In this document: piece after piece, positions 1-61,688 of the stretch
Layout: each line of letters begins with the position of its first letter
How positions within the stretch are numbered: the stretch's first letter is position 1
IMG/VR virus record: IMGVR_UViG_3300034104_001758
Coordinates: 1 to 61,688 of that record
Strand: one strand, 5' to 3'
Length of the DNA stretch: 61,688 bases
Source: a virus
Lineage: Duplodnaviria; Caudoviricetes
Notes under the pieces: generated by a model
Database searches by the model: none
Told to the model about the DNA's origin: nothing
The model's input: only the letters and a program-made list of their open reading frames with translations
Program-made: the position numbers and the translations under genes

Positions 1-1125
1 TCGGCAACAATTGTTAATTCTGGTACTTCGGGTTCAGCAATTTTTGATTTTACAATTCCCCGTGGCGATACTGGTGCTACTGGAGCCACGGGAGCCACAG
101 GAGCCACTGGTAGCGCGGCAACCATAACAGTTGGAACCGTAACAACAGGAGCGGCAGGAACTTCAGCAACAGTTACAAATTCGGGAACCACAGGAGCGGC
201 GGTTTTTGATTTTCAAATTCCTCAAGGTGTTTCTGGAGACCCAACCCCAACTGGTTCTGTAATAACTTTTGCTGGTTCTACTTCTCCAACTGGCTGGCTT
301 TTGTGTGATGGAACCGCTGTTGATAGAACAACTTATGCTTCACTGTTTGCTGTAGTTGGAACAACTTATGGAGCAGGTAATGGAACAACAACTTTTAACA
401 TTCCAAACTTGCAAGATAGGTTTGCTATTGGAAAAAGTGGCACTAGGGCTTTAGGTACAACTGGTGGAGCGTCTACATACACCTTAACGGTAAGTAATAT
501 TCCTCAACACTCACATTCTATTGACCACGACCATGCTTCATTTACTTCTGGCGCTGGCAGTGCTCACGGTCACACAGACACATTAGCGGCGCCCGCTCAC
601 ACGCACACTACAAACATTACTCACGGTCACGGAGATAGTTTAGCCGCTCCTGCTCATACGCATACAACTAATATTGCTCACGGTCACGCTGATACTTTTG
701 CGACTGCGGCTGATTCTCACGACCACGAAACCAATACCATTGGTGATAACGCATCATTTCTGTCTGGTTCTGGACAAAACTATCGTTACACTGGCACACC
801 TTCTACTCTTGCGACTGATTCTGATTCACACAGTCACACGATTACTGGTGGGGTTACTGCCCTCGGTACTACAAACGTAACTTCAACTGGAGCAAGCGAT
901 ACTGCGCTAACTGGCGCGGTTACTGCCCTTGGCGATACTGCTACGGCTTCAAGCGGTGCAAGTGCAACTGCCCTAACAGGCTCAATTAATAATGAATCCG
1001 CTCATACGCACTCAATAGATGTTCCTGCTCTTACTGGAACTTCTGGAAACTATGGAACAGCATCTCCAACCGCAGTTGACATTATTCCACCGTATCTATC
1101 ACTCAACTACATAATAAAGGTATAA
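1..1125 (+). CDS. C-terminal part of tail fibre (collagen-like repeats, tail collar domain, HxH-rich tip); continues from 60935 across the window ends
   Basis: Frame 1 is open from base 1 to 1125. GATGAT repeats, collar motif GWLLCDG...YASLFAVVGTTYGAGNGTTTFNIPNLQDRF, terminal PPYLSLNYIIK. Confidence 0.85.
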   Translation, partial: SATIVNSGTSGSAIFDFTIPRGDTGATGATGATGATGSAATITVGTVTTGAAGTSATVTNSGTTGAAVFDFQIPQGVSGDPTPTGSVITFAGSTSPTGWLLCDGTAVDRTTYASLFAVVGTTYGAGNGTTTFNIPNLQDRFAIGKSGTRALGTTGGASTYTLTVSNIPQHSHSIDHDHASFTSGAGSAHGHTDTLAAPAHTHTTNITHGHGDSLAAPAHTHTTNIAHGHADTFATAADSHDHETNTIGDNASFLSGSGQNYRYTGTPSTLATDSDSHSHTITGGVTALGTTNVTSTGASDTALTGAVTALGDTATASSGASATALTGSINNESAHTHSIDVPALTGTSGNYGTASPTAVDIIPPYLSLNYIIKV

Positions 1126-1130
1126 ATAAA

Positions 1131-1301
1131 ATGAAAATAACAGTAAAAAATCCAATTGATAATTCTGATATAGAGGTTGAACTAAACGTAACTACCAGTT
1201 TGTCAACTTTTGAAAATGGAAGCATGATGCTTTCTGTGCATGGTCGTGGTGAAGTAATGTTAAATGAAATAATTATTGATGAAGTAATTACTGAGAGTTA
1301 A
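1131..1301 (+). CDS. small hypothetical protein (56 aa)
   Basis: Hand-translated MKITVKNPIDNSDIEV...; starts directly after the fibre stop. Confidence 0.6.
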   Translation: MKITVKNPIDNSDIEVELNVTTSLSTFENGSMMLSVHGRGEVMLNEIIIDEVITES

Positions 1302-1328
1302 ATCAAAAGATTTAATTTTTGAGGGCAA

Positions 1329-1616
1329 ATGGAAATTATTTTAATGGTTGGTGCCGTAGTCGGCGCCATTTTAGTTGTTTTTGGTGGCGTTGTTTCTATT
1401 TATCGCCTTGTAAGGCGCATAGATAACTCAATTGGGCTAGACCAAGATGGTCGCACGGTTACTGACCGAATGGGCAGAGTTGAGCACCAATTATGGCCTA
1501 ATGGCGGGTCAAGTTTAGCCGATAAAGTCAATGAGTTAGACCGTCAAAGCCGTGAAACCTCTGGAGAAGTTAAAGTAATCCTAAACCTGTTGCAAATAAT
1601 GGTCGCTAAGGATTAG
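1329..1616 (+). CDS. membrane protein typical of actinophage tail-end/lysis regions
   Basis: N-terminal TM helix and PNGGSSLAD motif. Confidence 0.65.
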   Translation: MEIILMVGAVVGAILVVFGGVVSIYRLVRRIDNSIGLDQDGRTVTDRMGRVEHQLWPNGGSSLADKVNELDRQSRETSGEVKVILNLLQIMVAKD

Positions 1617-1622
1617 ACTGAG

Positions 1623-1693
1623 GGCGAGCCGTGAAGGGAGTGGACTCGGCTCGCCCCAGCCGAGCAAGTTGGGAACCCCTTACCAACTCGCTC
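1623..1693 (+). terminator. two tandem hairpins ending the late operon
   Basis: GGGCGAGCCG...CGGCTCGCCC and GAGCAAGTTGG...CCAACTCGCTC. Confidence 0.5.
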
Positions 1694-1758
1694 TCGCACT
1701 AAAAGATGTCAGTGCTGACTGCTAGTTTTTCATTCAAAGCATTACGTTACAAGCCGAG

Positions 1759-1805
1759 TTGACACATCTAAACCAAGGGTGTACTTTTGTATCTAACGAA
1801 GGGAG
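1759..1805 (+). promoter_or_regulatory. sigma70-type promoter with CTAAACC element and GAAGGGAG RBS
   Basis: TTGACA (1759-1764), 17 bp spacer, TACTTT (1782-1787). Confidence 0.7.
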
Positions 1806-1814
1806 AAATAAATT

Positions 1815-2357
1815 ATGGATGAATTATCTATAAATGATTTCGAAATAGAAGAACACGAAGAGTTGAAAGAATCTTTTCGCATTATTGATGACGCTGGCGC
1901 TGTTTGGGCTATGCGTAAGTTAGCAGTTCAACAAAAGCAGATTCACGACAATTATGAAATTGCTGACAAAGAAACCGCTCGCATTGATGAATGGTTAAAA
2001 AAAGTAAACGCCAAGCCACAACAAAGTGCTGATTATTTCACAGCAATTTTAATTGAGTACGCACGTTCCCAAAGGAACGAATCAGGTAGAAAATCTATTC
2101 AGTTACCTCATGGAGTAGTCAAGTCTCGTGTGACCAATCCAAAAATTAAGGTTGAAGATGTTGAACTATTTATCAAATGGGCTGAAACCAATAACCTTGG
2201 AGATTTAGTTCGCATTAAGAAAGAACCAGCCGTATCCGATTTCAAGACAGTATTTGAAATCTCAGGAGACAAAGCAGTACACGTTGCAACAGGTGAAATT
2301 GTTGAAGGCGTAACCATTGCACCAGAATCAATTAACTTCTCAGTAGAACCAGAATAG
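1815..2357 (+). CDS. Mu Gam-like host-nuclease inhibitor
   Basis: F.I.DD..A.WAMRKL, coiled coil, KSIQLPHGVVKSR, TGEIVEGV. Confidence 0.75.
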   Translation: MDELSINDFEIEEHEELKESFRIIDDAGAVWAMRKLAVQQKQIHDNYEIADKETARIDEWLKKVNAKPQQSADYFTAILIEYARSQRNESGRKSIQLPHGVVKSRVTNPKIKVEDVELFIKWAETNNLGDLVRIKKEPAVSDFKTVFEISGDKAVHVATGEIVEGVTIAPESINFSVEPE

Positions 2358-2365
2358 GACATCCC

Positions 2366-2980
2366 GTGTCAGAAACCCCAACAATAGTTCAAGCACTTGC
2401 CAAGGTAATGGAAGAAGTCCAGTCCGTAGGCAAGAAAGACCGCAACACATCCCAAGGATTTAGTTTCCGTGGTATTGACGCAGTTGTTAATGCCGTTGCC
2501 CCAGCCCTACGAAAGCACCAAGTCATTGTTGTGCCGAATGTTTTAGAGCACCATTACTCATCAGTTGAAATTGGTAAAAACCGAACACCAATGAGTCATG
2601 TAACCCTAAAAGTTTCATACAAATTTATTGGTCAAGGTGGAGATTGGATTGAAGCCATAGTTTTGGCAGAAGCCATGGATTCAGGGGATAAGGCTATCTC
2701 AAAGGCAATGTCAGTTGCTTTCCGTACAGCGCTACTTCAATCACTGGCTCTGCCAACGGATGAACCAGACCCAGACGCGAGTTCATACGAACGCTCAACG
2801 CCAAAGCCATCTGCTACATTGGACGACTACAACACTTTGCACGCAGGACTCCTCGAAGCAGACACCAAAGAATCCTTAACATCATTAGCCCAAAAAGTAT
2901 CTGAGTTCAATTTCTCTGAGGAGGAAAAGAAGTCCCTTCGTGTTGTATACACAAAGCGATTTACCGAACTCGAAGGATAA
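2366..2980 (+). CDS. erf: ERF-family ssDNA annealing protein
   Basis: [13 protein letters not shown]...[33 protein letters not shown]. Confidence 0.8.
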
Positions 2981-2984
2981 AAAC

Positions 2985-3755
2985 ATGGCTATCATCAGGG
3001 CAAAACGCCCAAATCAAAACTTCACGACCCTCAGAAATGAAGTATTACGCGACAAGCGTTTGTCATATAGGGCAAGAGGTATTTTGTCCTCAATCCTGTC
3101 TCATGTAGACGACTGGAAGACAAGCGCGGAATCCTTGTCTCGTGACGCTACTGAGGGTCGTGATGCTATCCGAGTTGCCCTAAAAGAATTAGAAGCATTT
3201 GGCTATCTCGTAAGGGAAAAGCGCCAAGAGCAAAGCGGTCATTGGGTAACAAATTGGTATGTCTATGATGAGCCAGTTTCAACCGACAGCGGATTTCCAG
3301 TCATCGGTGAACCAGCCATCGGTAAACCGACTGTCGGTGAGTCAGGCACTATAAGAAATACTAATATTAAAGACCAAGAAGAAAAGATATTACAACCTGC
3401 GGTTGTAACTGCTCAAACGGTTCTTGCCAGATACATAGATACTTGGCGAGAGTTGCACCAAGAAGAACCATTGAAAACCCAAATGGGGATTATTTCTCGC
3501 GAAGCCAAAAAGTTATTGGCAAACGGGGCTAACCCCGAAACGCTTTTAAGTTCAGCCCAGAAATGCGCTGAAGACGGTCACTCAAGGTTAGATGCGTCTT
3601 ACGCTTGGATAAAAGCAAGTGGAACCCGTACAGGAAATAAGTCAAAGCGTTTGACAAACATAAACCAAGGATTAGATTTAATCCAGCAGTTCGAAGCCGA
3701 AGAAAATCAACAGAGCGCCTACGAAGTATTGGAGTTGACCAGTGAAGAAGAGTGA
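2985..3755 (+). CDS. replication initiator, N-terminal HTH
   Basis: [23 protein letters not shown]...[18 protein letters not shown]; start moved to ATG 2985 after GAAGGA. Confidence 0.7.
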
Positions 3756-4077
3756 AATAGCCAAGATTCTTACAGTTGCCAAGTCTCTAGATGATTGGGT
3801 AACGGTTGACGAGCCGAGAATTATGGCTTGGCAATTAGCGTTGATTCCAGAGGTAACTTATGAGTTCGCTCTAGAAGCCGTAGGACGCCATTACAGCCGT
3901 TCTGACAAGCCGTTGATGCCCGTCCACATAAACGACCCTTGGAGGGCTTACAGAGCCGATTTACACGCTAGAAATAGTGTTCTACAGTTGGGCAACCAAG
4001 ATTCTGTACCGCCAACCGAAATTTACCTAAAAATGCGTCAAGCCCTACAACAGATAAGCGAGGAAAAGAGTGTCTAA
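3742..4077 (+). CDS. putative helicase loader/inhibitor (G39P-like)
   Basis: Follows the initiator; pattern AW..AL......A..AV..HY......MP. Confidence 0.5.
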
Positions 4078-4429
4078 GTCCGAGGGAGTAGATTCCTACA
4101 CCAGATTGCAGGTGCTAACACGAGCGCACTTTGCTTGTGAGCGTTGTGGGTCAGTTCAAGAACCTATGAGCGTTCATCACCGAACACCAAGAGGAATGGG
4201 TGGAAGTCGCAAGAAGGAAATTAACCAGCCCCAAAACTTATTGCTTTTGTGTGGCACAGGAACATCTGGATGCCACGGCTGGATTGAGAGTTACCGAGAA
4301 CAAGCGTATCTAGACGGATACCTTGTCAAGCGCGGGTTCAAGCCCGAAAAAATTCCAGTTGTAACACCTAAAGAATCAAGATTTGTAATTAAAGAAGATG
4401 GAACTAAGGAGTGGTTAGACAATGTTTAA
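4070..4429 (+). CDS. HNH endonuclease
   Basis: CERCG...HHR..RGMGG...NLLLLCG.GT.GCHGWIE. Confidence 0.8.
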   Translation: MSKSEGVDSYTRLQVLTRAHFACERCGSVQEPMSVHHRTPRGMGGSRKKEINQPQNLLLLCGTGTSGCHGWIESYREQAYLDGYLVKRGFKPEKIPVVTPKESRFVIKEDGTKEWLDNV

Positions 4430-4610
4430 GAAAAAAACAGATGAATACCAATTACGCCAAAGCATTGTGACCGAGATTTATAGAGTTCAACAAGACATTT
4501 TGTCGGAATCTATTTCTTGGTCGCCAGACAAGTTGGCAATTATCAGAGATTGTTTTGACATCTCAGCAAAAATAGCAAGTGGTTTTGAAACCAAAAGATT
4601 AAGTCTGTAA
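4422..4610 (+). CDS. hypothetical protein
   Basis: Overlaps the upstream gene, operon context. Confidence 0.55.
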   Translation: MFKKKTDEYQLRQSIVTEIYRVQQDILSESISWSPDKLAIIRDCFDISAKIASGFETKRLSL

Positions 4611-4636
4611 ACGAAATAAACGCAAGGGAGAAAATA

Positions 4637-4933
4637 ATGGCTAAAAAATTAACGGGCACCGAATGGTTACGCGCCCACATGGAAGATAACGGCTGGACAA
4701 CTTATGAACAAGTTGCTCAAAGATGCGGAATTAACAGAGGAAACTTACACAGGTATTTCTCATTTGAAACCCGTCCGAGTGTGGACATGATTCCAGTGCT
4801 ATGCAATGCGCTAAAGGTTGACATCCATGAGTTGCTTGATGCGCTTGAAGTTGAAAAACCTAAGCAAGTGTTTGCAAAGAAAAAGATTGCAAAGATTACG
4901 GGAGCAAAGCACCTTTCATTGGTTAAACGATGA
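4637..4933 (+). CDS. XRE-type HTH DNA-binding protein
   Basis: YEQVAQRCGINRGNLHRYFSFETRPS; AAGGGAG RBS. Confidence 0.75.
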   Translation: MAKKLTGTEWLRAHMEDNGWTTYEQVAQRCGINRGNLHRYFSFETRPSVDMIPVLCNALKVDIHELLDALEVEKPKQVFAKKKIAKITGAKHLSLVKR

Positions 4934-5133
4934 CGATGAACTGGAAATTTATGCTGGATTCCAAAGACAAAACCATTGACAGACTTTGGGACAGCGTAAA
5001 CCGAGTTCGAATGTTACACAGCCCTAGTTATCCAATTAGCAGGGAAGATAATCCTTGCCGTAAATGTGGGGAACAGTATCCGTGCTCAACCATAAACGCC
5101 TTGAAGGGAGACCCATTTCGTGATAAAACTTAA
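4930..5133 (+). CDS. small Cys/His protein (RVRxLH...CxxC...YPCxT family)
   Basis: Motif shared with 20987-21143. Confidence 0.6.
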   Translation: MTMNWKFMLDSKDKTIDRLWDSVNRVRMLHSPSYPISREDNPCRKCGEQYPCSTINALKGDPFRDKT

Positions 5134-5689
5134 ATTTTCTTCTTATGCTTTATCTCCAGAAGAAGAAGCGATAGTTGCAAAAGTTGGTTATCAAAGACAA
5201 CTACCTTATTTAGCAAGACCAGATAAAAACAGAAACTATAGCGAAGGTGACGTTTGGGAAATCTGGCAACATTCCATAGCGGCTGGAGCAGAGTTGGCTT
5301 TCGCGCGTATGTGCGGTCTTAATAATTTTGTGCCACACGTCAATAAATTTAAAAGCGAAAAAGATGTTGGAAATTATGAAATTCGCTATTCATTTCAAAA
5401 TAGAAATTTAAGGCTTTCAAAATACGATGACGAATCATCTGCTTATTTTTTATTAATTGACGGTTTGTTGCGTAAGTTTAAAAGAAATCCTGATAATGGC
5501 TGGATTTCAGAACCATACAGAGTTATTGGCTGGGCTACTGGCAAGGAAATAAAAGAACGAGGTAACTTAACCAAATGGGGTTCTTGGGAACTTCCAGCCC
5601 GCTTTTTAAACCAAATTGAGTTAAACGAAACGCCAACAGCCGAATTGCTAAAATCAACAAAAGGAGAACCATTTCGTGCACAAGATTAA
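5120..5689 (+). CDS. hypothetical protein, possible PD-(D/E)xK-like nuclease
   Basis: GAELAFA...DV..YEIR pattern. Confidence 0.45.
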   Translation: MIKLKFSSYALSPEEEAIVAKVGYQRQLPYLARPDKNRNYSEGDVWEIWQHSIAAGAELAFARMCGLNNFVPHVNKFKSEKDVGNYEIRYSFQNRNLRLSKYDDESSAYFLLIDGLLRKFKRNPDNGWISEPYRVIGWATGKEIKERGNLTKWGSWELPARFLNQIELNETPTAELLKSTKGEPFRAQD

Positions 5690-6101
5690 TAGCGTTGATG
5701 ATTATTTAAAAAATCTTTGGTTATGGGATGAATGGAAGTTCACCGAAAACTGGGATAATTGCACACTTAGCGATGTTGATGGGTTTCACTCACACATCAG
5801 TGAGCGAAACTCACATTTCATTCTTGTTGAGATGAAACACTGGGATGGAACGGGTCAACGCCCACAACTTAATAAAAATTCAGGACAGATAAGAGCGTTA
5901 AGACAATTGGGAGTATCAAACCCAAGATTTCTTGTAGTTTTTGGATTTGGGGATACTTCAGTTCATAAAGTTTTTGATTATGAGGTTGTTTATCAAGGAA
6001 AAGATTACAAACCATCTATAGAGTTCAAGCAAATGTTGGATTTATGGTGGAAATCGGCTAATACCGACACGCCAGTAACGGAATTGCTAGAATCAACCTA
6101 G
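5676..6101 (+). CDS. hypothetical protein, possible PD-(D/E)xK-like nuclease
   Basis: SDVDG...FILVEMK...GQ..AL. Confidence 0.5.
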   Translation: MHKINSVDDYLKNLWLWDEWKFTENWDNCTLSDVDGFHSHISERNSHFILVEMKHWDGTGQRPQLNKNSGQIRALRQLGVSNPRFLVVFGFGDTSVHKVFDYEVVYQGKDYKPSIEFKQMLDLWWKSANTDTPVTELLEST

Positions 6102-6119
6102 GTTGTTAAACTCAAGTTT

Positions 6120-6500
6120 ATGCCTGATACGCAGGAACGCATAAGTTACACCTTATGTTTTTCTCAAAAGCCGTGGACTACCAATGCTGAACGCGCTGGT
6201 AATCGGTGGCAACGGGCAGAACTGGTAAAGACTTGGAGAACCGCTTTCAAGTATTTAGCACAACAACAGAGAATCCCAATGCTCATTGATGTAACTATCA
6301 CCGCACAACCGCACCAGAAAAGTGGTCGGTTGCAAGATGTGTCTGCCTGTAACCCAGCAGTCAAAGCGGCGATAGACGGATTAGTGGACGCGGGAGTTAT
6401 GCAGGATGATTCCCCAGAGTTCCTAACAGCAATAACATTTCTACAACCAGTAAGAGCAGAGAACGCATTAACCCTACACATAACAGGAACACCAAAATGA
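6120..6500 (+). CDS. RusA-like Holliday junction resolvase
   Basis: QD......VKAAIDGLVDAGVMQDDS. Confidence 0.75.
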   Translation: MPDTQERISYTLCFSQKPWTTNAERAGNRWQRAELVKTWRTAFKYLAQQQRIPMLIDVTITAQPHQKSGRLQDVSACNPAVKAAIDGLVDAGVMQDDSPEFLTAITFLQPVRAENALTLHITGTPK

Positions 6501-6772
6501 TAATCGTGCCTAATAAAGACACTGACTTGCAATCTTCACTTGAAGAAGTCCGTGTACTAACAACACTGATGAATGAAAACAAAAACAAAATCAAGGAACT
6601 ACAGGAAAGACGCCTATCCGCAATTATCTACTTGCGCGAATCAGGAGTTACCTATAGCGAGATAGCAAAATACATGGGAACTACTTACCAAAGCATTTAC
6701 AAGGTGCTTAAAGATTCCAATGTAAAACCGAAGAAAACAGTTCGTAAGAAAACTTCTAAAAAGGAGAAGTAA
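6497..6772 (+). CDS. HTH DNA-binding protein
   Basis: GVTYSEIAKYMGTTYQSIYK. Confidence 0.7.
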   Translation: MIIVPNKDTDLQSSLEEVRVLTTLMNENKNKIKELQERRLSAIIYLRESGVTYSEIAKYMGTTYQSIYKVLKDSNVKPKKTVRKKTSKKEK

Positions 6773-6976
6773 ATGACAGCGACAACAATGAGCCTAGTCC
6801 GAGCATTAGCGTGCAGAGATGAAATCACTCAAGCAGAAGAAGATGTTGCACAAGTAGCAATCGAATGGTTTGCCAATTGGTTACGCCATAAAGCAGAAGC
6901 AGAACTTATTGATGGAGATTCAGCGGGTGCTGAGACATTGATTAAGACCGCTTACGCATTACAAAACATGGAGTAA
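6773..6976 (+). CDS. hypothetical protein
   Basis: AAGGAG RBS, adjacent to both neighbours. Confidence 0.6.
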   Translation: MTATTMSLVRALACRDEITQAEEDVAQVAIEWFANWLRHKAEAELIDGDSAGAETLIKTAYALQNME

Positions 6977-6981
6977 ATTTA

Positions 6982-8394
6982 ATGGGAGCCAACATACGGC
7001 TAACCGATACCGAAGTAGTCCCGATGATACTTTTGTTTCCCCATCCCGAAAATGCTAGACGGGGTGACGTGGATAAAATTGCTGACTCATTAAACCATCA
7101 CGGGCAGTTCAAGCCAATCGTGGTTAATAAGCGAAACAATTTGATTCTTGCTGGAAACCATACATTCTTAGCGGCAAAGAAACTTAAGTGGCGCAACATT
7201 GGCGTTGTTTGGGTTGACGTTGACGAAGTAACCGAAAAAAAGATTCTCATTGTTGACAATCGGACAACAGACTTGAGTTCATACAATGAACCAGCGCTAA
7301 AGTTCATGCTGGAAGAATTACCTGACCTTGAGGGTACAGGGTTCAACATTGACGACCTTGAGATGCTGGATGAATTGCTCAATCAGCCGTTTGAACCAGA
7401 TAACAGTTCGGTAACGCCACCGCAATCAGATGATGACGAATACAAACTAAATCTGTTTACCTTTAAGGCGACCATTGAAGCGGTTATGTATGAAGCATGG
7501 CGAGATGACGTACTGGAAGAAGCAGGGCAATCCAAGCCAAGGGCAGTTCAAATAATCAAAGACCGATTAAAGATTCCACAGCCTGAACCACGGATACGCA
7601 AAGACCCGTCAACATTGCTATCACCGCCAGATGAGTTGAAAACTTCTATGGTGGACATAAACCAATTGCACACCTATCCACATAATCCTCGTGAGGGTGA
7701 CATTGGTGCCATTGCTGATTCACTTGCGACCTTGGGACAGTATCGCCCAATCGTGGCTCGCAAAGACGGAACCATACTTGCGGGTAATCACACCTATCAA
7801 GCGGCGAAGGCTCTCGGCTGGGAAAAGATAGCAGTTACTTACATAACCTGTACGGATGACGAAGCATCGCGCATTGTGTTGGTAGATAACCGAACCTCCG
7901 ATTACGGGTCATACGACACAGACGCCTTGAAGCGCCTAATCACGTCATTGCCAGACTGGAAAGGTACGGGTTATGACGCATCAGATGTTTCTGAGTTGCT
8001 TGGAGGTGGAGCGCCTAAAGCATCGCCAAACACAACCAGCACAACCAATTGCCGTATTGGTGACTTCTCTTTTAGGTCAGACAAACCGACAATGGCTAGA
8101 TGGAGCGCTGGATTAACACTTGCAGATGTAGCAGAGCGACTAGGAATCCCAGACTTCTCGCTAACCGCTCACGAATTCGGTGCAGACCAATCGCGGGTTA
8201 ACACTTCACAGTGGAAAAAACTAAGACAGCAAACACTCGTAAGAGATGACTACAAGTGTCATTATTGCGGGGGAACAGCAAACGAAATAGACCACAAAAC
8301 CTCATACACTAACGGAGGAACAGATGAACCAAGCAATTTGGTTGCTACCTGTACCCCGTGCAATAGAGCAAAGGGGGCGAACAATGACTTTTGA
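6982..8394 (+). CDS. tandem ParB-like domains plus C-terminal HNH
   Basis: Two copies of P.N.R.GD...IADSL...GQ..PIV......ILAGNHT..AAK.L.W; C-terminal CHYCG....IDH......GG.....NLV..C..CN..KG. Confidence 0.8.
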   Translation: MGANIRLTDTEVVPMILLFPHPENARRGDVDKIADSLNHHGQFKPIVVNKRNNLILAGNHTFLAAKKLKWRNIGVVWVDVDEVTEKKILIVDNRTTDLSSYNEPALKFMLEELPDLEGTGFNIDDLEMLDELLNQPFEPDNSSVTPPQSDDDEYKLNLFTFKATIEAVMYEAWRDDVLEEAGQSKPRAVQIIKDRLKIPQPEPRIRKDPSTLLSPPDELKTSMVDINQLHTYPHNPREGDIGAIADSLATLGQYRPIVARKDGTILAGNHTYQAAKALGWEKIAVTYITCTDDEASRIVLVDNRTSDYGSYDTDALKRLITSLPDWKGTGYDASDVSELLGGGAPKASPNTTSTTNCRIGDFSFRSDKPTMARWSAGLTLADVAERLGIPDFSLTAHEFGADQSRVNTSQWKKLRQQTLVRDDYKCHYCGGTANEIDHKTSYTNGGTDEPSNLVATCTPCNRAKGANNDF

Positions 8395-8587
8395 TGAATG
8401 GAAAGAGTTGGTTCTGACAAGAAACCAAATCAAAGAAGCGCCAGAGCACTCACTAATCATGGAAGTAATCGCCAGCATGAAAAGCAATAGGGGAGACAGC
8501 CAACAGTGGGCAAAGCAGTTAGAAGACGCATTGGGTGTTGAGCCGATGACGGTTACAAACATTGATAAAGGTGATAGCAATGGTTAA
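8384..8587 (+). CDS. hypothetical protein
   Basis: ATG 8384 after AAGGGGG. Confidence 0.55.
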   Translation: MTFDEWKELVLTRNQIKEAPEHSLIMEVIASMKSNRGDSQQWAKQLEDALGVEPMTVTNIDKGDSNG

Positions 8588-8667
8588 GAAGTTTCAACCA
8601 AGAGAAGATTGTGAAGATTGCACGGATACCGTGTGTATGTGGCATTGGATGGCAGATGGTGGGACAG

Positions 8668-9231
8668 ATGACTGAGCCAAAGAAAGTCCCAGCCAAGAAA
8701 TCTGTACAAAAAGATGTACAAAAACCTGTACAGAAAAAGGCGACCAAAAAAACAGTTGGACGGGATACAAAACTTACCCCAGAGCGTCAAGAAACTATTC
8801 TTGAAGCGCTAAAAACTGGATGCTACATTGAAACCGCGTGCCTGTACGCAGGTATCTCAGTTGCCACAATGTATAACTGGTTTGAGCGCGGGAAGCGTGA
8901 AAGAGAACGGTTATTGGCGTTTCCAGACGAAAAAATAAATGAAACCGAGGTTGCATTTTTAGAATTCTTGGAAGCAGTAGAAAAAGCACGAGCCACAGCA
9001 GAACTTCGAGCAGTTGCACAGATACAAAAAGCGGCAAGCGAAGGCACATGGCAAGCGGCGTCTTGGTACTTGGAACGCTCCGCACCTAAGCGCTGGGGAC
9101 GTAAAGACTACACAGAACTTACGGGTGAAGATGGCGGTGCTATTCGCATTGACGTAGCCACAGATGAGTTAGAGCGCAAGATTCTTGAAATAGCATCACG
9201 GCGTACAGACGAAATCGAGATAGCAGACTAA
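8668..9231 (+). CDS. terminase small subunit (putative)
   Basis: HTH (ETACLYAGISVATMYNW), WQAASWYLER, directly upstream of the large subunit. Confidence 0.7.
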   Translation: MTEPKKVPAKKSVQKDVQKPVQKKATKKTVGRDTKLTPERQETILEALKTGCYIETACLYAGISVATMYNWFERGKRERERLLAFPDEKINETEVAFLEFLEAVEKARATAELRAVAQIQKAASEGTWQAASWYLERSAPKRWGRKDYTELTGEDGGAIRIDVATDELERKILEIASRRTDEIEIAD

Positions 9232-9240
9232 ACTTTAGTT

Positions 9241-10845
9241 ATGCGTTTAGTAGACCGATTAATCTCGGCTGACCCCAAAGAGCGGATGCACATTTACGCA
9301 TCGCTATCCCCACAGGAGCGCGGTGCCCTAAATGCGTTACTAGAAGACGAGATAAATAACCCGTGGTCACGGTTTGAAAAGAATCCAGTTGGATTTATTC
9401 AGGACGGCATGGGGGAAGTTCTATGGTCACGACAAAAGGAAATTGCTCAGGCATTAATTGAAAACCAGCGTGTAGCCGTACCCGCGTGCCATGGACCTGG
9501 AAAGTCTCACCTCGCCGCTCGTATTGTTGCTTGGTGGGTATCTTCACATCCAGTTGGAACATCTCTTGCAATTACGATTGCCCCTACACATCGTCAGGTG
9601 CGAAACATTATCTGGCCGCACATTCGTAGAGCGGCGTCACAGGCGGGGCTTGACGGTGAGGTATTAACCCAGACATGGAAACGAAACGGGGATACAGTTG
9701 CATACGGATTCTCCCCTGCTGACCACGATGAATCGGCGGTACAGGGTATCCATATGCCTAACCTGCTAATCGTTGTTGATGAAGCAGGTGGTATTGGTGC
9801 AAAAATTGGTCAGTCCCTTGAAGCGCTTATGACAGGTGGAAATACCCGATTACTACTATTGGGAAACCCACCGACAGACCAAGAGGATTCGTGGTTTGAG
9901 CGTGCTTGTAATTCTCCGCTATACAAAACGATTCCGATTAGCGTTTATGACACCCCAAACTTTACGGGTGAGGAAACGGGTAATTGCACATCTTGTCCGT
10001 CAAACATTCCTAAGCACAAAGTTTCGACACACCTTGTTGACCAAAGATGGACAGATGACGTCATTAGCGAATTTGGAGCAGATTCCCCATTCGTTGAAGC
10101 GCGTGTTCACGCAAGATTCCCTAGAGCGGTATCTAACAAAGTTATCCCATTCTTTTGGTGTGAGATGGCGTCAGAGAATGAACAACCAGCCCAATCAGAG
10201 GTTGTTCGCTTAGGAGTTGACGTTGCATCGGATGGCGGTGACGAATTCGTAATAGCCAAGATGGACGGATACGCGGTATCGGTAATTCATAAGTCCAGCG
10301 GAGCACAGAATCAAAACGCAATGGACGTAGCATCGGTAGTAGCGGAACAAGTAAAGAAAGCGGTGAAAATTCATGCTGAACGCGCTGTTGAACAACCAGT
10401 ACACGTCAAAATTGACTCTATTGGTGTTGGTTGGGGTGTCGTATCTATTTTGCAAAAGTGGAAAGAGGAGCAAAACTGGAACGCGAAAATAATTGGGGTC
10501 AATGTCGCCGAACGCGCTAACGACCAAGACAAGTTTAAAAACCAGCGGGCTGAAATGTGGTGGAACGGGCGACAGATGCTACAACCAGATGCAGAAAACC
10601 GACAAGATTTAAAGTTAGACATTGACCGTCCAACAATGGCTCAGTTATCGTCCCCTACTTTTAAATCCGATTCTGCTGGTCGTATTCAGATTGAAGCCAA
10701 GGCTGAAATGAAGCGCCGTGGTGTTACATCCCCTGACCGCGCTGAAGCCGTATTGTTAGCAATGTATGAACCAGCCAAGGGCAGAGAACCGCTACCAGTT
10801 GTTCCCGTTTCGCTTGGTCAAAGTAACGATTGGAAAATGTTTTGA
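9241..10845 (+). CDS. terL: terminase large subunit
   Basis: Walker A ACHGPGKS, Walker B LIVVDEA, GNP, nuclease GVDVA..GGD, SPDRAEA. Confidence 0.92.
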   Translation: MRLVDRLISADPKERMHIYASLSPQERGALNALLEDEINNPWSRFEKNPVGFIQDGMGEVLWSRQKEIAQALIENQRVAVPACHGPGKSHLAARIVAWWVSSHPVGTSLAITIAPTHRQVRNIIWPHIRRAASQAGLDGEVLTQTWKRNGDTVAYGFSPADHDESAVQGIHMPNLLIVVDEAGGIGAKIGQSLEALMTGGNTRLLLLGNPPTDQEDSWFERACNSPLYKTIPISVYDTPNFTGEETGNCTSCPSNIPKHKVSTHLVDQRWTDDVISEFGADSPFVEARVHARFPRAVSNKVIPFFWCEMASENEQPAQSEVVRLGVDVASDGGDEFVIAKMDGYAVSVIHKSSGAQNQNAMDVASVVAEQVKKAVKIHAERAVEQPVHVKIDSIGVGWGVVSILQKWKEEQNWNAKIIGVNVAERANDQDKFKNQRAEMWWNGRQMLQPDAENRQDLKLDIDRPTMAQLSSPTFKSDSAGRIQIEAKAEMKRRGVTSPDRAEAVLLAMYEPAKGREPLPVVPVSLGQSNDWKMF

Positions 10846-11546
10846 TGTCCTTTAAAAGCATCGTTGAGATGTTTAAGTATGATTCTTCAGAACAACCTTT
10901 CGTGGAGGAAGCAATGCGCTTAAAAAAAGCCGATGAAATAATGTCCGAGATTGAAGCACGGACACAAGCGCTACAAGAACGCCTTGCAAAGCACGGCACA
11001 CACGACCAAGAAGACCATGGTGGCAAGAATAAGCGCCCACGCCCAATGCCAACAACACCAGCGCCAAAGCCTGACCGCCCAAAGCCTGATGTAACACTGC
11101 CAACAAATCCAGCAAAGCCTGACCTTCCAAAGCCTTCTCCGAAACCAGAGCGTCCGAAACCAGAACGCCCAAAGCCCGACAAAACATTGCCAAGAAACCC
11201 AAACAGCCCAAGTCCAGAAGAACAGGCACGAGAGCGCCTTGAACAAGAGATTGAAGAAAAAAGGAAAAAAGACGAAGCGGCTAGACGAAAACTTGAAGAA
11301 CAAATGGGTCAAGTAAAAAAAGAACAAGGAATTAAACTTGGCTCAATGGTTACTTGGGGGTCAAGCGGTGGAACAGCAAAAGGTAAAGTTGTACGCATTA
11401 CCAAGGGTTCACTAGATGTTCCAGATTCCAGTTTCACAATTAAGGGTGAGGAAGATAACCCTGCCGTTTTAATTCGTATCTACAAAGACGGTAAGCCAAC
11501 AGACAAAATGGTTGGTCACAAAATGGATACTTTAAGAAAAATGTAA
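10845..11546 (+). CDS. protein with degenerate His tag, Pro/Lys-rich linker and C-terminal Tudor-like (DUF2945/Hva1-like) domain
   Basis: LAKHGTHDQEDHG; PKPERPKP repeats; VTWGSSGGTAKGKV...VGHK. Confidence 0.65.
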   Translation: MSFKSIVEMFKYDSSEQPFVEEAMRLKKADEIMSEIEARTQALQERLAKHGTHDQEDHGGKNKRPRPMPTTPAPKPDRPKPDVTLPTNPAKPDLPKPSPKPERPKPERPKPDKTLPRNPNSPSPEEQARERLEQEIEEKRKKDEAARRKLEEQMGQVKKEQGIKLGSMVTWGSSGGTAKGKVVRITKGSLDVPDSSFTIKGEEDNPAVLIRIYKDGKPTDKMVGHKMDTLRKM

Positions 11547-11548
11547 TT

Positions 11549-11947
11549 ATGCTTAAAGACAAACTAAAGCAGTTAGACGAGCGGATGAATTCACTATCCG
11601 AAAGCCTTAACAAAAGTGCTGACATTGATTTAAAGCCAACAGAAACCATGGCTAACAATGCCAAGCGCGGTCTTGAATTACGCAGAGAATTTGGACGCGG
11701 TGGTACAGCCGTAGGTGTAGCCCGCGCACGTCAACTTTCTAATCGCTCAGAGTTAAGCCCTGAAACCGTAGCGAGAATGTATTCATTCTTCTCTCGTCAC
11801 GAAGTAGACAAACAGGGTAAGGATTGGGACAACGCAGAAAGACCATCAAACGGAAAAATTGCTTGGCTCCTATGGGGCGGAGATTCAGGCTATGCTTGGT
11901 CTCGTCAAAAATGGGAAGCAATTAAGAGAGCACGAGGAGAAAAATAA
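11549..11947 (+). CDS. conserved phage head-associated domain protein
   Basis: GGTAVGVARARQL...RMYSFFSRH...IAWLLWGGD, recalled as often fused to head-morphogenesis proteins. Confidence 0.6.
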   Translation: MLKDKLKQLDERMNSLSESLNKSADIDLKPTETMANNAKRGLELRREFGRGGTAVGVARARQLSNRSELSPETVARMYSFFSRHEVDKQGKDWDNAERPSNGKIAWLLWGGDSGYAWSRQKWEAIKRARGEK

Positions 11948-12162
11948 TGGCTAAAACTTTTGAATGGTTCGATACTAACGACCTCTACTACGATGCCTAT
12001 TTGGTTTTTGAAGATGGCGTTCGTACAGGTGCTTACCTTGTACCAGAGGGCATAACTGGAGAGCAATACGATAATGCTTTAAATTCAGCAACAACAAAAC
12101 TTTTGGCTTTAGGTTTTACAGAATTAGAAATACAGGCATTACTAGGTAGACAACTTTTCTAA
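11947..12162 (+). CDS. hypothetical protein
   Basis: GAGGAG RBS; KLLALG.TE.EI.AL tail. Confidence 0.6.
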   Translation: MAKTFEWFDTNDLYYDAYLVFEDGVRTGAYLVPEGITGEQYDNALNSATTKLLALGFTELEIQALLGRQLF

Positions 12163-12269
12163 TGATTGAGTGCGATGCTTGCGGGCATTTCTTTTCTCCA
12201 GTAGCAACACGATGGTTATGCCCTAATTGCAAATTCAAGGCGTCATGCTGTGAGGGCGAACCACAATAG
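12162..12269 (+). CDS. small zinc-finger protein (35 aa)
   Basis: Hand-translated MIECDACGHFFSPVATRWLCPNCKFKASCCEGEPQ; TAATG coupling. Confidence 0.55.
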   Translation: MIECDACGHFFSPVATRWLCPNCKFKASCCEGEPQ

Positions 12270-12335
12270 GCGTGTCCACTTTGAAGTGTCATTGAGTTGA
12301 CTTAAAGTAAAGACGTCAACGAAAGTGGGGAAACT

Positions 12336-12587
12336 TTGGACATCTTAAAAGCACGTTCAATCATGGCTCGAATGGTTGCGCTTATCATCATGCAGATGAT
12401 GGGAGCAATTGGTTCTGGAGCAGTTTTAGGTTTAGAAGTATGGCAGTCGGCAGTAATGGCTGGCGTTATGGGTGTCGCAACCGTAGCCGAAGCACTAGCA
12501 CGCGCATACATGGTGGATGGAAACATAAGCACATCCGAAATTGACGCATCGTTTAACAAAATGAATAAGGGAGACACAGATGCCTAA
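12336..12587 (+). CDS. holin (putative)
   Basis: Two TM segments, directly upstream of the endolysin. Confidence 0.65.
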   Translation: MDILKARSIMARMVALIIMQMMGAIGSGAVLGLEVWQSAVMAGVMGVATVAEALARAYMVDGNISTSEIDASFNKMNKGDTDA

Positions 12588-13302
12588 TCCAGTTGCAAAA
12601 CCAAAAATTTCACAGCCTTGGGGACGTCCTAATCCACGTTACTCAGCAAAGCGTCACACTGGTATTGATTACGCCATGCCAGTGGGAACCCCAGTTCTTG
12701 CAGTTGCCGATGGTGTTATCTCCAACGTATTGACAGACAAATCATACGGCGAGGTAGTAGTGCTAAAGGCAGACAAGTATGAAATCTGGTATTGCCACCT
12801 ATCTGTTAAGGGTGCCAAGAAAGGTCAGAAAGTTTCTGCTGGACAGGAAATTGGAAAATCTGGTAACACTGGAAATTCCACAGGTCCTCATCTTCACCTA
12901 GAAACACGCATTGCACCTTTCCGTTATGGAAACGATGTCTCGTGCCCATTCATTGAAGACCCAGCAACAGTTGACCCAAAGGCTCCTGCTGACCGCAAGG
13001 TTAAATTACTTTCAAAGGTAGTTGCAAAGGTAACGCCTTCAAAGGCTCCTGCTACCAAAGTGGTAGTGGCTGGAAACGTAAAGTTCGGTGCAACAAATGA
13101 AGACATCAAGGTTGTTCAGTCTGCTCTTGTTGACCTTATTGGTGCGTCAATCACTATTGACGGCAAATACAGCGAAACAACAAAAGTCGCCTACAAAAGA
13201 TGGCAAGAAAAACTCGGTTACAAGGGCACGGACGCTGACGGCATTGCTGGCGCTAAGTCCCTTGGAGAACTGGGAAAGAAATACGGCTTCAAGGTTAACT
13301 AA
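12580..13302 (+). CDS. endolysin: M23 peptidase plus peptidoglycan-binding domain
   Basis: HTGID, YCHL, GNTGNSTGPHLHLE; C-terminal DG.Y...T...WQ..LG.....ADG.AG. Confidence 0.9.
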   Translation: MPNPVAKPKISQPWGRPNPRYSAKRHTGIDYAMPVGTPVLAVADGVISNVLTDKSYGEVVVLKADKYEIWYCHLSVKGAKKGQKVSAGQEIGKSGNTGNSTGPHLHLETRIAPFRYGNDVSCPFIEDPATVDPKAPADRKVKLLSKVVAKVTPSKAPATKVVVAGNVKFGATNEDIKVVQSALVDLIGASITIDGKYSETTKVAYKRWQEKLGYKGTDADGIAGAKSLGELGKKYGFKVN

Positions 13303-13769
13303 TGTCAGCAAAGAAAATGCTGATAATTGCAATTGTTACTAGCGCGTTATTAAGTTCTTCTGTTGCGTCAAAAGCGTCATCAGTAGAACCGTATCTTGTT
13401 GCTAAAGCAAAAGTAAGTGGCATACAAAAAAGTGAAAAAGACCAAAAGGCTAATGGCAAATGGCAAAACTTTGGTGGGATTGAACCGTTTAAATTAAATG
13501 GTAATCGCACATTATTTTTTGCACAGTTGCACATTAACTGCACTAAAAGACCTAAGTATGTAAAAATTCGTCTCGCTCGATTACTGCCAAACGGTAAAAA
13601 AGATACAACGGGTACAACTACTTGGTCATTTACTAAAGACACAACAAAAGACTGGCAAGGCTCACTATGGTGGGAGTCAAAAACGGAGTATCCGATTGTG
13701 GCTCAATTTAAAGTAGTGGGCGGTAAATGTTATTCAGACCAACGACAATTAAAATGGTGGCAACCTTAA
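13302..13769 (+). CDS. secreted hypothetical protein
   Basis: Signal peptide; weak similarity to 19393-19797. Confidence 0.6.
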   Translation: MSAKKMLIIAIVTSALLSSSVASKASSVEPYLVAKAKVSGIQKSEKDQKANGKWQNFGGIEPFKLNGNRTLFFAQLHINCTKRPKYVKIRLARLLPNGKKDTTGTTTWSFTKDTTKDWQGSLWWESKTEYPIVAQFKVVGGKCYSDQRQLKWWQP

Positions 13770-13770
13770 A

Positions 13771-15273
13771 ATGAAAAAAGCATTTCGACTAGCACTCGCT
13801 TCTTCTCTAGTTGGAATCTTCATGGTAATAACCCCAGCCCATGCTGATGTAGTTTGTAATACTTACACCTATACGGGACACGATGACAGCGCCTATTCAG
13901 CCAATCTGCCGTTTACGCTTAAATTAGGATTGACCGAATACGACCAAGTATTTATCACAACTAATGGCACATTAACTTTTGGTCAACCCGATGCTAATTT
14001 TTCGTCTTACCCAAATACCCCAAGTGTTTCAGTTGCAGGTTATGACTGGGTAACTTTTGGTGAAGGTGCTTATGTTTCGTTTGGGTCAACCGAAAATACT
14101 TTATGTGTTGAATGGAGCCTTCGCCCATACCCACAATCAACAGGCGACCTTACGCAAATTCGTTTAGTAATTAACAAATACCCGAATGGCACTTGGCACG
14201 GAGAAGTTACAACTTTTGGTTGGTTGCCAAATGATTTACGGCGTGGTATTCGTTACATTCAAGGGGAACCAGTTGTAACTATTGAAGGTGCCTTTGATGT
14301 TGGAGACGGCGGTGTGCCTATAGAAGTAACGCCAGCCCCAACGCCTTCATCATTTACAGAGCCACCAGTTGTCCCTACGCAAACACCCGAACCAACGGTA
14401 GAGCCGACTATTGAGCCAAGCCCTGAGCCTAGTGAATCACCAACGCCAGTAGTAACGCCAAGCGTTACCCCTGAGCCAACAGTTGAGCCTAGCCCGTCAG
14501 AAACTCCTGAACCAACACCATCGCCAACATTAACAGTGGAACCAACACCGACTCCAGAGCCAAGTACACCACAGCCAACACCAACAGAGACACCGACACA
14601 AACACCATTGCCAACGCCAACGCCAACAATAGTTGTAGAACCGTCTCTCGCACCTGTCGCTCCTGTAATAACCCCTGAGCCAACAATAGAGCCAACGGTA
14701 GAACCATCACCAGAACCGACACCGACAGCACCAAATTTAGAGCCAGATTTTGTGCCAACATCCGCTGAAGCGCAAGAAGTTATTGATGACGCAATTTTAG
14801 ACGGTGAGATTACAAGCGCCGAAGCAGAAATTGTTATTGAGAATCTTTTAGCCGATGGTGAGTTGACTACTAACGAAGTAGAAAACCTATCTAGCGATTT
14901 ACAGGCTGATGGCGTATTGAGCGATGATGAAAAAGAATTGCTGGCAGATTTGCTTACAGAGCAATACGCAGATACCTCAGTTCCGTTTGAAGCCTTTGAA
15001 GCATCGGGTTTGGATTACGAAGATTTGCCACCTGAGCAACCGATTACTTTGGAAAACGGCGTAATCATTACAGCCGTAGTTGCAGACGCTATTGAAATCT
15101 TTGACAGCGTAGGAGAAGCGCTAGGAACTATTTTTAGCGACCCTTCAAAAGCACTGACAGCCTTAACAAGTGTCGGAGCAGACATGACCCCTGAATCCCG
15201 CGAAACGTCTCAAAATGTCGTGGTGTCAGCGGTGGTCGTTGCCCAAATTGCACAAGTTAGGAAAATCAATTAA
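13771..15273 (+). CDS. exported Pro/Thr/Glu-rich protein
   Basis: Signal peptide (AHA-D), N-terminal beta domain, long EPT/PTP stalk, acidic C-terminal region. Confidence 0.75.
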   Translation: MKKAFRLALASSLVGIFMVITPAHADVVCNTYTYTGHDDSAYSANLPFTLKLGLTEYDQVFITTNGTLTFGQPDANFSSYPNTPSVSVAGYDWVTFGEGAYVSFGSTENTLCVEWSLRPYPQSTGDLTQIRLVINKYPNGTWHGEVTTFGWLPNDLRRGIRYIQGEPVVTIEGAFDVGDGGVPIEVTPAPTPSSFTEPPVVPTQTPEPTVEPTIEPSPEPSESPTPVVTPSVTPEPTVEPSPSETPEPTPSPTLTVEPTPTPEPSTPQPTPTETPTQTPLPTPTPTIVVEPSLAPVAPVITPEPTIEPTVEPSPEPTPTAPNLEPDFVPTSAEAQEVIDDAILDGEITSAEAEIVIENLLADGELTTNEVENLSSDLQADGVLSDDEKELLADLLTEQYADTSVPFEAFEASGLDYEDLPPEQPITLENGVIITAVVADAIEIFDSVGEALGTIFSDPSKALTALTSVGADMTPESRETSQNVVVSAVVVAQIAQVRKIN

Positions 15274-15449
15274 TGAAATGGGTTAAAAAATACCTAAAGG
15301 AAATTACCGCCGAGACTTACACTTTTGTCGGATTGCTAATCGCTTACTTTACGCTGGAAGGCTCCGCACGCAAGATTACTGGAATGATTATCATTCTTGG
15401 TCTGGGTGTCTGGTTGCTATCGTTGCCATTGAGAGACGAAGATGAGTAA
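15273..15449 (+). CDS. small 2-TM membrane protein (58 aa)
   Basis: Hand-translated MKWVKKYLKEITAETYTFVGLLIAYFTLEGSARK...; coupled to both neighbours. Confidence 0.65.
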   Translation: MKWVKKYLKEITAETYTFVGLLIAYFTLEGSARKITGMIIILGLGVWLLSLPLRDEDE

Positions 15450-15968
15450 ATGACTACACCGAATTTAATTACCAAAGGCGAAGGCTTAATTGGGAAACTA
15501 ATTACCAATAACGGAATTGTTTTTAACGATGCGACAACGCTTAACACTGGATTAGTAGAAAGCCCTTTTACCGTTGATGGCGGAACCAAGGGAACCGCTC
15601 CTACCTTTAATGGCGCTCCGTTATTTACTGGGTCGTACATAAAAATAGGAAACTTAGTTCATTTCGAAATTCAGGTAGACATGGACAACATCACAAGTTT
15701 TGGCACGGGTCAGTATTTTGTTTCTTTGCCGTTTCCAGCCAAGTATCCTTACAAGTTTCGTGAAGGTTGCTTGCACGACATTTCGGCTAGTAGAGATTAT
15801 GAAATCGGTGGACACGTCTTAGCCAATTCAACAGAGTTGCTGTTAAGCAGTGTAGATTCCCAAGGAAATACTACTTTTGATGTCGCCTTTACGTCTACGT
15901 CCCCGATAACTCTTGCGGTTGCTGATAATTTCCACGTTTCTGGAACCTACATTGCGAGCGATGATTAA
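15450..15968 (+). CDS. beta-rich protein resembling a tail-fibre C-terminal domain
   Basis: GSYIKIGNLVHF...G.GQY..SLPF...SGTY. Confidence 0.55.
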   Translation: MTTPNLITKGEGLIGKLITNNGIVFNDATTLNTGLVESPFTVDGGTKGTAPTFNGAPLFTGSYIKIGNLVHFEIQVDMDNITSFGTGQYFVSLPFPAKYPYKFREGCLHDISASRDYEIGGHVLANSTELLLSSVDSQGNTTFDVAFTSTSPITLAVADNFHVSGTYIASDD

Positions 15969-16005
15969 ATCGCTATACTAATTCTGGGAAGTTCGAAGAA
16001 AGACC

Positions 16006-16047
16006 GCCCACCTCTAATTCTTTCGGGACTTTAGAGGTGGGCTTTCT
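16006..16047. terminator. bidirectional terminator between convergent genes
   Basis: GCCCACCTCTAA / TTAGAGGTGGGC stem. Confidence 0.7.
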
Positions 16048-16049
16048 TA

Positions 16050-16199
16050 TTACTTTTTGCCAAGAGCCTTCTTGTGATTATCCCTAGCGCATTTACCACA
16101 AACAGTATTTGCAAAATAACCTAGAGCGTCCTCGTGACCGCAAGTTGCTTTTAGTTCAATTGGCTTATCGAAGCCAACACCAATAACTTGAATCTCCAT
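16050..16199 (-). CDS. small Cys/His protein (49 aa)
   Basis: Hand-translated MEIQVIGVGFDKPIELKATCGH...VCGKC; coupled to 16199-16456. Confidence 0.55.
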   Translation of the reverse strand: MEIQVIGVGFDKPIELKATCGHEDALGYFANTVCGKCARDNHKKALGKK

Positions 16200-16456
16200 T
16201 ACGCTTCCACCTTCTCTAGGATGTCCCAGCCATGCTGACGCAAATCGCTGTAGTGAATAAATAGGTCTTCCGATTCGACATTGATAATTTTGTATCCGAT
16301 GTCTGGAAGTTGTACGCCGTTATCAAGGATTCGTCCAGCCTTGGGGTAGTCAATAACTTTCCAGACGTCACCATTTTGATTAGCGATGTCGAAGTAACGA
16401 ACAAAGTCGTTTATGTCTGCGACACCATTTGCCTTGCGGATTGATTTAAATTTCAT
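16199..16456 (-). CDS. hypothetical early protein
   Basis: Preceded by the repeated promoter and GAAGGGAG on the minus strand. Confidence 0.7.
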   Translation of the reverse strand: MKFKSIRKANGVADINDFVRYFDIANQNGDVWKVIDYPKAGRILDNGVQLPDIGYKIINVESEDLFIHYSDLRQHGWDILEKVEA

Positions 16457-16462
16457 GTCTTG

Positions 16463-16499
16463 CTCCCTTCAGTTTGATAGTACCACAACCTTGGTTTAG
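16463..16499 (-). promoter_or_regulatory. CTAAACC repeat promoter
   Basis: Reverse complement CTAAACCAAGGTTGTGGTACTAT...GAAGGGAG. Confidence 0.7.
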
Positions 16500-16693
16500 T
16501 TGTGGCACTCACATTCACACTTAACAACTTGACCAGCCTTAGTTCCAAGCGAGTGAACAATCTCAGCAGGACAGCCCGCGTGATTTTTCACTTCCTCGAC
16601 ACCACCACACCAGCCGAACTTTTTAGATGGCTCAACGCCTTTTGGTAATGGACGCGGTGATAATCCCACTTCTAGCACTCCTGACTTTTTCAT
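16496..16693 (-). CDS. small Cys-rich protein
   Basis: WC...H.GC...CECECH; ATGA coupling with 16690-16830. Confidence 0.6.
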   Translation of the reverse strand: MKKSGVLEVGLSPRPLPKGVEPSKKFGWCGGVEEVKNHAGCPAEIVHSLGTKAGQVVKCECECHN

Positions 16694-16830
16694 ACCGATA
16701 CCTCCCGTTTGGACAACTCGAACAAAATTTCCTGAGCAATCTGCTTTTGCTTGGAAGCAAATTCTTCATAGACCTTGATAGCAACCTCGTAAGCCTTTTG
16801 GCTGGCTTCTTGGATTTCTGACTTGTTCAT
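16690..16830 (-). CDS. small hypothetical protein (46 aa)
   Basis: Hand-translated MNKSEIQEASQKAYEV...; GAAGGGAG RBS. Confidence 0.6.
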   Translation of the reverse strand: MNKSEIQEASQKAYEVAIKVYEEFASKQKQIAQEILFELSKREVSV

Positions 16831-16835
16831 CGTGA

Positions 16836-16950
16836 CTCCCTTCTATAATTATTCTACCCCAGTTTAGACATTCTAAACATTCCCCTTTAAACAAAGGGAT
16901 TTATTTGGTGTTTAACTAAACCAAAGTTGTGGTACAATATTCCTGAAGGG
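16836..16950. promoter_or_regulatory. divergent pair of CTAAAC repeat promoters
   Basis: Minus strand CTAAACTGGGGTAGAAT..GAAGGGAG; plus strand CTAAACCAAAGTTGTGGTACAAT..GAAGGG. Confidence 0.7.
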
Positions 16951-16961
16951 TGGTGGTCACA

Positions 16962-17129
16962 TTGGCTAAACAATGTGTTGTGTCAGAAATTCCATGCGAG
17001 CAGTGTGGAGCGGAGATGGTTTTGTTGGCAAAGAAAGTTGCTAACGGCGAAATCATTAATTGGTGGTCTTGCGTTGAATTCGGTATGCAATACCAGCACG
17101 TTGCAGTTTATGAAAAGGTGGGTGCATAA
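16962..17129 (+). CDS. small zinc-ribbon protein (55 aa)
   Basis: Hand-translated MAKQCVVSEIPCEQCG...; same GGTGGTCACA leader as 27096 and 50150. Confidence 0.6.
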   Translation: MAKQCVVSEIPCEQCGAEMVLLAKKVANGEIINWWSCVEFGMQYQHVAVYEKVGA

Positions 17130-17723
17130 ATGCTTAAAGCACAAATGGATGCTGACCCAGCGATTACTTACCAGAATTTGATGACGGCTATCAAAGCAGA
17201 AAAGAAAGCAAAGCAAGAAGAGCGAAAAAATCTAGATACTAAATGGCATGGCGACATGAACATAAACGCCGAAGCCAAAAAGATTTGGAAGATGCTTGAG
17301 CCGTGGCACAAAGGTAAGCCATTACCGCCAGTGCACATTGTTCAACACACTGGCAGGGGTCGCGTAGGTTGGGCACACGTCTCGCAACAATGGAAAGGAA
17401 TCTATGTAAAGAAAACTTCTAATCAGATTGATTTCTGGACAACGCTGTTGCACGAGTTGACCCACATGGCTGTCGGTAGTCGCAGAAACGACAACGGCGG
17501 TAGATGCTGGCATGACCGTGATTTCTACATGGCAATGCGCGAAGTCACCCAAAACAGGTGGAAGTGCAAAATCTCTTACGCCAAGGTTGGCAAGTGGGGC
17601 TATGACGTTGACAAGATGATTCGTGAGCAATTGCGCGAGCAGGATGCAATTAAGTTAAAGCCGAGAAAAGTGTCAGTGGTAGATGCCAAGATTGAATTAG
17701 TTCTTGAAGGGAGCAACGCATGA
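17130..17723 (+). CDS. SprT-like zinc metalloprotease domain protein
   Basis: TLLHELTH...WHDRDFY. Confidence 0.65.
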   Translation: MLKAQMDADPAITYQNLMTAIKAEKKAKQEERKNLDTKWHGDMNINAEAKKIWKMLEPWHKGKPLPPVHIVQHTGRGRVGWAHVSQQWKGIYVKKTSNQIDFWTTLLHELTHMAVGSRRNDNGGRCWHDRDFYMAMREVTQNRWKCKISYAKVGKWGYDVDKMIREQLREQDAIKLKPRKVSVVDAKIELVLEGSNA

Positions 17724-17917
17724 TTCAAAATCTAGAAGTGGGACAGACGGTCTCATACAAATTGTCCAGCGGAATAAACCGATGGTGTGAAGTTACACAA
17801 ATCGGTTTGGAAAACGGTGAGTGGTATTTCCTAGGCAATGACAACAGCAAGTCGGGAGTCTGGGGATACGTCTCGCAGATTACTTTGGTACTAGACAGGG
17901 AGTTGGTAAGCCAATGA
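17720..17917 (+). CDS. hypothetical protein (SH3-like)
   Basis: GAAGGGAG RBS, ATGA coupling. Confidence 0.6.
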   Translation: MIQNLEVGQTVSYKLSSGINRWCEVTQIGLENGEWYFLGNDNSKSGVWGYVSQITLVLDRELVSQ

Positions 17918-18096
17918 GTAGCATGACGGGTTCGGGATTCGATTCCTACACAATTGCCATGACGGTTGATTGCCCCAATGAGAAGTGTAAGTTTGACGGG
18001 CTGACCGATGTATTTGTTGATGATGATAAGAATTACTGGTTTAAATGCGATAAATGCGACTTTGACGACAGGCTGAAAGATGATGTTCCGTTCTAA
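17914..18096 (+). CDS. small zinc-binding protein
   Basis: CPNEKC...CDKC. Confidence 0.6.
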   Translation: MSSMTGSGFDSYTIAMTVDCPNEKCKFDGLTDVFVDDDKNYWFKCDKCDFDDRLKDDVPF

Positions 18097-18129
18097 ACCA
18101 AAGTTGTGCTACAATTTTAGTGAAGGGAG
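18093..18129 (+). promoter_or_regulatory. CTAAACC repeat promoter
   Basis: CTAAACCAAAGTTGTGCTACAAT...GAAGGGAG. Confidence 0.7.
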
Positions 18130-18135
18130 AAAGAC

Positions 18136-18429
18136 ATGAAACTACTAACAAAAGCAATCGAAAAGAAACTGCCAGCGCTTTACTCAACAGACGGTCAAGG
18201 CTACGAAGCCGTGGCTCAGGTAAAGTTCTTTGCACTAGGTAGCAGTTGGACTTGGTACGCAACCGAGTTTGACGGCAAAGATACTTTCTTCGGTCTAGTA
18301 GACGGGTTCGAAAAAGAACTTGGATACTTCAGCCTAAAGGAACTAGAGAGTGTAAAGTTTCTAGGAATCCAAGGTATCGAGCGCGACATCAACTGGGAAC
18401 CGCGCAAGTTATCTGAACTTAAAAATTAA
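18136..18429 (+). CDS. DUF2958-like protein
   Basis: KFF...SSWTWYATE.....FFGLV.G.E.ELGYFSL.EL......IERD. Confidence 0.75.
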   Translation: MKLLTKAIEKKLPALYSTDGQGYEAVAQVKFFALGSSWTWYATEFDGKDTFFGLVDGFEKELGYFSLKELESVKFLGIQGIERDINWEPRKLSELKN

Positions 18430-18479
18430 ATAGAGAATTCCGTTTATGGATTATTTTGGACATTCGTAAACGGAAATCG

Positions 18480-18652
18480 CAACCCCAAGGAATTAACCGT
18501 ATGTAGCCCCTTGGGATTTTTGGAGGTGGGTTGCTCCGCCACTTGCGAACACGGAGCGCATTATTCAGCGGGTTCTTTAGCCCCCTTTCTAACCCGCTGG
18601 AACCCCTACAAAGTAGGGATGTCCTGAGCAAAGACATTAAAAGGCTCACTTT
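18480..18652 (+). ncRNA. candidate structured RNA (hairpins plus H-type pseudoknot)
   Basis: Intergenic; several perfect stems and GATGTC/GACATT plus GAGC/GCTC pseudoknot before a U-tract. Confidence 0.35.
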
Positions 18653-18858
18653 TAAATACTAGAAAACAACAACACAATAAGGTAAGTTCTAACTAAACCC
18701 AAGGGAGAAAACATGAGTGAAGTATTAACAATCATCGCCGTTGCACTTTTTTTCGGTGGCTGTGGTTTCGTACTAGGCGCGACAGCAAACCACATGAGAG
18801 AAACACGCAAGCGCCAGACACCTATTTACGAAGTGCTGGACAAGAAGTACAAAGTGCA

Positions 18859-19095
18859 ATGAGTAATTACGCACCAATGTATGACGACCCAATTTTAGAA
18901 TTTGTCCGTATACGAATCTTGCAGGTTTACAAAAGCGAATTAACGGACGTTGACCCGTTGTTCATAATTCATCACACCCGTGAAGCAATTGCTATGCAGA
19001 TAAAAATGGAATGTGACCTTAATGCCAAATCAAAAGAAGCGTGGGATGCGTACCAGCGTTCGGCAAAAATCGCACAAGTCGGAGCGGTTAAATGA
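18859..19095 (+). CDS. hypothetical protein
   Basis: ORF in a coupled operon. Confidence 0.55.
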   Translation: MSNYAPMYDDPILEFVRIRILQVYKSELTDVDPLFIIHHTREAIAMQIKMECDLNAKSKEAWDAYQRSAKIAQVGAVK

Positions 19096-19406
19096 TTAAT
19101 TACCTGTATTTAGACACCGCTGATTATTCACGGGTTATGGGAATAGCATTAGAAAGTTATTTAGTAACCAAAATGGAAAGTGGGCACATTGAAGACTTGG
19201 CAATTAACAGCGCTGAGTTTTTTGAATCCTCTTATCACTGCGTAAGCGCTTTAAGTCAAGAGTTGCTTAAAAAAATAATGCCAATTTCAAAAACAATTAT
19301 AGAAATTGAAAAAATGCACGATTTATCAGATTTGGGTTCTGAGCGTAAAGATGTGCTAGAACAAGTGCTAAAAGTAATAGAAAGGAATTTAAATGGGGAT
19401 GCTTGA
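19092..19406 (+). CDS. hypothetical protein
   Basis: Overlapping start/stop with the upstream gene. Confidence 0.55.
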   Translation: MINYLYLDTADYSRVMGIALESYLVTKMESGHIEDLAINSAEFFESSYHCVSALSQELLKKIMPISKTIIEIEKMHDLSDLGSERKDVLEQVLKVIERNLNGDA

Positions 19407-19797
19407 AAAAACAGAATCAGGTGCAGACAAGATTATTGTTTTGCCAAAGACTTGGACATTTATTCATTTTGGTACTGCCAAAAAGTCTGAGTTTGCGCTC
19501 GCCGTAAAAGGCGTATACGAATGGAATGTAATCCTAAGAGTTGAATACCCAAAGGGTGCTACAGGAACAGTTCTTAGAGGTCGCTTAGAGCGCTATCCGA
19601 ATAAACCGAAGGCTGATGAAACTGGTCACGATGACAAAAACACATCTGGTTGGGCTGGTCAGACTTATCATTCACATTGGTCGCACTTTTTGACCTGCGA
19701 CAAGACAATGCCGATTGGTTTTAAAATCTGGCATAACGGAACCAAGCCAATTGTTGTTGATGGGCGACAAATCAAAGCAACAAAAGTTGGTGCCTAA
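19393..19797 (+). CDS. hypothetical beta-rich protein
   Basis: AAAGGA RBS; weak similarity to 13302-13769. Confidence 0.6.
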   Translation: MGMLEKTESGADKIIVLPKTWTFIHFGTAKKSEFALAVKGVYEWNVILRVEYPKGATGTVLRGRLERYPNKPKADETGHDDKNTSGWAGQTYHSHWSHFLTCDKTMPIGFKIWHNGTKPIVVDGRQIKATKVGA

Positions 19798-20150
19798 TGG
19801 ACAAAATTGTTTTTGAAAAGGCAGATGTAGGTTGTTTGCTTTCAAAAGAAGATGAAGGCAATAGTGGCTGGAACATTATTGGTCACATGATTGAGTTGGC
19901 TGTACGCGCTGGTTATCCGTGGGTACCGTCAGACAATTTAGCCATGCACGCCTTTTTTAAAGGACAAGAAAAGTTTCTAGACAGGTTTGGTGTTGAACAC
20001 AACGTACAGGAATGGGTTTTAGGAGTTGGCAACCTTGCTGACAGTGCCTTGGAATGGATAAACGATAATTCGGCACCTGAAGAAACAATCTTTCACTGGC
20101 ATGACGGAAACTTTTATCTTTCCGAAAAGGGAGAAGCCCCAAGTGCCTGA
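19797..20150 (+). CDS. hypothetical protein
   Basis: TAATG coupling; F.W.DG.FYL tail. Confidence 0.6.
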   Translation: MDKIVFEKADVGCLLSKEDEGNSGWNIIGHMIELAVRAGYPWVPSDNLAMHAFFKGQEKFLDRFGVEHNVQEWVLGVGNLADSALEWINDNSAPEETIFHWHDGNFYLSEKGEAPSA

Positions 20151-20316
20151 TGAACCAGAAAGCGACCCACTTAAAAGATTATTTGATTCCCCGTCTGGAA
20201 GTTTAGAAGAGGGAGCAGTAATTATGAATGAGTGGTTTAAGTCTTTGGTAGGCGCAGGGTTTACTAAAAAAGAAGCGTTGCGCTTTATGGCGTACATGAT
20301 GAAAGAGGAACAGTAA
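20143..20316 (+). CDS. hypothetical protein
   Basis: GTG after AAGGGAG; E.FKSLV.AGFT..EAL motif common in actinophages. Confidence 0.55.
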   Translation: MPDEPESDPLKRLFDSPSGSLEEGAVIMNEWFKSLVGAGFTKKEALRFMAYMMKEEQ

Positions 20317-20585
20317 TGGCTCCAGCAACTAAAAAAGGTTTTGTAAGAATTGTGCTTTTTGATGTAACAACGGACACAAACGAAAACCTAAATTATGACA
20401 GTGAGATTTTATCTCAAGTGCAATGTATGAAAATTCTAGACGAGTACAAAATTGCAAAGAATGAAGAAAAGATTTTTGATTTGTCGCTAAAAAGTGGGGC
20501 ACACATTTTCTTAGATTCAAAACAAATAAAAATGGCTTGGTTTATCCCAGAAAGTTTTTTAAACAATGATGAACATAAACATTGA
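20316..20585 (+). CDS. hypothetical protein
   Basis: GAGGA RBS, TAATG coupling. Confidence 0.55.
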   Translation: MAPATKKGFVRIVLFDVTTDTNENLNYDSEILSQVQCMKILDEYKIAKNEEKIFDLSLKSGAHIFLDSKQIKMAWFIPESFLNNDEHKH

Positions 20586-20986
20586 GCAAGAATCAGAAAT
20601 TTTAGTTCAGTGCTCGTGGTGTAGGCGCTTATCCTCGAACACAAGTGTTTGGGCTGGATGGAACATTCTTTGCCCAAGTTGCCTTAGAAGCGCAAGACAG
20701 GAGTGGACAGATGATGAATAACTTTATTGCTTTCGTAGTTATCGGAAGTTTATTAGCAGTTACTTTATGGATTAACCGTCACGATTGGTAAGGGAGTTTT
20801 AAATGGCTGGAACATTGTTCTGGGTTCAAATAGTTAGTCATCAAATTGTTTGCGTTCCGTGTGCTGGAAATACAAACATGATTGGTTGGATGGCGGTCAA
20901 TAAAGACATGAAGGCAAAGATGTATAAAAAAGATTATTTGCGTTGCTCAGTTTGTGGGGCCTACCGATGAAAATGAAAGTAAATGA

Positions 20987-21143
20987 CATGGCTAAAGCCA
21001 TCGAGCGCGTGCGTAAACTGCACTCTAAAAGTGAATTTGGAACCTGTGAATTTTGTATAGCGGGTTATTTAAAACCCTATCCGTATAACTATAAATACCC
21101 ATGCCCTACTATTCAGGCGCTAGAGGAAGAAAACCACCACTAA
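20987..21143 (+). CDS. small Cys/His protein (paralog-like of 4930-5133)
   Basis: IERVRKLH...CEFC...YPCPTIQAL; start uncertain. Confidence 0.5.
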
Positions 21144-21216
21144 ACGGGTGCACCTTTCCCACTATACATAGGTTAGCACAACCCCAGTTTAGACACAAAT
21201 CCCCCCGATTATGTAT

Positions 21217-21254
21217 CTCAACCAAGGTTGTGGTACGCTTTCCATAGAAGGGAA
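21217..21254 (+). promoter_or_regulatory. CTAAACC-like repeat promoter
   Basis: CTCAACCAAGGTTGTGGTACGCT...GAAGGGA. Confidence 0.65.
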
Positions 21255-21263
21255 GTGGTAAGC

Positions 21264-22241
21264 ATGGAAAACATCCGCGAGATAGCCGTAAAGACCGACA
21301 CAGAGTTGGCTGACCTTTATTGGAAGGCTTTCAAAGCCAAGGCAGAACTTAACGATTACGCTCAGGTAATTCATCGTATCTCTGGTAGTGAATACAAAAA
21401 GGGATACCGTTACGAGCGCATTTACATTCGCCCAATCGAAGAAGCGATTGAGTCTGGCGCTGAAAAAGAATGGGAACAAAATAGTTTCGAACAAGCAGTT
21501 GCTAAATTCAACAGCGCTAAAGCCCAATTGGAAAAGTACAGCATCGTGATTGACGAGTTGGAAAAGATTTACAAGAAGTACCTTTGGAACCGAGCCTTCT
21601 ACGTCCCTGCTGGTCACGTTCACAAAAGTCGGGATTGCTCAACCTGTTACGACAGCACTGAGTTCACTTGGTTGCCAAAATACTCAGGTGGTAGCGAAGA
21701 CGAAATTGTAAATGACGCTGGCGAAGAAGCGTGCACCGTATGTTACCCAAGCGCTCCTGCTGAAGTTCTTAACCGTCCATCGGTAATCGTAACCGCTGAC
21801 AAAATTGCTAAGGCTAAAGCCAAGGCAGAACGTGAGAGTGCAAAAGCCCAGCGCGAAGCAAAGCGGATTGCATCATCACCAACTGTTGATGGAGCGCCGT
21901 TGATTATCTCTAACGGTGAGCGCAAGACTCGGTACGACAGAGAATCTGGAAATTTCATCAAGTTGGAATCTTTCCAGCGGGAAGAATTAAAAACCGAGCG
22001 CACTGCAAAAATTTGGTACGTTGACCAATCGTCTTACTTGAAGAACAAGTCTGACGAGCAAGCAAAAATCATTCGGGAATCTTGCGAAATGATTGTCTCA
22101 GCACTTGCTGAAAAGCACGGGGTTGAACCAGAAGTTGTTCGCAACGAATTGAACAAGAAGGTTGAGACAAGATTCAAGAAAGAAGAAAAGGCTCGCAAGG
22201 AATGGGAAGCGCGACAGGCTCACTTCTTTGGTCAGAACTAA
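21264..22241 (+). CDS. conserved actinophage-type Zn-binding protein
   Basis: GHVHKSRDCSTC...CTVCYPSAP. Confidence 0.7.
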   Translation: MENIREIAVKTDTELADLYWKAFKAKAELNDYAQVIHRISGSEYKKGYRYERIYIRPIEEAIESGAEKEWEQNSFEQAVAKFNSAKAQLEKYSIVIDELEKIYKKYLWNRAFYVPAGHVHKSRDCSTCYDSTEFTWLPKYSGGSEDEIVNDAGEEACTVCYPSAPAEVLNRPSVIVTADKIAKAKAKAERESAKAQREAKRIASSPTVDGAPLIISNGERKTRYDRESGNFIKLESFQREELKTERTAKIWYVDQSSYLKNKSDEQAKIIRESCEMIVSALAEKHGVEPEVVRNELNKKVETRFKKEEKARKEWEARQAHFFGQN

Positions 22242-22274
22242 ACCAGAGTTGTGTTACTATCCAATAGAAGGGAG
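22238..22274 (+). promoter_or_regulatory. CTAAACC repeat promoter
   Basis: CTAAACCAGAGTTGTGTTACTAT...GAAGGGAG. Confidence 0.7.
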
Positions 22275-22280
22275 ATACCA

Positions 22281-22922
22281 ATGTCAGAAGTTAAAGAATT
22301 AATGGAGCGCTTGATTCAAGAGCGCAACGAAAAACTCCATCCTGACCTAGAGCCTTATCTGGAAGATGGAATTCTCGGTGCTCAGATTCGTCACCCGCTG
22401 GTCTACCAAGTTCCGCTGGTATCGAATGGAAATGCTAACGCTCAATACGCGCAAAAGAAACAGGGATTGGAAGATGCGCTGATTGCAGGTGCATACGGAA
22501 GATTCATTTTCTTGCACGAGCGCCCATACCGTTTAGAAGCGTTCAAACTAATCGCTGACAAATTGCCAGATGCAAAATACTGGTCATTGCTCAGTTCAAT
22601 TTGGACGGATACCGAAAACGGATGGCAGAACATCGAGCAGTGGAGAGAACTGTTTGGTTCGTCTCGTCCTAACCGAAATTTCTTGATGGACGAAGATGAG
22701 CAGTTTGCCTTTCAGAGGCTAGGCGACAAGTTCACGGTTTACCGAGGATGCCAAGAAGGTCTCAACGAGGACGGAATCTCGTGGACGCTCAAACGGGAAA
22801 AGGCTCAGTGGTTCGCCAATCGCTTTGAAAAGGCTGGCGTGGTACTGGAAAAGGTAATCACCAAACAGGACGCAGTTGCGCTGTTTATCGGGAGAAGTGA
22901 ATCAGAAGTGGTCGTTATTTGA
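22281..22922 (+). CDS. putative ADP-ribosyltransferase-fold early protein
   Basis: VYRG...ISWT...A.WFA...ESEVVV. Confidence 0.55.
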   Translation: MSEVKELMERLIQERNEKLHPDLEPYLEDGILGAQIRHPLVYQVPLVSNGNANAQYAQKKQGLEDALIAGAYGRFIFLHERPYRLEAFKLIADKLPDAKYWSLLSSIWTDTENGWQNIEQWRELFGSSRPNRNFLMDEDEQFAFQRLGDKFTVYRGCQEGLNEDGISWTLKREKAQWFANRFEKAGVVLEKVITKQDAVALFIGRSESEVVVI

Positions 22923-23043
22923 CCCTTTTAGAGCCACACAGAAGGCTCCAGAGAGGTTTTCCCTCCTTTCTGGTGCCTTTACCCCAGCCCCAAAATAAGG
23001 GGTCTCAAATTGGCTTAAAAATAGGTCGTGTTTTGGTGTTTAA

Positions 23044-23079
23044 CTAAACCGTGGTTGTGGTACGCTTCAAGTGAAGGGA
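23044..23079 (+). promoter_or_regulatory. CTAAACC repeat promoter
   Basis: CTAAACCGTGGTTGTGGTACGCT...GAAGGGA. Confidence 0.7.
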
Positions 23080-23089
23080 AGGGATGACA

Positions 23090-23230
23090 ATGATTGATTT
23101 CAAGGCTCTTAGTGCCGAAACTGTCGTATTGATACTTGCTCAAATTCACGAAGAGGTTTGCAAAAAACTTGATTGTGCTGAGTGCAATGTTTACCAAAAT
23201 GTAGGAATTAAAAACTGGTTGGAGCAATAA
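23090..23230 (+). CDS. small hypothetical protein (46 aa)
   Basis: Hand-translated MIDFKALSAETVVL...H...C...C..C. Confidence 0.55.
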   Translation: MIDFKALSAETVVLILAQIHEEVCKKLDCAECNVYQNVGIKNWLEQ

Positions 23231-23490
23231 TGAAAAACAATTACGCAATCATCGGTGACGATGTTCTTTTAAACAAGTTCTATGCACCAAATAGCCCAAT
23301 CGGGTTTGGGCGATTCGAATACCAAGTGGTGTTTGAAAATGATTTCGGTCATGTAGATGTCAAAAACATCTTTGTAAACAACATCGCTGATGCCAAGGGT
23401 ATCGCTTGGGAATTTGCGATTCGTTTGAAGAAGGGCAGTTGGAAAGTTCAATCTGTCAAGCGTGTGTCCAATAAAGAAAACAAGTGGTAA
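23230..23490 (+). CDS. hypothetical protein
   Basis: TAATG coupling. Confidence 0.6.
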   Translation: MKNNYAIIGDDVLLNKFYAPNSPIGFGRFEYQVVFENDFGHVDVKNIFVNNIADAKGIAWEFAIRLKKGSWKVQSVKRVSNKENKW

Positions 23491-23493
23491 TAA

Positions 23494-23534
23494 CTAAACC
23501 GTAGTTGTGCTACTATCAGAATGTCTGAAGGGAG
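23494..23534 (+). promoter_or_regulatory. CTAAACC repeat promoter
   Basis: CTAAACCGTAGTTGTGCTACTAT...GAAGGGAG. Confidence 0.7.
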
Positions 23535-23539
23535 ACAAA

Positions 23540-23944
23540 ATGAGTACAGCAGTAAAAGTTGATTATGCAAAAATCTGGGCTGAAGCCAAAGATGCAGGTT
23601 ACAAAGCAGTTGCCGACCTAGAAGCCAGTGCAGGTATCGTCCCAATAATTGTGGGAGAACCTACCACTCCGTTTGGTAGCGACATTGACTACAGCAAGCC
23701 GACTTACATCATCAATGATGGAGTTTGCGGATTCGCTCAAATTCGATTCGCTGGTAACACTGCGTTTGGTCGGTGGGCAAAAGCCAATGAGTTGGCTAGT
23801 AAGGATTCCTACTACGGCGGTCTATACGTCTGGGTTGGCGAATTCAATCAATCGTTCCAGCGTAAAGATGCTTACGCTCGTGCGTTTGCTCAATCATTAA
23901 AAGAAAACGGCATTGATGCCTACTCGACAAGCAGATTGGATTAA
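23540..23944 (+). CDS. conserved phage protein
   Basis: GVCGFA...QS..RK.AYA.AFA..L...GI......RLD. Confidence 0.7.
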   Translation: MSTAVKVDYAKIWAEAKDAGYKAVADLEASAGIVPIIVGEPTTPFGSDIDYSKPTYIINDGVCGFAQIRFAGNTAFGRWAKANELASKDSYYGGLYVWVGEFNQSFQRKDAYARAFAQSLKENGIDAYSTSRLD

Positions 23945-23948
23945 TCAA

Positions 23949-24254
23949 ATGGATGTTTCAGAATTCCTAGGACAGGAAACTGTCAACGCCGAAAAGGTTC
24001 GAGCGCTGGTTAAGTGGTCAATGAATTACGACATCAGGAAAGGAACGCCGTACCAAATCTTTCTAGACTTGATTGGCTACAGCGTAGAAAACTTTGGTGA
24101 AACAATTGTCAAAGACGTCACAAAGGTATCTATTGGTTACAAAGAACTTGGATTCCTTGGAGAAGCGCTAACGGAATACTCAGACAGTCCAAAAGATGTT
24201 ATGGATTGGATTGAAAAACTAGACGACTTAGAAGGGAGTCGAGATGAAGACTGA
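23949..24254 (+). CDS. hypothetical protein
   Basis: FLDLIGYS...IGYKELG.L..AL.EY; start taken at MDVSEF. Confidence 0.6.
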   Translation: MDVSEFLGQETVNAEKVRALVKWSMNYDIRKGTPYQIFLDLIGYSVENFGETIVKDVTKVSIGYKELGFLGEALTEYSDSPKDVMDWIEKLDDLEGSRDED

Positions 24255-24447
24255 AATAGAGCCACAGGTTTATCTGTTTAAAAACTGGTGGAAGGTTGCG
24301 TCCCACGGACATCCAAGTGGGGTGAACTTTTGGGTAGCAGAAAAAGTTGATGAGACTCTTTCATTCGACCATCCACTATCAAAGACGCGGATTTTTCGCG
24401 ACAAGGAAAGCGCAGTTCAATACGTTAAGGAGAGCATAAATGAATGA
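24244..24447 (+). CDS. hypothetical protein
   Basis: GAAGGGAG RBS. Confidence 0.6.
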   Translation: MKTEIEPQVYLFKNWWKVASHGHPSGVNFWVAEKVDETLSFDHPLSKTRIFRDKESAVQYVKESINE

Positions 24448-24572
24448 CTACGTTTCATTACCAATTGATTATGTTATTTCAACCATTAGTAAATGGCAGA
24501 GCAACGAAATTACAGCCGAAGATGCACTTGAGCAATTGTTAACCGCTCAAGACAAAATTAAGGAGGAACAGG

Positions 24573-24959
24573 ATGCAGATGAACATTAGCGAATTCCTAT
24601 CGCTACCTTATGCAGGAACATCAGGTTGGTCAGGTTCAGAAACTTCGCGTGAGCGGGCTGAGGATTTAGACAAGTCTGGAATCACTATCAAGCGCCAGCA
24701 GTTCGTACTTTCAGAATTGCTAATGAGCGGTAAATACGGAATGACTTGGCGTGAGTTAGACCAGTATTTTTCACATCATGGAGTTTCAACAGCCTTGCTT
24801 TCAGTGCTCCATAAAGCAGGAGCCGTTGAGCGCCTTTCTGAGCGCCGTAACCGTTGCTCGGTGTATGTGTTGCCAGAGTTCGTTTACGGGCGTGAGACGC
24901 AAGCACAGGGTCGTAAAAAGGTAGTAAAAGCGTGTAGCAACTGTGGACATGAGGAGTAG
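24573..24959 (+). CDS. winged-HTH-like actinophage protein
   Basis: PYAGTSGWSG..TS..RA...G.TW.EL....HHG.....LS.LH..G. Confidence 0.65.
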   Translation: MQMNISEFLSLPYAGTSGWSGSETSRERAEDLDKSGITIKRQQFVLSELLMSGKYGMTWRELDQYFSHHGVSTALLSVLHKAGAVERLSERRNRCSVYVLPEFVYGRETQAQGRKKVVKACSNCGHEE

Positions 24960-25226
24960 GAATGAGACTTACAAAGCGTGGCGAGAATCTATTGATGGTC
25001 GTGCAGTTAATTTTGTTTTTCCTAGCAATGGGAATTCTTGGTGGCATAGAAGTTGGAACAATTCCATTTCCTTGACCTGTGCGTGTCGCAAAAACTGTGG
25101 ATAGCGAATAACGTCTGCCCTGTAAAGGAATAACACAACAGGCTGAGTTCGTTATTCACAGTTAAAAAAATTATTATCCGACAAAGTTTTTTATCGTGAG
25201 AAAATTAATGTGAAAGCGAGGTTCCA

Positions 25227-25640
25227 ATGTCAATCAGAAAAACCTTAGCGATTACTACAATCGTTTTATTTTTTACATCCATTCCTACACAAGCAAGTCC
25301 AATGCCAACATCAGCAGTGCTGGTTAAACCAATTACAAAATCACAAATCATTGCACACGCTAGACAAGAAGTTTACAAATACGGCTGGAATACTAAACAG
25401 CATCAATGCCTAGTTGTTTTATGGAACAGAGAATCAGGCTGGAATCACAAAGCCGAAAATAAGTCTTCTGGGGCTTACGGAATTCCTCAAGCCTTACCAG
25501 CGTCCAAAATGAAATCGGCTGGGGCTGATTGGAAGACAAATCCGATAACTCAAATAAAATGGGGGCTAAAGTACATTAAGATACGTTACCAAACCCCTTG
25601 CGGAGCACTCTCCCATTCCAACAAAAAAGGCTGGTACTAA
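25227..25640 (+). CDS. secreted lytic transglycosylase (SLT-like)
   Basis: Signal peptide; RESGW...N.SSGAYGIPQALP..KM......NP.TQI.WGL.YI..RY. Confidence 0.85.
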   Translation: MSIRKTLAITTIVLFFTSIPTQASPMPTSAVLVKPITKSQIIAHARQEVYKYGWNTKQHQCLVVLWNRESGWNHKAENKSSGAYGIPQALPASKMKSAGADWKTNPITQIKWGLKYIKIRYQTPCGALSHSNKKGWY

Positions 25641-25775
25641 TGACATCTGACGAACGCTGGATTACTAGGTGCCCGCTATGTGGAAATCTATCGGATTTTA
25701 AAATTCTTTTAATTTCTGGGTGTGTTGTATGCCTGAAACTTAAGAAGGTGTCTGTTAAAAGATAAACTGTTCGCC

Positions 25776-26051
25776 ATGAGCGAGCAGGAATCTGAAGATA
25801 GAAAAACCATCAGGGCGCAGAACGAAAAGACGCCAGTTGACGCAATGCTCGGTCACATACAGACCAATATGTTTCCAGAGGGAGCAATCCCAACAGCGTG
25901 GGTATTGGTTAGCGAGTGGATTGACCTTAACGGTGAATACTACGCGCTAACACTTACCGATGATAAGGCTCCGCCTTGGCACCATGTTGGTTTGCTGGCA
26001 AAATCCCAAGTTGAGTTGGATGAATACTTGGCTGATGAGGATGACGATTAA
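25776..26051 (+). CDS. hypothetical protein
   Basis: WVLVSEW...PPW...GLL. Confidence 0.6.
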   Translation: MSEQESEDRKTIRAQNEKTPVDAMLGHIQTNMFPEGAIPTAWVLVSEWIDLNGEYYALTLTDDKAPPWHHVGLLAKSQVELDEYLADEDDD

Positions 26052-26054
26052 GTT

Positions 26055-26381
26055 TTGCATCCTTATCCAGATTTTGACGGTACACAGCCCTGCACACAAG
26101 TAGATTCAGAAGCATGGTTCCCAGAAGGTACGTTGCGATACGCCAACCGTGTTGCGATTCAGATTTGTGAATCTTGCCATTATCAAGAAGAATGTCGGGA
26201 CTATGCGTTAGCATACAGAGTAGACGGAATCTGGGGAGGTACGACAGTTCCACAAAGAAAAGTTCTTAGAAAAGAACGTGGGATTATCGCACTTCCAGTA
26301 GTTGCAATTTTTTCAACTACACCAGAAGCCATAAAAGCACGAGAGAGACGTGCAAAAAAAAGAGAAGAAGAATCCCACTAA
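26055..26381 (+). CDS. whiB: WhiB-family transcription factor
   Basis: C....WFP...IC..C.....C..YAL.....GIWGG.....R. Confidence 0.9.
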   Translation: MHPYPDFDGTQPCTQVDSEAWFPEGTLRYANRVAIQICESCHYQEECRDYALAYRVDGIWGGTTVPQRKVLRKERGIIALPVVAIFSTTPEAIKARERRAKKREEESH

Positions 26382-26396
26382 AAAGGAATAGATACA

Positions 26397-26831
26397 ATGA
26401 GCGCAAACATAACAGTAATAGGAAATCTAGCAAGCGACCCAGAACTTCGTTTTACAAAAGATGGTAAAGCAGTTTGTTCATTTACGGTCATTACATCAAC
26501 ATCAAAAAAGAATCTCGCTGGCGAATGGGAATCAACAGACGCAACCCCATGGCGCGTAACAGCGTGGGACAAAATTGGTGAGCACGCATCAGAATCTTTA
26601 ACCAAAGGTTCTCCAGTTATGGTTTACGGAAAAGCCGTATTGGAATCTTGGGAAAAAGAAGATGGCACCAAGGGAAGCACTATGAAAATCACTGCCTACA
26701 ATGTTGGCGTTGATTTGAAGCGCGACCCAGTTAAAATTCTTAAAGGTCAAGGCAAGCCTTCATCCCAATCTGTAGCCCCAGCAACAGACCCATGGATTGC
26801 CGAAGCCAAAGATGACATTCCTCCGTTCTAA
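26397..26831 (+). CDS. ssb: single-stranded DNA-binding protein
   Basis: ITVIGNL..DPELRFT..G; acidic DDIPPF tail. Confidence 0.92.
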   Translation: MSANITVIGNLASDPELRFTKDGKAVCSFTVITSTSKKNLAGEWESTDATPWRVTAWDKIGEHASESLTKGSPVMVYGKAVLESWEKEDGTKGSTMKITAYNVGVDLKRDPVKILKGQGKPSSQSVAPATDPWIAEAKDDIPPF

Positions 26832-27040
26832 TGATTACTAGGACTGCCCTAGCGGTGATGGTGATTATTGGTGTCGTTTATTGGCGCCAATACACCATCC
26901 CTGTTATTGGCTGGATTTCTTTCTTTTTGTGGTCAGTTGCTTGGCTGACTCTTGCCCTGAGACCTCGAATTCGCCAAAAATCCTTATACGAAAGCATTTA
27001 TCCCGAAGATTGGGAAGTCGAAAAAAGGTCTCCTAAATAG
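26831..27040 (+). CDS. small membrane protein
   Basis: Two hydrophobic segments. Confidence 0.5.
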   Translation: MITRTALAVMVIIGVVYWRQYTIPVIGWISFFLWSVAWLTLALRPRIRQKSLYESIYPEDWEVEKRSPK

Positions 27041-27046
27041 GTTTAT

Positions 27047-27095
27047 CTAAACCATAGTTGTGGTATCCTTTTTATAGAAGGGAAGGGTGGTCACA
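27047..27095 (+). promoter_or_regulatory. CTAAACC repeat promoter and leader
   Basis: CTAAACCATAGTTGTGGTATCCT...GAAGGGAAGGGTGGTCACA. Confidence 0.7.
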
Positions 27096-27245
27096 GTGGC
27101 TATTAAAATGCCAGTTCAGGAAACTGTAGTTTGTGTAAGTTGTGATTCGGTTCAAGAAGTTATGTGGTCAGAATACGGAGCAATTGCTCCGTGTATAGAT
27201 TGTGACGGAGCGCCAGTTTACTTGGTAAAGGCTTGTGACCTATGA
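27096..27245 (+). CDS. small zinc-ribbon protein (49 aa)
   Basis: Hand-translated MAIKMPVQETVVCVSC...CIDC. Confidence 0.6.
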   Translation: MAIKMPVQETVVCVSCDSVQEVMWSEYGAIAPCIDCDGAPVYLVKACDL

Positions 27246-27568
27246 AATGGTATTCAAGTCCTGAAAGCCGTCAGATGGACATTAATTCAGAAGCCGTAGG
27301 CGACCTTGGGATTGACGAAGGCTTTATTGCGTCAGGCAAGATTACTGCTAACGGTTTGAGACAAGCGGGCAGTTGGCTTGGAACTTACTGTGCAGAATTT
27401 CTTGACCAAGAAGAAAAGCAAGAAATGTTTGACGCATACGTCTGGTTGATGGAAGAAGCAGATAGGCGCGATTCCCGTAAAGCAACCAACGAAGCAAAAC
27501 GACAGTTTGCTCAAGAAAACGGAATTCCATTTAGTCAAGTTCGAGTATCTAAGAAAGTGGGAGTGTAA
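27242..27568 (+). CDS. hypothetical protein
   Basis: ATGA coupling. Confidence 0.6.
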   Translation: MKWYSSPESRQMDINSEAVGDLGIDEGFIASGKITANGLRQAGSWLGTYCAEFLDQEEKQEMFDAYVWLMEEADRRDSRKATNEAKRQFAQENGIPFSQVRVSKKVGV

Positions 27569-27753
27569 TGGAAAATCTAGTAGGAAAAATTATTTCTTAT
27601 GAATCTGGAGAATTATCAAACGATGAAATCTATGAGTTCTTTCAGGAACTTATAGATACTGGAATGGCTTGGAAGTTACAAGGTTCTTATGGTCGCGTTG
27701 CTCAGGGCTTAATTGAACTGGGAATCATAGAACCGAGCGTAAGCGTTGGATAA
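27568..27753 (+). CDS. conserved small phage protein
   Basis: YE.GEL......FQ.LIDTG.AW.LQG.YGR.A..LI..G. Confidence 0.7.
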   Translation: MENLVGKIISYESGELSNDEIYEFFQELIDTGMAWKLQGSYGRVAQGLIELGIIEPSVSVG

Positions 27754-27919
27754 TTTGGATAGCGCTCCCGTTGGAGTTCAATTTATTTTTGACAATGAAG
27801 ACGGTAGCCAAGTTCTTGTAACCGTTTGGGGCGAGACCGATGCTCGCATTGCTCTACGCCCTGAGCCGTTTAGCAGTTGGTCTCCTCCAGTATTTCCGAC
27901 CAAGGTTGAAAAGATTTAA

Positions 27920-28921
27920 TTGAAATTTATTGAATTGTTTGCTGGCATTGGTGCTTTCCGTTTAGGCTTGGAAAACACTGGTCACGAATGTGTATGGGCA
28001 AATGAAATCTTGCCAGCCCCTAGGAGAATTTATGAACGACAGTTCGGACACGCACCAGACCCACGAGATATTAGAAATGTTTCCGCTGGAGACCTACCAG
28101 ACGCAGACTTGCTTTGTGGAGGATTTCCTTGTGCCACTTTTAGCGTTGCAGGAAAACGTACAGGGTTCTCATTGGAAGACACGAGAGGAACTCTCGCTTT
28201 TGAAATGTTTAGGCTCGCACGGGATAAGCGAATACCATACATTCTCTTTGAGAACGTCAAAGGATTACTCAACCACGATAACGGACGAACCTTCGCAGTC
28301 ATTCTCGGAGTCTTGGATGAGATGGGGTATGACTGTCAATGGGAATTGCTTAACAGCGAAAACTTCGGAGTCCCACAACACCGAGAACGAATCTTCGTTG
28401 TGGCAAATCTTAGAGGACACCCCAGACCCAAAGTATTTCCTATCGGAAGAACGGGTTCAAAAAATGATAGAGACAGCGAATCAGAAGAAAGAGCGCAAAT
28501 CTCTGAGTGGAGTCGAAGAGACGGAGCCTTTAGACACCACGGAACAATCGCACCTACTCTTTTAGCGGCGATGGGAACGGGTGGCGGAAACGTCCCTTAT
28601 GTAACTGTCAAACCAGTTCTAACAGTTAACCGCGATGAGAAGCGCCAGAACGGGCGCCGAATAAAAGACGATGGTGATTCTGCGTTTACATTGACGGCTC
28701 AAGACCGACATGGAGTTGCTCTTGATGACGGAGATAAAACCGTAATCCGCAAACTAACCCCGCTTGAGTGTGAAAGACTGCAAGGGTTCCCAGATGAGTT
28801 CACTAAGTATTACGAAGACGGCTCACTGGTTTCAGACAACGTAAGGTACGAGCGTCTTGGACGCACCATAACAATCCCAGTAGTTGAAGAGATAGGTAAA
28901 GGACTTCATGTTTTCTTTTGA
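27920..28921 (+). CDS. C5-cytosine DNA methyltransferase family, predicted carboxymethyltransferase
   Basis: Motifs I FAGIG, IV GFPC, VI ENVKG, VIII QHRERIF, IX RKLTPLECERLQGF, X YERLGRTI (Arg at the usual Asn). Confidence 0.9.
   Translation: MKFIELFAGIGAFRLGLENTGHECVWANEILPAPRRIYERQFGHAPDPRDIRNVSAGDLPDADLLCGGFPCATFSVAGKRTGFSLEDTRGTLAFEMFRLARDKRIPYILFENVKGLLNHDNGRTFAVILGVLDEMGYDCQWELLNSENFGVPQHRERIFVVANLRGHPRPKVFPIGRTGSKNDRDSESEERAQISEWSRRDGAFRHHGTIAPTLLAAMGTGGGNVPYVTVKPVLTVNRDEKRQNGRRIKDDGDSAFTLTAQDRHGVALDDGDKTVIRKLTPLECERLQGFPDEFTKYYEDGSLVSDNVRYERLGRTITIPVVEEIGKGLHVFF
27990..28565 (+). CDS. nested +1-frame ORF resembling the M.EcoHK31I beta polypeptide
   Basis: W..WGM..NG...T...SE.......SL..ILE......KYFLS; true start uncertain. 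Confidence 0.45.
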   Translation: MYGQMKSCQPLGEFMNDSSDTHQTHEILEMFPLETYQTQTCFVEDFLVPLLALQENVQGSHWKTREELSLLKCLGSHGISEYHTFSLRTSKDYSTTITDEPSQSFSESWMRWGMTVNGNCLTAKTSESHNTENESSLWQILEDTPDPKYFLSEERVQKMIETANQKKERKSLSGVEETEPLDTTEQSHLLF

Positions 28922-29540
28922 GACCATAGATAATTTTGACGACCACATTGCAAGTTCAATTCCAAATTATGACTTGCTTAATGAATCAGTGTTAAGCCTT
29001 TCAAAGTTTTTTGTTGTTCCAGAAACTAGGGTCATTGACCTAGGTTGCTCTACAGGTAAGTTGCTAAAGGCAATTGAGCACTCTGGAATAAAGTTTGGAA
29101 TTGATAAAGCAGAAAATCTTTTGCCAGAAGATGAAATCAATACTCTTTTTGTAGATTGCCCGATTGAAGACTTTAGAGAGTTTGGAAATACGAGTTTGGT
29201 GCTATCGCTTTTTACACTTCAATTCATGCCTAGAAAGTCTCGTTTAGATGTCCTGTGTCGAATCCATGACGGGATGATTGACAAGGGAGCGTTTATCTGG
29301 GCTGAAAAGGTTTACGCAACTAGCGGGGTTGAACAAGATTTAATGAACTTCGCGCATTACGACTTCAAGCGAAAAAACTTTACTGCTGAAGAGATTCTGA
29401 GTAAAGAAGAGGACTTGCGCTCCATTATGCGTTTAAACACATCGGATGAAAATGAGCGCTTGGCTCGTGAAGCAGGATTTGGTAAGGGAATAAAATTCTG
29501 GAAATTCTTTAATTTTGAAGCCACGCTGTACGTTAAATAG
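28908..29540 (+). CDS. CmoA-like (carboxy-SAM synthase-like) class I methyltransferase
   Basis: F.F....FDDHI..SIP.Y, DLGCSTG, FTLQF, EK, K...L...M, W...NF. Confidence 0.75.
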   Translation: MFSFETIDNFDDHIASSIPNYDLLNESVLSLSKFFVVPETRVIDLGCSTGKLLKAIEHSGIKFGIDKAENLLPEDEINTLFVDCPIEDFREFGNTSLVLSLFTLQFMPRKSRLDVLCRIHDGMIDKGAFIWAEKVYATSGVEQDLMNFAHYDFKRKNFTAEEILSKEEDLRSIMRLNTSDENERLAREAGFGKGIKFWKFFNFEATLYVK

Positions 29541-29611
29541 CGCGAGTTGTCAGATAGTATTGCAAGAATACCAGAGTATTATGCAGTGGTATTCGCTGGC
29601 AGGATGGAAAA

Positions 29612-31021
29612 ATGGCAGAAAAATTAGACCTATCTGAATTAGGTTCTACTGGTCTGCGTCACGCAGGTGGCACGGTTTATGAAGAGTTCCTTGTAGCCCT
29701 TCGCGCCCAAAATGGTCAACGTGTTTACCGTGAGATGGCTGACAATGACCCTGTAATTGGTTCCATCCTTTACGCCATTGAAAAAGTTATTGTTCGTCTT
29801 GATTGGCGAGTTGACCCCTACCTAGAACCCAATTCTGAAGGTGCCCCAAAAGATGAGGATGCTGAAGTAGCAGATTTCATTGAATCCTGCATACACGATA
29901 TGTCAGATTCATGGGATTCAACGCTTTCTTCAATTCTTTCCATGCTCCCATTTGGTTTTTCATTCCACGAACTTGTTTACAAGCGCCGTATTGGACCTGA
30001 AGAAAAAGATAGTTCACGCAAGTCAAACTACACCGATGGAAAAATTGGCTGGCGCAAATTTGCTATTCGTAGCCAAGAATCTTTAACCCGCTGGCACATT
30101 GCTGAAGATGGTGGCATCGAAGGTTTGACCCAGAATGACCCTTCAGGTGGTGGCACTCACACAATTCCTATTGAAAAGGCTTTGTTGTTTCGTACTACAG
30201 CGACTAAGAATAACCCTGAAGGTCGCTCCTTACTTCGTAACGCTTATCGCCCTTACTACTTCAAGAAGCGCGTTGAAGAAATTGAAGCAATCGGTATTGA
30301 GCGCGACCTTGCTGGACTTCCAGTTGCCTACGTTCCACCTGAGTATTTATCGTCAACCGCTACAGACGCTCAAAAGGCAGTTCTTAACAGCATCGTTGAC
30401 ATTGTTCAAAACATCAAGCGTAACGAGCAAGAAGGCGTAGTTTTCCCTGCTCAGTATGACGAATCAGGTAAGAAACTATTTGACCTAACATTGCTTTCCA
30501 CTGGTGGCAATCGTCAGTTCGATACAGACAAAATTATTTCTCGCTACGACCAACGCATTTCAATGTCTGTTCTATCTGACTTTATTTTGCTTGGTCACGA
30601 GCAGGTTGGTTCATTTTCACTTGGTACCGCAAAGATGGATTTGTGGTCAATGGCAGTTGACGCTATTGCCAAGAACATTGCTGAAACAATTAATCAGCAC
30701 GCAATTCCGCGCTTGCTTCGCTTAAACGGAATGGACGCTTCACGTCTTCCAGTTCTTACTTACGGCGAGGTTGCACACATTGACCTAACCGAAATTAGCA
30801 ACTACGTTACAAACTTGGCTAACGCAGGAATTATTGTTACCGACCCTAACCTTGAAGATTACTTGCGTCAGTTGGGTGGATTACCTCCAGCAGAGCACGA
30901 TGCAGAATCCACAGGTGCAGTTGACGGTATGCCAGCAGAAATGCCAGCAGATGACGAAACTGAAGATACAACTACAGATGACATGACCGAGGAAGACTTA
31001 ACTTCGGATAACGCTTTCTAG
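29612..31021 (+). CDS. portal protein (DUF935-like)
   Basis: ELG.TGL, NPEGRSLLRNAY, EAIGIERDLAGLP, GSFSL; position before MuF. Confidence 0.85.
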   Translation: MAEKLDLSELGSTGLRHAGGTVYEEFLVALRAQNGQRVYREMADNDPVIGSILYAIEKVIVRLDWRVDPYLEPNSEGAPKDEDAEVADFIESCIHDMSDSWDSTLSSILSMLPFGFSFHELVYKRRIGPEEKDSSRKSNYTDGKIGWRKFAIRSQESLTRWHIAEDGGIEGLTQNDPSGGGTHTIPIEKALLFRTTATKNNPEGRSLLRNAYRPYYFKKRVEEIEAIGIERDLAGLPVAYVPPEYLSSTATDAQKAVLNSIVDIVQNIKRNEQEGVVFPAQYDESGKKLFDLTLLSTGGNRQFDTDKIISRYDQRISMSVLSDFILLGHEQVGSFSLGTAKMDLWSMAVDAIAKNIAETINQHAIPRLLRLNGMDASRLPVLTYGEVAHIDLTEISNYVTNLANAGIIVTDPNLEDYLRQLGGLPPAEHDAESTGAVDGMPAEMPADDETEDTTTDDMTEEDLTSDNAF

Positions 31022-31029
31022 GGGCAAAA

Positions 31030-32019
31030 GTGGGACACATAGTTCGCAAAGCCCGACCCCGTGTTTCTTCGGCGCCGATGTTTACTGGGGCTGAACAGCA
31101 AATTTACGAAATTATTAAGACTTCGCTTTATCGCATGGGTCGCACTGTTGACGCTGATGCAATGGCTCGCGCAATTATTAACTTGCAACCAGATGTCTTA
31201 ACAAAAGTTTTAACCAGTTTAACTATTGGTGAATTGCAAGCAGTTTTACGTCAAGGAATTCTTGCGGTCATAAACAACGCTGGCAAATTAGCAGTTGACG
31301 AAATTCAACCAGTAATTTCTGCTACTCCGTCTTGGGGAAATGCTTTCACAGTTACAGGTAAGCCAAATACCAAACTTCGCTTTAACGTAAACAATCCCCT
31401 TGCAGATGATTTTGCAGACAAACAGGCTGGACGCTTAGTCACAGCAATTGACGAATCAATGCGCTCGGCTATCCGAACCGTAATTAGTGAATCATTCAAG
31501 AATCAGATTCCAGTTGACCTTACGGCTTCAAGGCTTCGGCAATTTGTTGGTTTGCACCCGCGTTGGGCATTGGCTGTAGACCGCTATTTCACGCGCCAGT
31601 ACGAAAGTCTTAGGAATAATGGCGTTACCCACGCAAAAGCGCTTGAAAGGGCTGAGGTGGTCACTGAGACCTATCGTAGGCGCTTGATACGGGCACGCTC
31701 GTCAATGATTGCTCGAACCGAGATTCAGATTGCTCAAAACTGGGGTCGTCAGTTGGCTTGGCAACAGGCTTCAGACGGTGGTTGGGTTGACCCAGACGCT
31801 CAAAAAGTTTGGAAAACCGCTTCCGCAACTATGGGCGGAGTTCCCCCGTGTGACCGTTGTGCCCCTATGGAGGGCGAGAGCGTGCGTTGGAACCAATCTT
31901 TCTCTAATGGTCTACTAATGCCACCTGCTCATCCACATTGTCGCTGTACGGCGTTCCTAATGCCACCTGACAGAGGTTTAAATGATGCTGAGTACATTCG
32001 GACGGGCATTGTTCGATGA
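31030..32019 (+). CDS. MuF-family head morphogenesis (minor head) protein
   Basis: IARTE...K.W......C..C.......PPAHPHCRC. Confidence 0.85.
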   Translation: MGHIVRKARPRVSSAPMFTGAEQQIYEIIKTSLYRMGRTVDADAMARAIINLQPDVLTKVLTSLTIGELQAVLRQGILAVINNAGKLAVDEIQPVISATPSWGNAFTVTGKPNTKLRFNVNNPLADDFADKQAGRLVTAIDESMRSAIRTVISESFKNQIPVDLTASRLRQFVGLHPRWALAVDRYFTRQYESLRNNGVTHAKALERAEVVTETYRRRLIRARSSMIARTEIQIAQNWGRQLAWQQASDGGWVDPDAQKVWKTASATMGGVPPCDRCAPMEGESVRWNQSFSNGLLMPPAHPHCRCTAFLMPPDRGLNDAEYIRTGIVR

Positions 32020-34040
32020 AATCCGTATTTGTATTTCCACCACTTCGTAAACATCAAGCGGGTCAACATGACCAAGAAACTCACGGCTCTTGGGCAACTG
32101 GGAATTTTACTTCAGCAGGTAAAGATGGTTCTTATGATGTTTATGACCACCCAAGTGGCTCAAAGATTTATTTTCAAACTAATCCAGCCATCTTAGATAC
32201 AACTACAGAAGACATAAGAATTAGGCGCGAAGAAGCAATTGGTTATGTTGATGATTTGCTTACTAAATACCCCTTGTCTGACGTAACATTTGTATTTGGT
32301 AATGGAGTTGATGAAAAATACCGCGCAAGTGGAGTGACGCTACCCTACTTTGGAGAACAAGGAAAAGAATCTTGGGGCTTTCCTCTAGATTCAGAAAAAC
32401 CAAACTCTCCAGAAATTATTGACAGTTGGATTAGCACTAACGTACCTAACATTTCGCGTGAAAAAATTAAAGGTGCTTTAGTTGTTTTTCAACCTGAAAT
32501 GTTTGGTAGGAAAAAAACAGGAACACCAAAAACTTTTGGAGAAGTTGCTGAAGAACATTTTATGGCTTTTTCAAATTCTGATTCTCATGTTGGCTGGAAT
32601 GAAAATGGTCTTAAAACAATTATTACCCACGAGTATGGTCATCTTTTAGACCAAAGAACTTATGAAAAATCAGTTAGCGATTTTGGTTCTTTTTCACTTG
32701 AATCCACATCTGATTATGGGCGTAAAAACAGTCGAGAATTATTTGCTGAAACTTTTACCGCTTGGGAATTAGAACGAGATAATCCCAAGTATCAAGCAGG
32801 GTTTGAGATTTTTAATTTTGATAATTTAAGTTCTCTAGTTAAATCTATTTCAGGTTTTCATATTCAAGAATCTTTAGACCCTAATTTTTCTTATGTTTTG
32901 ATTGAATTTGGTGGGATGCAAAAGCACCAAGCAGGAAACCATGACCAAGAGTCACATGGAAGTTGGGCTGTTGGTAGCGATGGCATGGATACTGACTACC
33001 GAATGTCTCACCGTCCACCTGACCCAGAGGACGGCGCTCCAGCGCATGACCTAACTGGTGGCGGTGCTATTTACCCAGAAAATGTTTACGACAAAGATGG
33101 CGCACGCATTTACGCTGGCGGAGAGCCTGAAATGGCTAGACGAGTTCATTCGATTATTACTTCAATGCGCGGAAACCCAAATGCCAAGGTGCAGATTTAT
33201 CGAGCAGTTCCCAAGGGCACAAGACAAGTTAACGTGGGTGACTGGGTAACTATTGACCGCGAGTACGCTGAAGTGCACGGTCAAAGCAACTTAAACAATG
33301 ACTATGACATTCTCAGCAACACAGTTAACGCTGACGAAATCTACACTGACGGTAATTCTTTGTATGAGTGGTCTTACCACCCACGAGTTCAAAAACATCA
33401 AGCGGGTCAACACGACCAGACCACACACGGGTCATGGGCAACTGCTAACGGATACAAACTTGCATCAAAAGATGACCTTCCGTCTCTAGATTCAGCAAAT
33501 TACGATTCAACGGTGCGAAACGCCAGAGATAATTACGTTGGTTTTGGCTACACATGGATGAACGCCTACCTTCGTGATGGATACATTGAAGACACAGTAA
33601 AAATAATTATGAGCGATGAGATTTCAAAAGATGAAGCAATCGGTCAAATAGAGTCTTTAAAAAGCGCCTTGTACGAAACACAAACAACACAAGATTTAAC
33701 CGTAACTAGATGGACACGAACTGGCGAAAGCATTATTGGAGAAAAATTTTCCGAAACGTCAGATTTTGAAAGCCTTATTGGAAAGACTTATCACGCTAAG
33801 GGCTTTACATCTACTTCCGCTAAACCCCATGAGAGCGTAAACGATTCTTACAAGGCACAATCAAAGGTTTTAGCAAACATTCATATGCCAGCAGGTACTT
33901 ATGGCGCTACCGTTGGCAATGACCGAGAAAGCGAATTTATTCTTGCCCCAGATACTTTTTTTGTAGTTATGGGAGTAAACGATATAGGCGAAGGTAGAAT
34001 TTCATTAGACCTTTTAGTGACGGGACAGGGCAATGGATAG
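32016..34040 (+). CDS. three-tag polyprotein: zincin, ART-like domain, VIP2-type ADP-ribosyltransferase
   Basis: HEYGH..SDYG..N..E.FAE; YRAV..GDWVT..EW; MNAYLR..VTR..FTSTS..ESEFIL. Confidence 0.75.
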   Translation: MKSVFVFPPLRKHQAGQHDQETHGSWATGNFTSAGKDGSYDVYDHPSGSKIYFQTNPAILDTTTEDIRIRREEAIGYVDDLLTKYPLSDVTFVFGNGVDEKYRASGVTLPYFGEQGKESWGFPLDSEKPNSPEIIDSWISTNVPNISREKIKGALVVFQPEMFGRKKTGTPKTFGEVAEEHFMAFSNSDSHVGWNENGLKTIITHEYGHLLDQRTYEKSVSDFGSFSLESTSDYGRKNSRELFAETFTAWELERDNPKYQAGFEIFNFDNLSSLVKSISGFHIQESLDPNFSYVLIEFGGMQKHQAGNHDQESHGSWAVGSDGMDTDYRMSHRPPDPEDGAPAHDLTGGGAIYPENVYDKDGARIYAGGEPEMARRVHSIITSMRGNPNAKVQIYRAVPKGTRQVNVGDWVTIDREYAEVHGQSNLNNDYDILSNTVNADEIYTDGNSLYEWSYHPRVQKHQAGQHDQTTHGSWATANGYKLASKDDLPSLDSANYDSTVRNARDNYVGFGYTWMNAYLRDGYIEDTVKIIMSDEISKDEAIGQIESLKSALYETQTTQDLTVTRWTRTGESIIGEKFSETSDFESLIGKTYHAKGFTSTSAKPHESVNDSYKAQSKVLANIHMPAGTYGATVGNDRESEFILAPDTFFVVMGVNDIGEGRISLDLLVTGQGNG

Positions 34041-34917
34041 ATTTACCGATTCATTTCTGTCTGAAGTAAGTCCAGACAAGGCTTTACAACATCGCATACG
34101 CGCCGAAGTAATTCTTGGTCGCTCGCTTTTGACAAAGCACCTAGCGGGTCAACACGACCAACGCACTCACGGAAGTTGGGCTGGCGGTGGTGCTGGAGTT
34201 GACATTACCGCTGACGTGGACAAACTTTTTTACAATCCAGACGGAAGCGTAAATAAAGAAACTCAAGATGTTATTAATCAAATGACCGAAAAAGAATTAG
34301 CAAACGGTCATCGCTATGGCGATAATGCTTTAAAAATTATTGCTGAACGTCAAGGATTTACAGGAAAACCTAAAACAGTTTCTACGGTTGCAGAACTAAA
34401 AAAATTGCAAGAAACAGAAGGCGGAATGATTGTTTATAGAGGTATTTCAGAGTGGAAAAGACTGGAAGTAATACCAGAACCTTATACACCGACAGTTATT
34501 ACTTACACGGCAGAACAGGCTGTAGAGCAATTCAAAAGAGGTGAATACTACGCTGGTTTTGGAGCGTTTGGAACTGGCACTTATACAACAGTAAAAGGAG
34601 ACGAAGCGTCTGCTTACGCTAATGACAAAGACGAAGATAATGACACTTATGGCAACGGAAAAGTTATGGCTATTCACATTCCAAAAAATGCCAAAATTCC
34701 AACACAAGAACAAGTAACTAGAGCCATGAAAATGGTTAATTATGATGATGGACCTAATGTAACAACCTACAAACAAAATGTTGCTCGTATTTTAGCGGCG
34801 CAGGGTTTTCAAGTTTACAATGCTGGTTTGTTACAGGACGACAAGAAAGATTATTTTGTTGTTTTAGACAGGTCTATGCTTACGGTTGCAGACCAAGATT
34901 GGATGATTGGATTATGA
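34033..34917 (+). CDS. tag plus ART-like domain
   Basis: VYRG...G.GAFG.G.YT......A..YA. Confidence 0.55.
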   Translation: MDRFTDSFLSEVSPDKALQHRIRAEVILGRSLLTKHLAGQHDQRTHGSWAGGGAGVDITADVDKLFYNPDGSVNKETQDVINQMTEKELANGHRYGDNALKIIAERQGFTGKPKTVSTVAELKKLQETEGGMIVYRGISEWKRLEVIPEPYTPTVITYTAEQAVEQFKRGEYYAGFGAFGTGTYTTVKGDEASAYANDKDEDNDTYGNGKVMAIHIPKNAKIPTQEQVTRAMKMVNYDDGPNVTTYKQNVARILAAQGFQVYNAGLLQDDKKDYFVVLDRSMLTVADQDWMIGL

Positions 34918-35705
34918 TGACTCCAACCGAATCACGCCGTTACGGTCTTATGGTCAGAGACTTTACTCCCGATGAAGCCAAGGCTTACAACGACCACCTT
35001 CTTGCAGGTAAAAGGGCAGAAGACTTTTTTGCCAAGATGGAAAAGCACCTTGCTGGTCAACACGACCAGAGTTCGCACGGGTCATGGGCTATTGATACTT
35101 TTGATGATTTAGGTGTTTGGGTTAAAAAATCAGAAGAACAATACGGAATAAATAGAAGAACAATTCAAGCAGAAATTGAGTTGCAACAAGTTGCCCAAGG
35201 ATTTAATTCAAGTTCTAATCCTGAGTATGCAAGTTCTGTTTCTATCTATCAAGAAAAATACGGAACTGTAATTAATGAAGCGCTAAGAGACCCATTAATT
35301 TCTACGCAGGGAGTTGAAAAACAAATTGCAGACTTAGACAAAGTATTAGATAGCGCCCCACCTTTAAAAGAACAAATTCTTGCGTATCGAGGAATAAATG
35401 GTGAAGGTCTTGAGTTTTTTGAAAACCTAAAAGTTGGCGATGTATTTCAAGATAAAGGATATGTGTCTACAACTTTAAACCCTAAAACTGCTGGGACTTT
35501 TGCTAATTCTGATTTATCTTCTTATGCTCAAGGAATGGTATTGCAATTCCATTTACCTAAAGGAACCAAAGGATTGTTTCCTACTCCGTTTTTAGGAATA
35601 GGGACGCTTTCATTCTCGGAATTAGAATTTTTATTACCGAGAGACACCAAATTTAAGGTAACGCAAATTCGCGGTAAAGTCATGGACTTGGAGATAACCC
35701 AATGA
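34914..35705 (+). CDS. tag plus VIP2-type (R-S-E) ADP-ribosyltransferase
   Basis: INEALR, AYRG, DKGYVSTT, ELEFLLPRDTKFKV. Confidence 0.8.
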   Translation: MMTPTESRRYGLMVRDFTPDEAKAYNDHLLAGKRAEDFFAKMEKHLAGQHDQSSHGSWAIDTFDDLGVWVKKSEEQYGINRRTIQAEIELQQVAQGFNSSSNPEYASSVSIYQEKYGTVINEALRDPLISTQGVEKQIADLDKVLDSAPPLKEQILAYRGINGEGLEFFENLKVGDVFQDKGYVSTTLNPKTAGTFANSDLSSYAQGMVLQFHLPKGTKGLFPTPFLGIGTLSFSELEFLLPRDTKFKVTQIRGKVMDLEITQ

Positions 35706-37228
35706 CCCCTGAAGTTCAAAAATTTGGCTATGACTCTGCTCAGGGTCTAAGTCTTGTTTTAGAAAAACCAAAATCTGTTTATGTAGTTCCGCCACTAGCC
35801 AAGGCTGTTGACGATGACTACAACCCTCTTGCCAAATACACAAAAACTGCTCACGTTGCTTTAGGTCGCTCACTTGGAATCAAGGCTGGTGAGTTCATAA
35901 CCGAAAAACATCAGGCTGGTAAGCACGACCAAGAAACTCACGGCAATTGGGCTGGTGACAGATTCAGTCCAGATTCAGTTAAGTCTGCCCGTGATGGAGC
36001 AAAAGAGTACGCCTTTAAGTTTGGAATTAAGCAAGATGACAGCATTGAGTATGACGAAGTGGTTGCAAACCGCGCTCGTGCATCCAAGATTGCTGACGCT
36101 TATGACGACCTACCGAAGTACGACAAAGACGCTGTAGATGAGTACGAAGCCCTAGCCACCGAAGTCGAACAACAGTATGACTACATGACCAAAACCCTTG
36201 GCATCAAGGTTGAGTTCATTTCGGAAGACCCATACAAGACATCTAAAGAAATGTTTGCTGAAGTTTCTACTGGCAAACTACGGGTTCTTAAAACGGAATC
36301 TACTGGAGCACACCCATTATTTAGCAACCAGCAAAACGATAAGTTCCGTGCAGTTCACGATTACTTTGGTCACGCGGCTACTGGTCGAGGGTTTGGGCAA
36401 GACGGCGAAGAAGCGGCGTGGGTTCATCACTCACAAATGTTCGGCAAAAAGGCTCGTGGCGCTCTAACTACTGAAACCCGTGGGCAGAATTCTTGGTACA
36501 ACACCCGCAAGAATGGTTTTGCTGACCAAAAGGTTGCGTTACTTCCTGAGCAGTATTGGGAAGTTCCAGCGGTGTTTGCAAAGCATCAAGCAGGTCAACA
36601 TGACCAATCTACGCACGGCAGTTGGGCTACTGGAATTGCTGAAAAGATTTCTTTGAAAACTGCTAGTCTTAAAGACCAAGGTATAACGCAAGAGTTCATA
36701 AAAGACCCAAAAAGAAAAGCAGAATTATTTGTAAATTTGGAAAATGTCGCTCTTTCTGCAATTGAATCAGATAAAAAATTAAACCCTGAATCAGATTTAG
36801 ATTTAAGTGAAATTTTGTATACTCAAGAATTTTTAATGACTTCTAGAGCAATGGATTGGGAGAATGATAATCCAAAACTTGCTTTTAAATCTGTTTTATT
36901 AACCAATAAAGGAAATGTTGCTGGAGCGATGGCTGTATCACTTGAAAGCAATTCTAACGGTGAACCCATTGTTGAAATTCATTACTTAGGTACAACTGGA
37001 ATAGTAGACGGTGCTGGAAGTATGCTTTATGGGCAAGCAATTAATTATGCCTACAAAAATAAAATGGGCTTGCAGTTGTATCCATTAGACAAAGCAGTTC
37101 CTTTTTGGATAAGCATGGGTTTTGAGCGTGACACTTCTGATTCTAATTATTTGCAAATACCCGCCAATAAAATTGAATTACTATGGAAAGAATTAACAAT
37201 AGTAGAAAGTGCGATGCCTAATGTCTAA
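35702..37228 (+). CDS. two-tag polyprotein: HDxxGH/TETRGQ domain plus GNAT-like acetyltransferase
   Basis: FRAVHDYFGH..GEEAAW..TETRGQNSW; IHYLG....GAGSML.......AVPFW..MGF. Confidence 0.65.
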   Translation: MTPEVQKFGYDSAQGLSLVLEKPKSVYVVPPLAKAVDDDYNPLAKYTKTAHVALGRSLGIKAGEFITEKHQAGKHDQETHGNWAGDRFSPDSVKSARDGAKEYAFKFGIKQDDSIEYDEVVANRARASKIADAYDDLPKYDKDAVDEYEALATEVEQQYDYMTKTLGIKVEFISEDPYKTSKEMFAEVSTGKLRVLKTESTGAHPLFSNQQNDKFRAVHDYFGHAATGRGFGQDGEEAAWVHHSQMFGKKARGALTTETRGQNSWYNTRKNGFADQKVALLPEQYWEVPAVFAKHQAGQHDQSTHGSWATGIAEKISLKTASLKDQGITQEFIKDPKRKAELFVNLENVALSAIESDKKLNPESDLDLSEILYTQEFLMTSRAMDWENDNPKLAFKSVLLTNKGNVAGAMAVSLESNSNGEPIVEIHYLGTTGIVDGAGSMLYGQAINYAYKNKMGLQLYPLDKAVPFWISMGFERDTSDSNYLQIPANKIELLWKELTIVESAMPNV

Positions 37229-38288
37229 AGGAATAGCAAGTTTTACTGACGAACCGTTTTTGCTTAACATGATTAACAAAAAGCAGTTGGCTAAACACTA
37301 CGCAGGACAGCACGACCAGTCCACGCACGGCAGTTGGGCGCACGGTATGGGTGGCGATACCTTTTCAGACGACCCTAGGTACCAAGAAGCATTAAAAGAA
37401 TATGGAAAGTTAAGCGAAAACGATAAAGTTTTGTCTACTTCAAATGATGTTTTTTGGGACAGTCCTATAGGAAAACTTATTATTGAATACGCAGATAAAA
37501 AGTTTCCAAATAATAAAACAATTAGCAGTGCAAAAAATAATGACAAACCAGTAAAGAAAAATTTAGAAATAAGAGAAGGTTTAAAAACTCGTTTTATAGA
37601 TGAAGGTCTTGCACAACAAGATTATGAGGAATCAGGAATCTATAAAATGTATTTTGAAACTATTTATCCTGACATCATAAATGTTGTTACAAGCGGAAAA
37701 CTTGCAATTGCTATGGACGTAGGCTCTTTTCGAAATATGATAGAAAGTGGAAAAAGCGAATTTAAAAATCAATTTCAGACTAAATCCTCTAATGGTCTTC
37801 TTGACCCATCCATGAGAAAAAAGGGAGAATTGGCTAATCAGTACATCCCCGTAGAAGTAAAACCAAGTGACAGACCTATTTATGGGTATGTATCTCCAGA
37901 TGACTCCTTAGATAACGTAACTTCTCTTGGAACATTCCAATACGGAGAAGTAAAATTTGTATTAAAAGATTCCGTAAGAGATAGAGCAACTATGACTATT
38001 GGTGATTCTCTTGGTACTAGGGCTTTTCCTATGAAAATAAATAAAACTCCAAGTGTAAAAGATGTAATGAACGCGACAGCCAGAATGATAAGACAAGCCT
38101 ACGGCAGGGGCAACAGAGATTGGAACGGGCAAGATAGTTTTGCTGAAACAGAATACTTTGAAGCACAAATTTTTGGTGGCGTTTCTGCAAAAGACATTGA
38201 AATGATTTATGTCCCAAATAACTGGGATTTACCTTCTAATTTTGCTTCTGTTTTTCCCAATATTGAAGTTGTCAGATACGATTCATAG
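37221..38288 (+). CDS. tag plus DUF3626-like (possible ART-fold) domain
   Basis: KNQFQT, RPIYG, YG.V.F.LK..VR.R.T.T.GDS, YFEAQIFGGV...DIE. Confidence 0.65.
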   Translation: MSKGIASFTDEPFLLNMINKKQLAKHYAGQHDQSTHGSWAHGMGGDTFSDDPRYQEALKEYGKLSENDKVLSTSNDVFWDSPIGKLIIEYADKKFPNNKTISSAKNNDKPVKKNLEIREGLKTRFIDEGLAQQDYEESGIYKMYFETIYPDIINVVTSGKLAIAMDVGSFRNMIESGKSEFKNQFQTKSSNGLLDPSMRKKGELANQYIPVEVKPSDRPIYGYVSPDDSLDNVTSLGTFQYGEVKFVLKDSVRDRATMTIGDSLGTRAFPMKINKTPSVKDVMNATARMIRQAYGRGNRDWNGQDSFAETEYFEAQIFGGVSAKDIEMIYVPNNWDLPSNFASVFPNIEVVRYDS

Positions 38289-38302
38289 TAGAAGGGAATA
38301 AA

Positions 38303-38479
38303 ATGATAAAAGGACAAGTAATCGCAGTAAGGGCTGACGGCGCTCAGTTCGTTTTTGATTCTATTGATGAACAGGAAACTATTTCAGGTTTTTTGATTTT
38401 AAAAAACGGCGCCCAAACTGAAATCGGTCTTATGGATATGTTTACCAAGGTCGGAGACTGGGAGCGAGTTGACCAGTAG
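38303..38479 (+). CDS. small protein (58 aa), candidate immunity protein
   Basis: Hand-translated MIKGQVIAVRADGAQFVF...KVGDWERVDQ; GAAGGGA RBS. Confidence 0.65.
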   Translation: MIKGQVIAVRADGAQFVFDSIDEQETISGFLILKNGAQTEIGLMDMFTKVGDWERVDQ

Positions 38480-38509
38480 TTAGCAATCCTCATGGGGTAA
38501 TCTATCCTC

Positions 38510-40048
38510 ATGTCACGCGCTAACCGTATTGCTCGCCTTGTCGCCATCCAGCAGGGCACTGAGTTCATTTTGCTCAAGCACCAACAAGGTAAGCACGACC
38601 AAGCCACGCACGGTTCATGGGACACAGACCGAAGCAACAACAAATCTGATTTTAAATACCCAGTTCAAGACGCAATTGATAAAGTTATTAAAGGCGAAGT
38701 TGGCAAAGTAGTTCCTGCCGATGCTGAGTTTTTGCTAGACAAAATGGCTGACCGCGAAGACAACCCAGACTTAACCAATCTTGAAATTGTTGGTACCCAG
38801 TTATTTACTCGCGACAATCTTGGAATTATGCGCGACCAGATGCCACAAGTTCCTAGCGGAGCCAAGGATGAGTTCCTTGATGAAATGACTAAGCGCGGTA
38901 TTGGGGTTAAGAGAGAAGATGTATCTCCTCAAAAACTGCACCCGATTCAGGCTGAAATTTCCGCTTCCAAAACTGGAAAGATTCTTCGTGACCTAAATCA
39001 GAACGGTCACAAAAAAGGTGATGGCGCCAGAATTGTTGTTTCTTCAGATAACTATGTAATTGACGGACACCACCGCTGGGCGGCTTCTGCCTTTATGTCT
39101 TTAAACGATGGCGATGAAAAGATTCCTGTATTGCGCGTTGACATGACACACATGGAATTAATTGATGTTGTTCGGGCTTGGAATAAAGCGATGGACATTA
39201 AACCAATTGGCATGGGGGAAAGCAACACCTTTAAGAAGGCTTGGGTTGAGTTCGAATTAGCGGTTATCAAGGGAATCCTTACAACCGAAATGCAAAAGCA
39301 CCTAACAGGACAACATGACCAAGAAACCCATGGCAGTTGGGCACAGGGACGTGAATACGTTGCTGGTCAATGGGAACCAGTTGAAACCGATAAATTAGTT
39401 CAGCAAGATGTTGATTGGTATAAATCAGAAAACCCCAACGCAACGCCTAGTCAAATCTCAGCACTTAAATCAAGAAGTAAAAAGTATTACAAAGATAGAA
39501 CAGTTGTGAGCAATGGAAGCACTGTAGTAACTTTTGAAAACAGAATTGACAAAAATAAAACTGGTGTTGATGAAAATGACAGAAAAACAATTCTTGAACA
39601 CATTGATTACTTACAAGAAAATTATCCTTTAGAAAACATTTCTGTTATAGCGGATAGCCAAGGCGGAAGTTCGGTTTGCTCAATGACTGAAAATGGAAAC
39701 GCTATTCGAATATCTCAAGTATGGGCACAAAAATCTAAAAAATTTGCGTACATGGGTTCTAAAGACAAACTCTATCCCCTTGATGAAGGAGAATTTGGTT
39801 TAGAATTTACTTTGTCACATGAATGGGGACACGCCTTCAATAATCCCTACAAACAGTTAAGTCAAAAATACGGAAAATTTATTGAAAAACACAAAAATTT
39901 ACTAGACACAGTTAGCACTTACGGTAGAAAATCTGAAGGAGAAGGTTTTGCCGAAACTTTTGCTCAAAATTCTTTAGAAAATAAATATGGTATTGAAAAA
40001 ATGGAAATAACTAAATTATTTGAAGTGGAGGTACTTGGAAATGTCTGA
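38510..40048 (+). CDS. two-tag polyprotein: ParB/Srx-like domain plus zincin
   Basis: R.QMPQ..L.P.Q.EI..YVIDGHHRWAA; HEWGH..STYG....E.FAE. Confidence 0.7.
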   Translation: MSRANRIARLVAIQQGTEFILLKHQQGKHDQATHGSWDTDRSNNKSDFKYPVQDAIDKVIKGEVGKVVPADAEFLLDKMADREDNPDLTNLEIVGTQLFTRDNLGIMRDQMPQVPSGAKDEFLDEMTKRGIGVKREDVSPQKLHPIQAEISASKTGKILRDLNQNGHKKGDGARIVVSSDNYVIDGHHRWAASAFMSLNDGDEKIPVLRVDMTHMELIDVVRAWNKAMDIKPIGMGESNTFKKAWVEFELAVIKGILTTEMQKHLTGQHDQETHGSWAQGREYVAGQWEPVETDKLVQQDVDWYKSENPNATPSQISALKSRSKKYYKDRTVVSNGSTVVTFENRIDKNKTGVDENDRKTILEHIDYLQENYPLENISVIADSQGGSSVCSMTENGNAIRISQVWAQKSKKFAYMGSKDKLYPLDEGEFGLEFTLSHEWGHAFNNPYKQLSQKYGKFIEKHKNLLDTVSTYGRKSEGEGFAETFAQNSLENKYGIEKMEITKLFEVEVLGNV

Positions 40049-41507
40049 AATAATTGATTTAGAAAATTTATCAGATGACGAATTGTACTTTTTTGCTACA
40101 AATAAAGTTAAAAAAGTAATGCCTTTATTTATTTCTAGTTTGACTTCTGTTCAAAAGCACTTAACGGGTCAGCATGACCAGTCCAGCCACGGCGCTTGGT
40201 CTACAAAATTAAACCCAGATGTGGCTTCTGACATTGTTAGATTTACTCAGGAATGGGGCGGATTATCAATCAACATGGTTGATGGTTCGATGCCTATATC
40301 TGGTTACATGGTGGCAAAACCGCCAGAATTCGGCAGAATTGTGGACGAAGTTGACTTTGTTAACCCAGTTAAGGGTCCAAAAATCCTTTCTGATTACATG
40401 AAAACCCATAAAAATGACCTAGGTAATGGAAGAAACTATCTTGGCACATGGCTAAATGATAGTAAGGTGTATCTTGATGTTTCTGAAAACATTCAGGAAT
40501 TGTTTGAAGCAATAAGAAGAGGTCGGGAACGTAACCAGAAAGCAATCTGGGACGTTGCTAACCTAAGTGAAATAGACACAGGAGGGACTGGTCTTGTCAA
40601 AGAAAGAAATCAAGATGGTGGAGTTGAAGAACATCTCGGAGATGACAGACGCGGAGATAGACGAGTACGCACTGAAAATCTGGGGAAGTCTTCAGGAGAA
40701 GAAAGATTAACAGTATTTGTTAAACCTCCAGTTGTAAAACATTTGGCTGGTCAACATGACCAGAGTTCCCATGGCAGTTGGGCTGGAACAACAAGCCTTG
40801 GTGCTGGTTCTGGTTTAAGCGCTCAAGAAATAAGAAACTTAAAAATAGGTGCAGGAACACAAGAAACTCAACAACAAGAAGTTTACAAAGCCGAAAATCT
40901 TGCAAGAGAAGAAATTTCACCAATTGATAGAAATTTAGAAGAACCAAGTTTTTCTTTTCCCAGTCCGTTTCGTTCTCAACCATTTGTTTACACCAGTGCT
41001 GAAGAAAAAGCATTTAAAAAGGCTTGGAAAAAATGGGAAACAGAAAGAAAAAAGTATATTGAATCTGAGTTGGGAAACAAACATTTAGATGGGACTATTG
41101 GTGGAGTAAGAAATTATGTAAACGAAGTTATTGATTCTGATTGGTTTAGAGAAGAATACGGCGTACCAAGCACATTCAGCATAGATAATGGTAAAAAGTT
41201 TGCAGAACACCAACCAGAAATAAAAACTCTTACATCTAAAACATACGGTGGATTGTATAGATTTAGAGATTATTACATACACGGGAAAAGAAGTTCAATA
41301 GAAATTAGAAATGATACTCTTAAATATGAACCCACCATTCTTCACGAAATTGCTCATTATGCTACTGCTATTAGCGCAACTAATAAGCACTCAGGTCATG
41401 GTAAAGAATTTGCTTTTAATAATCTAAAAATTGCAAAACAATTTATGCCAAAATACGCTATTGCTCTTGAGAGATACTATAAAGAAATGGGAATTTCATA
41501 TGAATGA
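40041..41507 (+). CDS. two-tag polyprotein: unknown domain plus SprT-like zincin
   Basis: GY.V...GTW.....YLDVS....A...G....Q.AIWD; ILHEIAH....HSGHGKEF. Confidence 0.65.
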   Translation: MSEIIDLENLSDDELYFFATNKVKKVMPLFISSLTSVQKHLTGQHDQSSHGAWSTKLNPDVASDIVRFTQEWGGLSINMVDGSMPISGYMVAKPPEFGRIVDEVDFVNPVKGPKILSDYMKTHKNDLGNGRNYLGTWLNDSKVYLDVSENIQELFEAIRRGRERNQKAIWDVANLSEIDTGGTGLVKERNQDGGVEEHLGDDRRGDRRVRTENLGKSSGEERLTVFVKPPVVKHLAGQHDQSSHGSWAGTTSLGAGSGLSAQEIRNLKIGAGTQETQQQEVYKAENLAREEISPIDRNLEEPSFSFPSPFRSQPFVYTSAEEKAFKKAWKKWETERKKYIESELGNKHLDGTIGGVRNYVNEVIDSDWFREEYGVPSTFSIDNGKKFAEHQPEIKTLTSKTYGGLYRFRDYYIHGKRSSIEIRNDTLKYEPTILHEIAHYATAISATNKHSGHGKEFAFNNLKIAKQFMPKYAIALERYYKEMGISYE

Positions 41508-41625
41508 CAAAGAACCAGAAGACTTTTATTTTGAAATAACTGAACCATTACCGCCAGATTATGTTCCGTTTCCAGAACTTGCTGGGCGTTTAATCGAGAA
41601 ACACGAACAAGAAACAGGGTCATAG
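41500..41625 (+). CDS. small acidic protein ending in a decayed tag
   Basis: MNDKEPEDFYFE...LIEKHEQETGS-stop. Confidence 0.55.
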   Translation: MNDKEPEDFYFEITEPLPPDYVPFPELAGRLIEKHEQETGS

Positions 41626-41676
41626 TACCTAGCGTGCACTAAAGTGGCATAAGGTTTGTCACCACTAGGAGTTCTC

Positions 41677-43041
41677 ATGTCTGTAGGTTTCTCGCATCTT
41701 AACGATGCTGAGTTGGAAACACTGCATAAATCACTGCACACTGATGTGGCAAACCCAGCAGTTCTTGAAGCCCATCACTCTGTAACTACCGAAATCCTTG
41801 CACGCGGTCTTGAGCACGGTCACGAAGATGACGAGTGGAATCGGGCAGTAGTTGAGTTGGAAATAGAAGACCAAATCCCAGTTTCTAAGGCTATTGCCGA
41901 AATGCCAACCGACATTGCCGAGCAGGTAATTGAATCTTTGGGCAATCCTGAGTTCGTTAAAAAGACTACATTGCTTACCGTTGATGGTTACACCTTAAAG
42001 TTTGACGCTTTTGAAAAGTCCGAAGAAGTAGAAATGCGTCTTAACGAAACCCAGAAAATGCTTTACGAAACCCTTGAAGCCGTTGTTGAGCGAGTTGGTG
42101 CTTTTGACCAAGGTGCAGGTGCTAACGGCGCTCACTACATGGAAAAAAATCCTTTTGTAAAAGAGGGAATGATTTGCGCCAACTGCGTCTTTTACGAAGG
42201 CGGTCAGGGCTGTGAGATTGTTACTGGGTTAATTGACCCAATGGCTTTATGTAAGTTCTGGATTATTCCTGAAGATTTACTTGATTCTTCAGTTAGCAAA
42301 CACCGAGCAGGACAACACGACCAAAAATCCCATGGGTCATGGGCTGGAAACAAAATACCTAATTTAGCACCAAACAAAATTGACGAAAGTAATCAGTATG
42401 GGGACGAAGCAAATTCTTTAGCAAGGGAATTGCGCGAAAGAATGATTTTAGCAGAACCACAATTAACTGCCGACATGGTTGAAATCGCAGATGCTAATTT
42501 TGGAACAATGCAAGGATTGGAAAATCGTGTAAAAAGCGAAGAATCTCTTGCCCGCAAAATTAAAAATGATTCTCTAGAATACGGTGGAGACATGAGACAG
42601 GCTACTCAAAAAGTTAGCGATGGCTTACGCTACAGCGTTACTTTTGATGAAGAAAATTACGCCGAAAGTGTTGTTTCTACTATTGCTACCTTGCAGGATA
42701 AAGGCTATCAAGTTTCTCGAACAAAAAACTTTTGGCAAAAAGGTGATGCCTACCAAGGAATTAACGCAAAAATCATTCACCCAAGCGGTTTTGAAGTAGA
42801 GTTACAATTTCATACTCCAGATTCTTGGGATGTTAAACAAAACAAAAGCGAAGAAATTTATCAAATGTATCGAGTTGAAACAGATAACAAAAAACGCTTT
42901 AAGCACTGGAAGTCAATGGCTAAAATGTTTGCTCAAGTTGCCGTTCCTATTGGAGTTGCGTCTATTGGAGACCCAGCAATTCAAGCCTTTACTGCTGGTG
43001 GAAAACAATTTATTTTTAAGGCTAGAGCGAGGAAAATGTAA
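41677..43041 (+). CDS. His-rich domain, HiPIP-like Cys domain, tag, and RelA/SpoT-fold Apk2/Tas1-like (p)ppApp synthetase
   Basis: EP.LT.DM..GLE.R.K..ESL.RKI..D.LRY..KN.W..Y.GIN..ELQFHT..S...K..Y..YR. Confidence 0.8.
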   Translation: MSVGFSHLNDAELETLHKSLHTDVANPAVLEAHHSVTTEILARGLEHGHEDDEWNRAVVELEIEDQIPVSKAIAEMPTDIAEQVIESLGNPEFVKKTTLLTVDGYTLKFDAFEKSEEVEMRLNETQKMLYETLEAVVERVGAFDQGAGANGAHYMEKNPFVKEGMICANCVFYEGGQGCEIVTGLIDPMALCKFWIIPEDLLDSSVSKHRAGQHDQKSHGSWAGNKIPNLAPNKIDESNQYGDEANSLARELRERMILAEPQLTADMVEIADANFGTMQGLENRVKSEESLARKIKNDSLEYGGDMRQATQKVSDGLRYSVTFDEENYAESVVSTIATLQDKGYQVSRTKNFWQKGDAYQGINAKIIHPSGFEVELQFHTPDSWDVKQNKSEEIYQMYRVETDNKKRFKHWKSMAKMFAQVAVPIGVASIGDPAIQAFTAGGKQFIFKARARKM

Positions 43042-43778
43042 TGCGCTATTTTTACCGTGTTGATTCTAGCGACATTGTTACCTCTGCCTATCGGTTTATG
43101 GTTGACGAAGAGTCAGAAACCATAACTGATGAAAAGTGGACACCAAATGGTTGGATTGATTCTGGAGATAAAGTAGTTGAATTTTTAATTACTGGTCTTG
43201 GCAACCTAGAAGAAGTAACCGAAGAGGACATAAAAAGGTACAGCCCTGAAATTTTAGAACTTCCAGAAGTTTCTTATGTGTCTAAATCTGCCGAAGAGCG
43301 CCGTTACACACTAGGTCCAATGTACGTTCCAGACCGAATTGACGCTCATAACGAATGGACAGATTCACTTGAGTTGCAAAAATCTGTTTGGGATTATGTC
43401 CGTAGCGGAGACCGCCGAATTCGCCTACAGCACGACAAAGAAGTTGTTGCTGGAGAATGGGTAGAAGTTATGGCGTGGCCGTATGAAGTGGCAGTTCCAA
43501 TGCAAAAAGCAGACGGAACTTCAGCACAAATTACATTCCCACAAGATACGGTTTTTCTTGGAGTTATCTGGGAGCCATGGGCTTGGGAAATGGTAAAGGC
43601 TGGCAAACTTCGTGGTTACTCAGTTGGTGGACGCGCTCAAAGACTAGAAGTTGATTTGCCAGTTAGCAAAGAAGCAATGGCAGTTGACGGTCCAACCGTA
43701 GAATCAGTTCACGAAGATACTTTAATGGCACCTAAGCGCCGAAAGAAAAAGAAAGACGAGTCGGAAAAATCCGAATAG
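43041..43778 (+). CDS. XkdF-like prohead serine protease with N-terminal immunity-like domain
   Basis: RYTLGPMYVPD..DAH, LQH, W..VK.GKLRGYSVGG from about residue 83. Confidence 0.8.
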   Translation: MRYFYRVDSSDIVTSAYRFMVDEESETITDEKWTPNGWIDSGDKVVEFLITGLGNLEEVTEEDIKRYSPEILELPEVSYVSKSAEERRYTLGPMYVPDRIDAHNEWTDSLELQKSVWDYVRSGDRRIRLQHDKEVVAGEWVEVMAWPYEVAVPMQKADGTSAQITFPQDTVFLGVIWEPWAWEMVKAGKLRGYSVGGRAQRLEVDLPVSKEAMAVDGPTVESVHEDTLMAPKRRKKKKDESEKSE

Positions 43779-43917
43779 GCGACACGCCGAATCCATTGCG
43801 ATTAGCACAATAGTGGTGTAATCCCATTGTGTTATTTTGAATCAATCAAGACTAGCGGAATGTTGCCCTGTTCAATAACAGGAACGGCACCCGCTCTGTT
43901 TACGCATAGGAGTTAGT

Positions 43918-44730
43918 GTGGCGTTTTCTCGCACTCGCAAAATGGTCAATCTCAACATTGAGGAAACCAGCGGAGTAGATTACCCAGCCCATTTACATGA
44001 TGGTTGGTTAGTTATGAAAGCGGCAAACCCTTCAGACGTGCAGACAGTTCTTGAATCATCCGTTTCCAAGGAGGACTCCATGTCGGAGAGCATTGAAAGT
44101 CGGCTAGATGAAGCGTTAGAACTTCTGACAAAGGCTGAAGAACGTATTGCTGAACTGGAAGATGGCACCGAAGAAGTTGCAGACGAAACTGAAGCCAACA
44201 AAAAGAAAAAGAAAATGGCTAAAGAAGAAGATGCAATGGATTCCTCAGAAGAGGAAGAGGACGTAATGAAGTCCATGCCAGAACCAGTACAAAAAGCATT
44301 TGAAACCTTGCGTAAGCAAGCAGAAGAAGCACAGGCAAAGGCTGATGAAGCCGAATCTGTACTTCAAACAGAGCGCGAAGCACACGCAGATGCCGAAGCG
44401 ATTGAAAAGGCTCGTGGTTGGTCACATCTATCACTAGACGCACAAGAAGTAGGCCCAGCCCTTCGCCGTCTAGCACAGATTGACGAAACACTAGCAAAGT
44501 CAGTAACAGAAGTTCTTGAGAGTGTAAACGCTCAGGCTGAGTCTGCTGACATTTTTGCCGAGATTGGTCGCACGACTGGTACTTCTGGCAACGCATTTTC
44601 CCAGTTGGAATCAATGGCTAAGTCTGCTGTTTCCGAAGGTAAAGCGTCAACTGTTGAGCAAGCACTTGCTGACCTTGCAGTTGCCGAACCATCACTGTAC
44701 TCACAGTACCTAAACGAGAAGGGTGCCTAA
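43918..44730 (+). CDS. capsid scaffolding protein
   Basis: S.VD.PA....W..MK N-terminus, acidic coiled coil, C-terminal P.LY.QY; upstream of the capsid genes. Confidence 0.75.
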   Translation: MAFSRTRKMVNLNIEETSGVDYPAHLHDGWLVMKAANPSDVQTVLESSVSKEDSMSESIESRLDEALELLTKAEERIAELEDGTEEVADETEANKKKKKMAKEEDAMDSSEEEEDVMKSMPEPVQKAFETLRKQAEEAQAKADEAESVLQTEREAHADAEAIEKARGWSHLSLDAQEVGPALRRLAQIDETLAKSVTEVLESVNAQAESADIFAEIGRTTGTSGNAFSQLESMAKSAVSEGKASTVEQALADLAVAEPSLYSQYLNEKGA

Positions 44731-44733
44731 CTC

Positions 44734-45126
44734 ATGGCATACGAATTCAGTAACTATAGCGTTAAGGCAACACTCGTTGCGGGTGCAGACCTTTCCGCAA
44801 AGCAATACAACTTCGTTAAGTTGAATTCATCTGGACAGGCAATCGCCGTAGCCGCCGCTACCGACCTTCCAATTGGAATTCTTCAGAACGCACCAACATC
44901 AGGACAAGAAGCAGAAATTCTTATCTCTGGTGGTTCTAAGTTGGTTCTTGGTGGCACCGTTGCCGCCGCCGCAATTGTTAGCCCATCGTCAACTGGCGCT
45001 GGTGTAGCAATCGTTCATGGAACTGACACAACCAAGTACGCCGTAGGTCAAGCCATCACTGGTGGGGCTTCAGGCGAAATCGTAACCGTAGTCGTGAACT
45101 GCTCATCCGCAGGTCGCGCGGCTTAA
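44734..45126 (+). CDS. capsid cement/decoration protein
   Basis: A..DL...QY.FV......GILQN.P..G..A, Gly/Ala-rich. Confidence 0.75.
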   Translation: MAYEFSNYSVKATLVAGADLSAKQYNFVKLNSSGQAIAVAAATDLPIGILQNAPTSGQEAEILISGGSKLVLGGTVAAAAIVSPSSTGAGVAIVHGTDTTKYAVGQAITGGASGEIVTVVVNCSSAGRAA

Positions 45127-45147
45127 CCGAGAAAAGGATAATCACCC

Positions 45148-46125
45148 ATGGCACAGCCACATTTGAATAGCGTCCACGTTGACGCAATTCTGACAAACAT
45201 CTCGGTAGCATATATGCAAAGAGCCGAAAATTACATTGCAGACAAGGTATTCCCAGTAGTACCTGTTGACAAGAAGAGCAACAAGTTCTTCAAGTACACC
45301 AAGAACGATTGGTTCCGTGACGAAGCACAGCGCCGTGCAGATGCAACTGAATCCGCTGGTTCGGGCTACAGCCTAACCACCGATTCATACAATGCTGACG
45401 TATGGGCTTTCCACAAGGATGTGGGCGACCAGACACTTGCTAACGCAGATGCTCCGTTGTCACCACTTCGCGAAGCCGCTGAGTTCGTCACCAACCGCCT
45501 ACTTCTTCGCCGTGAGATTCAGTTCGTTTCTGATTTCGTCACAACTGGCGTATGGGCAAATGACGTAACTGGTGTTGCAGGTACTCCTTCAACTGGAGAA
45601 GTTAAGCAATGGTCTGACTTTGCTAACTCTGACCCACTAGAAGACGTAGAAGCAGGTAAGGAAACCATTCTTGGAACTACAGGATACGAGCCAAACACAC
45701 TTGTTCTTGGCTATCAGGTATTCCGTAAGTTGAAGAATCACCCAGACCTAGTTGACCGCATCAAGTACACATCATCCAACGTAATCACCGAAGAAATGAT
45801 TGCTCGTATGTTTGGTGTAGACCGCGTGCTTGTCGCTAAGTCAGTAAAGGCAACAAACAAGGAAGGCGCCGCAGACGCAATGGCATTTAATGTCGGCAAG
45901 TCTGCTCTTCTTTGCCACGTTGCTCCAACTCCAGGCCTAATGACTCCATCCGCAGGTTACATCTTCTCTTGGAATGGTGTATCTGGCGGTCTTGGACAGA
46001 CCATTGGTACTTCACAGTTCCGTATGGAAACCATTAAGGCAAGTCGTGTTGAAGCCGAAGTCGCGTTTGACAACAAGGTTGTTGCCGCTGACCTAGGTTA
46101 CTTCTGGACTAGCATCGTAGCGTAA
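45148..46125 (+). CDS. major capsid protein
   Basis: HVDAILTNIS.AY......AD..FP.V.V; 325 aa; position. Confidence 0.88.
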   Translation: MAQPHLNSVHVDAILTNISVAYMQRAENYIADKVFPVVPVDKKSNKFFKYTKNDWFRDEAQRRADATESAGSGYSLTTDSYNADVWAFHKDVGDQTLANADAPLSPLREAAEFVTNRLLLRREIQFVSDFVTTGVWANDVTGVAGTPSTGEVKQWSDFANSDPLEDVEAGKETILGTTGYEPNTLVLGYQVFRKLKNHPDLVDRIKYTSSNVITEEMIARMFGVDRVLVAKSVKATNKEGAADAMAFNVGKSALLCHVAPTPGLMTPSAGYIFSWNGVSGGLGQTIGTSQFRMETIKASRVEAEVAFDNKVVAADLGYFWTSIVA

Positions 46126-46355
46126 TGCCTACGAAGCAGTATCGTGAGGTACTGCGCCCATTCGAACAGGGTGGGACTCTGCTAAAAGTCGGAGATGCCG
46201 TTGAGGTATCAGGCTGGAAGCACACCGATAAGTTAGTAACTATGCGGTATCTGAGTCCCACTCTTTTGAAGGGTGTTGAACCCACAGAAGAGAAAAGCAC
46301 GCCAAAGGCTCCTGCTAAAAAGAAGGCAGTTGCCAAGGAAGATTCCGAAGCATAA
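46125..46355 (+). CDS. small head-associated protein
   Basis: Coupled to the capsid gene; Lys/Ala tail. Confidence 0.6.
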   Translation: MPTKQYREVLRPFEQGGTLLKVGDAVEVSGWKHTDKLVTMRYLSPTLLKGVEPTEEKSTPKAPAKKKAVAKEDSEA

Positions 46356-46361
46356 GCAGTG

Positions 46362-46390
46362 GGGCGACCTTCACGGAGGTCGCCCTTTCT
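46362..46390 (+). terminator. intrinsic terminator after the capsid genes
   Basis: GGGCGACCT-TCACGG-AGGTCGCCC-TTTCT. Confidence 0.75.
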
Positions 46391-46409
46391 GTTTCTAGAA
46401 AGGCTTAAA

Positions 46410-46829
46410 ATGACATTTACCTATTCAGGCAATCCATCTAGTTCTAATTTGGATTTAGTACGTTTCCTTTTACAGGATACGGTTTCAACTGATGAACTTT
46501 TAAGCAATGAAGAAATTACTTACTTACTTACCGCTTGGGGAAACCCACACGAAGCGGCGCGAGTTGGAGCAGAAACTATTGCTAGTCAGTTTACTCGCCT
46601 TGCAGATTCAACCTCTAAGTCTGTAGCAGATTTATCTATTTCCAAGTCTTACTCAAATAAGGCTAATCAATACCGTGAGTTGGCGCTTTCAATTGCTAAC
46701 CAGCGTGCTCGTTTGTATCCGTCAGCCCCAGTTGTAAACTTAAATTCACTTAAAGGAACTAGGGAACGCACCTTTGATTCCCGTAAGAGCGATTTCTACG
46801 TTGGTATAGACGACAACAGGGGTAGTTAA
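46410..46829 (+). CDS. head-tail adaptor
   Basis: FTYSG.P.....D.VRF...DT......L..EEI. Confidence 0.7.
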   Translation: MTFTYSGNPSSSNLDLVRFLLQDTVSTDELLSNEEITYLLTAWGNPHEAARVGAETIASQFTRLADSTSKSVADLSISKSYSNKANQYRELALSIANQRARLYPSAPVVNLNSLKGTRERTFDSRKSDFYVGIDDNRGS

Positions 46830-46831
46830 CC

Positions 46832-47164
46832 ATGGCTATTGACCCTGAGTTGGCTGAAATGATGCAGGATAGTGCAACATTTTTTGCTGAAAGTTCCCGT
46901 GACGCTTACGGTAAAACATCATTTTCTGGCACATCCCAGACTGTAACTGGACGCCTTTCCTACAAAACTCAAATGATGAAAGACATGAATGGTCGGGATG
47001 TTGTTTCAGTTGGAAAGTTTTCCAGTTATGGCGCCGTGTCCCCTTCAGTAACCGTTAAGCACAAAATGGTTGTAGACGGAATAACCGTTCCAATTATTGC
47101 CGTTGATAGCATTACTGACGAAACTGACTTAGAGCATCACGTCATTGTTTACTTTGGGGCTTAA
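46832..47164 (+). CDS. head-tail stopper
   Basis: Position and beta-rich pattern (D.YG, G..VVS). Confidence 0.6.
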   Translation: MAIDPELAEMMQDSATFFAESSRDAYGKTSFSGTSQTVTGRLSYKTQMMKDMNGRDVVSVGKFSSYGAVSPSVTVKHKMVVDGITVPIIAVDSITDETDLEHHVIVYFGA

Positions 47165-47608
47165 ATGGCTAAAGCATCAATCAATACTAAAAAGAATTCC
47201 AAACTTTCACCAAACATTCAGGTTGAAGGTTTAGCCGAACTTGTAAATGGCTTGGTTCAGGCTGGCAGAGAAACAGATGTCCGTAATTCCTTTGCTTTGG
47301 CTCTAGCCGAGGAAGCGTCAGTTGTTTTTGCTCGCTCTCAAATGCTTGTTCCAGTTGATACTGGTCTTTTAAGAAGTTCTGGATACGTTTCTCCAGTTCA
47401 AGCCGATGGAAAAACTTCTTATGTTGAAATTTCTTACGGTGGACCTGCTTCGGCTTACGCAATGATTGTCCATGAAGGATTTGCACGTCACGCAGAACCA
47501 ACCCAACGCAAGTATCTAGAACAACCTCTTTACGAACGCGCTCCAACATTTAGCAGAAACATTGGTATGAGAATGAAAGACATTTTATTAAGGATTCCTC
47601 GTGGCTAA
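47165..47608 (+). CDS. HK97 gp10-like neck protein
   Basis: VPVDTG.LRSS..YA..VHE..KYLE.P. Confidence 0.75.
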   Translation: MAKASINTKKNSKLSPNIQVEGLAELVNGLVQAGRETDVRNSFALALAEEASVVFARSQMLVPVDTGLLRSSGYVSPVQADGKTSYVEISYGGPASAYAMIVHEGFARHAEPTQRKYLEQPLYERAPTFSRNIGMRMKDILLRIPRG

Positions 47609-47999
47609 TACAATTTTAGAAGCAGTTGGCAATTACTTAGTTGCTCAGGGTCAAGGCACTCTTGGAACAAATTTGTTCCTTAGCCGTATGCCAGAAACCC
47701 CAGATGCGTGCGTTTGTATCTACGAAGGCGAAGGCGGTTTGCCTGAGTTCACCATGGGAACCACAATCCTAGATAATCCAGCAATTCAGATTATTGTCCG
47801 AGGTACACGGGAAGATTACGTCACCGCCAGAGACAAGGCTCAAACCATACGGCTTTTGCTGGCGTCCGTGGCTAACCAGACTTTATCTGGAGTTACGGTT
47901 CTTAGAATTGCTCCTATTGGCTCAGTTTTGCCTATGGGTCTTGATAAGAATGACCGTCCAATGATTAGCACAAACTACAGGGCTATTGTTTCAACATGA
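47601..47999 (+). CDS. tail terminator-like protein
   Basis: P.IQI.VRG...G.D.N.RP..S.N. Confidence 0.7.
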   Translation: MANTILEAVGNYLVAQGQGTLGTNLFLSRMPETPDACVCIYEGEGGLPEFTMGTTILDNPAIQIIVRGTREDYVTARDKAQTIRLLLASVANQTLSGVTVLRIAPIGSVLPMGLDKNDRPMISTNYRAIVST

Positions 48000-48223
48000 C
48001 CCCTAGAGAGTTAGCCTGTATCCAAGCCATAGATGCCTGTATCGCACAGTTGCACGCTATTCGGCTTGCATTAGCAACGACTCTTGCAGAACCAAAAATT
48101 GAAGAAAATAACGACACGCCAGAGGTCTGTACTCACTCAAAACTACAAACAGTTGCAACAATGGGTGGAGGAAAGGTGTCATTTTGCCTAGATTGCGAAG
48201 TGCAATTTGAGGTGACACAGTGA
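47996..48223 (+). CDS. small Cys/His protein
   Basis: C.H......TMG......C.DC. Confidence 0.55.
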   Translation: MTPRELACIQAIDACIAQLHAIRLALATTLAEPKIEENNDTPEVCTHSKLQTVATMGGGKVSFCLDCEVQFEVTQ

Positions 48224-48241
48224 CCGAAGGGAAAGACCCAT

Positions 48242-48610
48242 ATGGCAAGAGTGAAAGAACTGATGACCTCCCTAGATGCTGGAGATGCAACAGAATTATC
48301 GCCCTCTCAGTTACAAGACCTTGGAGTATTAGATGCTCAAGGTGCAAAGCAGAAAACGGCGCTAAATAACGACCTTGAATCCCTGATTCAACGAGGAACA
48401 AGTGGACGAGTTCAATGCCCCGTTTATTTTGTTTTTGAAGAAGTAGATTCCGAAATTCACAAAAAACTAACAACCCTTATAGATGAAACTCCAGTTTCAG
48501 CAAGTCAAATTTCTGGATTACTTACAAAGCATGGATTTTCTGTTAGTCACTATGCAATTCAACGCCACAGACGAAGATTTAAAGATGGCGGTTGTAGGTG
48601 TCCTAAATGA
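48242..48610 (+). CDS. putative DNA-binding protein
   Basis: C.V...I...L...G..VS...IQRHRR....C.C. Confidence 0.55.
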   Translation: MARVKELMTSLDAGDATELSPSQLQDLGVLDAQGAKQKTALNNDLESLIQRGTSGRVQCPVYFVFEEVDSEIHKKLTTLIDETPVSASQISGLLTKHGFSVSHYAIQRHRRRFKDGGCRCPK

Positions 48611-49806
48611 CATTTGACGAAGAAGTAAATCAACTTCTTGAACCCGTAGAAGCGGGCAAAACCCTAGAACCCAATCGCAAGAAAAGCGCAGATTGGTCAT
48701 CTGGATTCCAATGGAACGGTGATGCTGGAACCGTAACCACCGACCCAATTGCAGGAACCGACCCACCACAATGGAACGCTGTTCTATCTATCTTTGAATT
48801 AAACCCTGATGAGTTCGAAATTGTTGAACCAGTGCTTTTCAATGCTTGGCACGGTGGCTCCCCAGAGGGTCCAGTTTTGTATCGCCAGTGGAAAGCCAAG
48901 GTAATCCGCAAAGTTCGGCAAAATACCGTTGATGTATCAGAACTTATTGACGAGATTAAAAAGCATAAGCCCGCAAAGAAAGAAATACCCACAGCCGAAG
49001 GTTCTTTCTGTGTAGTTCTAGCCGATTGGCAGATTGGTAAAGAAGGAACCACCGCTACAGTTCACCGAATTCTTAAGGCTATTGATGACGTAGAGAATCG
49101 CGTCAAAGAGTTACGCAAACTTGGACGACCACTAGGTTCTCTGTATGTTCTATGGACTGGAGATGCCGTTGAAGGCTGTATTGGTCACTACGAAATGCAG
49201 GTATTTTCTACTGAGTTGGACAGACGCGAACAAGTAAAAGTCACAAGGAGATTGCTCCGAGATGCTCTTATCCGCTGGTCAAAGATGTTCCCAGAAGTTG
49301 TAGTTGTAGCAGTTGGCGGTAATCACGGCGAGAACCGAAGTGCGTCTGGCAAGGCATACACATCATTTGGAGATAACGATGACTTGGCAGTTGTTGAGCA
49401 GGTTGCTGAAATCTTGGCTACCAATCCTGAAACCTACGGACACGTCAAGTTCATAATTCCAAAAGACCATTTAACCGTCACAGTTGAAATCGCTGGTTGG
49501 ATTCTTGGATTGACTCACGGTCACGTTGCCCGTTCAGGCTCCAACGCCGAAGCCAAATTGCACGCTTGGTACAACAAGATGGCTGGCGGAAAACAAAGCA
49601 TAGGAAACTCGGACATTCTAGTTACTGGTCATTACCATCATCTTCGTCAGGCTGATTGGGGCGGTTGTATGTGGCTCCAAGCGCCGTCCTTGGATTCTGG
49701 CTCGGAATGGTGGCTTATCGTTAGCGGTGAGTCCAGTGAAGCGGGAGTTTTGACATTTGCTGTCTATCCTGAACGCCGTGTAGCAGATTTGGAAGTTTTA
49801 AAATGA
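48607..49806 (+). CDS. calcineurin-like metallophosphoesterase
   Basis: ADWQIG, GD..EG, GNHGE, THGH, GHYHH. Confidence 0.8.
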   Translation: MTFDEEVNQLLEPVEAGKTLEPNRKKSADWSSGFQWNGDAGTVTTDPIAGTDPPQWNAVLSIFELNPDEFEIVEPVLFNAWHGGSPEGPVLYRQWKAKVIRKVRQNTVDVSELIDEIKKHKPAKKEIPTAEGSFCVVLADWQIGKEGTTATVHRILKAIDDVENRVKELRKLGRPLGSLYVLWTGDAVEGCIGHYEMQVFSTELDRREQVKVTRRLLRDALIRWSKMFPEVVVVAVGGNHGENRSASGKAYTSFGDNDDLAVVEQVAEILATNPETYGHVKFIIPKDHLTVTVEIAGWILGLTHGHVARSGSNAEAKLHAWYNKMAGGKQSIGNSDILVTGHYHHLRQADWGGCMWLQAPSLDSGSEWWLIVSGESSEAGVLTFAVYPERRVADLEVLK

Positions 49807-50111
49807 TTGACCCACGAGACATAGCCGATACAGCCGTAGAACTGGTCTTTGGAGACCGTAATGACGACTATGGGCACCCATTAGACAACCTAGACAGAGC
49901 GGCGCGTATCTGGTCTGTAATCCTTGGAATAGAGGTCACAGCGGAGCAGGTTTGCCTATGTATGGAGGGCATGAAAATAGCCCGTGAAATCCACAAGCCG
50001 AAGATGGACAATCCAGTTGACGGCATTGGATATTGGCTTACTTTAGCCATGATTAGGCAGGAAAGATTAGAGCGCGAAATCCTCAAAAATGAGGGTTTAT
50101 CTAAACCGTAG
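49803..50111 (+). CDS. DUF6378-like protein
   Basis: GDR..DYG.P..N..R.A..WS......V...M...K.AR......D..VD..GY. Confidence 0.7.
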   Translation: MIDPRDIADTAVELVFGDRNDDYGHPLDNLDRAARIWSVILGIEVTAEQVCLCMEGMKIAREIHKPKMDNPVDGIGYWLTLAMIRQERLEREILKNEGLSKP

Positions 50112-50149
50112 TTGTGGTACACTTCTTATAGAAGGGAAGGGTGGTCACA
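50101..50149 (+). promoter_or_regulatory. CTAAACC repeat promoter and leader
   Basis: CTAAACCGTAGTTGTGGTACACT...GAAGGGAAGGGTGGTCACA. Confidence 0.7.
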
Positions 50150-50620
50150 GTGGCTAAATCAGCGTTTTGCGTAAAATGTGGAAGTAACGAGGTTTTCTGG
50201 TACCAAAATCGGAACCAAAAATGGGTTTTGTGTGAGCAGAAATCTCAAGATTATGAATTCGGAAAAGGTGGCTGGACTGCCCCTCACTATTGCGATGGCA
50301 ATGGCTTTAGCGTTGAAGAAATGATTCAATCTTACGAATCTTGCATTGAAGCCATCTTTAGCCAACAATTTGAAAACTTTGACTACGGAAAATTGAACGG
50401 TCAATTGAAGTCTTTGCGGAGCGCTCTTAAAGAAAACGTCCCAAGTATCCCAGTTGAAGTTTTTAAGGGTCGGAAAGTTCCAGTGGGAACTGTCGGAGAA
50501 ATCTCATGGGTTGGGATTGACCAGTTTGCAAACGTCAAAGTTGGAATAAAAGACGCTCAGGGCGAAGTTCATTTCACTGCCGTGAGCAACGTGAAATTGG
50601 TTGAGTTTGCAGAAAACTAA
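50150..50620 (+). CDS. early-type hypothetical protein
   Basis: CVKCG; V.KGRKVP.GT.G...W.G. Confidence 0.7.
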   Translation: MAKSAFCVKCGSNEVFWYQNRNQKWVLCEQKSQDYEFGKGGWTAPHYCDGNGFSVEEMIQSYESCIEAIFSQQFENFDYGKLNGQLKSLRSALKENVPSIPVEVFKGRKVPVGTVGEISWVGIDQFANVKVGIKDAQGEVHFTAVSNVKLVEFAEN

Positions 50621-50684
50621 ATAATCATCTAGGGTAAAGGTAATTCCTAAAGGGAATTGCTTATCACTCCCTTCATTGTGATAA

Positions 50685-50721
50685 AAACGCCGAGTCTCAA
50701 AAAGACTCGGCGTTTCCTTTT
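50685..50721 (+). terminator. intrinsic terminator
   Basis: AAACGCCGAGTCT / AGACTCGGCGTTT-CCTTTT. Confidence 0.75.
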
Positions 50722-50843
50722 GGCGTGTCGCGTACTAATCGTATGCTTTGAACAGCGAACGTGACCTCGTGTCCCCAGCCATTTCTCGTGCCCAATGTGG
50801 TCTTATGGCAGGGGTTTCGCCTTGCCGTAAGAGAGGACAAGAA

Positions 50844-51098
50844 GTGGCTAAGTATCGTGTACTTGTTGGCTTGGATTATCCACCTAACAAGCGTGCTGAA
50901 GCAGGGGACGAAGTATCCGACCTGCCCAGTTCCTCAATCACATGGCTTTTGGCTGACGGTCTAATTGAAGCAGTTGAAGGAACCAGTAAGTCTTCCAAGA
51001 AAACTGTTGTTGCTCCAGAGCCAGAACCAATTGAAGAAACAGTTGAAGAAACTGTCGAAGTTATTGTTGAAGAACCCACAGAAGAGGTGGCTGAATAA
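50844..51098 (+). CDS. small virion-associated protein
   Basis: GTG after GAGAGG; KYRVLVGLDYP....EAGD...WL...G.IE. Confidence 0.65.
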   Translation: MAKYRVLVGLDYPPNKRAEAGDEVSDLPSSSITWLLADGLIEAVEGTSKSSKKTVVAPEPEPIEETVEETVEVIVEEPTEEVAE

Positions 51099-51820
51099 TG
51101 CCAACATTTCGTCATGGTAAAAAAACAGCCGTTCTTTTTGGCGATTACAACCTTTCTTCATACTTAAATGAAGCGTCAATGTCCAGTTCATCCGAAACTT
51201 CTGAAACTACAGCATTTGGCGATGACGCAAAAACCTACATTACATCTCTAAAAGATGCCACGGTTTCTTTGAGTGGAATGTTTGAGGGTGAAGTAAATGA
51301 CACAACTCTAAACGATGCTTTAACAAACACAGATTCTACGCTTGTAACTATTTGCACTACTGGATTAGTTGCTGGAGAGCCTTGTTTCTTTGGAGTAACT
51401 CGCTCAAACTCATATGAAATTTCCTCACCAGTTGCAGACGTGGTAACAGTTACCTCAGATTTGCAATTAGATGGCGGAATAAATGCAGGAAAAATCATTG
51501 TTGGCGGGGCTTCAATTGCCGCAGGTGCAACAGTTAACTCAACATCTAATGACAATTCTGCAAGTAGCAATAATGGATTAGTAGCAAATCTGCACGTTAC
51601 TGCAAATACTGGAAATGGTTCAACAACTATAAAGTTGCAACATTCTTCAGATAACAGCACTTTTGCAGATTTAATTACTTTTACAGTTGCTTCTGGCGGA
51701 AATAACACGTCAGAACAAAAATCCGTATCAGGAACAATCAATCGTTACTTGCGTGGGAACGCAGTTGACGATGGTTCTTCTGGTGCAATCACCTACTCAC
51801 TGGCAATCTCACGGAGGTAA
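51098..51820 (+). CDS. tail tube-like protein with C-terminal extra domain
   Basis: MPTFRHGK..ETTAFG..AK.YI..L.DAT.S.SG..YE.S..V.DVVT. Confidence 0.75.
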   Translation: MPTFRHGKKTAVLFGDYNLSSYLNEASMSSSSETSETTAFGDDAKTYITSLKDATVSLSGMFEGEVNDTTLNDALTNTDSTLVTICTTGLVAGEPCFFGVTRSNSYEISSPVADVVTVTSDLQLDGGINAGKIIVGGASIAAGATVNSTSNDNSASSNNGLVANLHVTANTGNGSTTIKLQHSSDNSTFADLITFTVASGGNNTSEQKSVSGTINRYLRGNAVDDGSSGAITYSLAISRR

Positions 51821-51827
51821 CACCACT

Positions 51828-52265
51828 ATGCCAACATTTCGTCACGGTAAATCCGCCCGCTTTGAATTAGACAACGCGGCTGGCTCACTTGTAAATCTTT
51901 CTGATGTAATTGAAGACATTTCGTTTTCACAATCATTAGAAACTGCTGAAACCACAACTATGGGTTCCAGCGCAAAGTCCTACATCACTGGTCTATCCGA
52001 TGCAACCATTTCTATTTCTGGCAAATTTGACGCAACTATTGATGCTCAGATTAACGCTGTTCAAGCCGCTTTGTCTGCTGGAACTGTAAGCAGTTCCTCT
52101 TGGACTTACCGCGCTAACAGCGGTGCCATTGCCTCAGGAAACCCTGAGTATCAGGGTGAAGCACTCATCACATCTTACGAAGTATCCGCTTCTGTTGGTG
52201 ACGTTGTAACCTTCTCACTTGAGTTGCAGGTTACTGGCGCCATCACACGCGATGTTACTGCGTAA
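51828..52265 (+). CDS. major tail tube protein
   Basis: MPTFRHGK..ETTT.G..AK.YITGL.DAT.S.SG..SYE.S..VGDVVTFS.ELQVTG. Confidence 0.8.
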   Translation: MPTFRHGKSARFELDNAAGSLVNLSDVIEDISFSQSLETAETTTMGSSAKSYITGLSDATISISGKFDATIDAQINAVQAALSAGTVSSSSWTYRANSGAIASGNPEYQGEALITSYEVSASVGDVVTFSLELQVTGAITRDVTA

Positions 52266-52319
52266 TAAATAACTAAATAAAAAACGTGGCTTTAGTGCCC
52301 CTAACCTCAAGGAGAAAAA

Positions 52320-52691
52320 GTGTCCATCCGTGACCAAATCTTAGCAACAGACGATATTCCAAAGAAAATCGTAGAAGTCCCTGAATGGGGAATGTCTATC
52401 GAAGTTCGCGGAATGACTGGTGCTGACCGTACAGCAATTCTGGAAAGTGCAGTTAATCCGACTACTGGAGCAGTTGATTTAAAAATCATGTATCCAGATA
52501 TCGTAATTGCTTCTGCACATGACCCAGAAACGGGTGAGAAAATTTTCTCTCCTTCAGACCGAGATTTACTAATGGCTAAATCTGCCACTGCTTTAGACCG
52601 TTTGGCTGAAGCAGGTATGCAGGTCGGAGGTTTGTCAAAGGAAGCAAGCGATGATGCAGGAAAGCGATTTCCTGACTCATCCGACTCGTAG
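52320..52691 (+). CDS. tail assembly chaperone
   Basis: IL..DD.....VEVPEWG...VRG.TG..R; position before the tape measure. Confidence 0.8.
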   Translation: MSIRDQILATDDIPKKIVEVPEWGMSIEVRGMTGADRTAILESAVNPTTGAVDLKIMYPDIVIASAHDPETGEKIFSPSDRDLLMAKSATALDRLAEAGMQVGGLSKEASDDAGKRFPDSSDS

Positions 52692-52854
52692 ATTCGTCTT
52701 TGACTTAGCCGAAAAATTGGGTAGGACGGTGGGGGAACTGTTATACGGTTCCCCCAACCATCGTCCCATTACAGCCTATGAGTTGATGGAATGGGAATCC
52801 TTACACAATTTAAGGGCTGAAGAGGAACGTAGAGCCAATAAACGGAAAGGTTAG
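52669..52854 (+). CDS. frameshifted extension of the tail assembly chaperone
   Basis: RF.F.LA..LG.TV.EL.......EL.EW; +1 frame overlap. Confidence 0.6.
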   Translation, partial: FLTHPTRRFVFDLAEKLGRTVGELLYGSPNHRPITAYELMEWESLHNLRAEEERRANKRKG

Positions 52855-52857
52855 AAA

Positions 52858-55800
52858 GTGGCAGACGCAATCGTAACGGATGTACTAGCCCGTATTTCCG
52901 CTGACGCTTCTAACTTTGTTCGTAACATGAACCAAGCGGCTCAAACCGCAGATAATTTTGGTGGTTCGTTAAGAAACGCTGGCAATGCAATAAATGGTAC
53001 TAACCAGCAAATTCAAGGTTTGGCTGGGGGCGCCAGCCTTGCCCACAAAACAATGATGGGTCTTGGTACTGTAACCGCAATTGCTGGTGGCGCCATGATT
53101 GCTTTTGGCGTTAAATCATTTTATGCCGCGGCGCAAGTCAACGAAATGGACGTTGCAATGCGGGCAGTTGGAAATTCAACTGGTCTTGGCTATACCGCAA
53201 TGCGTCAAGCCACTATTGCAGTTCGTGACAACGGTATTGAAATGGCTTCCGCGCAACAAATGGTTTTGTTGTATGCCAAGGCTCAGTTAAATTTGGCTGA
53301 CGCATCCAAGGTTGCTCGTGTTGCTCAGGATTTAGCGGTTTTGTCTGGTGCAAACTCTACTGAAACCGCAATGCGCTTGACTTACGCAATTATGAATCAA
53401 GACACCTTGATGTTGCGTCACTTAGGTATTACCAAGACCGCATCACAAGCCTTTGAAGAATACGCTCGTGCAAACAATACAAGTGCTAAAGCCCTAACTG
53501 AGTTCGAAAAGAAACAAGCAATTACTAACATGGTTGTTGCTGAGGGCGGTAAAGTTTTTGGAGTTTACGAAGCGGCTATGAAAGAACCAGCCAAGGTTCT
53601 GCGTTCGTTCCCACGTTTGTTTAATGAAATGCAAGTTTCAGTTGGTCAAGGATTAACAAAAGCATTTGGGCCGTTAATTCTTAGCACCTATAATGCCGTT
53701 AAAGCATTTACAGCATTAGTTAATGAAGGTGGTGCGCTTACTCCAATAGTTGACGCTATTGGTAGGGCATTTGTTTATGCAACTGCCCCTATTACTGCTG
53801 TTATGGAAGCAATTGGAAAATTTCTTACCAAGATGCAAGTTTTAAGCAAGGGGGCAGAAAGAGTCAAAGAACACGTTTATGGTGTTGCTGGCTCAGCAGA
53901 AATGCTAGAAGCAAAAACTAAAGCGCTTTCAGAAACTTTTGCTAAATTCCTTCCACTTATTGCCGCAGTTGGAACTGCTTTAAGTCTTAAAGTTGGTAAA
54001 GAACTTACCGCTGGAATACCAATTTTAGGACGTTTTGTTAGCGCATTTCACCCTCTTGTAGGAGCCCTTCTTGCATTTGTATTAACGTCTCCAGCAATAC
54101 AAAATGCGTTAGGTAATTTAATTAGTGCTTTTTCCCCACTTATAGATTTATTTAAGGGTTCAGCAGATACTATTGGTGGAGCATTTACTGGAGCAATAAA
54201 CATAGTTGCTGGAGCAATAAATGTTTTGGCAAGTGGAGTTCGAACTGTTACCGAATTTATTGCCCGTAATGCCGAAACTGTAAAAATCTTAGTTGGAGTT
54301 TTACTTGGTGCTTATGCCGCTTACAGATTAATTACTGGAGCGATGGTTGTTTACAATACTATTTTGCGTATTGTGCAAACGGCTCAGTTGCAATATCACC
54401 TATTAATGATGGGTACTACTACCAGTGTAGGTAAATTAACAAAAGCAATGGGACTATTAAAAGCCGCTTTCTTAGCAAATCCAGTTGGAGCCATAATTGC
54501 TGGTATTGCTATTTTAGTTGCCGCGTTTGTATTGGCTTGGAAGCGCTCAGAAACTTTTAGAGATGTAATGACTGAAGTATTTAACACAGTTGCTAAATAT
54601 GCTGGAATTTACATTGCTTATCTTTTAAGAACACTTGCCAAAATTATTGGTGCTTTTGGAAGTTTAATGGAACAAGGAAATGTTTTTAGAAGCATTTTTG
54701 TTGGTTACATAAACACAGTTGCCAAGGCTTATGGGTGGGCAATTTCTACAATTCTTGGTGCTTTTGCAAATTTCATTGGCGGAATAAGCAGACTTCTTGA
54801 ATCTAATGAAGGTTTAAGAAAAGGATTAATTACAATTATTAATGGGTTTGCCAATGCTTATAGATTTGTATTTGGAGATATGCTTGGAGTTCTTGCCGAT
54901 TTTATTTTAAAACTTGCAGACTTCTTAGGTTCAAATGAAAGATTCCGAAAAGGTTTTGTTGTCATTTTTAATGGCGTAGCAAAAGCACTTGGTTATGTTG
55001 TTGGATTTTTATTAGATTCTTTAGCGTTTTTCCTTACTGGGCTTGCAAACGTAATTGGAAAAGTAAGTGGTTTTGGAAAGGGAATGGTTTCTCTATTTAA
55101 CGCCATAGGAACTGGTGTAACTAAAGCACTTGGAAATCTTTGGGATAAAGTAAAGGGATTCTTTAATAAACTAACAACTCCAGTTAAAGCAATACTAAAT
55201 GCTCTTGGATTTGATAAAATTGCTAAAGGAATTGAAACTGTCGCTGGCAGTTTAGGTTCTTTCACTAAGGGAGTTTTTAATTTTGCTGATAAGTCTGAAG
55301 CCGCATTAAGAAGCATGGCTAAAACTTTGGGAACTGCCGCAGACAACGCAAGAAAATTTACTGCAAAAGATTTTGGTTCAGCCATTTACGACAGTACAGT
55401 TGCCGCTTTAACCAAAACTGGAACTGCATTAAAAAAGTTTTCCGATAATGTTAAAAAGAGCAATCCGTATAAAGATGTTGGTACGGGTATGGTTTCCAGT
55501 ATAATTTCTGGATTTGCTAAGGCTGAAACAGTAATTCAGGGCTGGGCTAACAAAATAAAAACATTTAGCGAAAAAGATTTTGGTGGTGCCATTGCTGACT
55601 ATATTGTTAGAGCCGCTCAAACCGCTTCTGATTGGTTAAACAGCGCCGCAGATAAAGTCTTGGAATTTACTGGCGAAGATTTTGTTGGAAATGTAGCCGA
55701 AGCAGTTGGAAACTTTACCGATTTAATTGGTGGAATGTTTGACGACCTAACCAATGCTGGCGAAACAATTGAAACTATATTCGACAATGTTGGCGATGGT

Positions 55801-56460
55801 CTTGATGATGTTGCCGATGGCGTAGATGACGCGGCTCAAAGAGCGGCTGACCGACTTAAAAGAATTACAGATGCGGCTAAGTCTGCATTGGCTGAAATTC
55901 AAAAACAGGCTCAAGAAGTATTATCTTTTTCAGACACAGTTAAAAAAGCAATTACAGATTTTGGCGGTATTTCAAGTTTGGCTCCTGAGCAAGGAGTTCC
56001 AGTTACCGCAAACATGATTATTGACAATATGCGTCAGCGTCTTGCCAAGATTACTAAATTTGGTAATGACTTGCGTGCTCTTGCTGGAATGGGTCTTAAT
56101 AACGCATCGCTTCAGGAACTTATTCAAGCAGGTCCTATTGCTGGTGGCACAATGGCGGCGGCGTTGCTTAAAGAAGGTCAATCAGCCGTTACTCAGGTTA
56201 ATACTTTCCAAAGCGGTATTGACCTTGCAGGTTCAGCGGTTGGTGACATCGCCGCTCGTTCTCAATTTGGTATGGGAACGGTTGAAGCCCAAGGCGTAGT
56301 AAATACAAGAATTGAAGTTAAAGAAGGCGCAGTTCAAATTGTATTTGGAGAAGGAATTGATTCCGAAACTAAGACAGACATAAGAGAAACGGTAAATGAC
56401 GCTATTAAGGAAGCAATGGCTGAATTAGCACGCGAAATAGCAAATTCGAGGACTGCATAA
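52858..56460 (+). CDS. tape measure protein
   Basis: 1200 aa, Ala/Gly amphipathic repeats, ANPVG..I, W..SETFR. Confidence 0.9.
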   Translation: MADAIVTDVLARISADASNFVRNMNQAAQTADNFGGSLRNAGNAINGTNQQIQGLAGGASLAHKTMMGLGTVTAIAGGAMIAFGVKSFYAAAQVNEMDVAMRAVGNSTGLGYTAMRQATIAVRDNGIEMASAQQMVLLYAKAQLNLADASKVARVAQDLAVLSGANSTETAMRLTYAIMNQDTLMLRHLGITKTASQAFEEYARANNTSAKALTEFEKKQAITNMVVAEGGKVFGVYEAAMKEPAKVLRSFPRLFNEMQVSVGQGLTKAFGPLILSTYNAVKAFTALVNEGGALTPIVDAIGRAFVYATAPITAVMEAIGKFLTKMQVLSKGAERVKEHVYGVAGSAEMLEAKTKALSETFAKFLPLIAAVGTALSLKVGKELTAGIPILGRFVSAFHPLVGALLAFVLTSPAIQNALGNLISAFSPLIDLFKGSADTIGGAFTGAINIVAGAINVLASGVRTVTEFIARNAETVKILVGVLLGAYAAYRLITGAMVVYNTILRIVQTAQLQYHLLMMGTTTSVGKLTKAMGLLKAAFLANPVGAIIAGIAILVAAFVLAWKRSETFRDVMTEVFNTVAKYAGIYIAYLLRTLAKIIGAFGSLMEQGNVFRSIFVGYINTVAKAYGWAISTILGAFANFIGGISRLLESNEGLRKGLITIINGFANAYRFVFGDMLGVLADFILKLADFLGSNERFRKGFVVIFNGVAKALGYVVGFLLDSLAFFLTGLANVIGKVSGFGKGMVSLFNAIGTGVTKALGNLWDKVKGFFNKLTTPVKAILNALGFDKIAKGIETVAGSLGSFTKGVFNFADKSEAALRSMAKTLGTAADNARKFTAKDFGSAIYDSTVAALTKTGTALKKFSDNVKKSNPYKDVGTGMVSSIISGFAKAETVIQGWANKIKTFSEKDFGGAIADYIVRAAQTASDWLNSAADKVLEFTGEDFVGNVAEAVGNFTDLIGGMFDDLTNAGETIETIFDNVGDGLDDVADGVDDAAQRAADRLKRITDAAKSALAEIQKQAQEVLSFSDTVKKAITDFGGISSLAPEQGVPVTANMIIDNMRQRLAKITKFGNDLRALAGMGLNNASLQELIQAGPIAGGTMAAALLKEGQSAVTQVNTFQSGIDLAGSAVGDIAARSQFGMGTVEAQGVVNTRIEVKEGAVQIVFGEGIDSETKTDIRETVNDAIKEAMAELAREIANSRTA

Positions 56461-58259
56461 TGGCTGTAACAACTATTCGTCCAGATGCCGATGGTACTGG
56501 AGTTGCAAACTTTTTAAAAGTTGGCGCGGCGGCAACTAAAGTTGCTGGTCTTGCTGACGATGTAAATACCACTGGAATTAAAAAAGATGGTTCGTTAACT
56601 GGAACTCAAAAATGTTCTTTTTTGTTTCCAAATACAGTAACTCTTTCTGCTACTGAAAAAGTAAGGCAAGTTCGCCTACGAGTAAAAGTTAAAACACCAG
56701 ATAACACAGGAAAGTTTGATGCTCAGTTAGGTATTTTGCTTTCAGGAACTTCAAGTTATACAACCCCTATTGCAGTACGAGGACAATTTACAACTGAAAC
56801 TCTTTTTACTGGGGCTTGGTATTCCAGTGCTCCTGATGGACAAGAGTGGACACAATCTAGATTAGATGGCTTACGCGCTCAATTTAGTGAGTACAGAGAA
56901 GATACATTTCAAGCGACTTTAAATGAAGTTTACATAGACATTGATGTTGCAAGCCAACCAACTGTCAATGTAACTTCGCCAACTTCTGCTACTGATTTAA
57001 GCACCGCTACAATTACGATTGCTTCTCCAGCAGTTATTACTAATAATGCACATGGATTAACTCTTGGAACACCCGTATTCTTTACAACAACAGGTGCACT
57101 ACCAACTGGTTTAATACAAAACAATGTTTATTATGTAACAAATCCAGCCACAAACACTTTTAATCTTTCAACTACTTATGCAAATGCAGTTGCAGGAACA
57201 AAAATAAATACAACTGGTACTCAATCTGGTACCCATACCCTGTTTTCAATGTCAGTTGTTTCAGCAACTTCATCTCCTACACTCGAATGGACTTACACAG
57301 ACAGCGATGGAGACCAACAAGACTATTATCAAATTAAAATTTTTAGTTTTGCTCAATACACAACAGTTGGTTTTAACCCAGTTTCATCTGTTCCAGTTTA
57401 TGACTCTGGAGAAATTGCTTCAAATGATTTAAGCACTGGTGTTACTGATGGAACTTTGTTAGAAGACGGAGTTTATCGTGTTTACATTCGCGCTGGTAAA
57501 GTTATTGCTGGAAACATTCTTTACTCAGATTGGGATTATAGTCAATACGTTCAAGACGTTGCTCCGCCAACAGTACCAACTTTAACCGCTACTTATGATT
57601 CAAATTCTAATTATGTAACCCTTAATGCAACTGGCGCGAGTATTTCTGGTCTAGGTTTTGATTCTCAGTATTTCAAAATTATGCGCTCTGATGACGGAGC
57701 AACTAATTGGGTTAATGTAAGAGGAGCGATAAATGTTGTCCCAGATGGCTCTTTTATAGTAAGCGTTATTGACCACGAAGCCCCAAGAGGTCAAAGTGTT
57801 TTATACAGAGTTCATTCTGTTGGTGTTGATGGCGAAAATCTTTCTGTTTCAAACTGGTCGTCTAGCGTGTCTGTAAATGTTACTAATGACAAAACTTGGT
57901 GGTTTAAAGCAGTTAACGACTCTGATTTAAACATCGGTGGAGTAAAAGTTGCTAATGGAACACAAGAAGGTTTTGTGGAATCAGTTGCAATTTTTAGACC
58001 TTTGGGAAGAACCACTCCAGTAGTTGTTGCTGGTTATGTTTATGGAAATGATGGTCAATATACAATTACGGCTATAAGTGATTCTGAGTTCAACAGTCTT
58101 GTTCCAATACTACGCTACCAAGGAAAATTGCTAGTTCAAGACCCATACGGAACACAAAAATACGTCCGTTTATTAAGTCGCTCTTGGCAAGCAGGTGGAA
58201 CTTCTGGAAGGCGTTTACGAAGAATTTCAGTTGATTATGTTGAAATTGAGGCGTTTTAA
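56460..58259 (+). CDS. minor tail protein
   Basis: Beta-rich, FN3-like repeats, D.EAP, follows the tape measure. Confidence 0.7.
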   Translation: MAVTTIRPDADGTGVANFLKVGAAATKVAGLADDVNTTGIKKDGSLTGTQKCSFLFPNTVTLSATEKVRQVRLRVKVKTPDNTGKFDAQLGILLSGTSSYTTPIAVRGQFTTETLFTGAWYSSAPDGQEWTQSRLDGLRAQFSEYREDTFQATLNEVYIDIDVASQPTVNVTSPTSATDLSTATITIASPAVITNNAHGLTLGTPVFFTTTGALPTGLIQNNVYYVTNPATNTFNLSTTYANAVAGTKINTTGTQSGTHTLFSMSVVSATSSPTLEWTYTDSDGDQQDYYQIKIFSFAQYTTVGFNPVSSVPVYDSGEIASNDLSTGVTDGTLLEDGVYRVYIRAGKVIAGNILYSDWDYSQYVQDVAPPTVPTLTATYDSNSNYVTLNATGASISGLGFDSQYFKIMRSDDGATNWVNVRGAINVVPDGSFIVSVIDHEAPRGQSVLYRVHSVGVDGENLSVSNWSSSVSVNVTNDKTWWFKAVNDSDLNIGGVKVANGTQEGFVESVAIFRPLGRTTPVVVAGYVYGNDGQYTITAISDSEFNSLVPILRYQGKLLVQDPYGTQKYVRLLSRSWQAGGTSGRRLRRISVDYVEIEAF

Positions 58260-59531
58260 ATGTATCCAGTAACCCCTGAATTTTTAAAAGCCATAAGATA
58301 CACTCATAATTCTACCGTGCGTGTTGAGGTTCGTTCTGCTGGAAGAACAGTATTAATTCTTTACCCTAATAACGGTTCTGTAAACGTAGATTCAAGAAAT
58401 CTTGCTCGAAGAACAATGAATTTAACTCTTTCGGATGATTCAACAAGAAGCACTTTAGTGAGAGTTCCTATCTTTAACACTTACTCTGATGTTGCTACGG
58501 ACTATGTTGATTATGATTCTGTCTTAGATTTTGCTTCTGCTTATCCAGTAATTAAATTTATTTCAAGATTTGATGTTGATTTACCTCCCGCAGAATTTGT
58601 TCCAGAAACGGGTTTTTCCCCATTAAGTCCATTCGGTAACGAAATTTACATTTGGCGAGGTATCGAATACTCAGATGGTTCTGTAGAAGATGTTCCACTT
58701 GGAGTTTTTATTATTACCAATGTAGAAGTTACAGACAATGACCAAGGTGTAACAATAAGCGTAAATGGAGTTGACCGCGCTTTAAAAGTTGCTAGAAACA
58801 GATGGACTGCCCCGTATGTTGCCGAAGAAGGAAATTTAGTAGACATACTTACTGATGTTCTCGTAGATAGATTTACAGACATAGAAATAGATTTTCCAGA
58901 AATAGATTTACAAATTAATCAAGTTGTTTTTCAAACTGGTTCTGACCCTTGGGCTGGAGCAGTATCAGTTGCAGAAAAATCTGGATACGATTTGTTTTTT
59001 GACGCGGAAGGAGTGTGTAAATTAGAGCCTTTCCCTGACCCATCTACTGCTACCGCTTCGACTTTTTACATAGAAAACGAAGAAGCAATGCTTCTTGGCA
59101 TAAATAGAAGAATTACTACTGAGTACACTTACAATGGAGTAATTTTAACTGCCGAAGGAACAGCAATGCTTGAACCTTATCGAGCCGAAGTTTGGGATGA
59201 TGACGTCAACTCTCCTACTTACCGATACGGTCCATTTGGCGAAGTTCCAATTTTTTTAACTTCCACTCTTTTAACAAGTATTGAAGTTGCTCAATCTACT
59301 GCTCAAAAATTGTTAGGACGTTACACAGGAGCGGCTGAAGAGATTTCTTGGGCGCAGGTAGTAAATCCAGCCCATGATGTTTATGACATTGTTCAAATTC
59401 AAAATTCTGGAGCCAGAGTAAACGTGGTTTTAATTATTGATTCCATGACAATTCCCTTATCTCCAACGGATTCCATGTCAGCAAAAGCACGCGCAGTTCG
59501 TTTCTTAGCGGCAAACGTAGGGCTTAACTAG
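58260..59531 (+). CDS. minor tail (hub, DUF5047-like) protein
   Basis: MYPV...F..A.R, P.GNE...RG..Y.DG..E.VPLGVF, SPT...GPFG.VP. Confidence 0.75.
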   Translation: MYPVTPEFLKAIRYTHNSTVRVEVRSAGRTVLILYPNNGSVNVDSRNLARRTMNLTLSDDSTRSTLVRVPIFNTYSDVATDYVDYDSVLDFASAYPVIKFISRFDVDLPPAEFVPETGFSPLSPFGNEIYIWRGIEYSDGSVEDVPLGVFIITNVEVTDNDQGVTISVNGVDRALKVARNRWTAPYVAEEGNLVDILTDVLVDRFTDIEIDFPEIDLQINQVVFQTGSDPWAGAVSVAEKSGYDLFFDAEGVCKLEPFPDPSTATASTFYIENEEAMLLGINRRITTEYTYNGVILTAEGTAMLEPYRAEVWDDDVNSPTYRYGPFGEVPIFLTSTLLTSIEVAQSTAQKLLGRYTGAAEEISWAQVVNPAHDVYDIVQIQNSGARVNVVLIIDSMTIPLSPTDSMSAKARAVRFLAANVGLN

Positions 59532-59566
59532 GTAAAATTATGAGATTCGCAAAAGGAGATTTGTAA

Positions 59567-60931
59567 ATGGCAACAACAACAAGCGGGTTTAGATACCCCG
59601 TTTCTGCTGATGACCCAGACATCCCACGCGACATACGCCAGTTAGCGGAAGACATTGATAATTATTTAAACGCTACTGGCAGTGGTGCTTTTAATGGAGT
59701 TTTACCCGTTATTGACATTAACGGCAACTCAAGTACCGCAACTAAGTTAGCAACCTCTCGAACGATTTCTCTTGGCGGAAGTCTTTCAGGTACAGCATCT
59801 TTTGACGGTTCTGCAAACATTACTATTTCCGCAACAGTTGACCCTGTAGCGGGAACCATGCCAGTTGGTGCAATGACTCAGTATTTAGGAACAACCGCTC
59901 CAACTGGTTGGCTTTTGTGTGATGGCGCGAATGTTTCTCGTTCTACTTACGGTGGTCTTTTTACTGTTTTAGGCACTAGGTATGGCGCTGGTGATGGTGC
60001 CACTACATTTGCTTTGCCTGATTTGCGTTCTCGTTTTGCTAGAGGTTCTGCAAGCACAGCAAGTTTGTCGGGAACTGCTGGCGGTTCTGCTACTCACCAA
60101 CACACTAATACTGGTTTATCTACTGGTTCTGCTGGTGGGCATAATCACGAAGTTGACGTTCCTTCTTTTGATATAACTGGCGGTAGTCACGGGCACACTA
60201 TTACTGACCACACACATACAGGTCCTTCTCATACGCACCCTTTAACTGCCCACGACCACGCAGGTCCTTCTCATACACACCCTTTAACTGCCCACGACCA
60301 CACAGGTCCAAGCCATACTCACACAATGGCTCACGACCACACATTCAACCCAGTAACCACTACTTCGGACTCTGATTCACACAGCCACACAGATACTACT
60401 GGAACTCCGTCATATAGTGGAACCGCGGCGTTTGGAAGTACATCTGTAATTCCTGGGGTCCAACACACTCACTCGGTAAGCACTAGTTCAGATAGTCACA
60501 ATCACGATACCAACATTGGTGAAGGTGATACAGGTGCGTCAAGTGCCGCTAACACTGGTTCAAGTGGTACTGCCGTAACTGGTAGCGGTGCATTTGACGG
60601 CGCTTCTCCCGCTGGTGGTTCAGACAATACTCCTTTTGACATTACCGAAGCAAGTGGAACTGGTTCAACTGGAAACGGTTTATTTGATGGCGCTTCTCCC
60701 GCTGGTGGTTTGGACAATACCGCTTTTGACATTACCGAAGCGGGCGGAACTGGAAATACTGGACTTGGTGGCAATGATGCAAACACAAACACTAGCCATA
60801 CACACACAGTTAATCCTGCGGCGTTTAATACCTCTGGCGGAGAAGGTGCACACACTCACGGTCAAGGAACAAGTGATTCAGTTTCTAACATCCCGCCTTA
60901 CATTGACGTAAATTACATAGTTAAGATTTAA
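59567..60931 (+). CDS. tail fibre with collar domain and HxH repeats
   Basis: P.GWLLCDG..VSR.TY..LF..LGT.YGAGDG.TTF.LPDLR; PPYI.VNYIVK. Confidence 0.85.
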   Translation: MATTTSGFRYPVSADDPDIPRDIRQLAEDIDNYLNATGSGAFNGVLPVIDINGNSSTATKLATSRTISLGGSLSGTASFDGSANITISATVDPVAGTMPVGAMTQYLGTTAPTGWLLCDGANVSRSTYGGLFTVLGTRYGAGDGATTFALPDLRSRFARGSASTASLSGTAGGSATHQHTNTGLSTGSAGGHNHEVDVPSFDITGGSHGHTITDHTHTGPSHTHPLTAHDHAGPSHTHPLTAHDHTGPSHTHTMAHDHTFNPVTTTSDSDSHSHTDTTGTPSYSGTAAFGSTSVIPGVQHTHSVSTSSDSHNHDTNIGEGDTGASSAANTGSSGTAVTGSGAFDGASPAGGSDNTPFDITEASGTGSTGNGLFDGASPAGGLDNTAFDITEAGGTGNTGLGGNDANTNTSHTHTVNPAAFNTSGGEGAHTHGQGTSDSVSNIPPYIDVNYIVKI

Positions 60932-60934
60932 GTT

Positions 60935-61688
60935 ATGGCTAGAACAAGCCCGCAACCAAACAGACGCCCTTCCGTTAGCGGAAATTTTGATTTATTAAAA
61001 AGGGCACTCGCCACCGAAGGCAATTCAGTTCGTTTTCGCCAAGGTAAAATTATTGCTTATAGTTCTGGCACAAATACCATTGATGTTCAAATTGGTGGCG
61101 CTCTTGATTCTTTTGGAAATCCAGTTGTAACTCAGGGCATTAAACTATTTGGAAATTTTAGCCCTGACATTGACCAAGCGGTTTGGTTAGTTACTGACGG
61201 TCTTGACATTTTTGCTGTTGGTCAATTGGCTCCTTATGGAGGAGCAGTTGGAGCCACAGGAGCGGCGGGCAGTTCTGTTCTTAACGGAACAGGGGCGCCA
61301 ACTTTAGGAATTGGCTCAGTCGGAGATTTTTATATTGATACTGCTACTTATCAAATTTACGGTCCTCGAACTTCTCTTTCTTGGGGTAGCCCAACCTCTT
61401 TAATTGGTGCCACGGGTGCTACTGGTGCTACTGGAGCCACAGGTGCCACAGGCGCTACAGGAGCCACAGGAACAGCGGCGACTATCGCAGTTGGAACAGT
61501 AACCACTGGTTCAGCGGGTACTTCCGCAACTATCACAAATTCTGGCACGTCCAGTTCAGCAATTTTTGATTTTGCAATTCCTCGCGGTGACACAGGTGCC
61601 ACTGGAGCCACAGGTGCTACAGGAGCAACGGGTAACGCGGCGACTATCGCAGTTGGCACGGTTACTACTGGTAGCGCTGGAAGTTCGG
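60935..61688 (+). CDS. N-terminal part of collagen-like tail fibre (continues at base 1)
   Basis: ATG 60935, open to the window end; GDFYID.....YGP and GATGAT repeats. Confidence 0.8.
   Translation, partial: MARTSPQPNRRPSVSGNFDLLKRALATEGNSVRFRQGKIIAYSSGTNTIDVQIGGALDSFGNPVVTQGIKLFGNFSPDIDQAVWLVTDGLDIFAVGQLAPYGGAVGATGAAGSSVLNGTGAPTLGIGSVGDFYIDTATYQIYGPRTSLSWGSPTSLIGATGATGATGATGATGATGATGTAATIAVGTVTTGSAGTSATITNSGTSSSAIFDFAIPRGDTGATGATGATGATGNAATIAVGTVTTGSAGSS

Follow-up and report, generated by a model that had tools for sequence, protein, structure and literature searches.

A predicted DNA cytosine carboxymethylation pair in an uncultured tailed phage: an M.HhaI-like transferase gene overlapping a phage-type CmoA gene

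Carboxymethylation of DNA cytosine was first proven for the CmoA-CmoX-CmoY system of Synechococcus phage S-B43 (Yang et al., Nat Commun, December 2025; PMC12783734). In that paper, SpCmoA is described as producing carboxy-SAM (Cx-SAM) from SAM and prephenate with a kcat of 2.33 per s, and SpCmoX as forming 5-carboxymethylcytosine (5cxmC), the wild-type enzyme accepting Cx-SAM only and not SAM. In the SpCmoX crystal structure (PDB 8YF3), Arg350, which replaces Asn304 of HhaI, touches the carboxymethyl group; an R350N variant of SpCmoX was inactive. The paper also reports that S-B43 virion DNA holds the glycine amide only, 5cxmC itself being absent, and that 5,615 further candidates were selected by the string SPPC (S95 P96 P97 C98) together with R350. 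Resistance of 5cxmC DNA to HhaI has also been described in the published work on the S-B43 system.

Three other groups of enzymes are relevant for comparison. M.HhaI is a SAM-dependent GCGC C5-methyltransferase of a restriction-modification system, in which Gln82, Tyr254 and Asn304 line the pocket for the transferable group; in the engineering study of its Q82A/N304A variants, the Q82A exchange lowers methylation about 16-fold (Lukinavicius et al., NAR 2012, PMC3526304). M.MpeI N374K is an engineered CpG carboxymethyltransferase, according to the Discussion of PMC12783734, in which a basic side chain, placed where motif X has its Asn, switches the enzyme to Cx-SAM. Finally, bacterial CmoA (E. 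coli 4GEK and 4IWN; H. influenzae YecO, 1IM8) acts with CmoB in the tRNA cmo5U pathway, and Arg199 of the E. coli enzyme forms a salt bridge with the cofactor carboxylate, as stated in PMC3663124.

The window, i.e., the whole stretch of DNA analysed here (61,688 nt; IMG/VR record IMGVR_UViG_3300034104_001758), belongs to an uncultured, tailed phage, and the genome is rated 100% complete. It contains a cytosine C5 transferase gene and a CmoA-like gene, whose features are presented in Table 1. An earlier note, made from the letters alone, had read these genes as an overlapping pair for DNA cytosine carboxymethylation and had mentioned natural phage examples. The overlap is real, such an example does exist (the S-B43 system), and the reading is supported at the sequence level, since the features predicted of a Cx-SAM synthase and of its transferase were both found. 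We regard the pair as most likely a further, somewhat divergent example of the published system and not a new discovery; 5cxmC derived from carboxy-SAM was already established in phage DNA, and the window is thus mainly one more case.

Table 1 Coordinates of the predicted carboxymethylation genes, their motifs and an upstream repeated element
Feature	Position	Strand	Details and basis
Repeated intergenic element CTAAACC..GTTGTGGTA..GAAGGG	27040..27102	+	One copy; repeat families D5/D6
CmoX-like DNA cytosine C5 transferase gene	27920..28921	+	333 aa, TTG start; PF00145, M.HhaI and SpCmoX alignments
Motif I FAGIG	transferase (27920..28921)	+	Translation
Motif IV GFPC71-A72-TFS	transferase	+	Translation; Cys71 catalytic by alignment
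Codons of catalytic Cys71 and Ala72	28130..28135	+	Counted from translation; Ala72 at M.HhaI Gln82 position
Motif VI ENV, E111	transferase	+	Aligns with M.HhaI and SpCmoX
Motif VIII QHRER, R155/R157	transferase	+	Aligns with M.HhaI and SpCmoX
Motif X codons E311 R312 L313 G314 R315	28850..28864	+	Arg315 = CGC 28862-28864, predicted carboxylate-binding residue
CmoA start/transferase end overlap	28908..28921	+	14 nt; ATG at 28908, TGA at 28919-28921
Phage-type CmoA gene, predicted carboxy-SAM synthase	28908..29540	+	210 aa, ATG start; CmoA models, structures, SpCmoA homology
Glu167 to Arg171 codons, CmoA-like protein	29406..29420	+	Glu167 at E. coli Arg199 position; Arg171 invariant

The TTG of the transferase gene abuts the TAA of the preceding ORF, and this start is backed by a related locus, L005, which has an ATG at the equivalent position. 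P0003, the gene as called in the database (317 aa), begins 16 codons downstream, so that motif I would be lost. The C5 cytosine methyltransferase homologue is complete: PF00145 matches residues 1-328 (E 1.5e-71), TIGR00675 matches with an E-value of 2.9e-78, and the catalytic Cys, the ENV Glu and the motif VIII Args are all present. In the structure model, the catalytic domain reaches a pLDDT above 90 and its top fold matches are C5-MTases. M.HhaI is the closest relative both among solved proteins by sequence (E 2.2e-48, compared with only 2.3e-11 for SpCmoX, 8YF3) and by fold (E 3.2e-22, TM 0.63-0.66). The target-recognition domain (residues 179-265) was modelled at a pLDDT below 50, and the attempt to read the target site from the structure was therefore rejected.

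The departure from M.HhaI lies in the pocket. The motif X DNA reads GAG CGT CTT GGA CGC ACC ATA, i.e., E311 R312 L313 G314 R315 T316 I317, which bears out the earlier reading of LGRTI with Arg in place of the usual Asn. The HMMER alignment sets 'yerlgrti' over 'ykqfgnsv' of M.HhaI, with R315 over Asn304, and the MAFFT alignment sets 'ERLGRTI' over 'ERVGRMV' of SpCmoX, with R315 over Arg350. Five SpCmoX residues singled out by Yang et al. have identical counterparts in the latter alignment (Phe25/F7, Glu47/E29, Asp69/D50, Cys98/C71 and Arg350/R315). Thus, the orthodox M.HhaI-type signature of P-C-Q in motif IV and G-N in motif X is replaced by P-C-A and G-R. The positions changed are exactly those engineered in M.HhaI Q82A/N304A (Gln82 to Ala72, Asn304 to Arg315), although the engineering placed Ala, not Arg, at position 304. 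M.MpeI N374K resembles the window protein in its basic residue at the motif X Asn position but differs in being engineered, in having Lys and not Arg, in its CG specificity and in relying on host CmoA.

This Arg is neither an accident of one genome nor an artefact of sequencing: both GFPCATFS and ERxGRT are present in each of the 120 closest database homologues. Among the nearest 150 representatives at 50% identity, of which 30 could not be read in at least one of the two motifs, there were 6 with PCA and Arg, 111 with PCQ and Asn, one with PCQ and Asp and one with PCP and Asn; mixtures of PCA with Asn or of PCQ with Arg were absent from the readable ones. By its sequence, the transferase belongs to a large M.HhaI-like clade defined by GFPC-Ala in motif IV and ERxGRT in motif X.

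The relationship of this clade to SpCmoX combines clear likenesses with clear differences. Both proteins are phage-borne, share an E-R-x-G-R string whose second Arg stands where motif X normally has Asn, and carry a small residue after the catalytic Cys, Ser in SpCmoX and Ala in the window. However, they are only 28% identical, and SpCmoX has SPPC-S and an insertion between motifs IV and VI, whereas the window protein has GFPC-A and lacks the insertion. S-B43, S-CRM01 and PaBG all read SPPC where the window reads G-F-P-C. We take SPPC to be a survey filter and not a functional requirement; read literally, this filter would miss the GFPC-Ala clade. The gene order also differs, being CmoA-CmoY-CmoX in S-B43 and transferase followed by CmoA, without CmoY, in the window. 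A convergent origin of the Arg in the GFPC-Ala and SPPC clades was considered and is not supported: the tree that joins the Arg clades was better by 18.1 log-likelihood units (p-AU 0.865) for an alignment of 57 rows (the window protein, 10 Arg-type proteins, 42 Asn-type representatives out of the 64 that qualified, 3 of SPPC type and 1 from a Staphylococcus phage). In a quick tree made without the trait columns, the SPPC sequences stood on a branch of length 6.4 apart from the GFPC-Ala clade.

The CmoA-like gene is preceded by a Shine-Dalgarno-like AAAGGA 6-11 nt before its ATG. Its product is homologous to SpCmoA, the validated phage Cx-SAM synthase (43% identity with MAFFT; 38% by tblastn over 228 residues, E 5e-42), its top matches in the phage database are those of the S-B43 group, and it matches phrog_4752 with an E-value of 4.2e-50. 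TIGR00740 (E 2.8e-24) and NF011995, models built on bacterial tRNA-pathway CmoA, are matched at 86.1 and 64.7 bits, below their cut-offs of 193.3 and 285, so that the protein falls outside the curated NCBIfam equivalog. By sequence, the CmoA/YecO crystal structures are matched at 3.5e-19 to 1.2e-17, against 2e-4 for CysG-type enzymes. The structure model (pLDDT 89.3) gives 1IM8, 4IWN and 4GEK as the top Foldseek matches (TM 0.84-0.87), while the small-molecule methyltransferases CysG and BelI are nearly equal in TM-score. The HMMER alignments to 1IM8 and 4IWN, together with Foldseek, point to a CmoA fold with its SAM-binding residues in place: in E. coli numbering, Tyr39, Asp62, Gly64, Ser66 and Phe137 are kept in all 68 aligned phage-type CmoA proteins and Asp89 in 67 of them.

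One residue had raised doubt. The earlier note observed that the Arg of the CmoA KR motif aligns to Glu in SKEEDLR and that the cofactor could therefore differ. The first part stands: Glu167 lies over the Arg of the E. coli 'QKR', i.e., over Arg199, whose number was counted from the 4iwn alignment anchored on residues that PMC3663124 names (Tyr39, Asp62, Asp89, Asp117 and Phe137). The second part is weakened, because this Glu, followed by an Arg four residues on, also occurs in the proven SpCmoA, because this position is Glu in 65 and Asp in 3 of the 68 phage-type proteins, and because Arg171 is found in all 68. Arg171 lies at i+4 from Glu167, one turn on in a predicted helix (160-173), and judging from this helical periodicity in the model it may take over the role of Arg199. 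Bacterial CmoA shares the fold and the SAM-binding residues with the window protein but differs in its Arg199 and Asn132, which are Glu and Leu here, in its CmoB partner, and in the use of its product for tRNA, where DNA is the predicted destination in the phage.

Another important point is whether the two genes are linked beyond this genome. The CmoA-like gene lies directly downstream of the transferase gene in all 80 related viral loci, with an identical overlap in 78 (in the other 2, no ATG was found by the rule applied), whereas neither a CmoA- nor a CmoY-like gene was found within 4 kb in any of 20 viral control loci with an Asn-type relative (P0125). The overlap is likely to couple the translation of the two genes. 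This linkage holds although the remaining neighbours differ between loci: the 57-aa upstream ORF recurs in only 6 of the 80 loci and the portal gene in 7. For that reason the 57-aa ORF (27746-27919) was rejected as a part of the module. An upstream 61-aa ORF, which encodes a DUF7417 protein, was likewise rejected as a conserved component. A ParB_N-HNH protein (6982-8394), considered as the counterpart of the ParBc partner of the S-B43 paper, lies 20 kb off, adjoins the terminase genes and is not counted with the module. An unbroken run of plus-strand ORFs (27087-29540) follows the repeated element and ends with the transferase and CmoA-like genes. The D5/D6 families comprise 7 copies, each just 5' of an ORF start, and that at 50094-50156 shares 94% identity with it. 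The element may be a candidate promoter and ribosome-binding site for the run, judging from this placement; it was missed by a simple scan for sigma-70 promoters.

The k-mer pattern of the genome offers a hint about the target. GCGC is the sole 4-nt palindrome that is not depleted, and our best guess for the site is GCGC itself or a motif that includes it. AGCT and GGCC are purged, so that the bare GC dinucleotide is probably not the target. The host is probably an actinobacterium, in contrast to the cyanobacterial host of S-B43; a search for the host through prophage copies in 185,579 species genomes yielded only 2 weak or partial matches, both in MAGs, and so pointed to no host.

Taken together, homology and gene linkage make it likely that the pair is a self-contained module for carboxymethylating DNA cytosines, leading from carboxy-SAM to 5cxmC. 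The phage-type CmoA, by its homology to SpCmoA, would convert SAM and prephenate to carboxy-SAM. The transferase would retain C5-methyltransferase catalysis, with Cys71 as the nucleophile supported by the ENV Glu and the motif VIII Args, in a pocket remodelled at two positions, with Ala72 where PCQ has its Gln and Arg315 where motif X has its Asn; we propose that this pocket allows it to bind carboxy-SAM, held through an Arg-carboxylate contact. The carboxymethyl group would then be moved onto C5 of those cytosines of the phage DNA that the enzyme targets, with the overlap coupling the synthesis of the two proteins. The modification may shield the phage DNA from host restriction, a role suggested by the published HhaI resistance.

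Would 5cxmC be the final base? It might instead be a mere intermediate, with an unrecognised phage or host enzyme extending or amidating the carboxyl to give a hypermodified cytosine, as with the glycine of S-B43, whose virion DNA contains the amide alone in the account cited above. Two of the 80 clade relatives, L003 (92% DNA identity) and L005, do have an asparagine-synthase-like homologue of CmoY immediately 5' of the transferase gene, a link between the clade and the published pathway, and several ORFs of the window are without a family match, e.g., 13771-15273 (500 aa). On the other hand, searches of the whole window, a genome rated complete, with SpCmoY, the L005 CmoY-like protein and PF00733 found nothing at E-values up to 10; the absence refers to homologues of these three, some of the ORFs lacking a family assignment, and the PF00733 control search was positive in 14 of 14 known genomes. 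Moreover, the 4-kb flanks are free of a CmoY-like gene in 78 of the 80 related loci, 74 of the 80 having at least 900 nt upstream, and the conserved unit is the two genes. We therefore consider further processing unlikely, and because the complete genome has no detectable CmoY ligase, the modification is predicted probably to stop at free 5cxmC.

It is very unlikely, in our view, that the CmoA-like enzyme makes another SAM derivative and that the transferase installs a different group. The Glu in place of the E. coli salt-bridge residue, the scores under the equivalog cut-offs and the near-equal TM-scores of CysG and BelI speak for such a reading, but SpCmoA, a proven Cx-SAM maker, shares both the Glu and the downstream Arg, the sequence matches to CmoA are far better than those to CysG-type enzymes, and an Arg in the transferase pocket suits an anionic group. 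Another reading takes the transferase for a conventional 5mC methyltransferase that depends on SAM, with the CmoA-like gene serving something unrelated such as tRNA cmo5U formation or SAM depletion; this would agree with the closeness of the transferase to M.HhaI and with its intact set of methyltransferase catalytic motifs. This we hold to be most improbable: both methyl-contacting pocket residues are changed, in step with each other and with the CmoA linkage; the change corresponding to Ala72 is by itself damaging to methylation in M.HhaI; and wild-type SpCmoX, with the same Arg, is reported not to use SAM. A search for CmoB (PF08003) and for tRNA genes found none in the genome, which leaves a function in tRNA modification with neither a substrate nor a partner in sight. 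Against the carboxymethylation module itself we counted the low identity to SpCmoX, the far greater closeness to the true methyltransferase M.HhaI, the lack of SPPC, the CmoA-like score under the NCBIfam cut-offs and the lack of an Arg at the aligned Arg199 position.

More tentatively, the pair may serve as the type for a second branch of naturally occurring carboxymethyltransferases that resembles M.HhaI, recognised by GFPC-Ala and ERxGRT and carried as a two-gene cassette in freshwater-type, actinophage-like siphoviruses, with free 5cxmC as the final base and the 4-bp site GCGC, not every GC, as the target; we hold this fuller picture to be possible but short of probable. The clade would represent a minimal system of transferase and synthase without a ligase and would thus be a candidate for a free-acid final base. 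A defined specificity for a 4-bp site, as is wanted for DNA-labelling applications, is suggested by the relatedness to M.HhaI and by the fact that these genomes selectively spare GCGC. Moreover, PC-Ala or PC-Ser in motif IV together with E-R-x-G-R in motif X may part carboxymethyl- from methyltransferases more generally than SPPC plus Arg, and this two-position signature would recover a large candidate clade. If the picture is true, the window transferase would be to carboxymethylation what M.HhaI is to methylation, a naturally occurring enzyme with sequence specificity, set apart from that restriction-modification enzyme by the coupling of its gene to that of a predicted Cx-SAM synthase.

The transferase ORF matches PF00145 over residues 1–328 (E 1.5e-71) and TIGR00675 (E 2.9e-78). 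The database gene call for it (P0003, 317 aa) starts 16 codons 3' of the TTG at 27920 and, skipping 27920–27967, lacks motif I (FAGIG); the longer ORF is favoured because homologues carry an ATG at that upstream position, as in the related locus L005. The motif X codons (28850–28870) read ERLGRTI, with Arg315 encoded by CGC at 28862–28864, exactly as the earlier note had described: this residue lies over Asn304 of M.HhaI in the HMMER alignment (KQFGNSV) and over Arg350 of SpCmoX, from Synechococcus phage S-B43, in the MAFFT alignment (ERVGRMV).

Natural phage examples, which the earlier note mentioned, do exist. According to Yang et al. (Nat Commun 2025, PMC12783734), S-B43 SpCmoA converts SAM and prephenate to carboxy-SAM (Cx-SAM) with a kcat of 2.33 per s, SpCmoX carboxymethylates cytosine C5 at GC sites, and SpCmoY ligates glycine to the resulting 5-carboxymethylcytosine (5cxmC). 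In the SpCmoX structure (8YF3, 1.9 Å), Arg350, in place of HhaI Asn304, touches the carboxymethyl group; the same study gives Cx-SAM as the sole cofactor accepted by the wild type and R350N as dead. Among the papers returned by full-text searches, no other describes natural phage DNA carboxymethylation in its title or abstract. The carboxymethylation reading corresponds to this system, published in December 2025, and is supported by the sequence, the predicted structures and the linkage of the genes; the window gene pair most likely makes 5cxmC in DNA. The features concerned are collected in the table.

Coordinates of the features discussed (window positions unless a locus is named)
Feature	Position	Strand	Details
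C5 cytosine DNA methyltransferase homologue, full length	27920–28921	+	333 aa; TTG start abuts stop of preceding ORF
CmoA-like ORF	28908–29540	+	210 aa; ATG 14 nt inside transferase 3' end; AAAGGA site before ATG
CmoY-like, Asn-synthase-like	L005:976–1815		directly upstream of transferase; 279 aa; PF00733 E 2.1e-07; 28% identity to SpCmoY, E 2e-19
CmoY-like, Asn-synthase-like	L003:3–539		directly upstream of transferase; cut by contig end
WhiB-family gene	26055–26381		E 1.7e-12
Intergenic repeats CTAAACC..GTTGTGGTAC..GAAGGG	16916, 18093, 21217, 22238, 23044, 27047, 50101		35–63 nt each; just 5' of ORF starts
ORFs with K-H-Q/L-A-G-Q-H repeat	32016–34040, 34033–34917, 34899–35705, 35702–37228, 37209–38288, 38510–40048, 40020–41507, 41656–43041
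ORFs running off record ends with G-x-T repeats	1–1125; 60935–61687		first is tail-collar ORF

The overlap of the two genes was confirmed. The CmoA-like ORF matches TIGR00740 (E 2.8e-24), phrog_4752 (E 4.2e-50) and CmoA/YecO crystal structures (E 3.5e-19 to 1.2e-17), the next unrelated methyltransferases following at 2e-4. Its AlphaFold model (mean pLDDT 89.3, input alignment of 37 sequences) is closest in structure to YecO and E. coli CmoA (TM 0.84–0.87); CysG/BelI small-molecule methyltransferases come close behind by TM-score, with a far weaker sequence match. The earlier note had warned that the cofactor could differ, as a Glu takes the place of the Arg in the CmoA KR motif. The substitution itself stands: SKEEDLR aligns over E. 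coli SQKRSML, and Glu167 falls on Arg199 in a numbering anchored on Tyr39, Asp62, Asp89, Asp117 and Phe137 as named in PMC3663124, which describes a salt bridge from Arg199 to the cofactor carboxylate. The worry drawn from it is weakened, since SpCmoA, a proven maker of Cx-SAM, has the same Glu (DKEKELR). Among 68 aligned phage-type CmoA sequences (the window, SpCmoA and 66 of 80 related loci, excluding 14 whose match ends before query residue 205 at a contig end or as a partial), this position is Glu in 65, Asp in three and Arg in none, and Lys166 and Arg171 are invariant. Residues 160–173 are modelled as a single helix, which places Arg171 one turn past Glu167 on the same face; by this helical periodicity, Arg171 may perform the role of E. 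coli Arg199.

An IMG/VR scan yielded 152 relatives of the window transferase, and in all of the best 80 a CmoA-like gene lies directly 3' of the transferase. In 78 loci its ATG and the transferase stop share an overlap of exactly 14 nt (the other two have no ATG by the rule used). The upstream 57-aa ORF recurs in only 6 of these loci and the downstream portal gene in 7. Thus, the pair moves as a unit while its other neighbours vary. The same procedure applied to P0125, an Asn-type relative (motif X Asn kept) 54% identical to the window transferase, gave 20 control loci, all with PCQ and with GN at every readable motif X, and a CmoA- or CmoY-like gene was found within 4 kb in none of them. For comparison, the 3-kb flanks of 80 close SpCmoX relatives contained CmoA in 63–64 cases and CmoY in 23.

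The glycine ligase is less constant. The window has no match to SpCmoY, the L005 CmoY-like protein or Pfam PF00733 at E up to 10, and the PF00733 search was positive in 14 of 14 known control genomes; CmoB, a second PF00145 gene and a tRNA gene were likewise not found in the window. Just two of the 80 related loci, L003 and L005, carry a CmoY-like gene. L003 DNA is 92% identical to the window from position 27755, and in the window this slot holds a DUF7417 ORF along with further small ORFs, so the ligase is an exchangeable accessory in this phage group.

Other arrangements occur in further phages with CmoA-like genes. In an SPbeta-like Staphylococcus phage (KT429160; L163:5968–7667), the gene after cmoA encodes a C5-MTase homologue that bears the annotation hhaIM and has motif IV GSPCQSFT and, in the place of motif X, VVGGVI (Gly at the Asn/Arg site); this transferase is linked to CmoA and lacks the Arg signature. 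In Erwinia phage pEa_SNUABM_32, Alcaligenes phage Afa-NA1 and MT835562 (L164, L166 and L167), no C5-MTase was recognisable within 6 kb of the CmoA-like gene; their transferase may belong to another family or be located elsewhere. A CmoY homologue lies 3 kb 3' of the CmoA-like gene in the Erwinia phage (34% identity, E 5e-52).

The window transferase is only 28% identical to SpCmoX and is much closer to M.HhaI, both by sequence (E 2.2e-48 versus 2.3e-11 for 8YF3) and by fold, where a search with its model gave HhaI entries at E about 1e-22 and 8YF3 at rank 19 with E 1.1e-14. The pLDDT of this model exceeds 90 in the catalytic domain and is below 50 in the catalytic loop (72–88) and target-recognition domain (179–265). 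S-B43, S-CRM01 and PaBG all have E-R-x-G-R in motif X, but their motif IV is SPPC-S/K-xFS, whereas that of the window is GFPC-A-TFS. GFPCATFS and ERxGRT occur together in all 120 best database homologues (60–100% identity). Among the best 150 representatives at 50% identity from a 1.84-billion-protein library, PC-Ala is paired with Arg in 6, PCQ with Asn in 109 by script and 2 more by eye, PCQ with Asp in one and PCP with Asn in one; 30 are unreadable at one or both motifs, including three fragments with PC-Ala or Arg alone, and the readable sequences include no mixed types. The Ala corresponds to M.HhaI Gln82, which Lukinavicius et al. (2012, PMC3526304) place, with Tyr254 and Asn304, near the transferable group, and whose replacement in Q82A reduces methylation about 16-fold and favours larger groups. 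With Ala at the Gln82 site and Arg at the Asn304 site, the window transferase is therefore altered at both conserved pocket positions.

Did the Arg type arise once or repeatedly? In a quick maximum-likelihood tree (57 rows, 236 conserved-core columns, trait columns removed), the GFPC-Ala clade of the window is monophyletic (99) and the SPPC sequences of SpCmoX type stand in a separate place on a branch 6.4 long. A convergent origin cannot be claimed on this basis, because joining both Arg-type clades improves the best tree by 18.1 log-likelihood units (p-AU 0.865). A single origin of the Arg type fits at least as well; the long SPPC branch limits either inference.

Palindrome counts bear on the target site. 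Observed against expected, the window contains AGCT 0/249, CCGG 0/107, GATC 0/163 and GGCC 7/132, and GCGC is its least depleted palindromic tetranucleotide (202 against 206.5). The pattern recurs in the 80 related loci pooled (539 kb; AGCT 0/1,928, GGCC 34/1,230, GCGC 1,628/1,738), which are mutually related and so not independent samples; SPPC-clade loci show no such purge. Modification of every GC, as by SpCmoX, is an unlikely fit, since avoidance of AGCT and GGCC would then be needless. The sparing of GCGC, together with M.HhaI being the closest solved relative, hints at GCGC or a GCGC-containing motif as our best guess for the target; alternatively, GCGC may be spared because the hosts lack GCGC-cutting enzymes.

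The window spans an entire IMG/VR record (61,688 bases; CheckV rates it 100% complete), with every larger gene on the + strand. An actinobacterial host is indicated by the WhiB-family gene, by a portal protein sharing 56–58% identity with its counterparts in Arthrobacter phages (genomes of about 60 kb) and by the G+C content of around 43%. The gene pair closes a run of small early-type genes, followed by portal and head genes, and the run opens with a copy (27040–27102) of a seven-copy intergenic repeat. This copy and the one at 50094–50156, each of which takes in the initial five codons of the ORF behind it, are 94% identical; the repeats are probably phage promoter and ribosome-binding-site units. 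A coding repeat of 45–64 nt (window 32037–42359; peptide K-H-Q/L-A-G-Q-H-D-Q-x-x-H-G-S-W-A) occurs in at least 13 copies, three of them in the first of the eight consecutive large ORFs that carry it beyond the head-morphogenesis gene, and might act as a processing or binding site present many times over. Collagen-like G-x-T nonanucleotide repeats are common to both record ends (1–164 and 61361–61686), and a break or circular permutation of the record probably falls within a single repetitive tail-fibre gene. The ORF at 6982–8394 encodes a 470-aa protein that combines two ParB_N-like regions with an HNH nuclease at its C-terminus, and the genes immediately 3' of it are those for the small and large terminase. 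ParBc proteins are described on many CmoX contigs (PMC12783734); the window protein, 20 kb from the transferase–CmoA module, looks packaging-related and was set aside.

Thus, the window pair is a further case of the published system, in a divergent M.HhaI-like subfamily and without the ligase step, and a literal SPPC filter would overlook this subfamily.

Follow-up and report, generated by a model that had tools for sequence, protein, structure and literature searches.

In the window, that is, the whole 61,688-nucleotide stretch of viral DNA that was analysed, the head-assembly genes follow the order portal, MuF, array, XkdF-type protease, scaffold and capsid protein (Table 1). The array consists of eight ORFs on the plus strand at positions 32016–43041. 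An earlier note on this DNA had placed it between MuF and the prohead protease, and Pfam and PHROG matches that identify both flanking genes bear this out. The MuF-like protein scores 29.3 bits against the Pfam profile PF04233 (Phage_Mu_F), slightly below the cut-off of 29.6, and has strong matches to head-morphogenesis PHROGs (phrog_3517, E = 4e-33). The protease exceeds the gathering score of Peptidase_S78_2 and is sited between the portal/MuF and the scaffold/capsid genes. The gene after it probably encodes a scaffold-like protein, a role read from its position and composition.

Table 1. Positions of the head-assembly genes, array ORFs, tag copies and outlying tagged protein in the window.
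Feature	Positions	Strand	Description
Portal protein	29612..31021	+	Portal_Mu PF06074, E 5.7e-41; 57% identity to Arthrobacter phage portals
MuF-like head morphogenesis protein	31030..32019	+	Stand-alone, 329 aa; ends at MuF domain, no cargo fusion
ORF1	32016..34040	+	Tag, HExxH (zincin-like), tag, phrog_2579 domain, tag, ADP-ribosyltransferase
Tag 1 (ORF1)	32049..32093	+	Pattern match; preceded by SVFVFPPLR extension
Tag 2 (ORF1)	32922..32966	+	Pattern match
Tag 3 (ORF1)	33393..33437	+	Pattern match
ORF2	34033..34917	+	34-aa leader, tag, 244-aa domain without family assignment
Tag 4 (ORF2)	34135..34179	+	Pattern match
ORF3	34899..35705	+	Three-helix leader, tag, VIP2/C3-like ADP-ribosyltransferase (Pfam E 3.6e-19)
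Tag 5 (ORF3)	35043..35087	+	Pattern match
ORF4	35702..37228	+	68-aa leader, tag, phrog_3170 domain, tag, domain without family assignment
Tag 6 (ORF4)	35906..35950	+	Pattern match
Tag 7 (ORF4)	36581..36625	+	Pattern match
ORF5	37209..38288	+	Leader, tag, DUF3626-like domain (27.5 bits, cut-off 27)
Tag 8 (ORF5)	37293..37337	+	Pattern match
ORF6	38510..40048	+	Tag, ParB/DarB-like domain (phrog_2859 292-459), tag, HExxH domain
Tag 9 (ORF6)	38576..38620	+	Pattern match
Tag 10 (ORF6)	39296..39340	+	Pattern match
ORF7	40020..41507	+	Leader, tag, phrog_17808 domain, tag, SprT-like zincin
Tag 11 (ORF7)	40155..40199	+	Pattern match
Tag 12 (ORF7)	40737..40781	+	Pattern match; preceded by TVFVKPPVV extension
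ORF8	41656..43041	+	214-aa untagged N-terminal domain, tag, RelA/SpoT-like (Apk2-type) domain
Tag 13 (ORF8)	42298..42342	+	Pattern match
XkdF-type prohead serine protease	43041..43778	+	Peptidase_S78_2, 39.8 bits (cut-off 24)
Acidic scaffold-like protein	43918..44730	+	phrog_13547, E 1e-65
Major capsid protein	45148..46125	+	phrog_1005, E 3e-101; 56% identity to Kovu MCP
Outlying protein	10830..11546	+	Degenerate tag KHGTHDQEDHGG and Hva1_TUDOR domain

The array is marked by a recurring peptide, K-H-x2-G-x-H-D-Q-x2-H-G-x-W (hereafter the tag). Thirteen exact matches to H..G.HDQ..HG.W were found, each directly preceded by lysine and all on the plus strand, distributed over ORF1 to ORF8 as 3, 1, 1, 2, 1, 2, 2 and 1 copies; the back-translated DNA pattern likewise matched 13 times, whereas 100 dinucleotide-preserving shuffles averaged 0.00 matches, so that the count first proposed (13 copies in eight ORFs, one to three in each) stands. 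The fuller consensus is hydrophobic-x-K-H-(x2)-G-x-H-D-Q-x-[ST]-H-G-[SN]-W-A. Codon usage differs among the copies, as had been noted: lysine is encoded by AAA in six and AAG in seven, histidine by CAT or CAC, and glycine by GGT, GGA, GGC or GGG. The mean pairwise identity is 0.54 at the third positions of invariant degenerate codons and 0.69 over the whole 51 nucleotides, while the 60-nucleotide flanks are 28–30% identical. Varied codons between unrelated flanks mean that it is the peptide that is under selection, and conservation is at the protein level.

Each tag is followed by a different domain, in agreement with the initial description: when the 13 cargo segments were compared with one another by blastp, a single clear pair emerged, the zincin-like c1 and c10 (37% over 62 residues, E = 2e-6), besides a weak match between c4 and c5 (E = 0.058). 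Two segments match ADPrib_exo_Tox in Pfam (E = 4e-13 and 2e-19), one is SprT-like (31.2 bits) and three contain HExxH. Of the cargo names given earlier, those of two VIP2-type ADP-ribosyltransferases (ARTs), a DUF3626-like domain (barely above its cut-off), the SprT-like domain and three HExxH segments are thus retained, whereas a GNAT and two further ART-like domains found no backing in Pfam, PHROGs or NCBIfam. The best PDB match of the ORF3 model (Foldseek) is VIP2 (E = 3.8e-11), followed by Vis toxin and C3, and in a 21-sequence alignment R130, S190-T191-T192 and E241-x-E243 vary little or not at all; the domain has the fold and the Arg, Ser-Thr-(Ser/Thr) and Glu-x-Glu elements of C2/C3/VIP2-like R-S-E enzymes. 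The Apk2-like synthetase named in ORF8 is upheld in part: its RelA_SpoT match (21.2 bits) is below the cut-off of 27, but by tblastn this stretch is similar to the C-terminal portions of MuF/minor head proteins from pneumococcal prophages. Apk2 domains are reportedly grouped with the MuF polymorphic toxins of temperate phages. ORF8 also matches phrog_2859, phrog_7625 and phrog_2841. The ParB/DarB-like domain of ORF6 shares ~30–35% identity with Ackermannviridae genes for an ‘unknown structural protein’ (tblastn), and the cargo ARTs match Alt-like and MuF-ART PHROGs. Such matches show that the cargo is of the type known as MuF-fused or virion-borne effectors.

Beyond the window, the tag was found in ~99 IMG/VR contigs and in 596 proteins among 1.84 billion representatives. 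Single polyproteins hold as many as 19 tags, and three of them (P0002, P0004 and P0001) contain 8 to 19 tagged domains each. The best 150 of the 596 proteins carry 496 tags; a median of 27 residues separates the first tag from the N-terminus (50 or fewer in 101/150), the last is followed by a median of 259 residues (at least 50 in 146/150) and the median tag-to-tag spacing is 233 residues. A search of 185,579 prokaryote genomes gave no genuine match, the one hit to the exact long-form pattern being spurious; the tag-bearing phages were thus not seen as prophages. No cultured phage carrying the tag was found, and comparison with Pfam, the PDB and the literature searched for its motif strings returned no family, structure or mention; no description of the tag was thus found, and the earlier note had known of none.

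In 80 loci with relatives of the protease, which were picked by similarity and are therefore not independent samples, 333 tags were counted, none of them on the strand opposite the protease. In 46 of these loci the sequence extends 5 kb or more beyond the protease on its upstream side, and 42 of the 46 have tags there; in the loci with MuF located, all 169 upstream tags lay between the end of MuF and the start of the protease. Five more contigs were hand-picked from pattern matches outside the protease loci; MuF lies beside the array in four and the protease in three. Thirteen tags also occur in a 97-kb record that is 53% complete, with MuF and the XkdF protease undetectable in the available part. 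In nearly all contigs examined, the tag is therefore restricted to the head-assembly module, the outcome that the earlier note had named as support for its reading. Within this module the tagged units are shuffled, fused and split: the same cargo is found behind tags at differing positions and in different ORFs, ORF boundaries vary freely, two proteins (P0052 and P0070) have the order MuF-linker-tag-cargo, and in one record the last array protein is fused to the protease. With one tag heading varied domains across relatives, its description as a portable protein-level module with swappable cargo holds. In two tag-less relatives (L302 and L307) MuF adjoins the protease and the array is absent, and in Arthrobacter phage Kovu, a cultured tag-less relative, MuF and the protease both carry additional domains instead. 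We argue from these gene arrangements that a tag-plus-domain unit and a domain joined covalently to a head protein can replace each other. The leader of ORF4 contains an orphan SVYVVPPL extension, where relatives show extension-tag-cargo7.

In two AF2 models the tag is unstructured and the cargo domains are confident. The ORF3 model has a mean pLDDT of 84, with residues 53–63 (tag 5) below 50; in the model from ORF7, the extension and tag (residues 1–39 of the model) are likewise below 50. This fits the expectation for a motif that is read in trans by a partner.

The best explanation treats the tag as a short linear motif, placed in the flexible linker that leads into each effector domain of the array on its N-terminal side. 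We put at about even the chance that phage polyvalent effector proteins use it as a portable signal for incorporation into the head and for processing. As a common head-assembly signal, it would be recognized inside the assembling prohead by one conserved partner, the candidates being the prohead protease and the other components inside the head. Recognition would let each tagged unit enter the head, and multi-domain proteins would be cut at the tags, so that single domains could leave with the DNA at infection. Polyproteins of 8 to 19 domains are hard to picture working uncut, which favours processing. Tags 6–27 residues from the N-terminus would be superfluous for pure cutting, as would tags kept after fusion to MuF for pure loading; thus, neither half alone suffices. 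A more general reading, tentative and on balance somewhat doubtful, is that the tag is a cargo-loading peptide of tailed-phage capsids, equivalent to the loading peptide of encapsulins, that docks on a conserved internal prohead site, through which cargo would be encapsidated, trimmed and injected. The dock would be the capsid protein, scaffold, MuF or portal, possibly via a metal-bridged His cluster. If true, this would explain how hundreds of unrelated enzymes acquired the tag.

A cleavage-site role, which the earlier note had not considered, accounts for the giant polyproteins and for the MuF-tag-cargo fusions no less well than a loading role does, and the tag could be a proteolytic processing site only, cut by the prohead protease or an array zincin, with loading by other means. 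Zincin autoprocessing has been proposed for polyvalent proteins (Iyer et al., 2017; PMC5512222). The lysine of the tag is invariant, the residue two positions before it is hydrophobic in 79–88%, tags in P0002 follow the final strand of the domain ahead of them by 5 to 8 residues, and the window itself encodes three HExxH domains, all in line with cutting. Nevertheless, we consider it unlikely that cutting is the only function. Some 16 residues of the tag are strongly conserved, far more than in the known prohead protease sites of T4 and phiKZ-like phages, where only 3 to 4 count, and tags near the N-terminus of single-domain ORFs are conserved as well as internal ones. HExxH is missing from 13 of 31 complete tagged arrays, and in the AF2 model of ORF7 the tag is not docked onto the adjacent zincin. 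Furthermore, the scaffold and capsid proteins, which are the usual substrates of the prohead protease, lack the tag; the protease therefore cannot rely on the whole motif for all of its substrates.

Alternatively, the tag might act after injection or on DNA, as a small metal-dependent module through which all effectors would share one address, such as the nucleoid, a hub protein of the host or the phage DNA within the head. Its three His, one Asp, two Gly turns and variable loop may resemble metal-binding knuckles, and the models in which it is disordered are metal-free; but it has no relative in the PDB or Pfam, and a host role would leave the strict head-operon placement unexplained. Gly takes the place of the HDQ histidine in 16 of 421 parsed tags (among them 16 of the 19 tags of a single polyprotein), W is missing from 28%, and the loop preceding the second His has either 2 or 4 residues; the Gly substitution and the two loop lengths speak against a strict three-His-plus-Asp metal site, and we regard a role after injection or on DNA as distinctly improbable. 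That the tag is mainly a cassette boundary easing the recombinational swap of effector modules would agree with the occurrence of the same cargo behind tags of different positions, with shifting ORF limits and with the orphan extension of ORF4, which resembles a remnant left where a module was inserted. However, the tag is conserved in amino acids and not in DNA, and its DNA identity is too low for homologous recombination, which is not the pattern predicted for a DNA-level role and makes this explanation very hard to credit.

As a putative signal for head incorporation and processing, the tag can be compared with several known peptides. The T4 capsid targeting sequence is strictly N-terminal, comprises ~10 residues, is shared by unrelated internal proteins and is removed by the prohead protease. 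The tag is likewise a short peptide common to unrelated proteins, with an in-head fate as a candidate, but its sequence is different and it also occurs internally, in up to 19 copies per protein. The cargo-loading peptides of encapsulins, whose shell has the HK97 fold, are mostly C-terminal and disordered, and their binding to the shell protein has been shown. By analogy, the tag may be seen as a conserved short sequence, modelled as disordered, that would mark diverse cargo for the inside of the head, although it lies ahead of each domain. In polymorphic toxins, VENN (CdiA) or PxxxxDPxGL (Rhs) precedes a variable toxin domain, with cassette exchange and, in Rhs, self-cleavage. The tag shares the position directly before a variable domain, but differs in sequence and delivery machine and is repeated before every domain.

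The closest comparison is with the polyvalent proteins of phages and conjugative elements, the domains of which are predicted to be packaged and injected (Iyer et al., 2017; PMC5512222). Common to both are unrelated effector domains strung in one polypeptide and encoded beside virion genes; in the array, ORF1 has three domains and ORF4, ORF6, ORF7 and ORF8 have two each. The polyvalent repertoire described in that paper includes ART, zincin/MPTase, ParB, RelA/SpoT, GNAT and NUDIX domains; the array holds two ADPrib_exo_Tox, the SprT-like, a weak RelA_SpoT and the three HExxH domains, and tag-bearing relatives carry the ART-PolyVal and ddrB-ParB Pfam domains of the same source, together with GNAT, NUDIX and Zeta_toxin. 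The array differs in that one conserved peptide heads every domain and in that the set is spread over eight ORFs. No mention of a domain-heading peptide was found in the passages of PMC5512222 that were searched. In the MuF polymorphic toxins of temperate phages (Jamet et al., 2017; PMC5576092), an N-terminal MuF is covalently joined to a variable toxin domain at the C-terminus. These toxins share with the array the MuF-linked locus, the variable toxin-like cargo and the RelA/SpoT-like homology to MuF C-terminal parts. In the window, however, MuF stands alone, and the cargo, encoded in separate ORFs, comprises 13 domains and not just one; covalent fusion is seen only in some relatives, namely the MuF-linker-tag-cargo proteins.

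Outside the array region, a 14th, degenerate copy of the tag, KHGTHDQEDHGG, is present at ~10989–11024 in a protein with an Hva1_TUDOR domain. A relative of this protein in another locus (L067) has an intact tag, and in two more loci (L295 and L238) tagged Hva1_TUDOR-like proteins directly follow the protease.

The window spans 61,688 bases and is a complete virus record of IMG/VR (CheckV estimate 100%). Its six-frame translation gave 13 matches to the pattern H..G.HDQ..HG.W, each preceded by K and all on the plus strand between 32049 and 42342; the back-translated DNA pattern also matched 13 times, whereas 100 shuffles gave a mean of 0.00. The count of 13 tag copies over eight ORFs put forward in the earlier note is thus borne out, and these ORFs abut or overlap one another. 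Every degenerate invariant position of the 13 window tags shows synonymous codon variation, the third positions of these codons have a mean pairwise identity of only 0.54, and the 60-nt flanks on both sides are 28–30% identical, which is the level of unrelated sequence. Tag conservation therefore resides in the peptide, as the note had held, and recent duplication of DNA does not account for the copies. A less strict scan revealed a 14th, degenerate copy, KHGTHDQEDHGG, in an ORF that lies directly after the large terminase and also carries an Hva1_TUDOR domain; its relative in the viral locus L067 has an intact tag. The 132-aa ORF that follows matches positions 156–259 of phrog_2859. Since this domain belongs to the last array protein in relatives, it seems to have been relocated in the window.

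Features of the window, with the number of intact tags in each array ORF
Feature	Position	Tags	Remark
Large terminase to portal	9241-29612		about 18 kb of other genes between
ORF after large terminase	10830-11546		degenerate 14th tag copy
132-aa ORF	11549-11947		phrog_2859-like domain
Array ORF1	32016-34040	3	
Array ORF2	34033-34917	1	
Array ORF3	34899-35705	1	VIP2/C3-like ART cargo
Array ORF4	35702-37228	2	
ORF4 leader	35702-35905		orphan extension
Array ORF5	37209-38288	1	
Array ORF6	38510-40048	2	ParB/DarB-like cargo
Array ORF7	40020-41507	2	SprT-like zincin cargo
Array ORF8	41656-43041	1	RelA/SpoT-like cargo
RelA/SpoT-like cargo domain	42346-43038		
Scaffold-like protein, N-terminal stretch	43918-43990		
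Major capsid protein	45148-46125		

The array is embedded in a head module. A Mu-type portal (E 5.7e-41) lies upstream, as does a MuF-like protein that stands alone (29.3 bits, Pfam cut-off 29.6; phrog_3517, E 4e-33). Downstream is an XkdF-type prohead protease (Peptidase_S78_2, 39.8 bits; cut-off 24), and beyond it come a scaffold-like protein of acidic composition, a small protein resembling head fibres and the major capsid protein.

Beyond the residues fixed by the pattern, the tags listed from IMG/VR carry a hydrophobic residue two positions before K (88%), T or S before the last His (93%), S or N before W (81%) and A after W (91%). We parsed 421 tags from the 150 best of 596 representative proteins found by a profile search; 75 more did not fit the parsing pattern and were excluded. 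The loop between K-H and H-D-Q has four residues in 294 of these and two in 124, and one phage can hold both lengths; the HDQ motif retains its His in 403 and has Gly instead in 16, and W is present in 305. Some tags are preceded by an extension, [VI][VI]-x-F-x-P-G-L-K-P-[VT]-[LI], which is frequently the extreme N-terminus of the first gene after MuF. This extension (V-I-x-F-x-P-G-L-K-P) was considered as a marker of zincin cargo and rejected, as an HExxH segment follows only four of 52 extension-bearing tags. Two AF2 models show confident cargo domains and a tag with pLDDT below 50; the low-confidence stretches are residues 53–63 of ORF3, between a three-helix leader and the ART, and residues 1–39 of the SprT-like unit. 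Judging from these models, the tag is best described as a short linear motif within a linker.

The earlier note assigned a different domain to each tag, and we split the ORFs at the tags into 13 segments that were scanned separately. An all-against-all comparison found the segments mutually unrelated except for two zincin-like ones; HExxH is present in three segments. Pfam returned ADPrib_exo_Tox twice (E 4e-13 and 2e-19), DUF3626 (27.5 bits; cut-off 27), SprT-like (31.2; cut-off 25.6) and, below threshold, RelA_SpoT (21.2 against 27). The ORF3 ART keeps its R, S-T-T and E-x-E positions across 21 sequences, and its AF2 model (mean pLDDT 84) has VIP2, Vis and C3 exoenzymes as its best PDB fold matches. 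These results uphold the two VIP2-type ARTs and the DUF3626-like domain named in the note; its GNAT domain and two further ART-like domains were not confirmed by Pfam, PHROGs or NCBIfam, and a zincin model had no confident fold match in the PDB. Among the PHROGs, the cargo ARTs match Alt-like ART families and the C-terminal part of phrog_595, labelled 'head maturation protease', and the RelA/SpoT-like segment matches families labelled 'head morphogenesis' and 'minor head protein' in their C-terminal parts; in tblastn, the latter segment also matches pneumococcal prophage MuF/minor head genes. The ParB/DarB-like segment resembles 'unknown structural protein' genes of LIMEstone1-like phages. As a separate observation, the NCBIfam model for XopAD/skwp type III effectors aligns over its C-terminal 200 positions with the RelA/SpoT-like cargo at E 1.8e-32, with a score far under the whole-protein cut-off. 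From this sequence match, a family of secretion-system effectors seems to use the same domain.

The tag is widespread among viral sequences. Scanned for exact matches to the long-form pattern, IMG/VR gave at least 225 stretches on at least about 99 contigs, with at least 227 distinct tags, and a profile of the 13 window tags against 1.84 billion representative proteins gave the 596 matches at E ≤ 0.001, 146 of them at ≤ 1e-10. The long-form pattern matched once in 185,579 prokaryote species (one genome each), and this match, antisense within a Phaeobacter gene for an ABC permease, was rejected as accidental. Among the tagged representatives, one protein of 7,059 aa has 19 tags, another of 3,023 aa has ten, and a third of 2,201 aa (P0002) has nine tags and eight ART domains. 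The tags of the largest (P0004) are mostly of the K-H-G-T-G-D-Q form and precede repeated units of about 420 aa. Many tagged domains belong to no known family; among the recognizable cargoes, P0064 has a topoisomerase I core of eukaryotic type, and P0083 combines a PI3/PI4-kinase-like domain with a cysteine dioxygenase one. In 83 tag-bearing representatives and the window ORFs, the tag was not covered by any Pfam family, and the PDB sequence set gave no match at E 10; phrog_2859 (740 positions, labelled function unknown) includes it at positions 267–295.

In the 150 best representatives, the median distance from the N-terminus to the first tag is 27 aa, consecutive tags are a median of 233 aa apart and a median of 259 aa follows the last one; thus, the tag stands ahead of a domain, not behind it. 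Across 80 loci with relatives of the protease, none of 333 tags is on the opposite strand. Tags occur upstream of the protease in 42 of the 46 loci having at least 5 kb there, L242, L290, L302 and L307 being without and L268 having one weak match. A few tags lie directly after the protease, in small ORFs ahead of the scaffold gene that carry an Hva1_TUDOR-like domain or an acidic tail; an apparent tag within the protease of L295 and L238 was rejected, as the ORF listing places it in a separate downstream ORF. These 80 loci are related to each other, so the counts describe one clade rather than independent events. We also hand-picked five contigs from the larger records among pattern matches outside this set: MuF is beside the array in four (one of which ends inside the array) and the protease in three. 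Where MuF was found, all 169 upstream tags of the loci lie between its end and the start of the protease, which agrees with the confinement to head modules expected in the earlier note; the fifth contig, a 97-kb record (G001; loci L311 and L312) that is 53% complete, departs from it, as it has 13 tags at its two ends, and MuF, the XkdF protease and other head genes were not detected near its array, PHROGs included. Sugar-modification genes follow that array.

Comparison of relatives shows that ORF boundaries vary freely and tag-plus-domain units persist. P0052 and P0070 are single proteins of the order MuF, linker, tag and cargo. The last array protein always begins with the same untagged domain, and in a related record (G003; L313, 1651–3615, minus strand) it runs in frame into the prohead protease domain, in the order untagged domain, tag, ParB/DarB-like domain and protease, with no second tag at the joint. 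In the tag-less loci L302 and L307, MuF adjoins the protease with no array. The ORF4 leader of the window contains an orphan SVYVVPPLAK extension with no tag directly after it; in L229, L231 and L232, the same extension leads directly into a tag and a homologue of cargo 7. This arrangement suggests that a module of tag plus cargo 6 was inserted in ORF4.

The nearest cultured phages infect Arthrobacter and Microbacterium, with 57% identity in the portal, about 58% in the protease domain and 56% in the capsid protein. The tag was not found in the first 26 kb of Kovu and Laroye, nor by HMM in the regions of ACP17, CAU_YEP3, Kovu and Laroye. The MuF of Kovu has about 250 extra C-terminal residues, and its protease begins with a domain that is annotated 'RNA ligase' and has two H-x-T motifs. 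A 30-aa tag stretch gave no tblastn match at E 10 in 50,697 phage records, to which the low-complexity filter may contribute, and a search for cultured carriers with P0051 (six tags and MuF) gave no match. Matches of ORF6 and of an L238 protein in cultured phages were rejected as tag carriers, since they cover the cargo domains and not the tag.

These observations fit a tag that is read as a signal during head assembly. The tag specifically marks proteins whose genes lie between MuF and the scaffold gene, covalent fusion to MuF or the protease can take its place, and it heads enzymes of kinds that other phages carry in the virion. Two roles of such a signal are plausible and mutually compatible. 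For loading, a putative head component would bind the tag; that the motif is long and strong, and is conserved at the start of ORFs with a single domain, favours this role. For cutting, the tags would be putative sites at which polyproteins are split into single domains; polyproteins of eight to 19 units, the persistence of tags after MuF fusion, and the invariant K with a hydrophobic residue two positions ahead argue for this role. General processing by the array zincins is unlikely, given that HExxH is absent in 13 of 31 complete tagged arrays. The obvious candidate is the prohead protease, although the scaffold and capsid proteins have no tag. A metal-binding role of the tag, raised in the earlier note, is possible but weakened by the Gly variant of the HDQ His and by the two loop lengths, and a role in recombination at the DNA level is unlikely, since the codons diverge.

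The array belongs with the polyvalent effector proteins (Iyer et al., 2017; PMC5512222) and shares cargo types with the MuF polymorphic toxins (Jamet et al., 2017; PMC5576092); the passages searched in both papers hold no mention of the tag, and its motif strings were not found in the literature searched. Strictly speaking, the window array does not qualify as a MuF toxin, since its MuF is unfused to cargo. The new element appears to be the shared heading peptide. In its proposed function, it recalls the capsid targeting sequence of T4, the loading peptides of encapsulins and the boundary motifs of polymorphic toxins. To our knowledge, how tailed phages choose the proteins that are loaded into the head and injected is known for only a few model phages. 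One portable peptide on hundreds of unrelated effector domains would make this choice testable and would serve as a sequence handle to find injected effectors in metagenomes; if the tag suffices for loading, it would provide a general, portable rule for phage effector packaging.

Three further features of the head module were observed. The capsid protein is unusually conserved in related contigs, with a mean column identity of 86% across 45 sequences, compared with 66% for the protease and 55% for MuF. The scaffold-like protein has an N-terminal stretch, N-I-E-E-T-S-G-V-D-x-P-A-H-L-H-x-G-W-L-V-M-K, that is conserved in relatives and that we take to resemble the C-terminal strand of HK97-type prohead proteases. 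Finally, the large terminase and the portal are separated by a gap unusual for a head module, which holds M23-type peptidase/endolysin-like, cytosine methyltransferase and tRNA-methyltransferase-like genes.

What the first reader, a model, noticed from the sequence alone, without database searches (positions are those of the whole stretch)
32040..44730. Hydrophobic-x-Lys site before the tags matches repeated sites in scaffold and protease
Seen: residues up to the tag Lys read LRK, MQK, VQK, LTK, MEK, TEK, FAK, LAK, LLK, MQK, VQK, VVK, VSK (12 of 13 hydrophobic at -2). The scaffold has VMK-A, VSK-E, LTK-A, VMK-S, VQK-A, IEK-A, LAK-S and MAK-S, and the protease domain is bracketed by VSK-S and VSK-E. 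Three ORFs also share V[FY]VxPP[LV]xK. Inference: the XkdF-like protease cuts after this Lys, turning polyproteins into single effectors with an N-terminal His.
Basis: partly seen in the sequence, partly recalled or inferred. Interest (0 to 1): 0.75.

Follow-up and report, generated by a model that had tools for sequence, protein, structure and literature searches.

The report
Phage head cargo junction signal
An uncultured 62-kb phage encodes thirteen enzyme modules that each start with the same short peptide preceded by a hydrophobic-x-lysine site, most likely where the phage's own head protease cuts them apart before they are delivered to the host, although no experiment yet shows the cut.

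Summary
Eight ORFs (32016-43041) lie between portal/MuF and an XkdF-type protease, scaffold and capsid genes. They carry 13 copies of K-H-x-x-G-x-HDQ-x-x-HG-x-W, with a hydrophobic residue two before the Lys in 12 of 13. The Lys site is part of a widespread signal: 664 cluster representatives match the tag profile. In a K-agnostic scan, Lys precedes the tag His in 283 of 286 tags and P3 is L/I/V/M/F in 91%.

Several results favour a cut after the Lys:
- Orthologous modules have unrelated leaders, and homology begins at P3.
- No complete protein starts with the tag (shortest leader 7 aa).
- V-S-K is invariant on the N side of the protease domain and V-x-K is conserved on its C side; both lie in low-confidence linkers.
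- In homologues the C-side site is followed directly by a tag.
- 5 of the genome's 7 VSK triplets lie in three adjacent head genes.

Nothing shows cleavage directly.

Verdict: a two-part junction signal (protease site plus conserved module header) on capsid cargo. It is a new variant of a known kind.

The parts
29612..31021 (+). Mu-type portal protein
   Evidence: Pfam Portal_Mu E = 5.7e-41
31030..32019 (+). MuF-like minor head protein. Its stop overlaps the start of E1.
   Evidence: Pfam Phage_Mu_F E = 1.5e-6, 29.3 bits, just under the 29.6 cut-off
32016..34040 (+). E1: 12-aa leader, then tag + HEYGH zincin-like module, tag + module matching phrog_2579, tag + ADP-ribosyltransferase
34033..34917 (+). 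E2: 35-aa leader, tag, module of unknown family
34899..35705 (+). E3: 49-aa leader, tag, ADP-ribosyltransferase
   Evidence: Pfam ADPrib_exo_Tox E = 3.6e-19. In the AF2 model the tag core 53-63 has pLDDT < 50 and the module is confident.
35702..37228 (+). E4: leader with a tagless VYVVPPLAK-A site, then tag + phrog_3170 module, tag + unknown module
35777..35803 (+). VYVVPPLAK, the tagless copy of the V[FY]VxPP[LV]xK element
37209..38288 (+). E5: 29-aa leader, tag, DUF3626-like module
   Evidence: Pfam DUF3626 E = 3.2e-6, 26.8 bits, just under the 27 cut-off
38510..40048 (+). E6: 23-aa leader, tag + ParB-like module (phrog_2859), tag + HEWGH zincin-like module
40020..41507 (+). E7: 46-aa leader, tag + unknown module, VFVKPPVVK + tag + SprT-like zincin
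   Evidence: Pfam SprT-like E = 8.3e-7
41656..43041 (+). E8: conserved 215-aa N-domain (internal PVSK-A at residue 78; Cys motif weakly HiPIP-like), tag, nucleotidyltransferase-like module
32043..32096 (+). junction 1: LRK-HQAGQHDQETHGSWA (P3 to end of tag)
32916..32969 (+). junction 2: MQK + tag
33387..33440 (+). junction 3: VQK + tag
34129..34182 (+). junction 4: LTK + tag
35037..35090 (+). junction 5: MEK + tag
35900..35953 (+). junction 6: TEK + tag (the only non-hydrophobic P3)
36575..36628 (+). junction 7: FAK + tag
37287..37340 (+). junction 8: LAK + tag
38570..38623 (+). junction 9: LLK + tag
39290..39343 (+). junction 10: MQK + tag
40149..40202 (+). junction 11: VQK + tag
40731..40784 (+). 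junction 12: VVK + tag
42292..42345 (+). junction 13: VSK + tag
41881..41889 (+). tagless VSK-A site inside the E8 N-domain. P-V-x-K-A is conserved in 9 of 9 aligned homologues.
43041..43778 (+). XkdF-type head protease ORF: folded N-domain 1-67, linker, protease core about 83-205, basic C-tail
   Evidence: Pfam Peptidase_S78_2 E = 5.2e-10, 39.8 bits against a 24 cut-off; AF2 model; H103, H131 and S194 invariant
43278..43286 (+). VSK 80-82, predicted N-side self-processing site
   Evidence: invariant in 17 of 17 sequences; lies in the pLDDT < 50 segment 72-88
43662..43670 (+). VSK 208-210, predicted C-side self-processing site
   Evidence: conserved Lys column with hydrophobic P3; lies in the pLDDT < 50 segment 205-245; aligned homologues P0103 and L064 have a tag right here
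43918..44730 (+). Scaffold protein with 10 phi-x-K sites. Seven of its 9 conserved Lys have a hydrophobic P3.
   Evidence: phrog_13547 E = 1.2e-65
44734..45126 (+). head decoration-type protein
   Evidence: phrog_673; the gene at the same position (just upstream of the major capsid gene) in phage Ottawa is annotated head fiber protein (not compared by sequence)
45148..46125 (+). major capsid protein
   Evidence: Pfam Phage_cap_E; 64% identity to the Arthrobacter phage Ottawa MCP
10962..11021 (+). 14th, degenerate short tag (LAK-HGTHDQEDHGG) in ORF 10830-11546, ahead of a Pro-rich linker and a Tudor-like domain

Best explanation
The block 32016-43041 encodes capsid cargo: 13 enzyme modules in 8 ORFs that are packed into the procapsid and delivered with the DNA. 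Each module is headed by a two-part signal.

Part 1 is a protease site, (Pro)-hydrophobic-x-Lys. Part 2 is a 15-residue conserved header, H-x-x-G-x-HDQ-x-x-HG-x-W-A, followed by a Gly-rich linker.

Inside the procapsid the phage's XkdF-type serine protease probably cuts after the Lys. It would bind P3 and P1 of an extended chain. The cut removes unrelated N-terminal leaders and separates fused modules, so each module starts with the header His. The same enzyme probably frees itself at V-S-K80-82 and V-S-K208-210, and chops the scaffold at its conserved phi-x-K-(S/A) sites so that the pieces can leave.

The header stays on the module. Its role is most likely procapsid targeting or retention, or guidance during ejection; this role is inferred only.

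Shown here: the motif, its spread, its position at homology and module boundaries, its presence around the protease domain, and its genomic association with S78/S78_2 proteases. Inferred: that the Lys-His bond is cut, which enzyme cuts it, and what the header does.
For: 1. Window tags. 13 of 13 have Lys-His and 12 of 13 have L/I/V/M/F at P3. P = 4e-6 against the genome background.

2. Spread of the family. The tag profile hits 664 cluster representatives at E <= 1e-3, with up to 19 matched stretches in one 7059-aa protein. Among 371 tags in the best 150 representatives, P1 is Lys in 97% (long form) and 92% (short form). P3 is V/L/I/M/F in about 75% and 85%. P4 is Pro in 15% and 24%. P2 is variable. 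A DNA pattern that does not specify the Lys gives Lys at P1 in 283 of 286 tags, P3 L/I/V/M/F in 91%, and P4 Pro in 67 of 286.

3. Homology boundary. In 18 orthologous ART modules the leaders are unrelated and 17-62 aa long. Homology starts at P3, P3 is hydrophobic in 18 of 18, and K and H are invariant.

4. Leaders. Of 135 complete representatives, none has a leader under 7 aa.

5. Protease boundaries. V80, S81 and K82 are invariant in 17 sequences although the N-terminal domains differ. Arthrobacter phage Ottawa joins an unrelated N-terminal part of its gene 87 (annotated 'RNA ligase') to the protease domain through IITK-SAE. The C-side V-x-K is a conserved Lys column with hydrophobic P3. Both sites lie in pLDDT < 50 linkers, 72-88 and 205-245. 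In P0103 and L064 the protease domain ends ...RLEIEK and is followed directly by a tag, which aligns with RLEVDLPVSK-E here. Three homologues end 2-4 residues before that site.

6. VSK clustering. 5 of the 7 VSK triplets in 18,868 residues lie in E8, the protease and the scaffold, where 0.32 is expected.

7. Scaffold. 6 of 9 conserved Lys columns have L/I/V/M/F at -2, or 7 of 9 if Tyr counts. The pooled controls (portal, MuF, decoration protein, capsid protein) give 9 of 31.

8. Association with a protease. 19 of 20 tag loci with at least 3 kb downstream carry a homologue of this protease. Peptidase_S78_2 was found in 6 of 10 other records searched. Of the 4 without it, one is a false tag, one has Peptidase_S78 with a tag in the same ORF, and two are 22% and 53% complete.

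9. Rare Glu-for-Lys tags. These keep an aliphatic P3 or P4 (LILE, RVRE, NLLE, PLKE, LLLE, QIKE, VIVE, VAQE). They occur in 5 records in which Peptidase_S78_2 was found 0 of 5 times. One sits next to a weak Mu-like_Pro match.

10. Precedent. The assemblin-fold head protease gp245 of SPN3US cuts after A-x-E (P3-P2-P1), at 14 sites in nine head proteins (PMC10052503, passages read).
Against: - No proteomic, N-terminal or biochemical datum exists for this phage or any tag-bearing relative found here.
- Lys-His is nearly invariant (283 of 286). The Lys and the P3 residue could therefore simply belong to a binding motif.
- phi-x-K is common: 30% of all Lys in this genome. The cargo ORFs hold 63 further phi-x-K sites outside the tags, so the site alone cannot specify cutting.
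- The scaffold enrichment is modest against the genome background (P = 0.03-0.04). The tape-measure-like ORF is more enriched.
- Overall phi-x-K in the protease ORF is not enriched: 5 of 16.
- The conserved-Lys contrast between scaffold and controls rests on 9 against 31 columns.
- The Glu-type evidence rests on 5 records, 3 of them fragments, and their proteases are unidentified apart from one sub-threshold Mu-like_Pro match.
- One Lys-type record (96.9 kb, 53% complete) shows no S78_2 match and has sugar-synthesis genes after its tags.
- Foldseek did not confirm the protease fold.
- Iyer et al. 2017 proposed zincin metallopeptidase domains as the processing enzymes, and three such modules are present here.
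Confidence: 0.55

Rival explanations
1. The whole element, including phi-x-K-H, is an uncleaved docking peptide, comparable in idea to an encapsulin cargo-loading peptide. It ties each module to the scaffold, the shell interior, the portal/MuF or the DNA. The multi-module chains stay intact in the virion.
For: The header is far more conserved than a protease site needs: 9 invariant columns in the 13 local copies, and K-H in 283 of 286. It is followed by a Gly-rich linker. AF2 models it as unstructured between a helical leader and a confident module. Single-module ORFs (E2, E3, E5) carry it although nothing needs separating.
Against: This does not explain several results:
- Tagless V-x-K sites are invariant around the protease domain in predicted linkers.
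- Homology starts exactly at P3.
- No protein starts with the tag (0 of 135 with a leader under 7 aa).
- P1 can switch to Glu while the header stays the same.

Docking and cleavage are not mutually exclusive. My best explanation keeps docking as the header's role.
Confidence: 0.2
2. The junctions are cut, but by the zincin-like metallopeptidase modules carried in the cargo itself (E1 HEYGH, E6 HEWGH, E7 SprT-like HEIAH), as Iyer et al. 2017 proposed for polyvalent proteins. The head serine protease is not involved.
For: Three HExxH modules lie in the block. SprT-like or DUF6782 metallopeptidase hits occur in 4 of the 46 tag-bearing representatives scanned. The proposal itself is in PMC5512222 (abstract and peptidase section, passages read).
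Against: The same phi-x-K motif flanks the serine protease domain and recurs at conserved scaffold lysines. This points to the enzyme that matures the head. Tags directly follow S78_2 or S78 protease domains in P0103, L064 and L320. The small contig L061 has MuF, one tagged ORF with no HExxH in the printed sequence, an XkdF protease and a scaffold, but that contig is partial.
Confidence: 0.1
3. The match between the tag-side phi-x-K and the phi-x-K sites in the scaffold and protease is coincidence or helical composition. Only the tag is real, and the scaffold and protease sites mean nothing.
For: 30% of all Lys in the genome have L/I/V/M/F at -2. The scaffold reaches only P = 0.03-0.04 against that background. 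The tape-measure-like ORF is more enriched, at 36 of 71. The protease as a whole is not enriched.
Against: - V80-S81-K82 is invariant across non-homologous N-domains, in a low-confidence linker.
- 5 of 7 VSK triplets lie in three adjacent genes, where 0.32 is expected.
- In the scaffold the effect is confined to offset -2, whereas in the tape-measure-like ORF it is symmetrical at +/-2.
- 6-7 of 9 conserved scaffold Lys fit, against 9 of 31 in the controls.
- Homologues put a tag at the protease's C-side site.
Confidence: 0.1

Closest known systems
Phage-type polyvalent proteins and MuF-linked effectors (Iyer, Burroughs, Anand, de Souza, Aravind 2017, PMC5512222)
   Same: Both are chains of unrelated conflict enzymes (ART, zincin metallopeptidase, GNAT, NUDIX, ParB-like) encoded beside portal and MuF. 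Both are predicted to be packaged and processed. An assemblin-like peptidase is sometimes fused at the C-terminus. ART-PolyVal hits occur among the tag-bearing representatives.
   Different: In that paper's main text the term 'HDQ' occurs 0 times (its supplements were not seen). The 12 of 24 passages shown for 'cleavage', 'processing' and 'motif' describe no junction peptide. The paper favours zincin peptidases as the processors. Here the modules are partly split into 8 ORFs, each with its own leader and signal.
T4 capsid-targeting leaders of internal proteins cut by gp21, and the phiKZ/SPN3US system (gp245 cuts after A-x-E; PMC10052503)
   Same: Both involve head cargo with N-terminal propeptides removed by an assemblin-fold head protease at a P3-x-P1 motif. 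The same protease also cuts itself and core or scaffold proteins (SPN3US passages; T4 details recalled).
   Different: P1 is Lys, not Glu. The protease family is S78_2, not the T4 gp21 type. The leaders are unrelated to one another, and the conserved peptide lies after the predicted cut and would stay on the cargo. The signal is repeated inside polyproteins.
HK97 prohead protease gp4 (Peptidase_S78) and removal of the capsid delta domain
   Same: It is a related serine protease family. One Lys-type record (L320) has an S78 protease ORF that ends ...ELSLTPNPANPNAYIVK-A and, 14 residues further on...FGTK, followed by a tag. Cutting after a Lys in HK97 gp5 is recalled, not checked here.
   Different: HK97 has no cargo modules. 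This window's capsid protein is of the Phage_cap_E type, with a separate scaffold.
Encapsulin cargo-loading peptides
   Same: Both are short conserved peptides on a flexible linker that mark otherwise unrelated enzymes for enclosure in an HK97-fold shell (recalled).
   Different: There is no sequence likeness, and binding was not tested here. Encapsulin peptides are not coupled to a protease site.
Herpesvirus assemblin maturation and release sites
   Same: Both show self-release of a protease domain from a longer precursor at sites with an aliphatic P3 and a small or defined P1 (recalled). Weak, non-significant Foldseek rows to HCMV protease appeared at ranks 16 and 26, with E = 0.27 and 0.43.
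   Different: The P1 residue differs, and the fold match is not significant.

Membership tests
Phage-type polyvalent / capsid cargo proteins (Iyer et al. 2017) | Several unrelated effector domains in one chain or one gene block | tested here: met
   ADPrib_exo_Tox twice and SprT-like above their cut-offs; DUF3626 just under its cut-off; weak RelA_SpoT; phrog_2859 ParB-like. Tag-bearing representatives carry ART-PolyVal, GNAT, NUDIX and DUF6782.
Phage-type polyvalent / capsid cargo proteins (Iyer et al. 2017) | Encoded in the head-morphogenesis block next to portal and MuF | tested here: met
   The order is portal, MuF, E1-E8, protease, scaffold, decoration protein, MCP.
Phage-type polyvalent / capsid cargo proteins (Iyer et al. 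2017) | Physically present in virions and ejected into the host | not testable with these tools
   The phage is uncultured (an IMG/VR record).
XkdF-type head serine protease (Pfam Peptidase_S78_2) | Profile match above the curated cut-off | tested here: met
   39.8 bits against a cut-off of 24, residues 77-203, model positions 2-126 of 126.
XkdF-type head serine protease (Pfam Peptidase_S78_2) | Conserved catalytic His and Ser | tested here: met
   H103, H131 and S194 are invariant in 17 sequences. Their catalytic roles are inferred, not shown.
XkdF-type head serine protease (Pfam Peptidase_S78_2) | Assemblin-like fold | tested here: inconclusive
   The AF2 model has mean pLDDT 63.7. Foldseek against the PDB gave no match at E <= 0.001. 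HCMV protease appeared only at E = 0.27-0.43.
XkdF-type head serine protease (Pfam Peptidase_S78_2) | Cleaves head proteins at a defined site | not testable with these tools
   Only sequence inference is available.
T4/phiKZ-type capsid-targeting propeptide system | N-terminal leader ended by a P3-x-P1 protease motif | tested here: met
   phi-x-K lies at the end of every leader. This is a sequence pattern only.
T4/phiKZ-type capsid-targeting propeptide system | The removed leader carries the conserved targeting information | tested here: not met
   The leaders of 18 orthologues are unrelated. The conserved peptide lies after the predicted cut.
T4/phiKZ-type capsid-targeting propeptide system | Glu at P1 and a gp21-type protease | tested here: not met
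   P1 is Lys and the protease is S78_2.
Encapsulin-type cargo-loading peptide | Short conserved peptide on a flexible linker attached to unrelated cargo | tested here: met
   A Gly-rich stretch follows the tag. The tag core has pLDDT < 50 next to a confident module.
Encapsulin-type cargo-loading peptide | Binds the inner face of the shell protein | not tested
   No job was run with the capsid protein.

The most novel reading that the evidence does not exclude
The header is a universal per-module address label of tailed-phage cargo, and it only becomes active when the head protease exposes its first His as a free N-terminus. MetAP cannot produce an N-terminal His (recalled rule). That would explain why every tagged gene carries a disposable leader of at least 7 residues. 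The freed H-x4-H-D-x3-H peptide would then bind a metal or the DNA/portal. This would hold each module in the capsid and pilot it through the tail. The tags would also serve as the fixed joints at which modules are swapped between phages.
Probability: 0.15. Interest if true: 0.85.

Novelty: new variant of a known kind. Interest (0 to 1): 0.68.

Why it matters
Polyvalent cargo proteins are thought to be a major way in which phages deliver anti-defence and takeover enzymes. How they are loaded and taken apart is not known. A defined two-part junction signal gives a direct handle on this. It predicts the mature products of hundreds of uncultured phage proteins and names the bond to look for by N-terminal analysis. 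It shows that standard tryptic proteomics would miss the cut. It also offers a candidate portable label for loading foreign proteins into HK97-fold capsids.

Tried and rejected
- Co-folding. A job with the protease (residues 77-215, alignment A2) and the 36-residue junction alignment A1 gave no verdict: score 0.03 against a mark of 0.32, and the controls were not run. It counts neither for nor against.
- Foldseek of the protease model against the PDB gave nothing significant.
- Literature. Literal tag strings (GQHDQ, GKHDQ, HDQSSHG, HDQKSHG, HDQSTHG, HDQxxHG) found 0 papers. 'HDQ' with phage, capsid and motif found 0. 'XkdF' with protease and cleavage found 3 papers, of which only the listing was seen and none was opened. 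MuF with 'capsid maturation protease', 'cleaved' and 'mass spectrometry' found 0. The JBD30, phi24B and AXL1 papers (passages only) gave no cleavage sites for this system. A search for the HK97 cut residue gave no usable passage, so that point stays recalled.
- Cultured models. tblastn of E6, E3 and a 36-aa junction against 50,697 GenBank phage records found no alignment covering a tag. The 36-aa search is too insensitive to show absence.
- Bacterial genomes. The scan found only 4 loci.
- A second prophage in the Streptosporangium genome with a Mu-like_Pro hit has no tags.
- The Glu-type contigs end before any identifiable protease.
- Recent duplication or gene conversion as the source of the 13 tags is rejected. 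Their DNA is only 69% identical on average and differs mainly at synonymous positions.
- NCBIfam has no family for the tag.

Full report
WHAT IS THERE

The window is a complete 61,688-base IMG/VR virus record, estimated 100% complete by CheckV. From 29.6 to 46.1 kb it holds a head-assembly block in this order:
- Mu-type portal (29612-31021)
- MuF-like protein (31030-32019)
- eight consecutive, mostly overlapping ORFs that I call E1-E8 (32016-43041)
- a Peptidase_S78_2 (XkdF-type) protease (43041-43778; 39.8 bits against a cut-off of 24)
- a scaffold (43918-44730; phrog_13547)
- a decoration-type protein (44734-45126)
- the major capsid protein (45148-46125)

E1-E8 contain two ADP-ribosyltransferases and three HExxH zincin-like modules, one of them SprT-like. 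They also hold a ParB-like module, a DUF3626-like module, a nucleotidyltransferase-like module and several modules of no known family. This is the make-up of phage-type polyvalent cargo proteins (PMC5512222, passages read).

CHECK OF THE OBSERVATION

All four statements are correct.

Tags. Twelve of 13 have L/I/V/M/F at -2. In this genome 239 of 808 Lys outside the head block have such a residue at -2, which gives P = 4e-6. A 14th, shortened tag (LAK-HGTHDQEDHGG) lies at 10962-11021, in an ORF next to the large terminase.

Scaffold. It has the eight listed sites and two more, so 10 of 19 Lys fit. The effect is confined to offset -2.

Protease. The domain is bracketed by VSK-S (residues 80-83) and VSK-E (residues 208-211).

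Leader element. V[FY]VxPP[LV]xK occurs exactly three times in six frames. Two copies sit before tags and one (E4 residues 26-34) has no tag after it.

Two cautions apply. First, against the genome background the scaffold enrichment is only P = 0.03-0.04. The 1200-aa tape-measure-like ORF 52858-56460 (labelled so by size and position; no family match) is more enriched, at 36 of 71. There the signal is symmetrical at +2 and -2, so it looks like a periodic pattern. Second, the protease as a whole is not enriched (5 of 16).

THE TAG FAMILY

A profile of the 13 tags (A1) found 664 cluster representatives at E <= 1e-3 among 1.84 billion. Of these, 175 reach E <= 1e-10, and one 7059-aa protein has up to 19 matched stretches.

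Of the best 150, 147 contain HDQ..HG, 394 times in all. There are two forms, K-H-x-x-G-x-HDQ (248 copies) and K-H-G-x-HDQ (123 copies). In these, P1 is Lys in 97% and 92%, P3 is V/L/I/M/F in about 75% and 85%, P4 is Pro in 15% and 24%, and P2 is variable.

Of these, 286 have a recognisable start. P1 is Lys in 283 of the 286, P3 is L/I/V/M/F in 91%, and P4 is Pro in 67.

Of the 46 representatives scanned with Pfam, 23 had a hit. The hits include ART (one protein has 8 ART stretches behind 9 tags), ART-PolyVal, GNAT, NUDIX, DUF3626 and metallopeptidases. The 13 local copies differ at synonymous positions, with a mean DNA identity of 0.69, so they are kept by selection on the peptide.

EVIDENCE THAT THE LYS MARKS A CUT

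(a) Homology boundary. In an alignment of the E3 ART module with 17 orthologues from related viral contigs, the leaders are unrelated and 17-62 residues long. Homology begins at P3. P3 is hydrophobic in 18 of 18, and K and H are invariant.

(b) Module boundaries. Module boundaries in relatives coincide with tags. One relative has E6(1-280) joined to E7(41-495). The SprT module occurs as a stand-alone 250-aa ORF with an 11-residue leader. Different modules follow the tag after the conserved E8 N-domain.

(c) Leaders. Among 135 complete representatives, none has a leader shorter than 7 residues. Short leaders recur as MKSVFVFPPLRK or M-x-V-I-x-F-x-P-G-L-x-P-V-L-K.

(d) Protease N side. In 17 protease ORFs, V80-S81-K82 is invariant although the N-terminal domains are not homologous. 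In the cultured Arthrobacter phage Ottawa, gene 87 is annotated 'RNA ligase', and its unrelated N-terminal part is joined to the protease domain through IITK-SAE.

(e) Protease C side. The V-x-K is a conserved Lys column with a hydrophobic P3. Three homologues stop 2-4 residues before it. In P0103 and L064 the domain ends RLEIEK and is followed directly by a tag, where the window has RLEVDLPVSK-E.

(f) Structure models. The AF2 model of the protease ORF has mean pLDDT 63.7. It puts both VSK sites in segments with pLDDT < 50 (72-88 and 205-245), between a folded N-domain and the core. The model of E3 (mean pLDDT 82.5) has a helical leader, an unstructured tag core (53-63) and a confident module.

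(g) VSK clustering. VSK occurs 7 times in 18,868 residues, and 5 of these are in E8, the protease and the scaffold, where 0.32 is expected. The E8 internal site P-V-x-K-A is conserved in 9 of 9 aligned sequences.

(h) Scaffold conservation. In 24 scaffolds, 6 of 9 conserved Lys columns have L/I/V/M/F at -2, and a seventh has V/F/Y/M/L/I. The controls give 4/12 (portal), 0/1 (MuF), 1/4 (decoration protein) and 4/14 (capsid protein).

WHICH PROTEASE

Of 20 tag loci with at least 3 kb after the last tag, 19 hold a homologue of this protease.

Ten further records were searched for Peptidase_S78_2, and 6 have it. The other four are as follows:
- One 'tag' is a false match with a stop codon inside it.
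- One 96%-complete record has an HK97-type Peptidase_S78 protease, with the tag in the same ORF.
- One is a 22% fragment.
- One is 53% complete, with sugar-synthesis genes after its tags.

A rare variant has Glu instead of Lys, with the header unchanged and an aliphatic residue at P3 or P4. It was seen in a Streptosporangium prophage and in two other viral records, one read in two overlapping contigs. S78_2 was found in 0 of the 5 records searched, and 3 of those are fragments. The fifth record, G004 (L070), matched only the DNA pattern and showed no tag. The prophage has a weak Mu-like_Pro match next to its tagged genes, E = 7.7e-4, under the cut-off. This fits a P1 that is read by a lineage-specific protease, but the sample is too small to settle the point.

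MECHANISM PROPOSED

I read the junction as two parts: a site for the head protease, (P)-phi-x-K, and a header that stays on the module. A conserved P3 and P1 with a free P2 is what an extended substrate strand in a protease groove would show. It is also the same layout as the experimentally mapped A-x-E sites of the assemblin-fold protease gp245 of SPN3US (PMC10052503, passages).

The protease would free itself, degrade the scaffold and separate the cargo modules. What the header does is open. Targeting or retention in the procapsid, or guidance at ejection, are the likeliest roles. The fact that single-module ORFs keep a leader, a site and a header suggests that exposing the N-terminal His matters in itself.

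RIVALS

The rivals are an uncleaved docking peptide, cutting by the cargo's own zincin modules (the proposal of Iyer et al.), and coincidence for the scaffold and protease sites. They are weighed in their own sections of this report.

COMPARISON AND NOVELTY

The kind of system is known: head cargo with protease-removed leaders in T4 and phiKZ-like phages, and polyvalent proteins. Four things differ here:
- Lys at P1 with an S78/S78_2 protease.
- Unrelated leaders.
- A conserved peptide downstream of the predicted cut.
- Repetition of the signal at every module joint.

I found no description of the peptide in print. The literal-string and keyword searches found nothing, and 'HDQ' is absent from the main text of PMC5512222 (its supplements were not seen). 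Earlier unchecked notes of this scan describe like signals in other genomes. They are leads, not evidence.

LIMITS

Everything rests on sequence comparison and two structure models. No cleaved product has been seen. Tryptic proteomics would not reveal this cut, because trypsin also cuts after Lys.

Noticed in passing
window 10830-11546 (+), tag at 10962-11021: An ORF beside the large terminase carries a 14th, shortened tag (LAK-HGTHDQEDHGG). A Pro-rich linker and an Hva1_TUDOR domain follow it (Pfam E = 2.4e-7). It may be a further packaged protein encoded outside the head block.
   Followed up: partly
window 41656-42300 (E8 residues 1-215): A conserved N-domain ends in C-x2-C-x8-C-x12-C-x2-W. 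This gives a weak HIPIP match (E = 0.004, 17.8 bits against a cut-off of 22), so it may be an iron-sulfur domain in a head protein. In relatives, different cargo modules follow its tag.
   Followed up: partly
window 42346-43041 (E8 C-terminal module): This module resembles the C-terminal domain of XopAD/skwp type III effector family proteins (NCBIfam NF041399, E = 1.1e-31, far under the full-length cut-off). It also matches RelA_SpoT weakly (E = 0.0011).
   Followed up: no
window 43918-44020 (scaffold N-terminus) and L320 ORF 907-1968 (-): The most conserved part of the scaffold is its N-terminal E-E-T-S-G-V-D-x-P-A-H...G-W-L-V-M-K. In a distant phage the like motif (ELSLTPNPANPNAYIVK) ends an HK97-type S78 protease ORF. 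In the MAG L061 it starts the scaffold (EVSVVDQAANGKRFLVLK). This suggests a shared protease-scaffold docking element that ends in a phi-x-K site.
   Followed up: partly
window 52858-56460 (+): This 1200-aa tape-measure-like ORF has hydrophobic residues at both -2 (36/71) and +2 (32/71) of its lysines. It is a periodic phi-x-K-x-phi pattern, stronger than the scaffold's.
   Followed up: partly
L003, L006, L019, L036 and others (related viral contigs): The same modules occur fused in different orders or as single ORFs, and the break points lie in the tags. The tags may therefore act as fixed joints for module exchange.
   Followed up: partly
L062 (Streptosporangium prophage), L074/L075 (viral contigs): These loci have a tag variant with Glu instead of Lys before the His (for example NLLE-HLPGQHDQ). 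No XkdF-type protease was found in these records.
   Followed up: partly
L039 (96.9-kb viral contig): Lys-type tagged polyproteins are followed by a cluster of sugar-nucleotide and glycosyltransferase genes, not by a head protease.
   Followed up: no
window 27920-29540 (+): Two ORFs lie just upstream of the portal gene and may be DNA-modification genes. 27920-28921 has cytosine-C5 methyltransferase-like motifs (FPC, ENV), judged by eye. 28908-29540 looks like a SAM methyltransferase. Neither was scanned.
   Followed up: no
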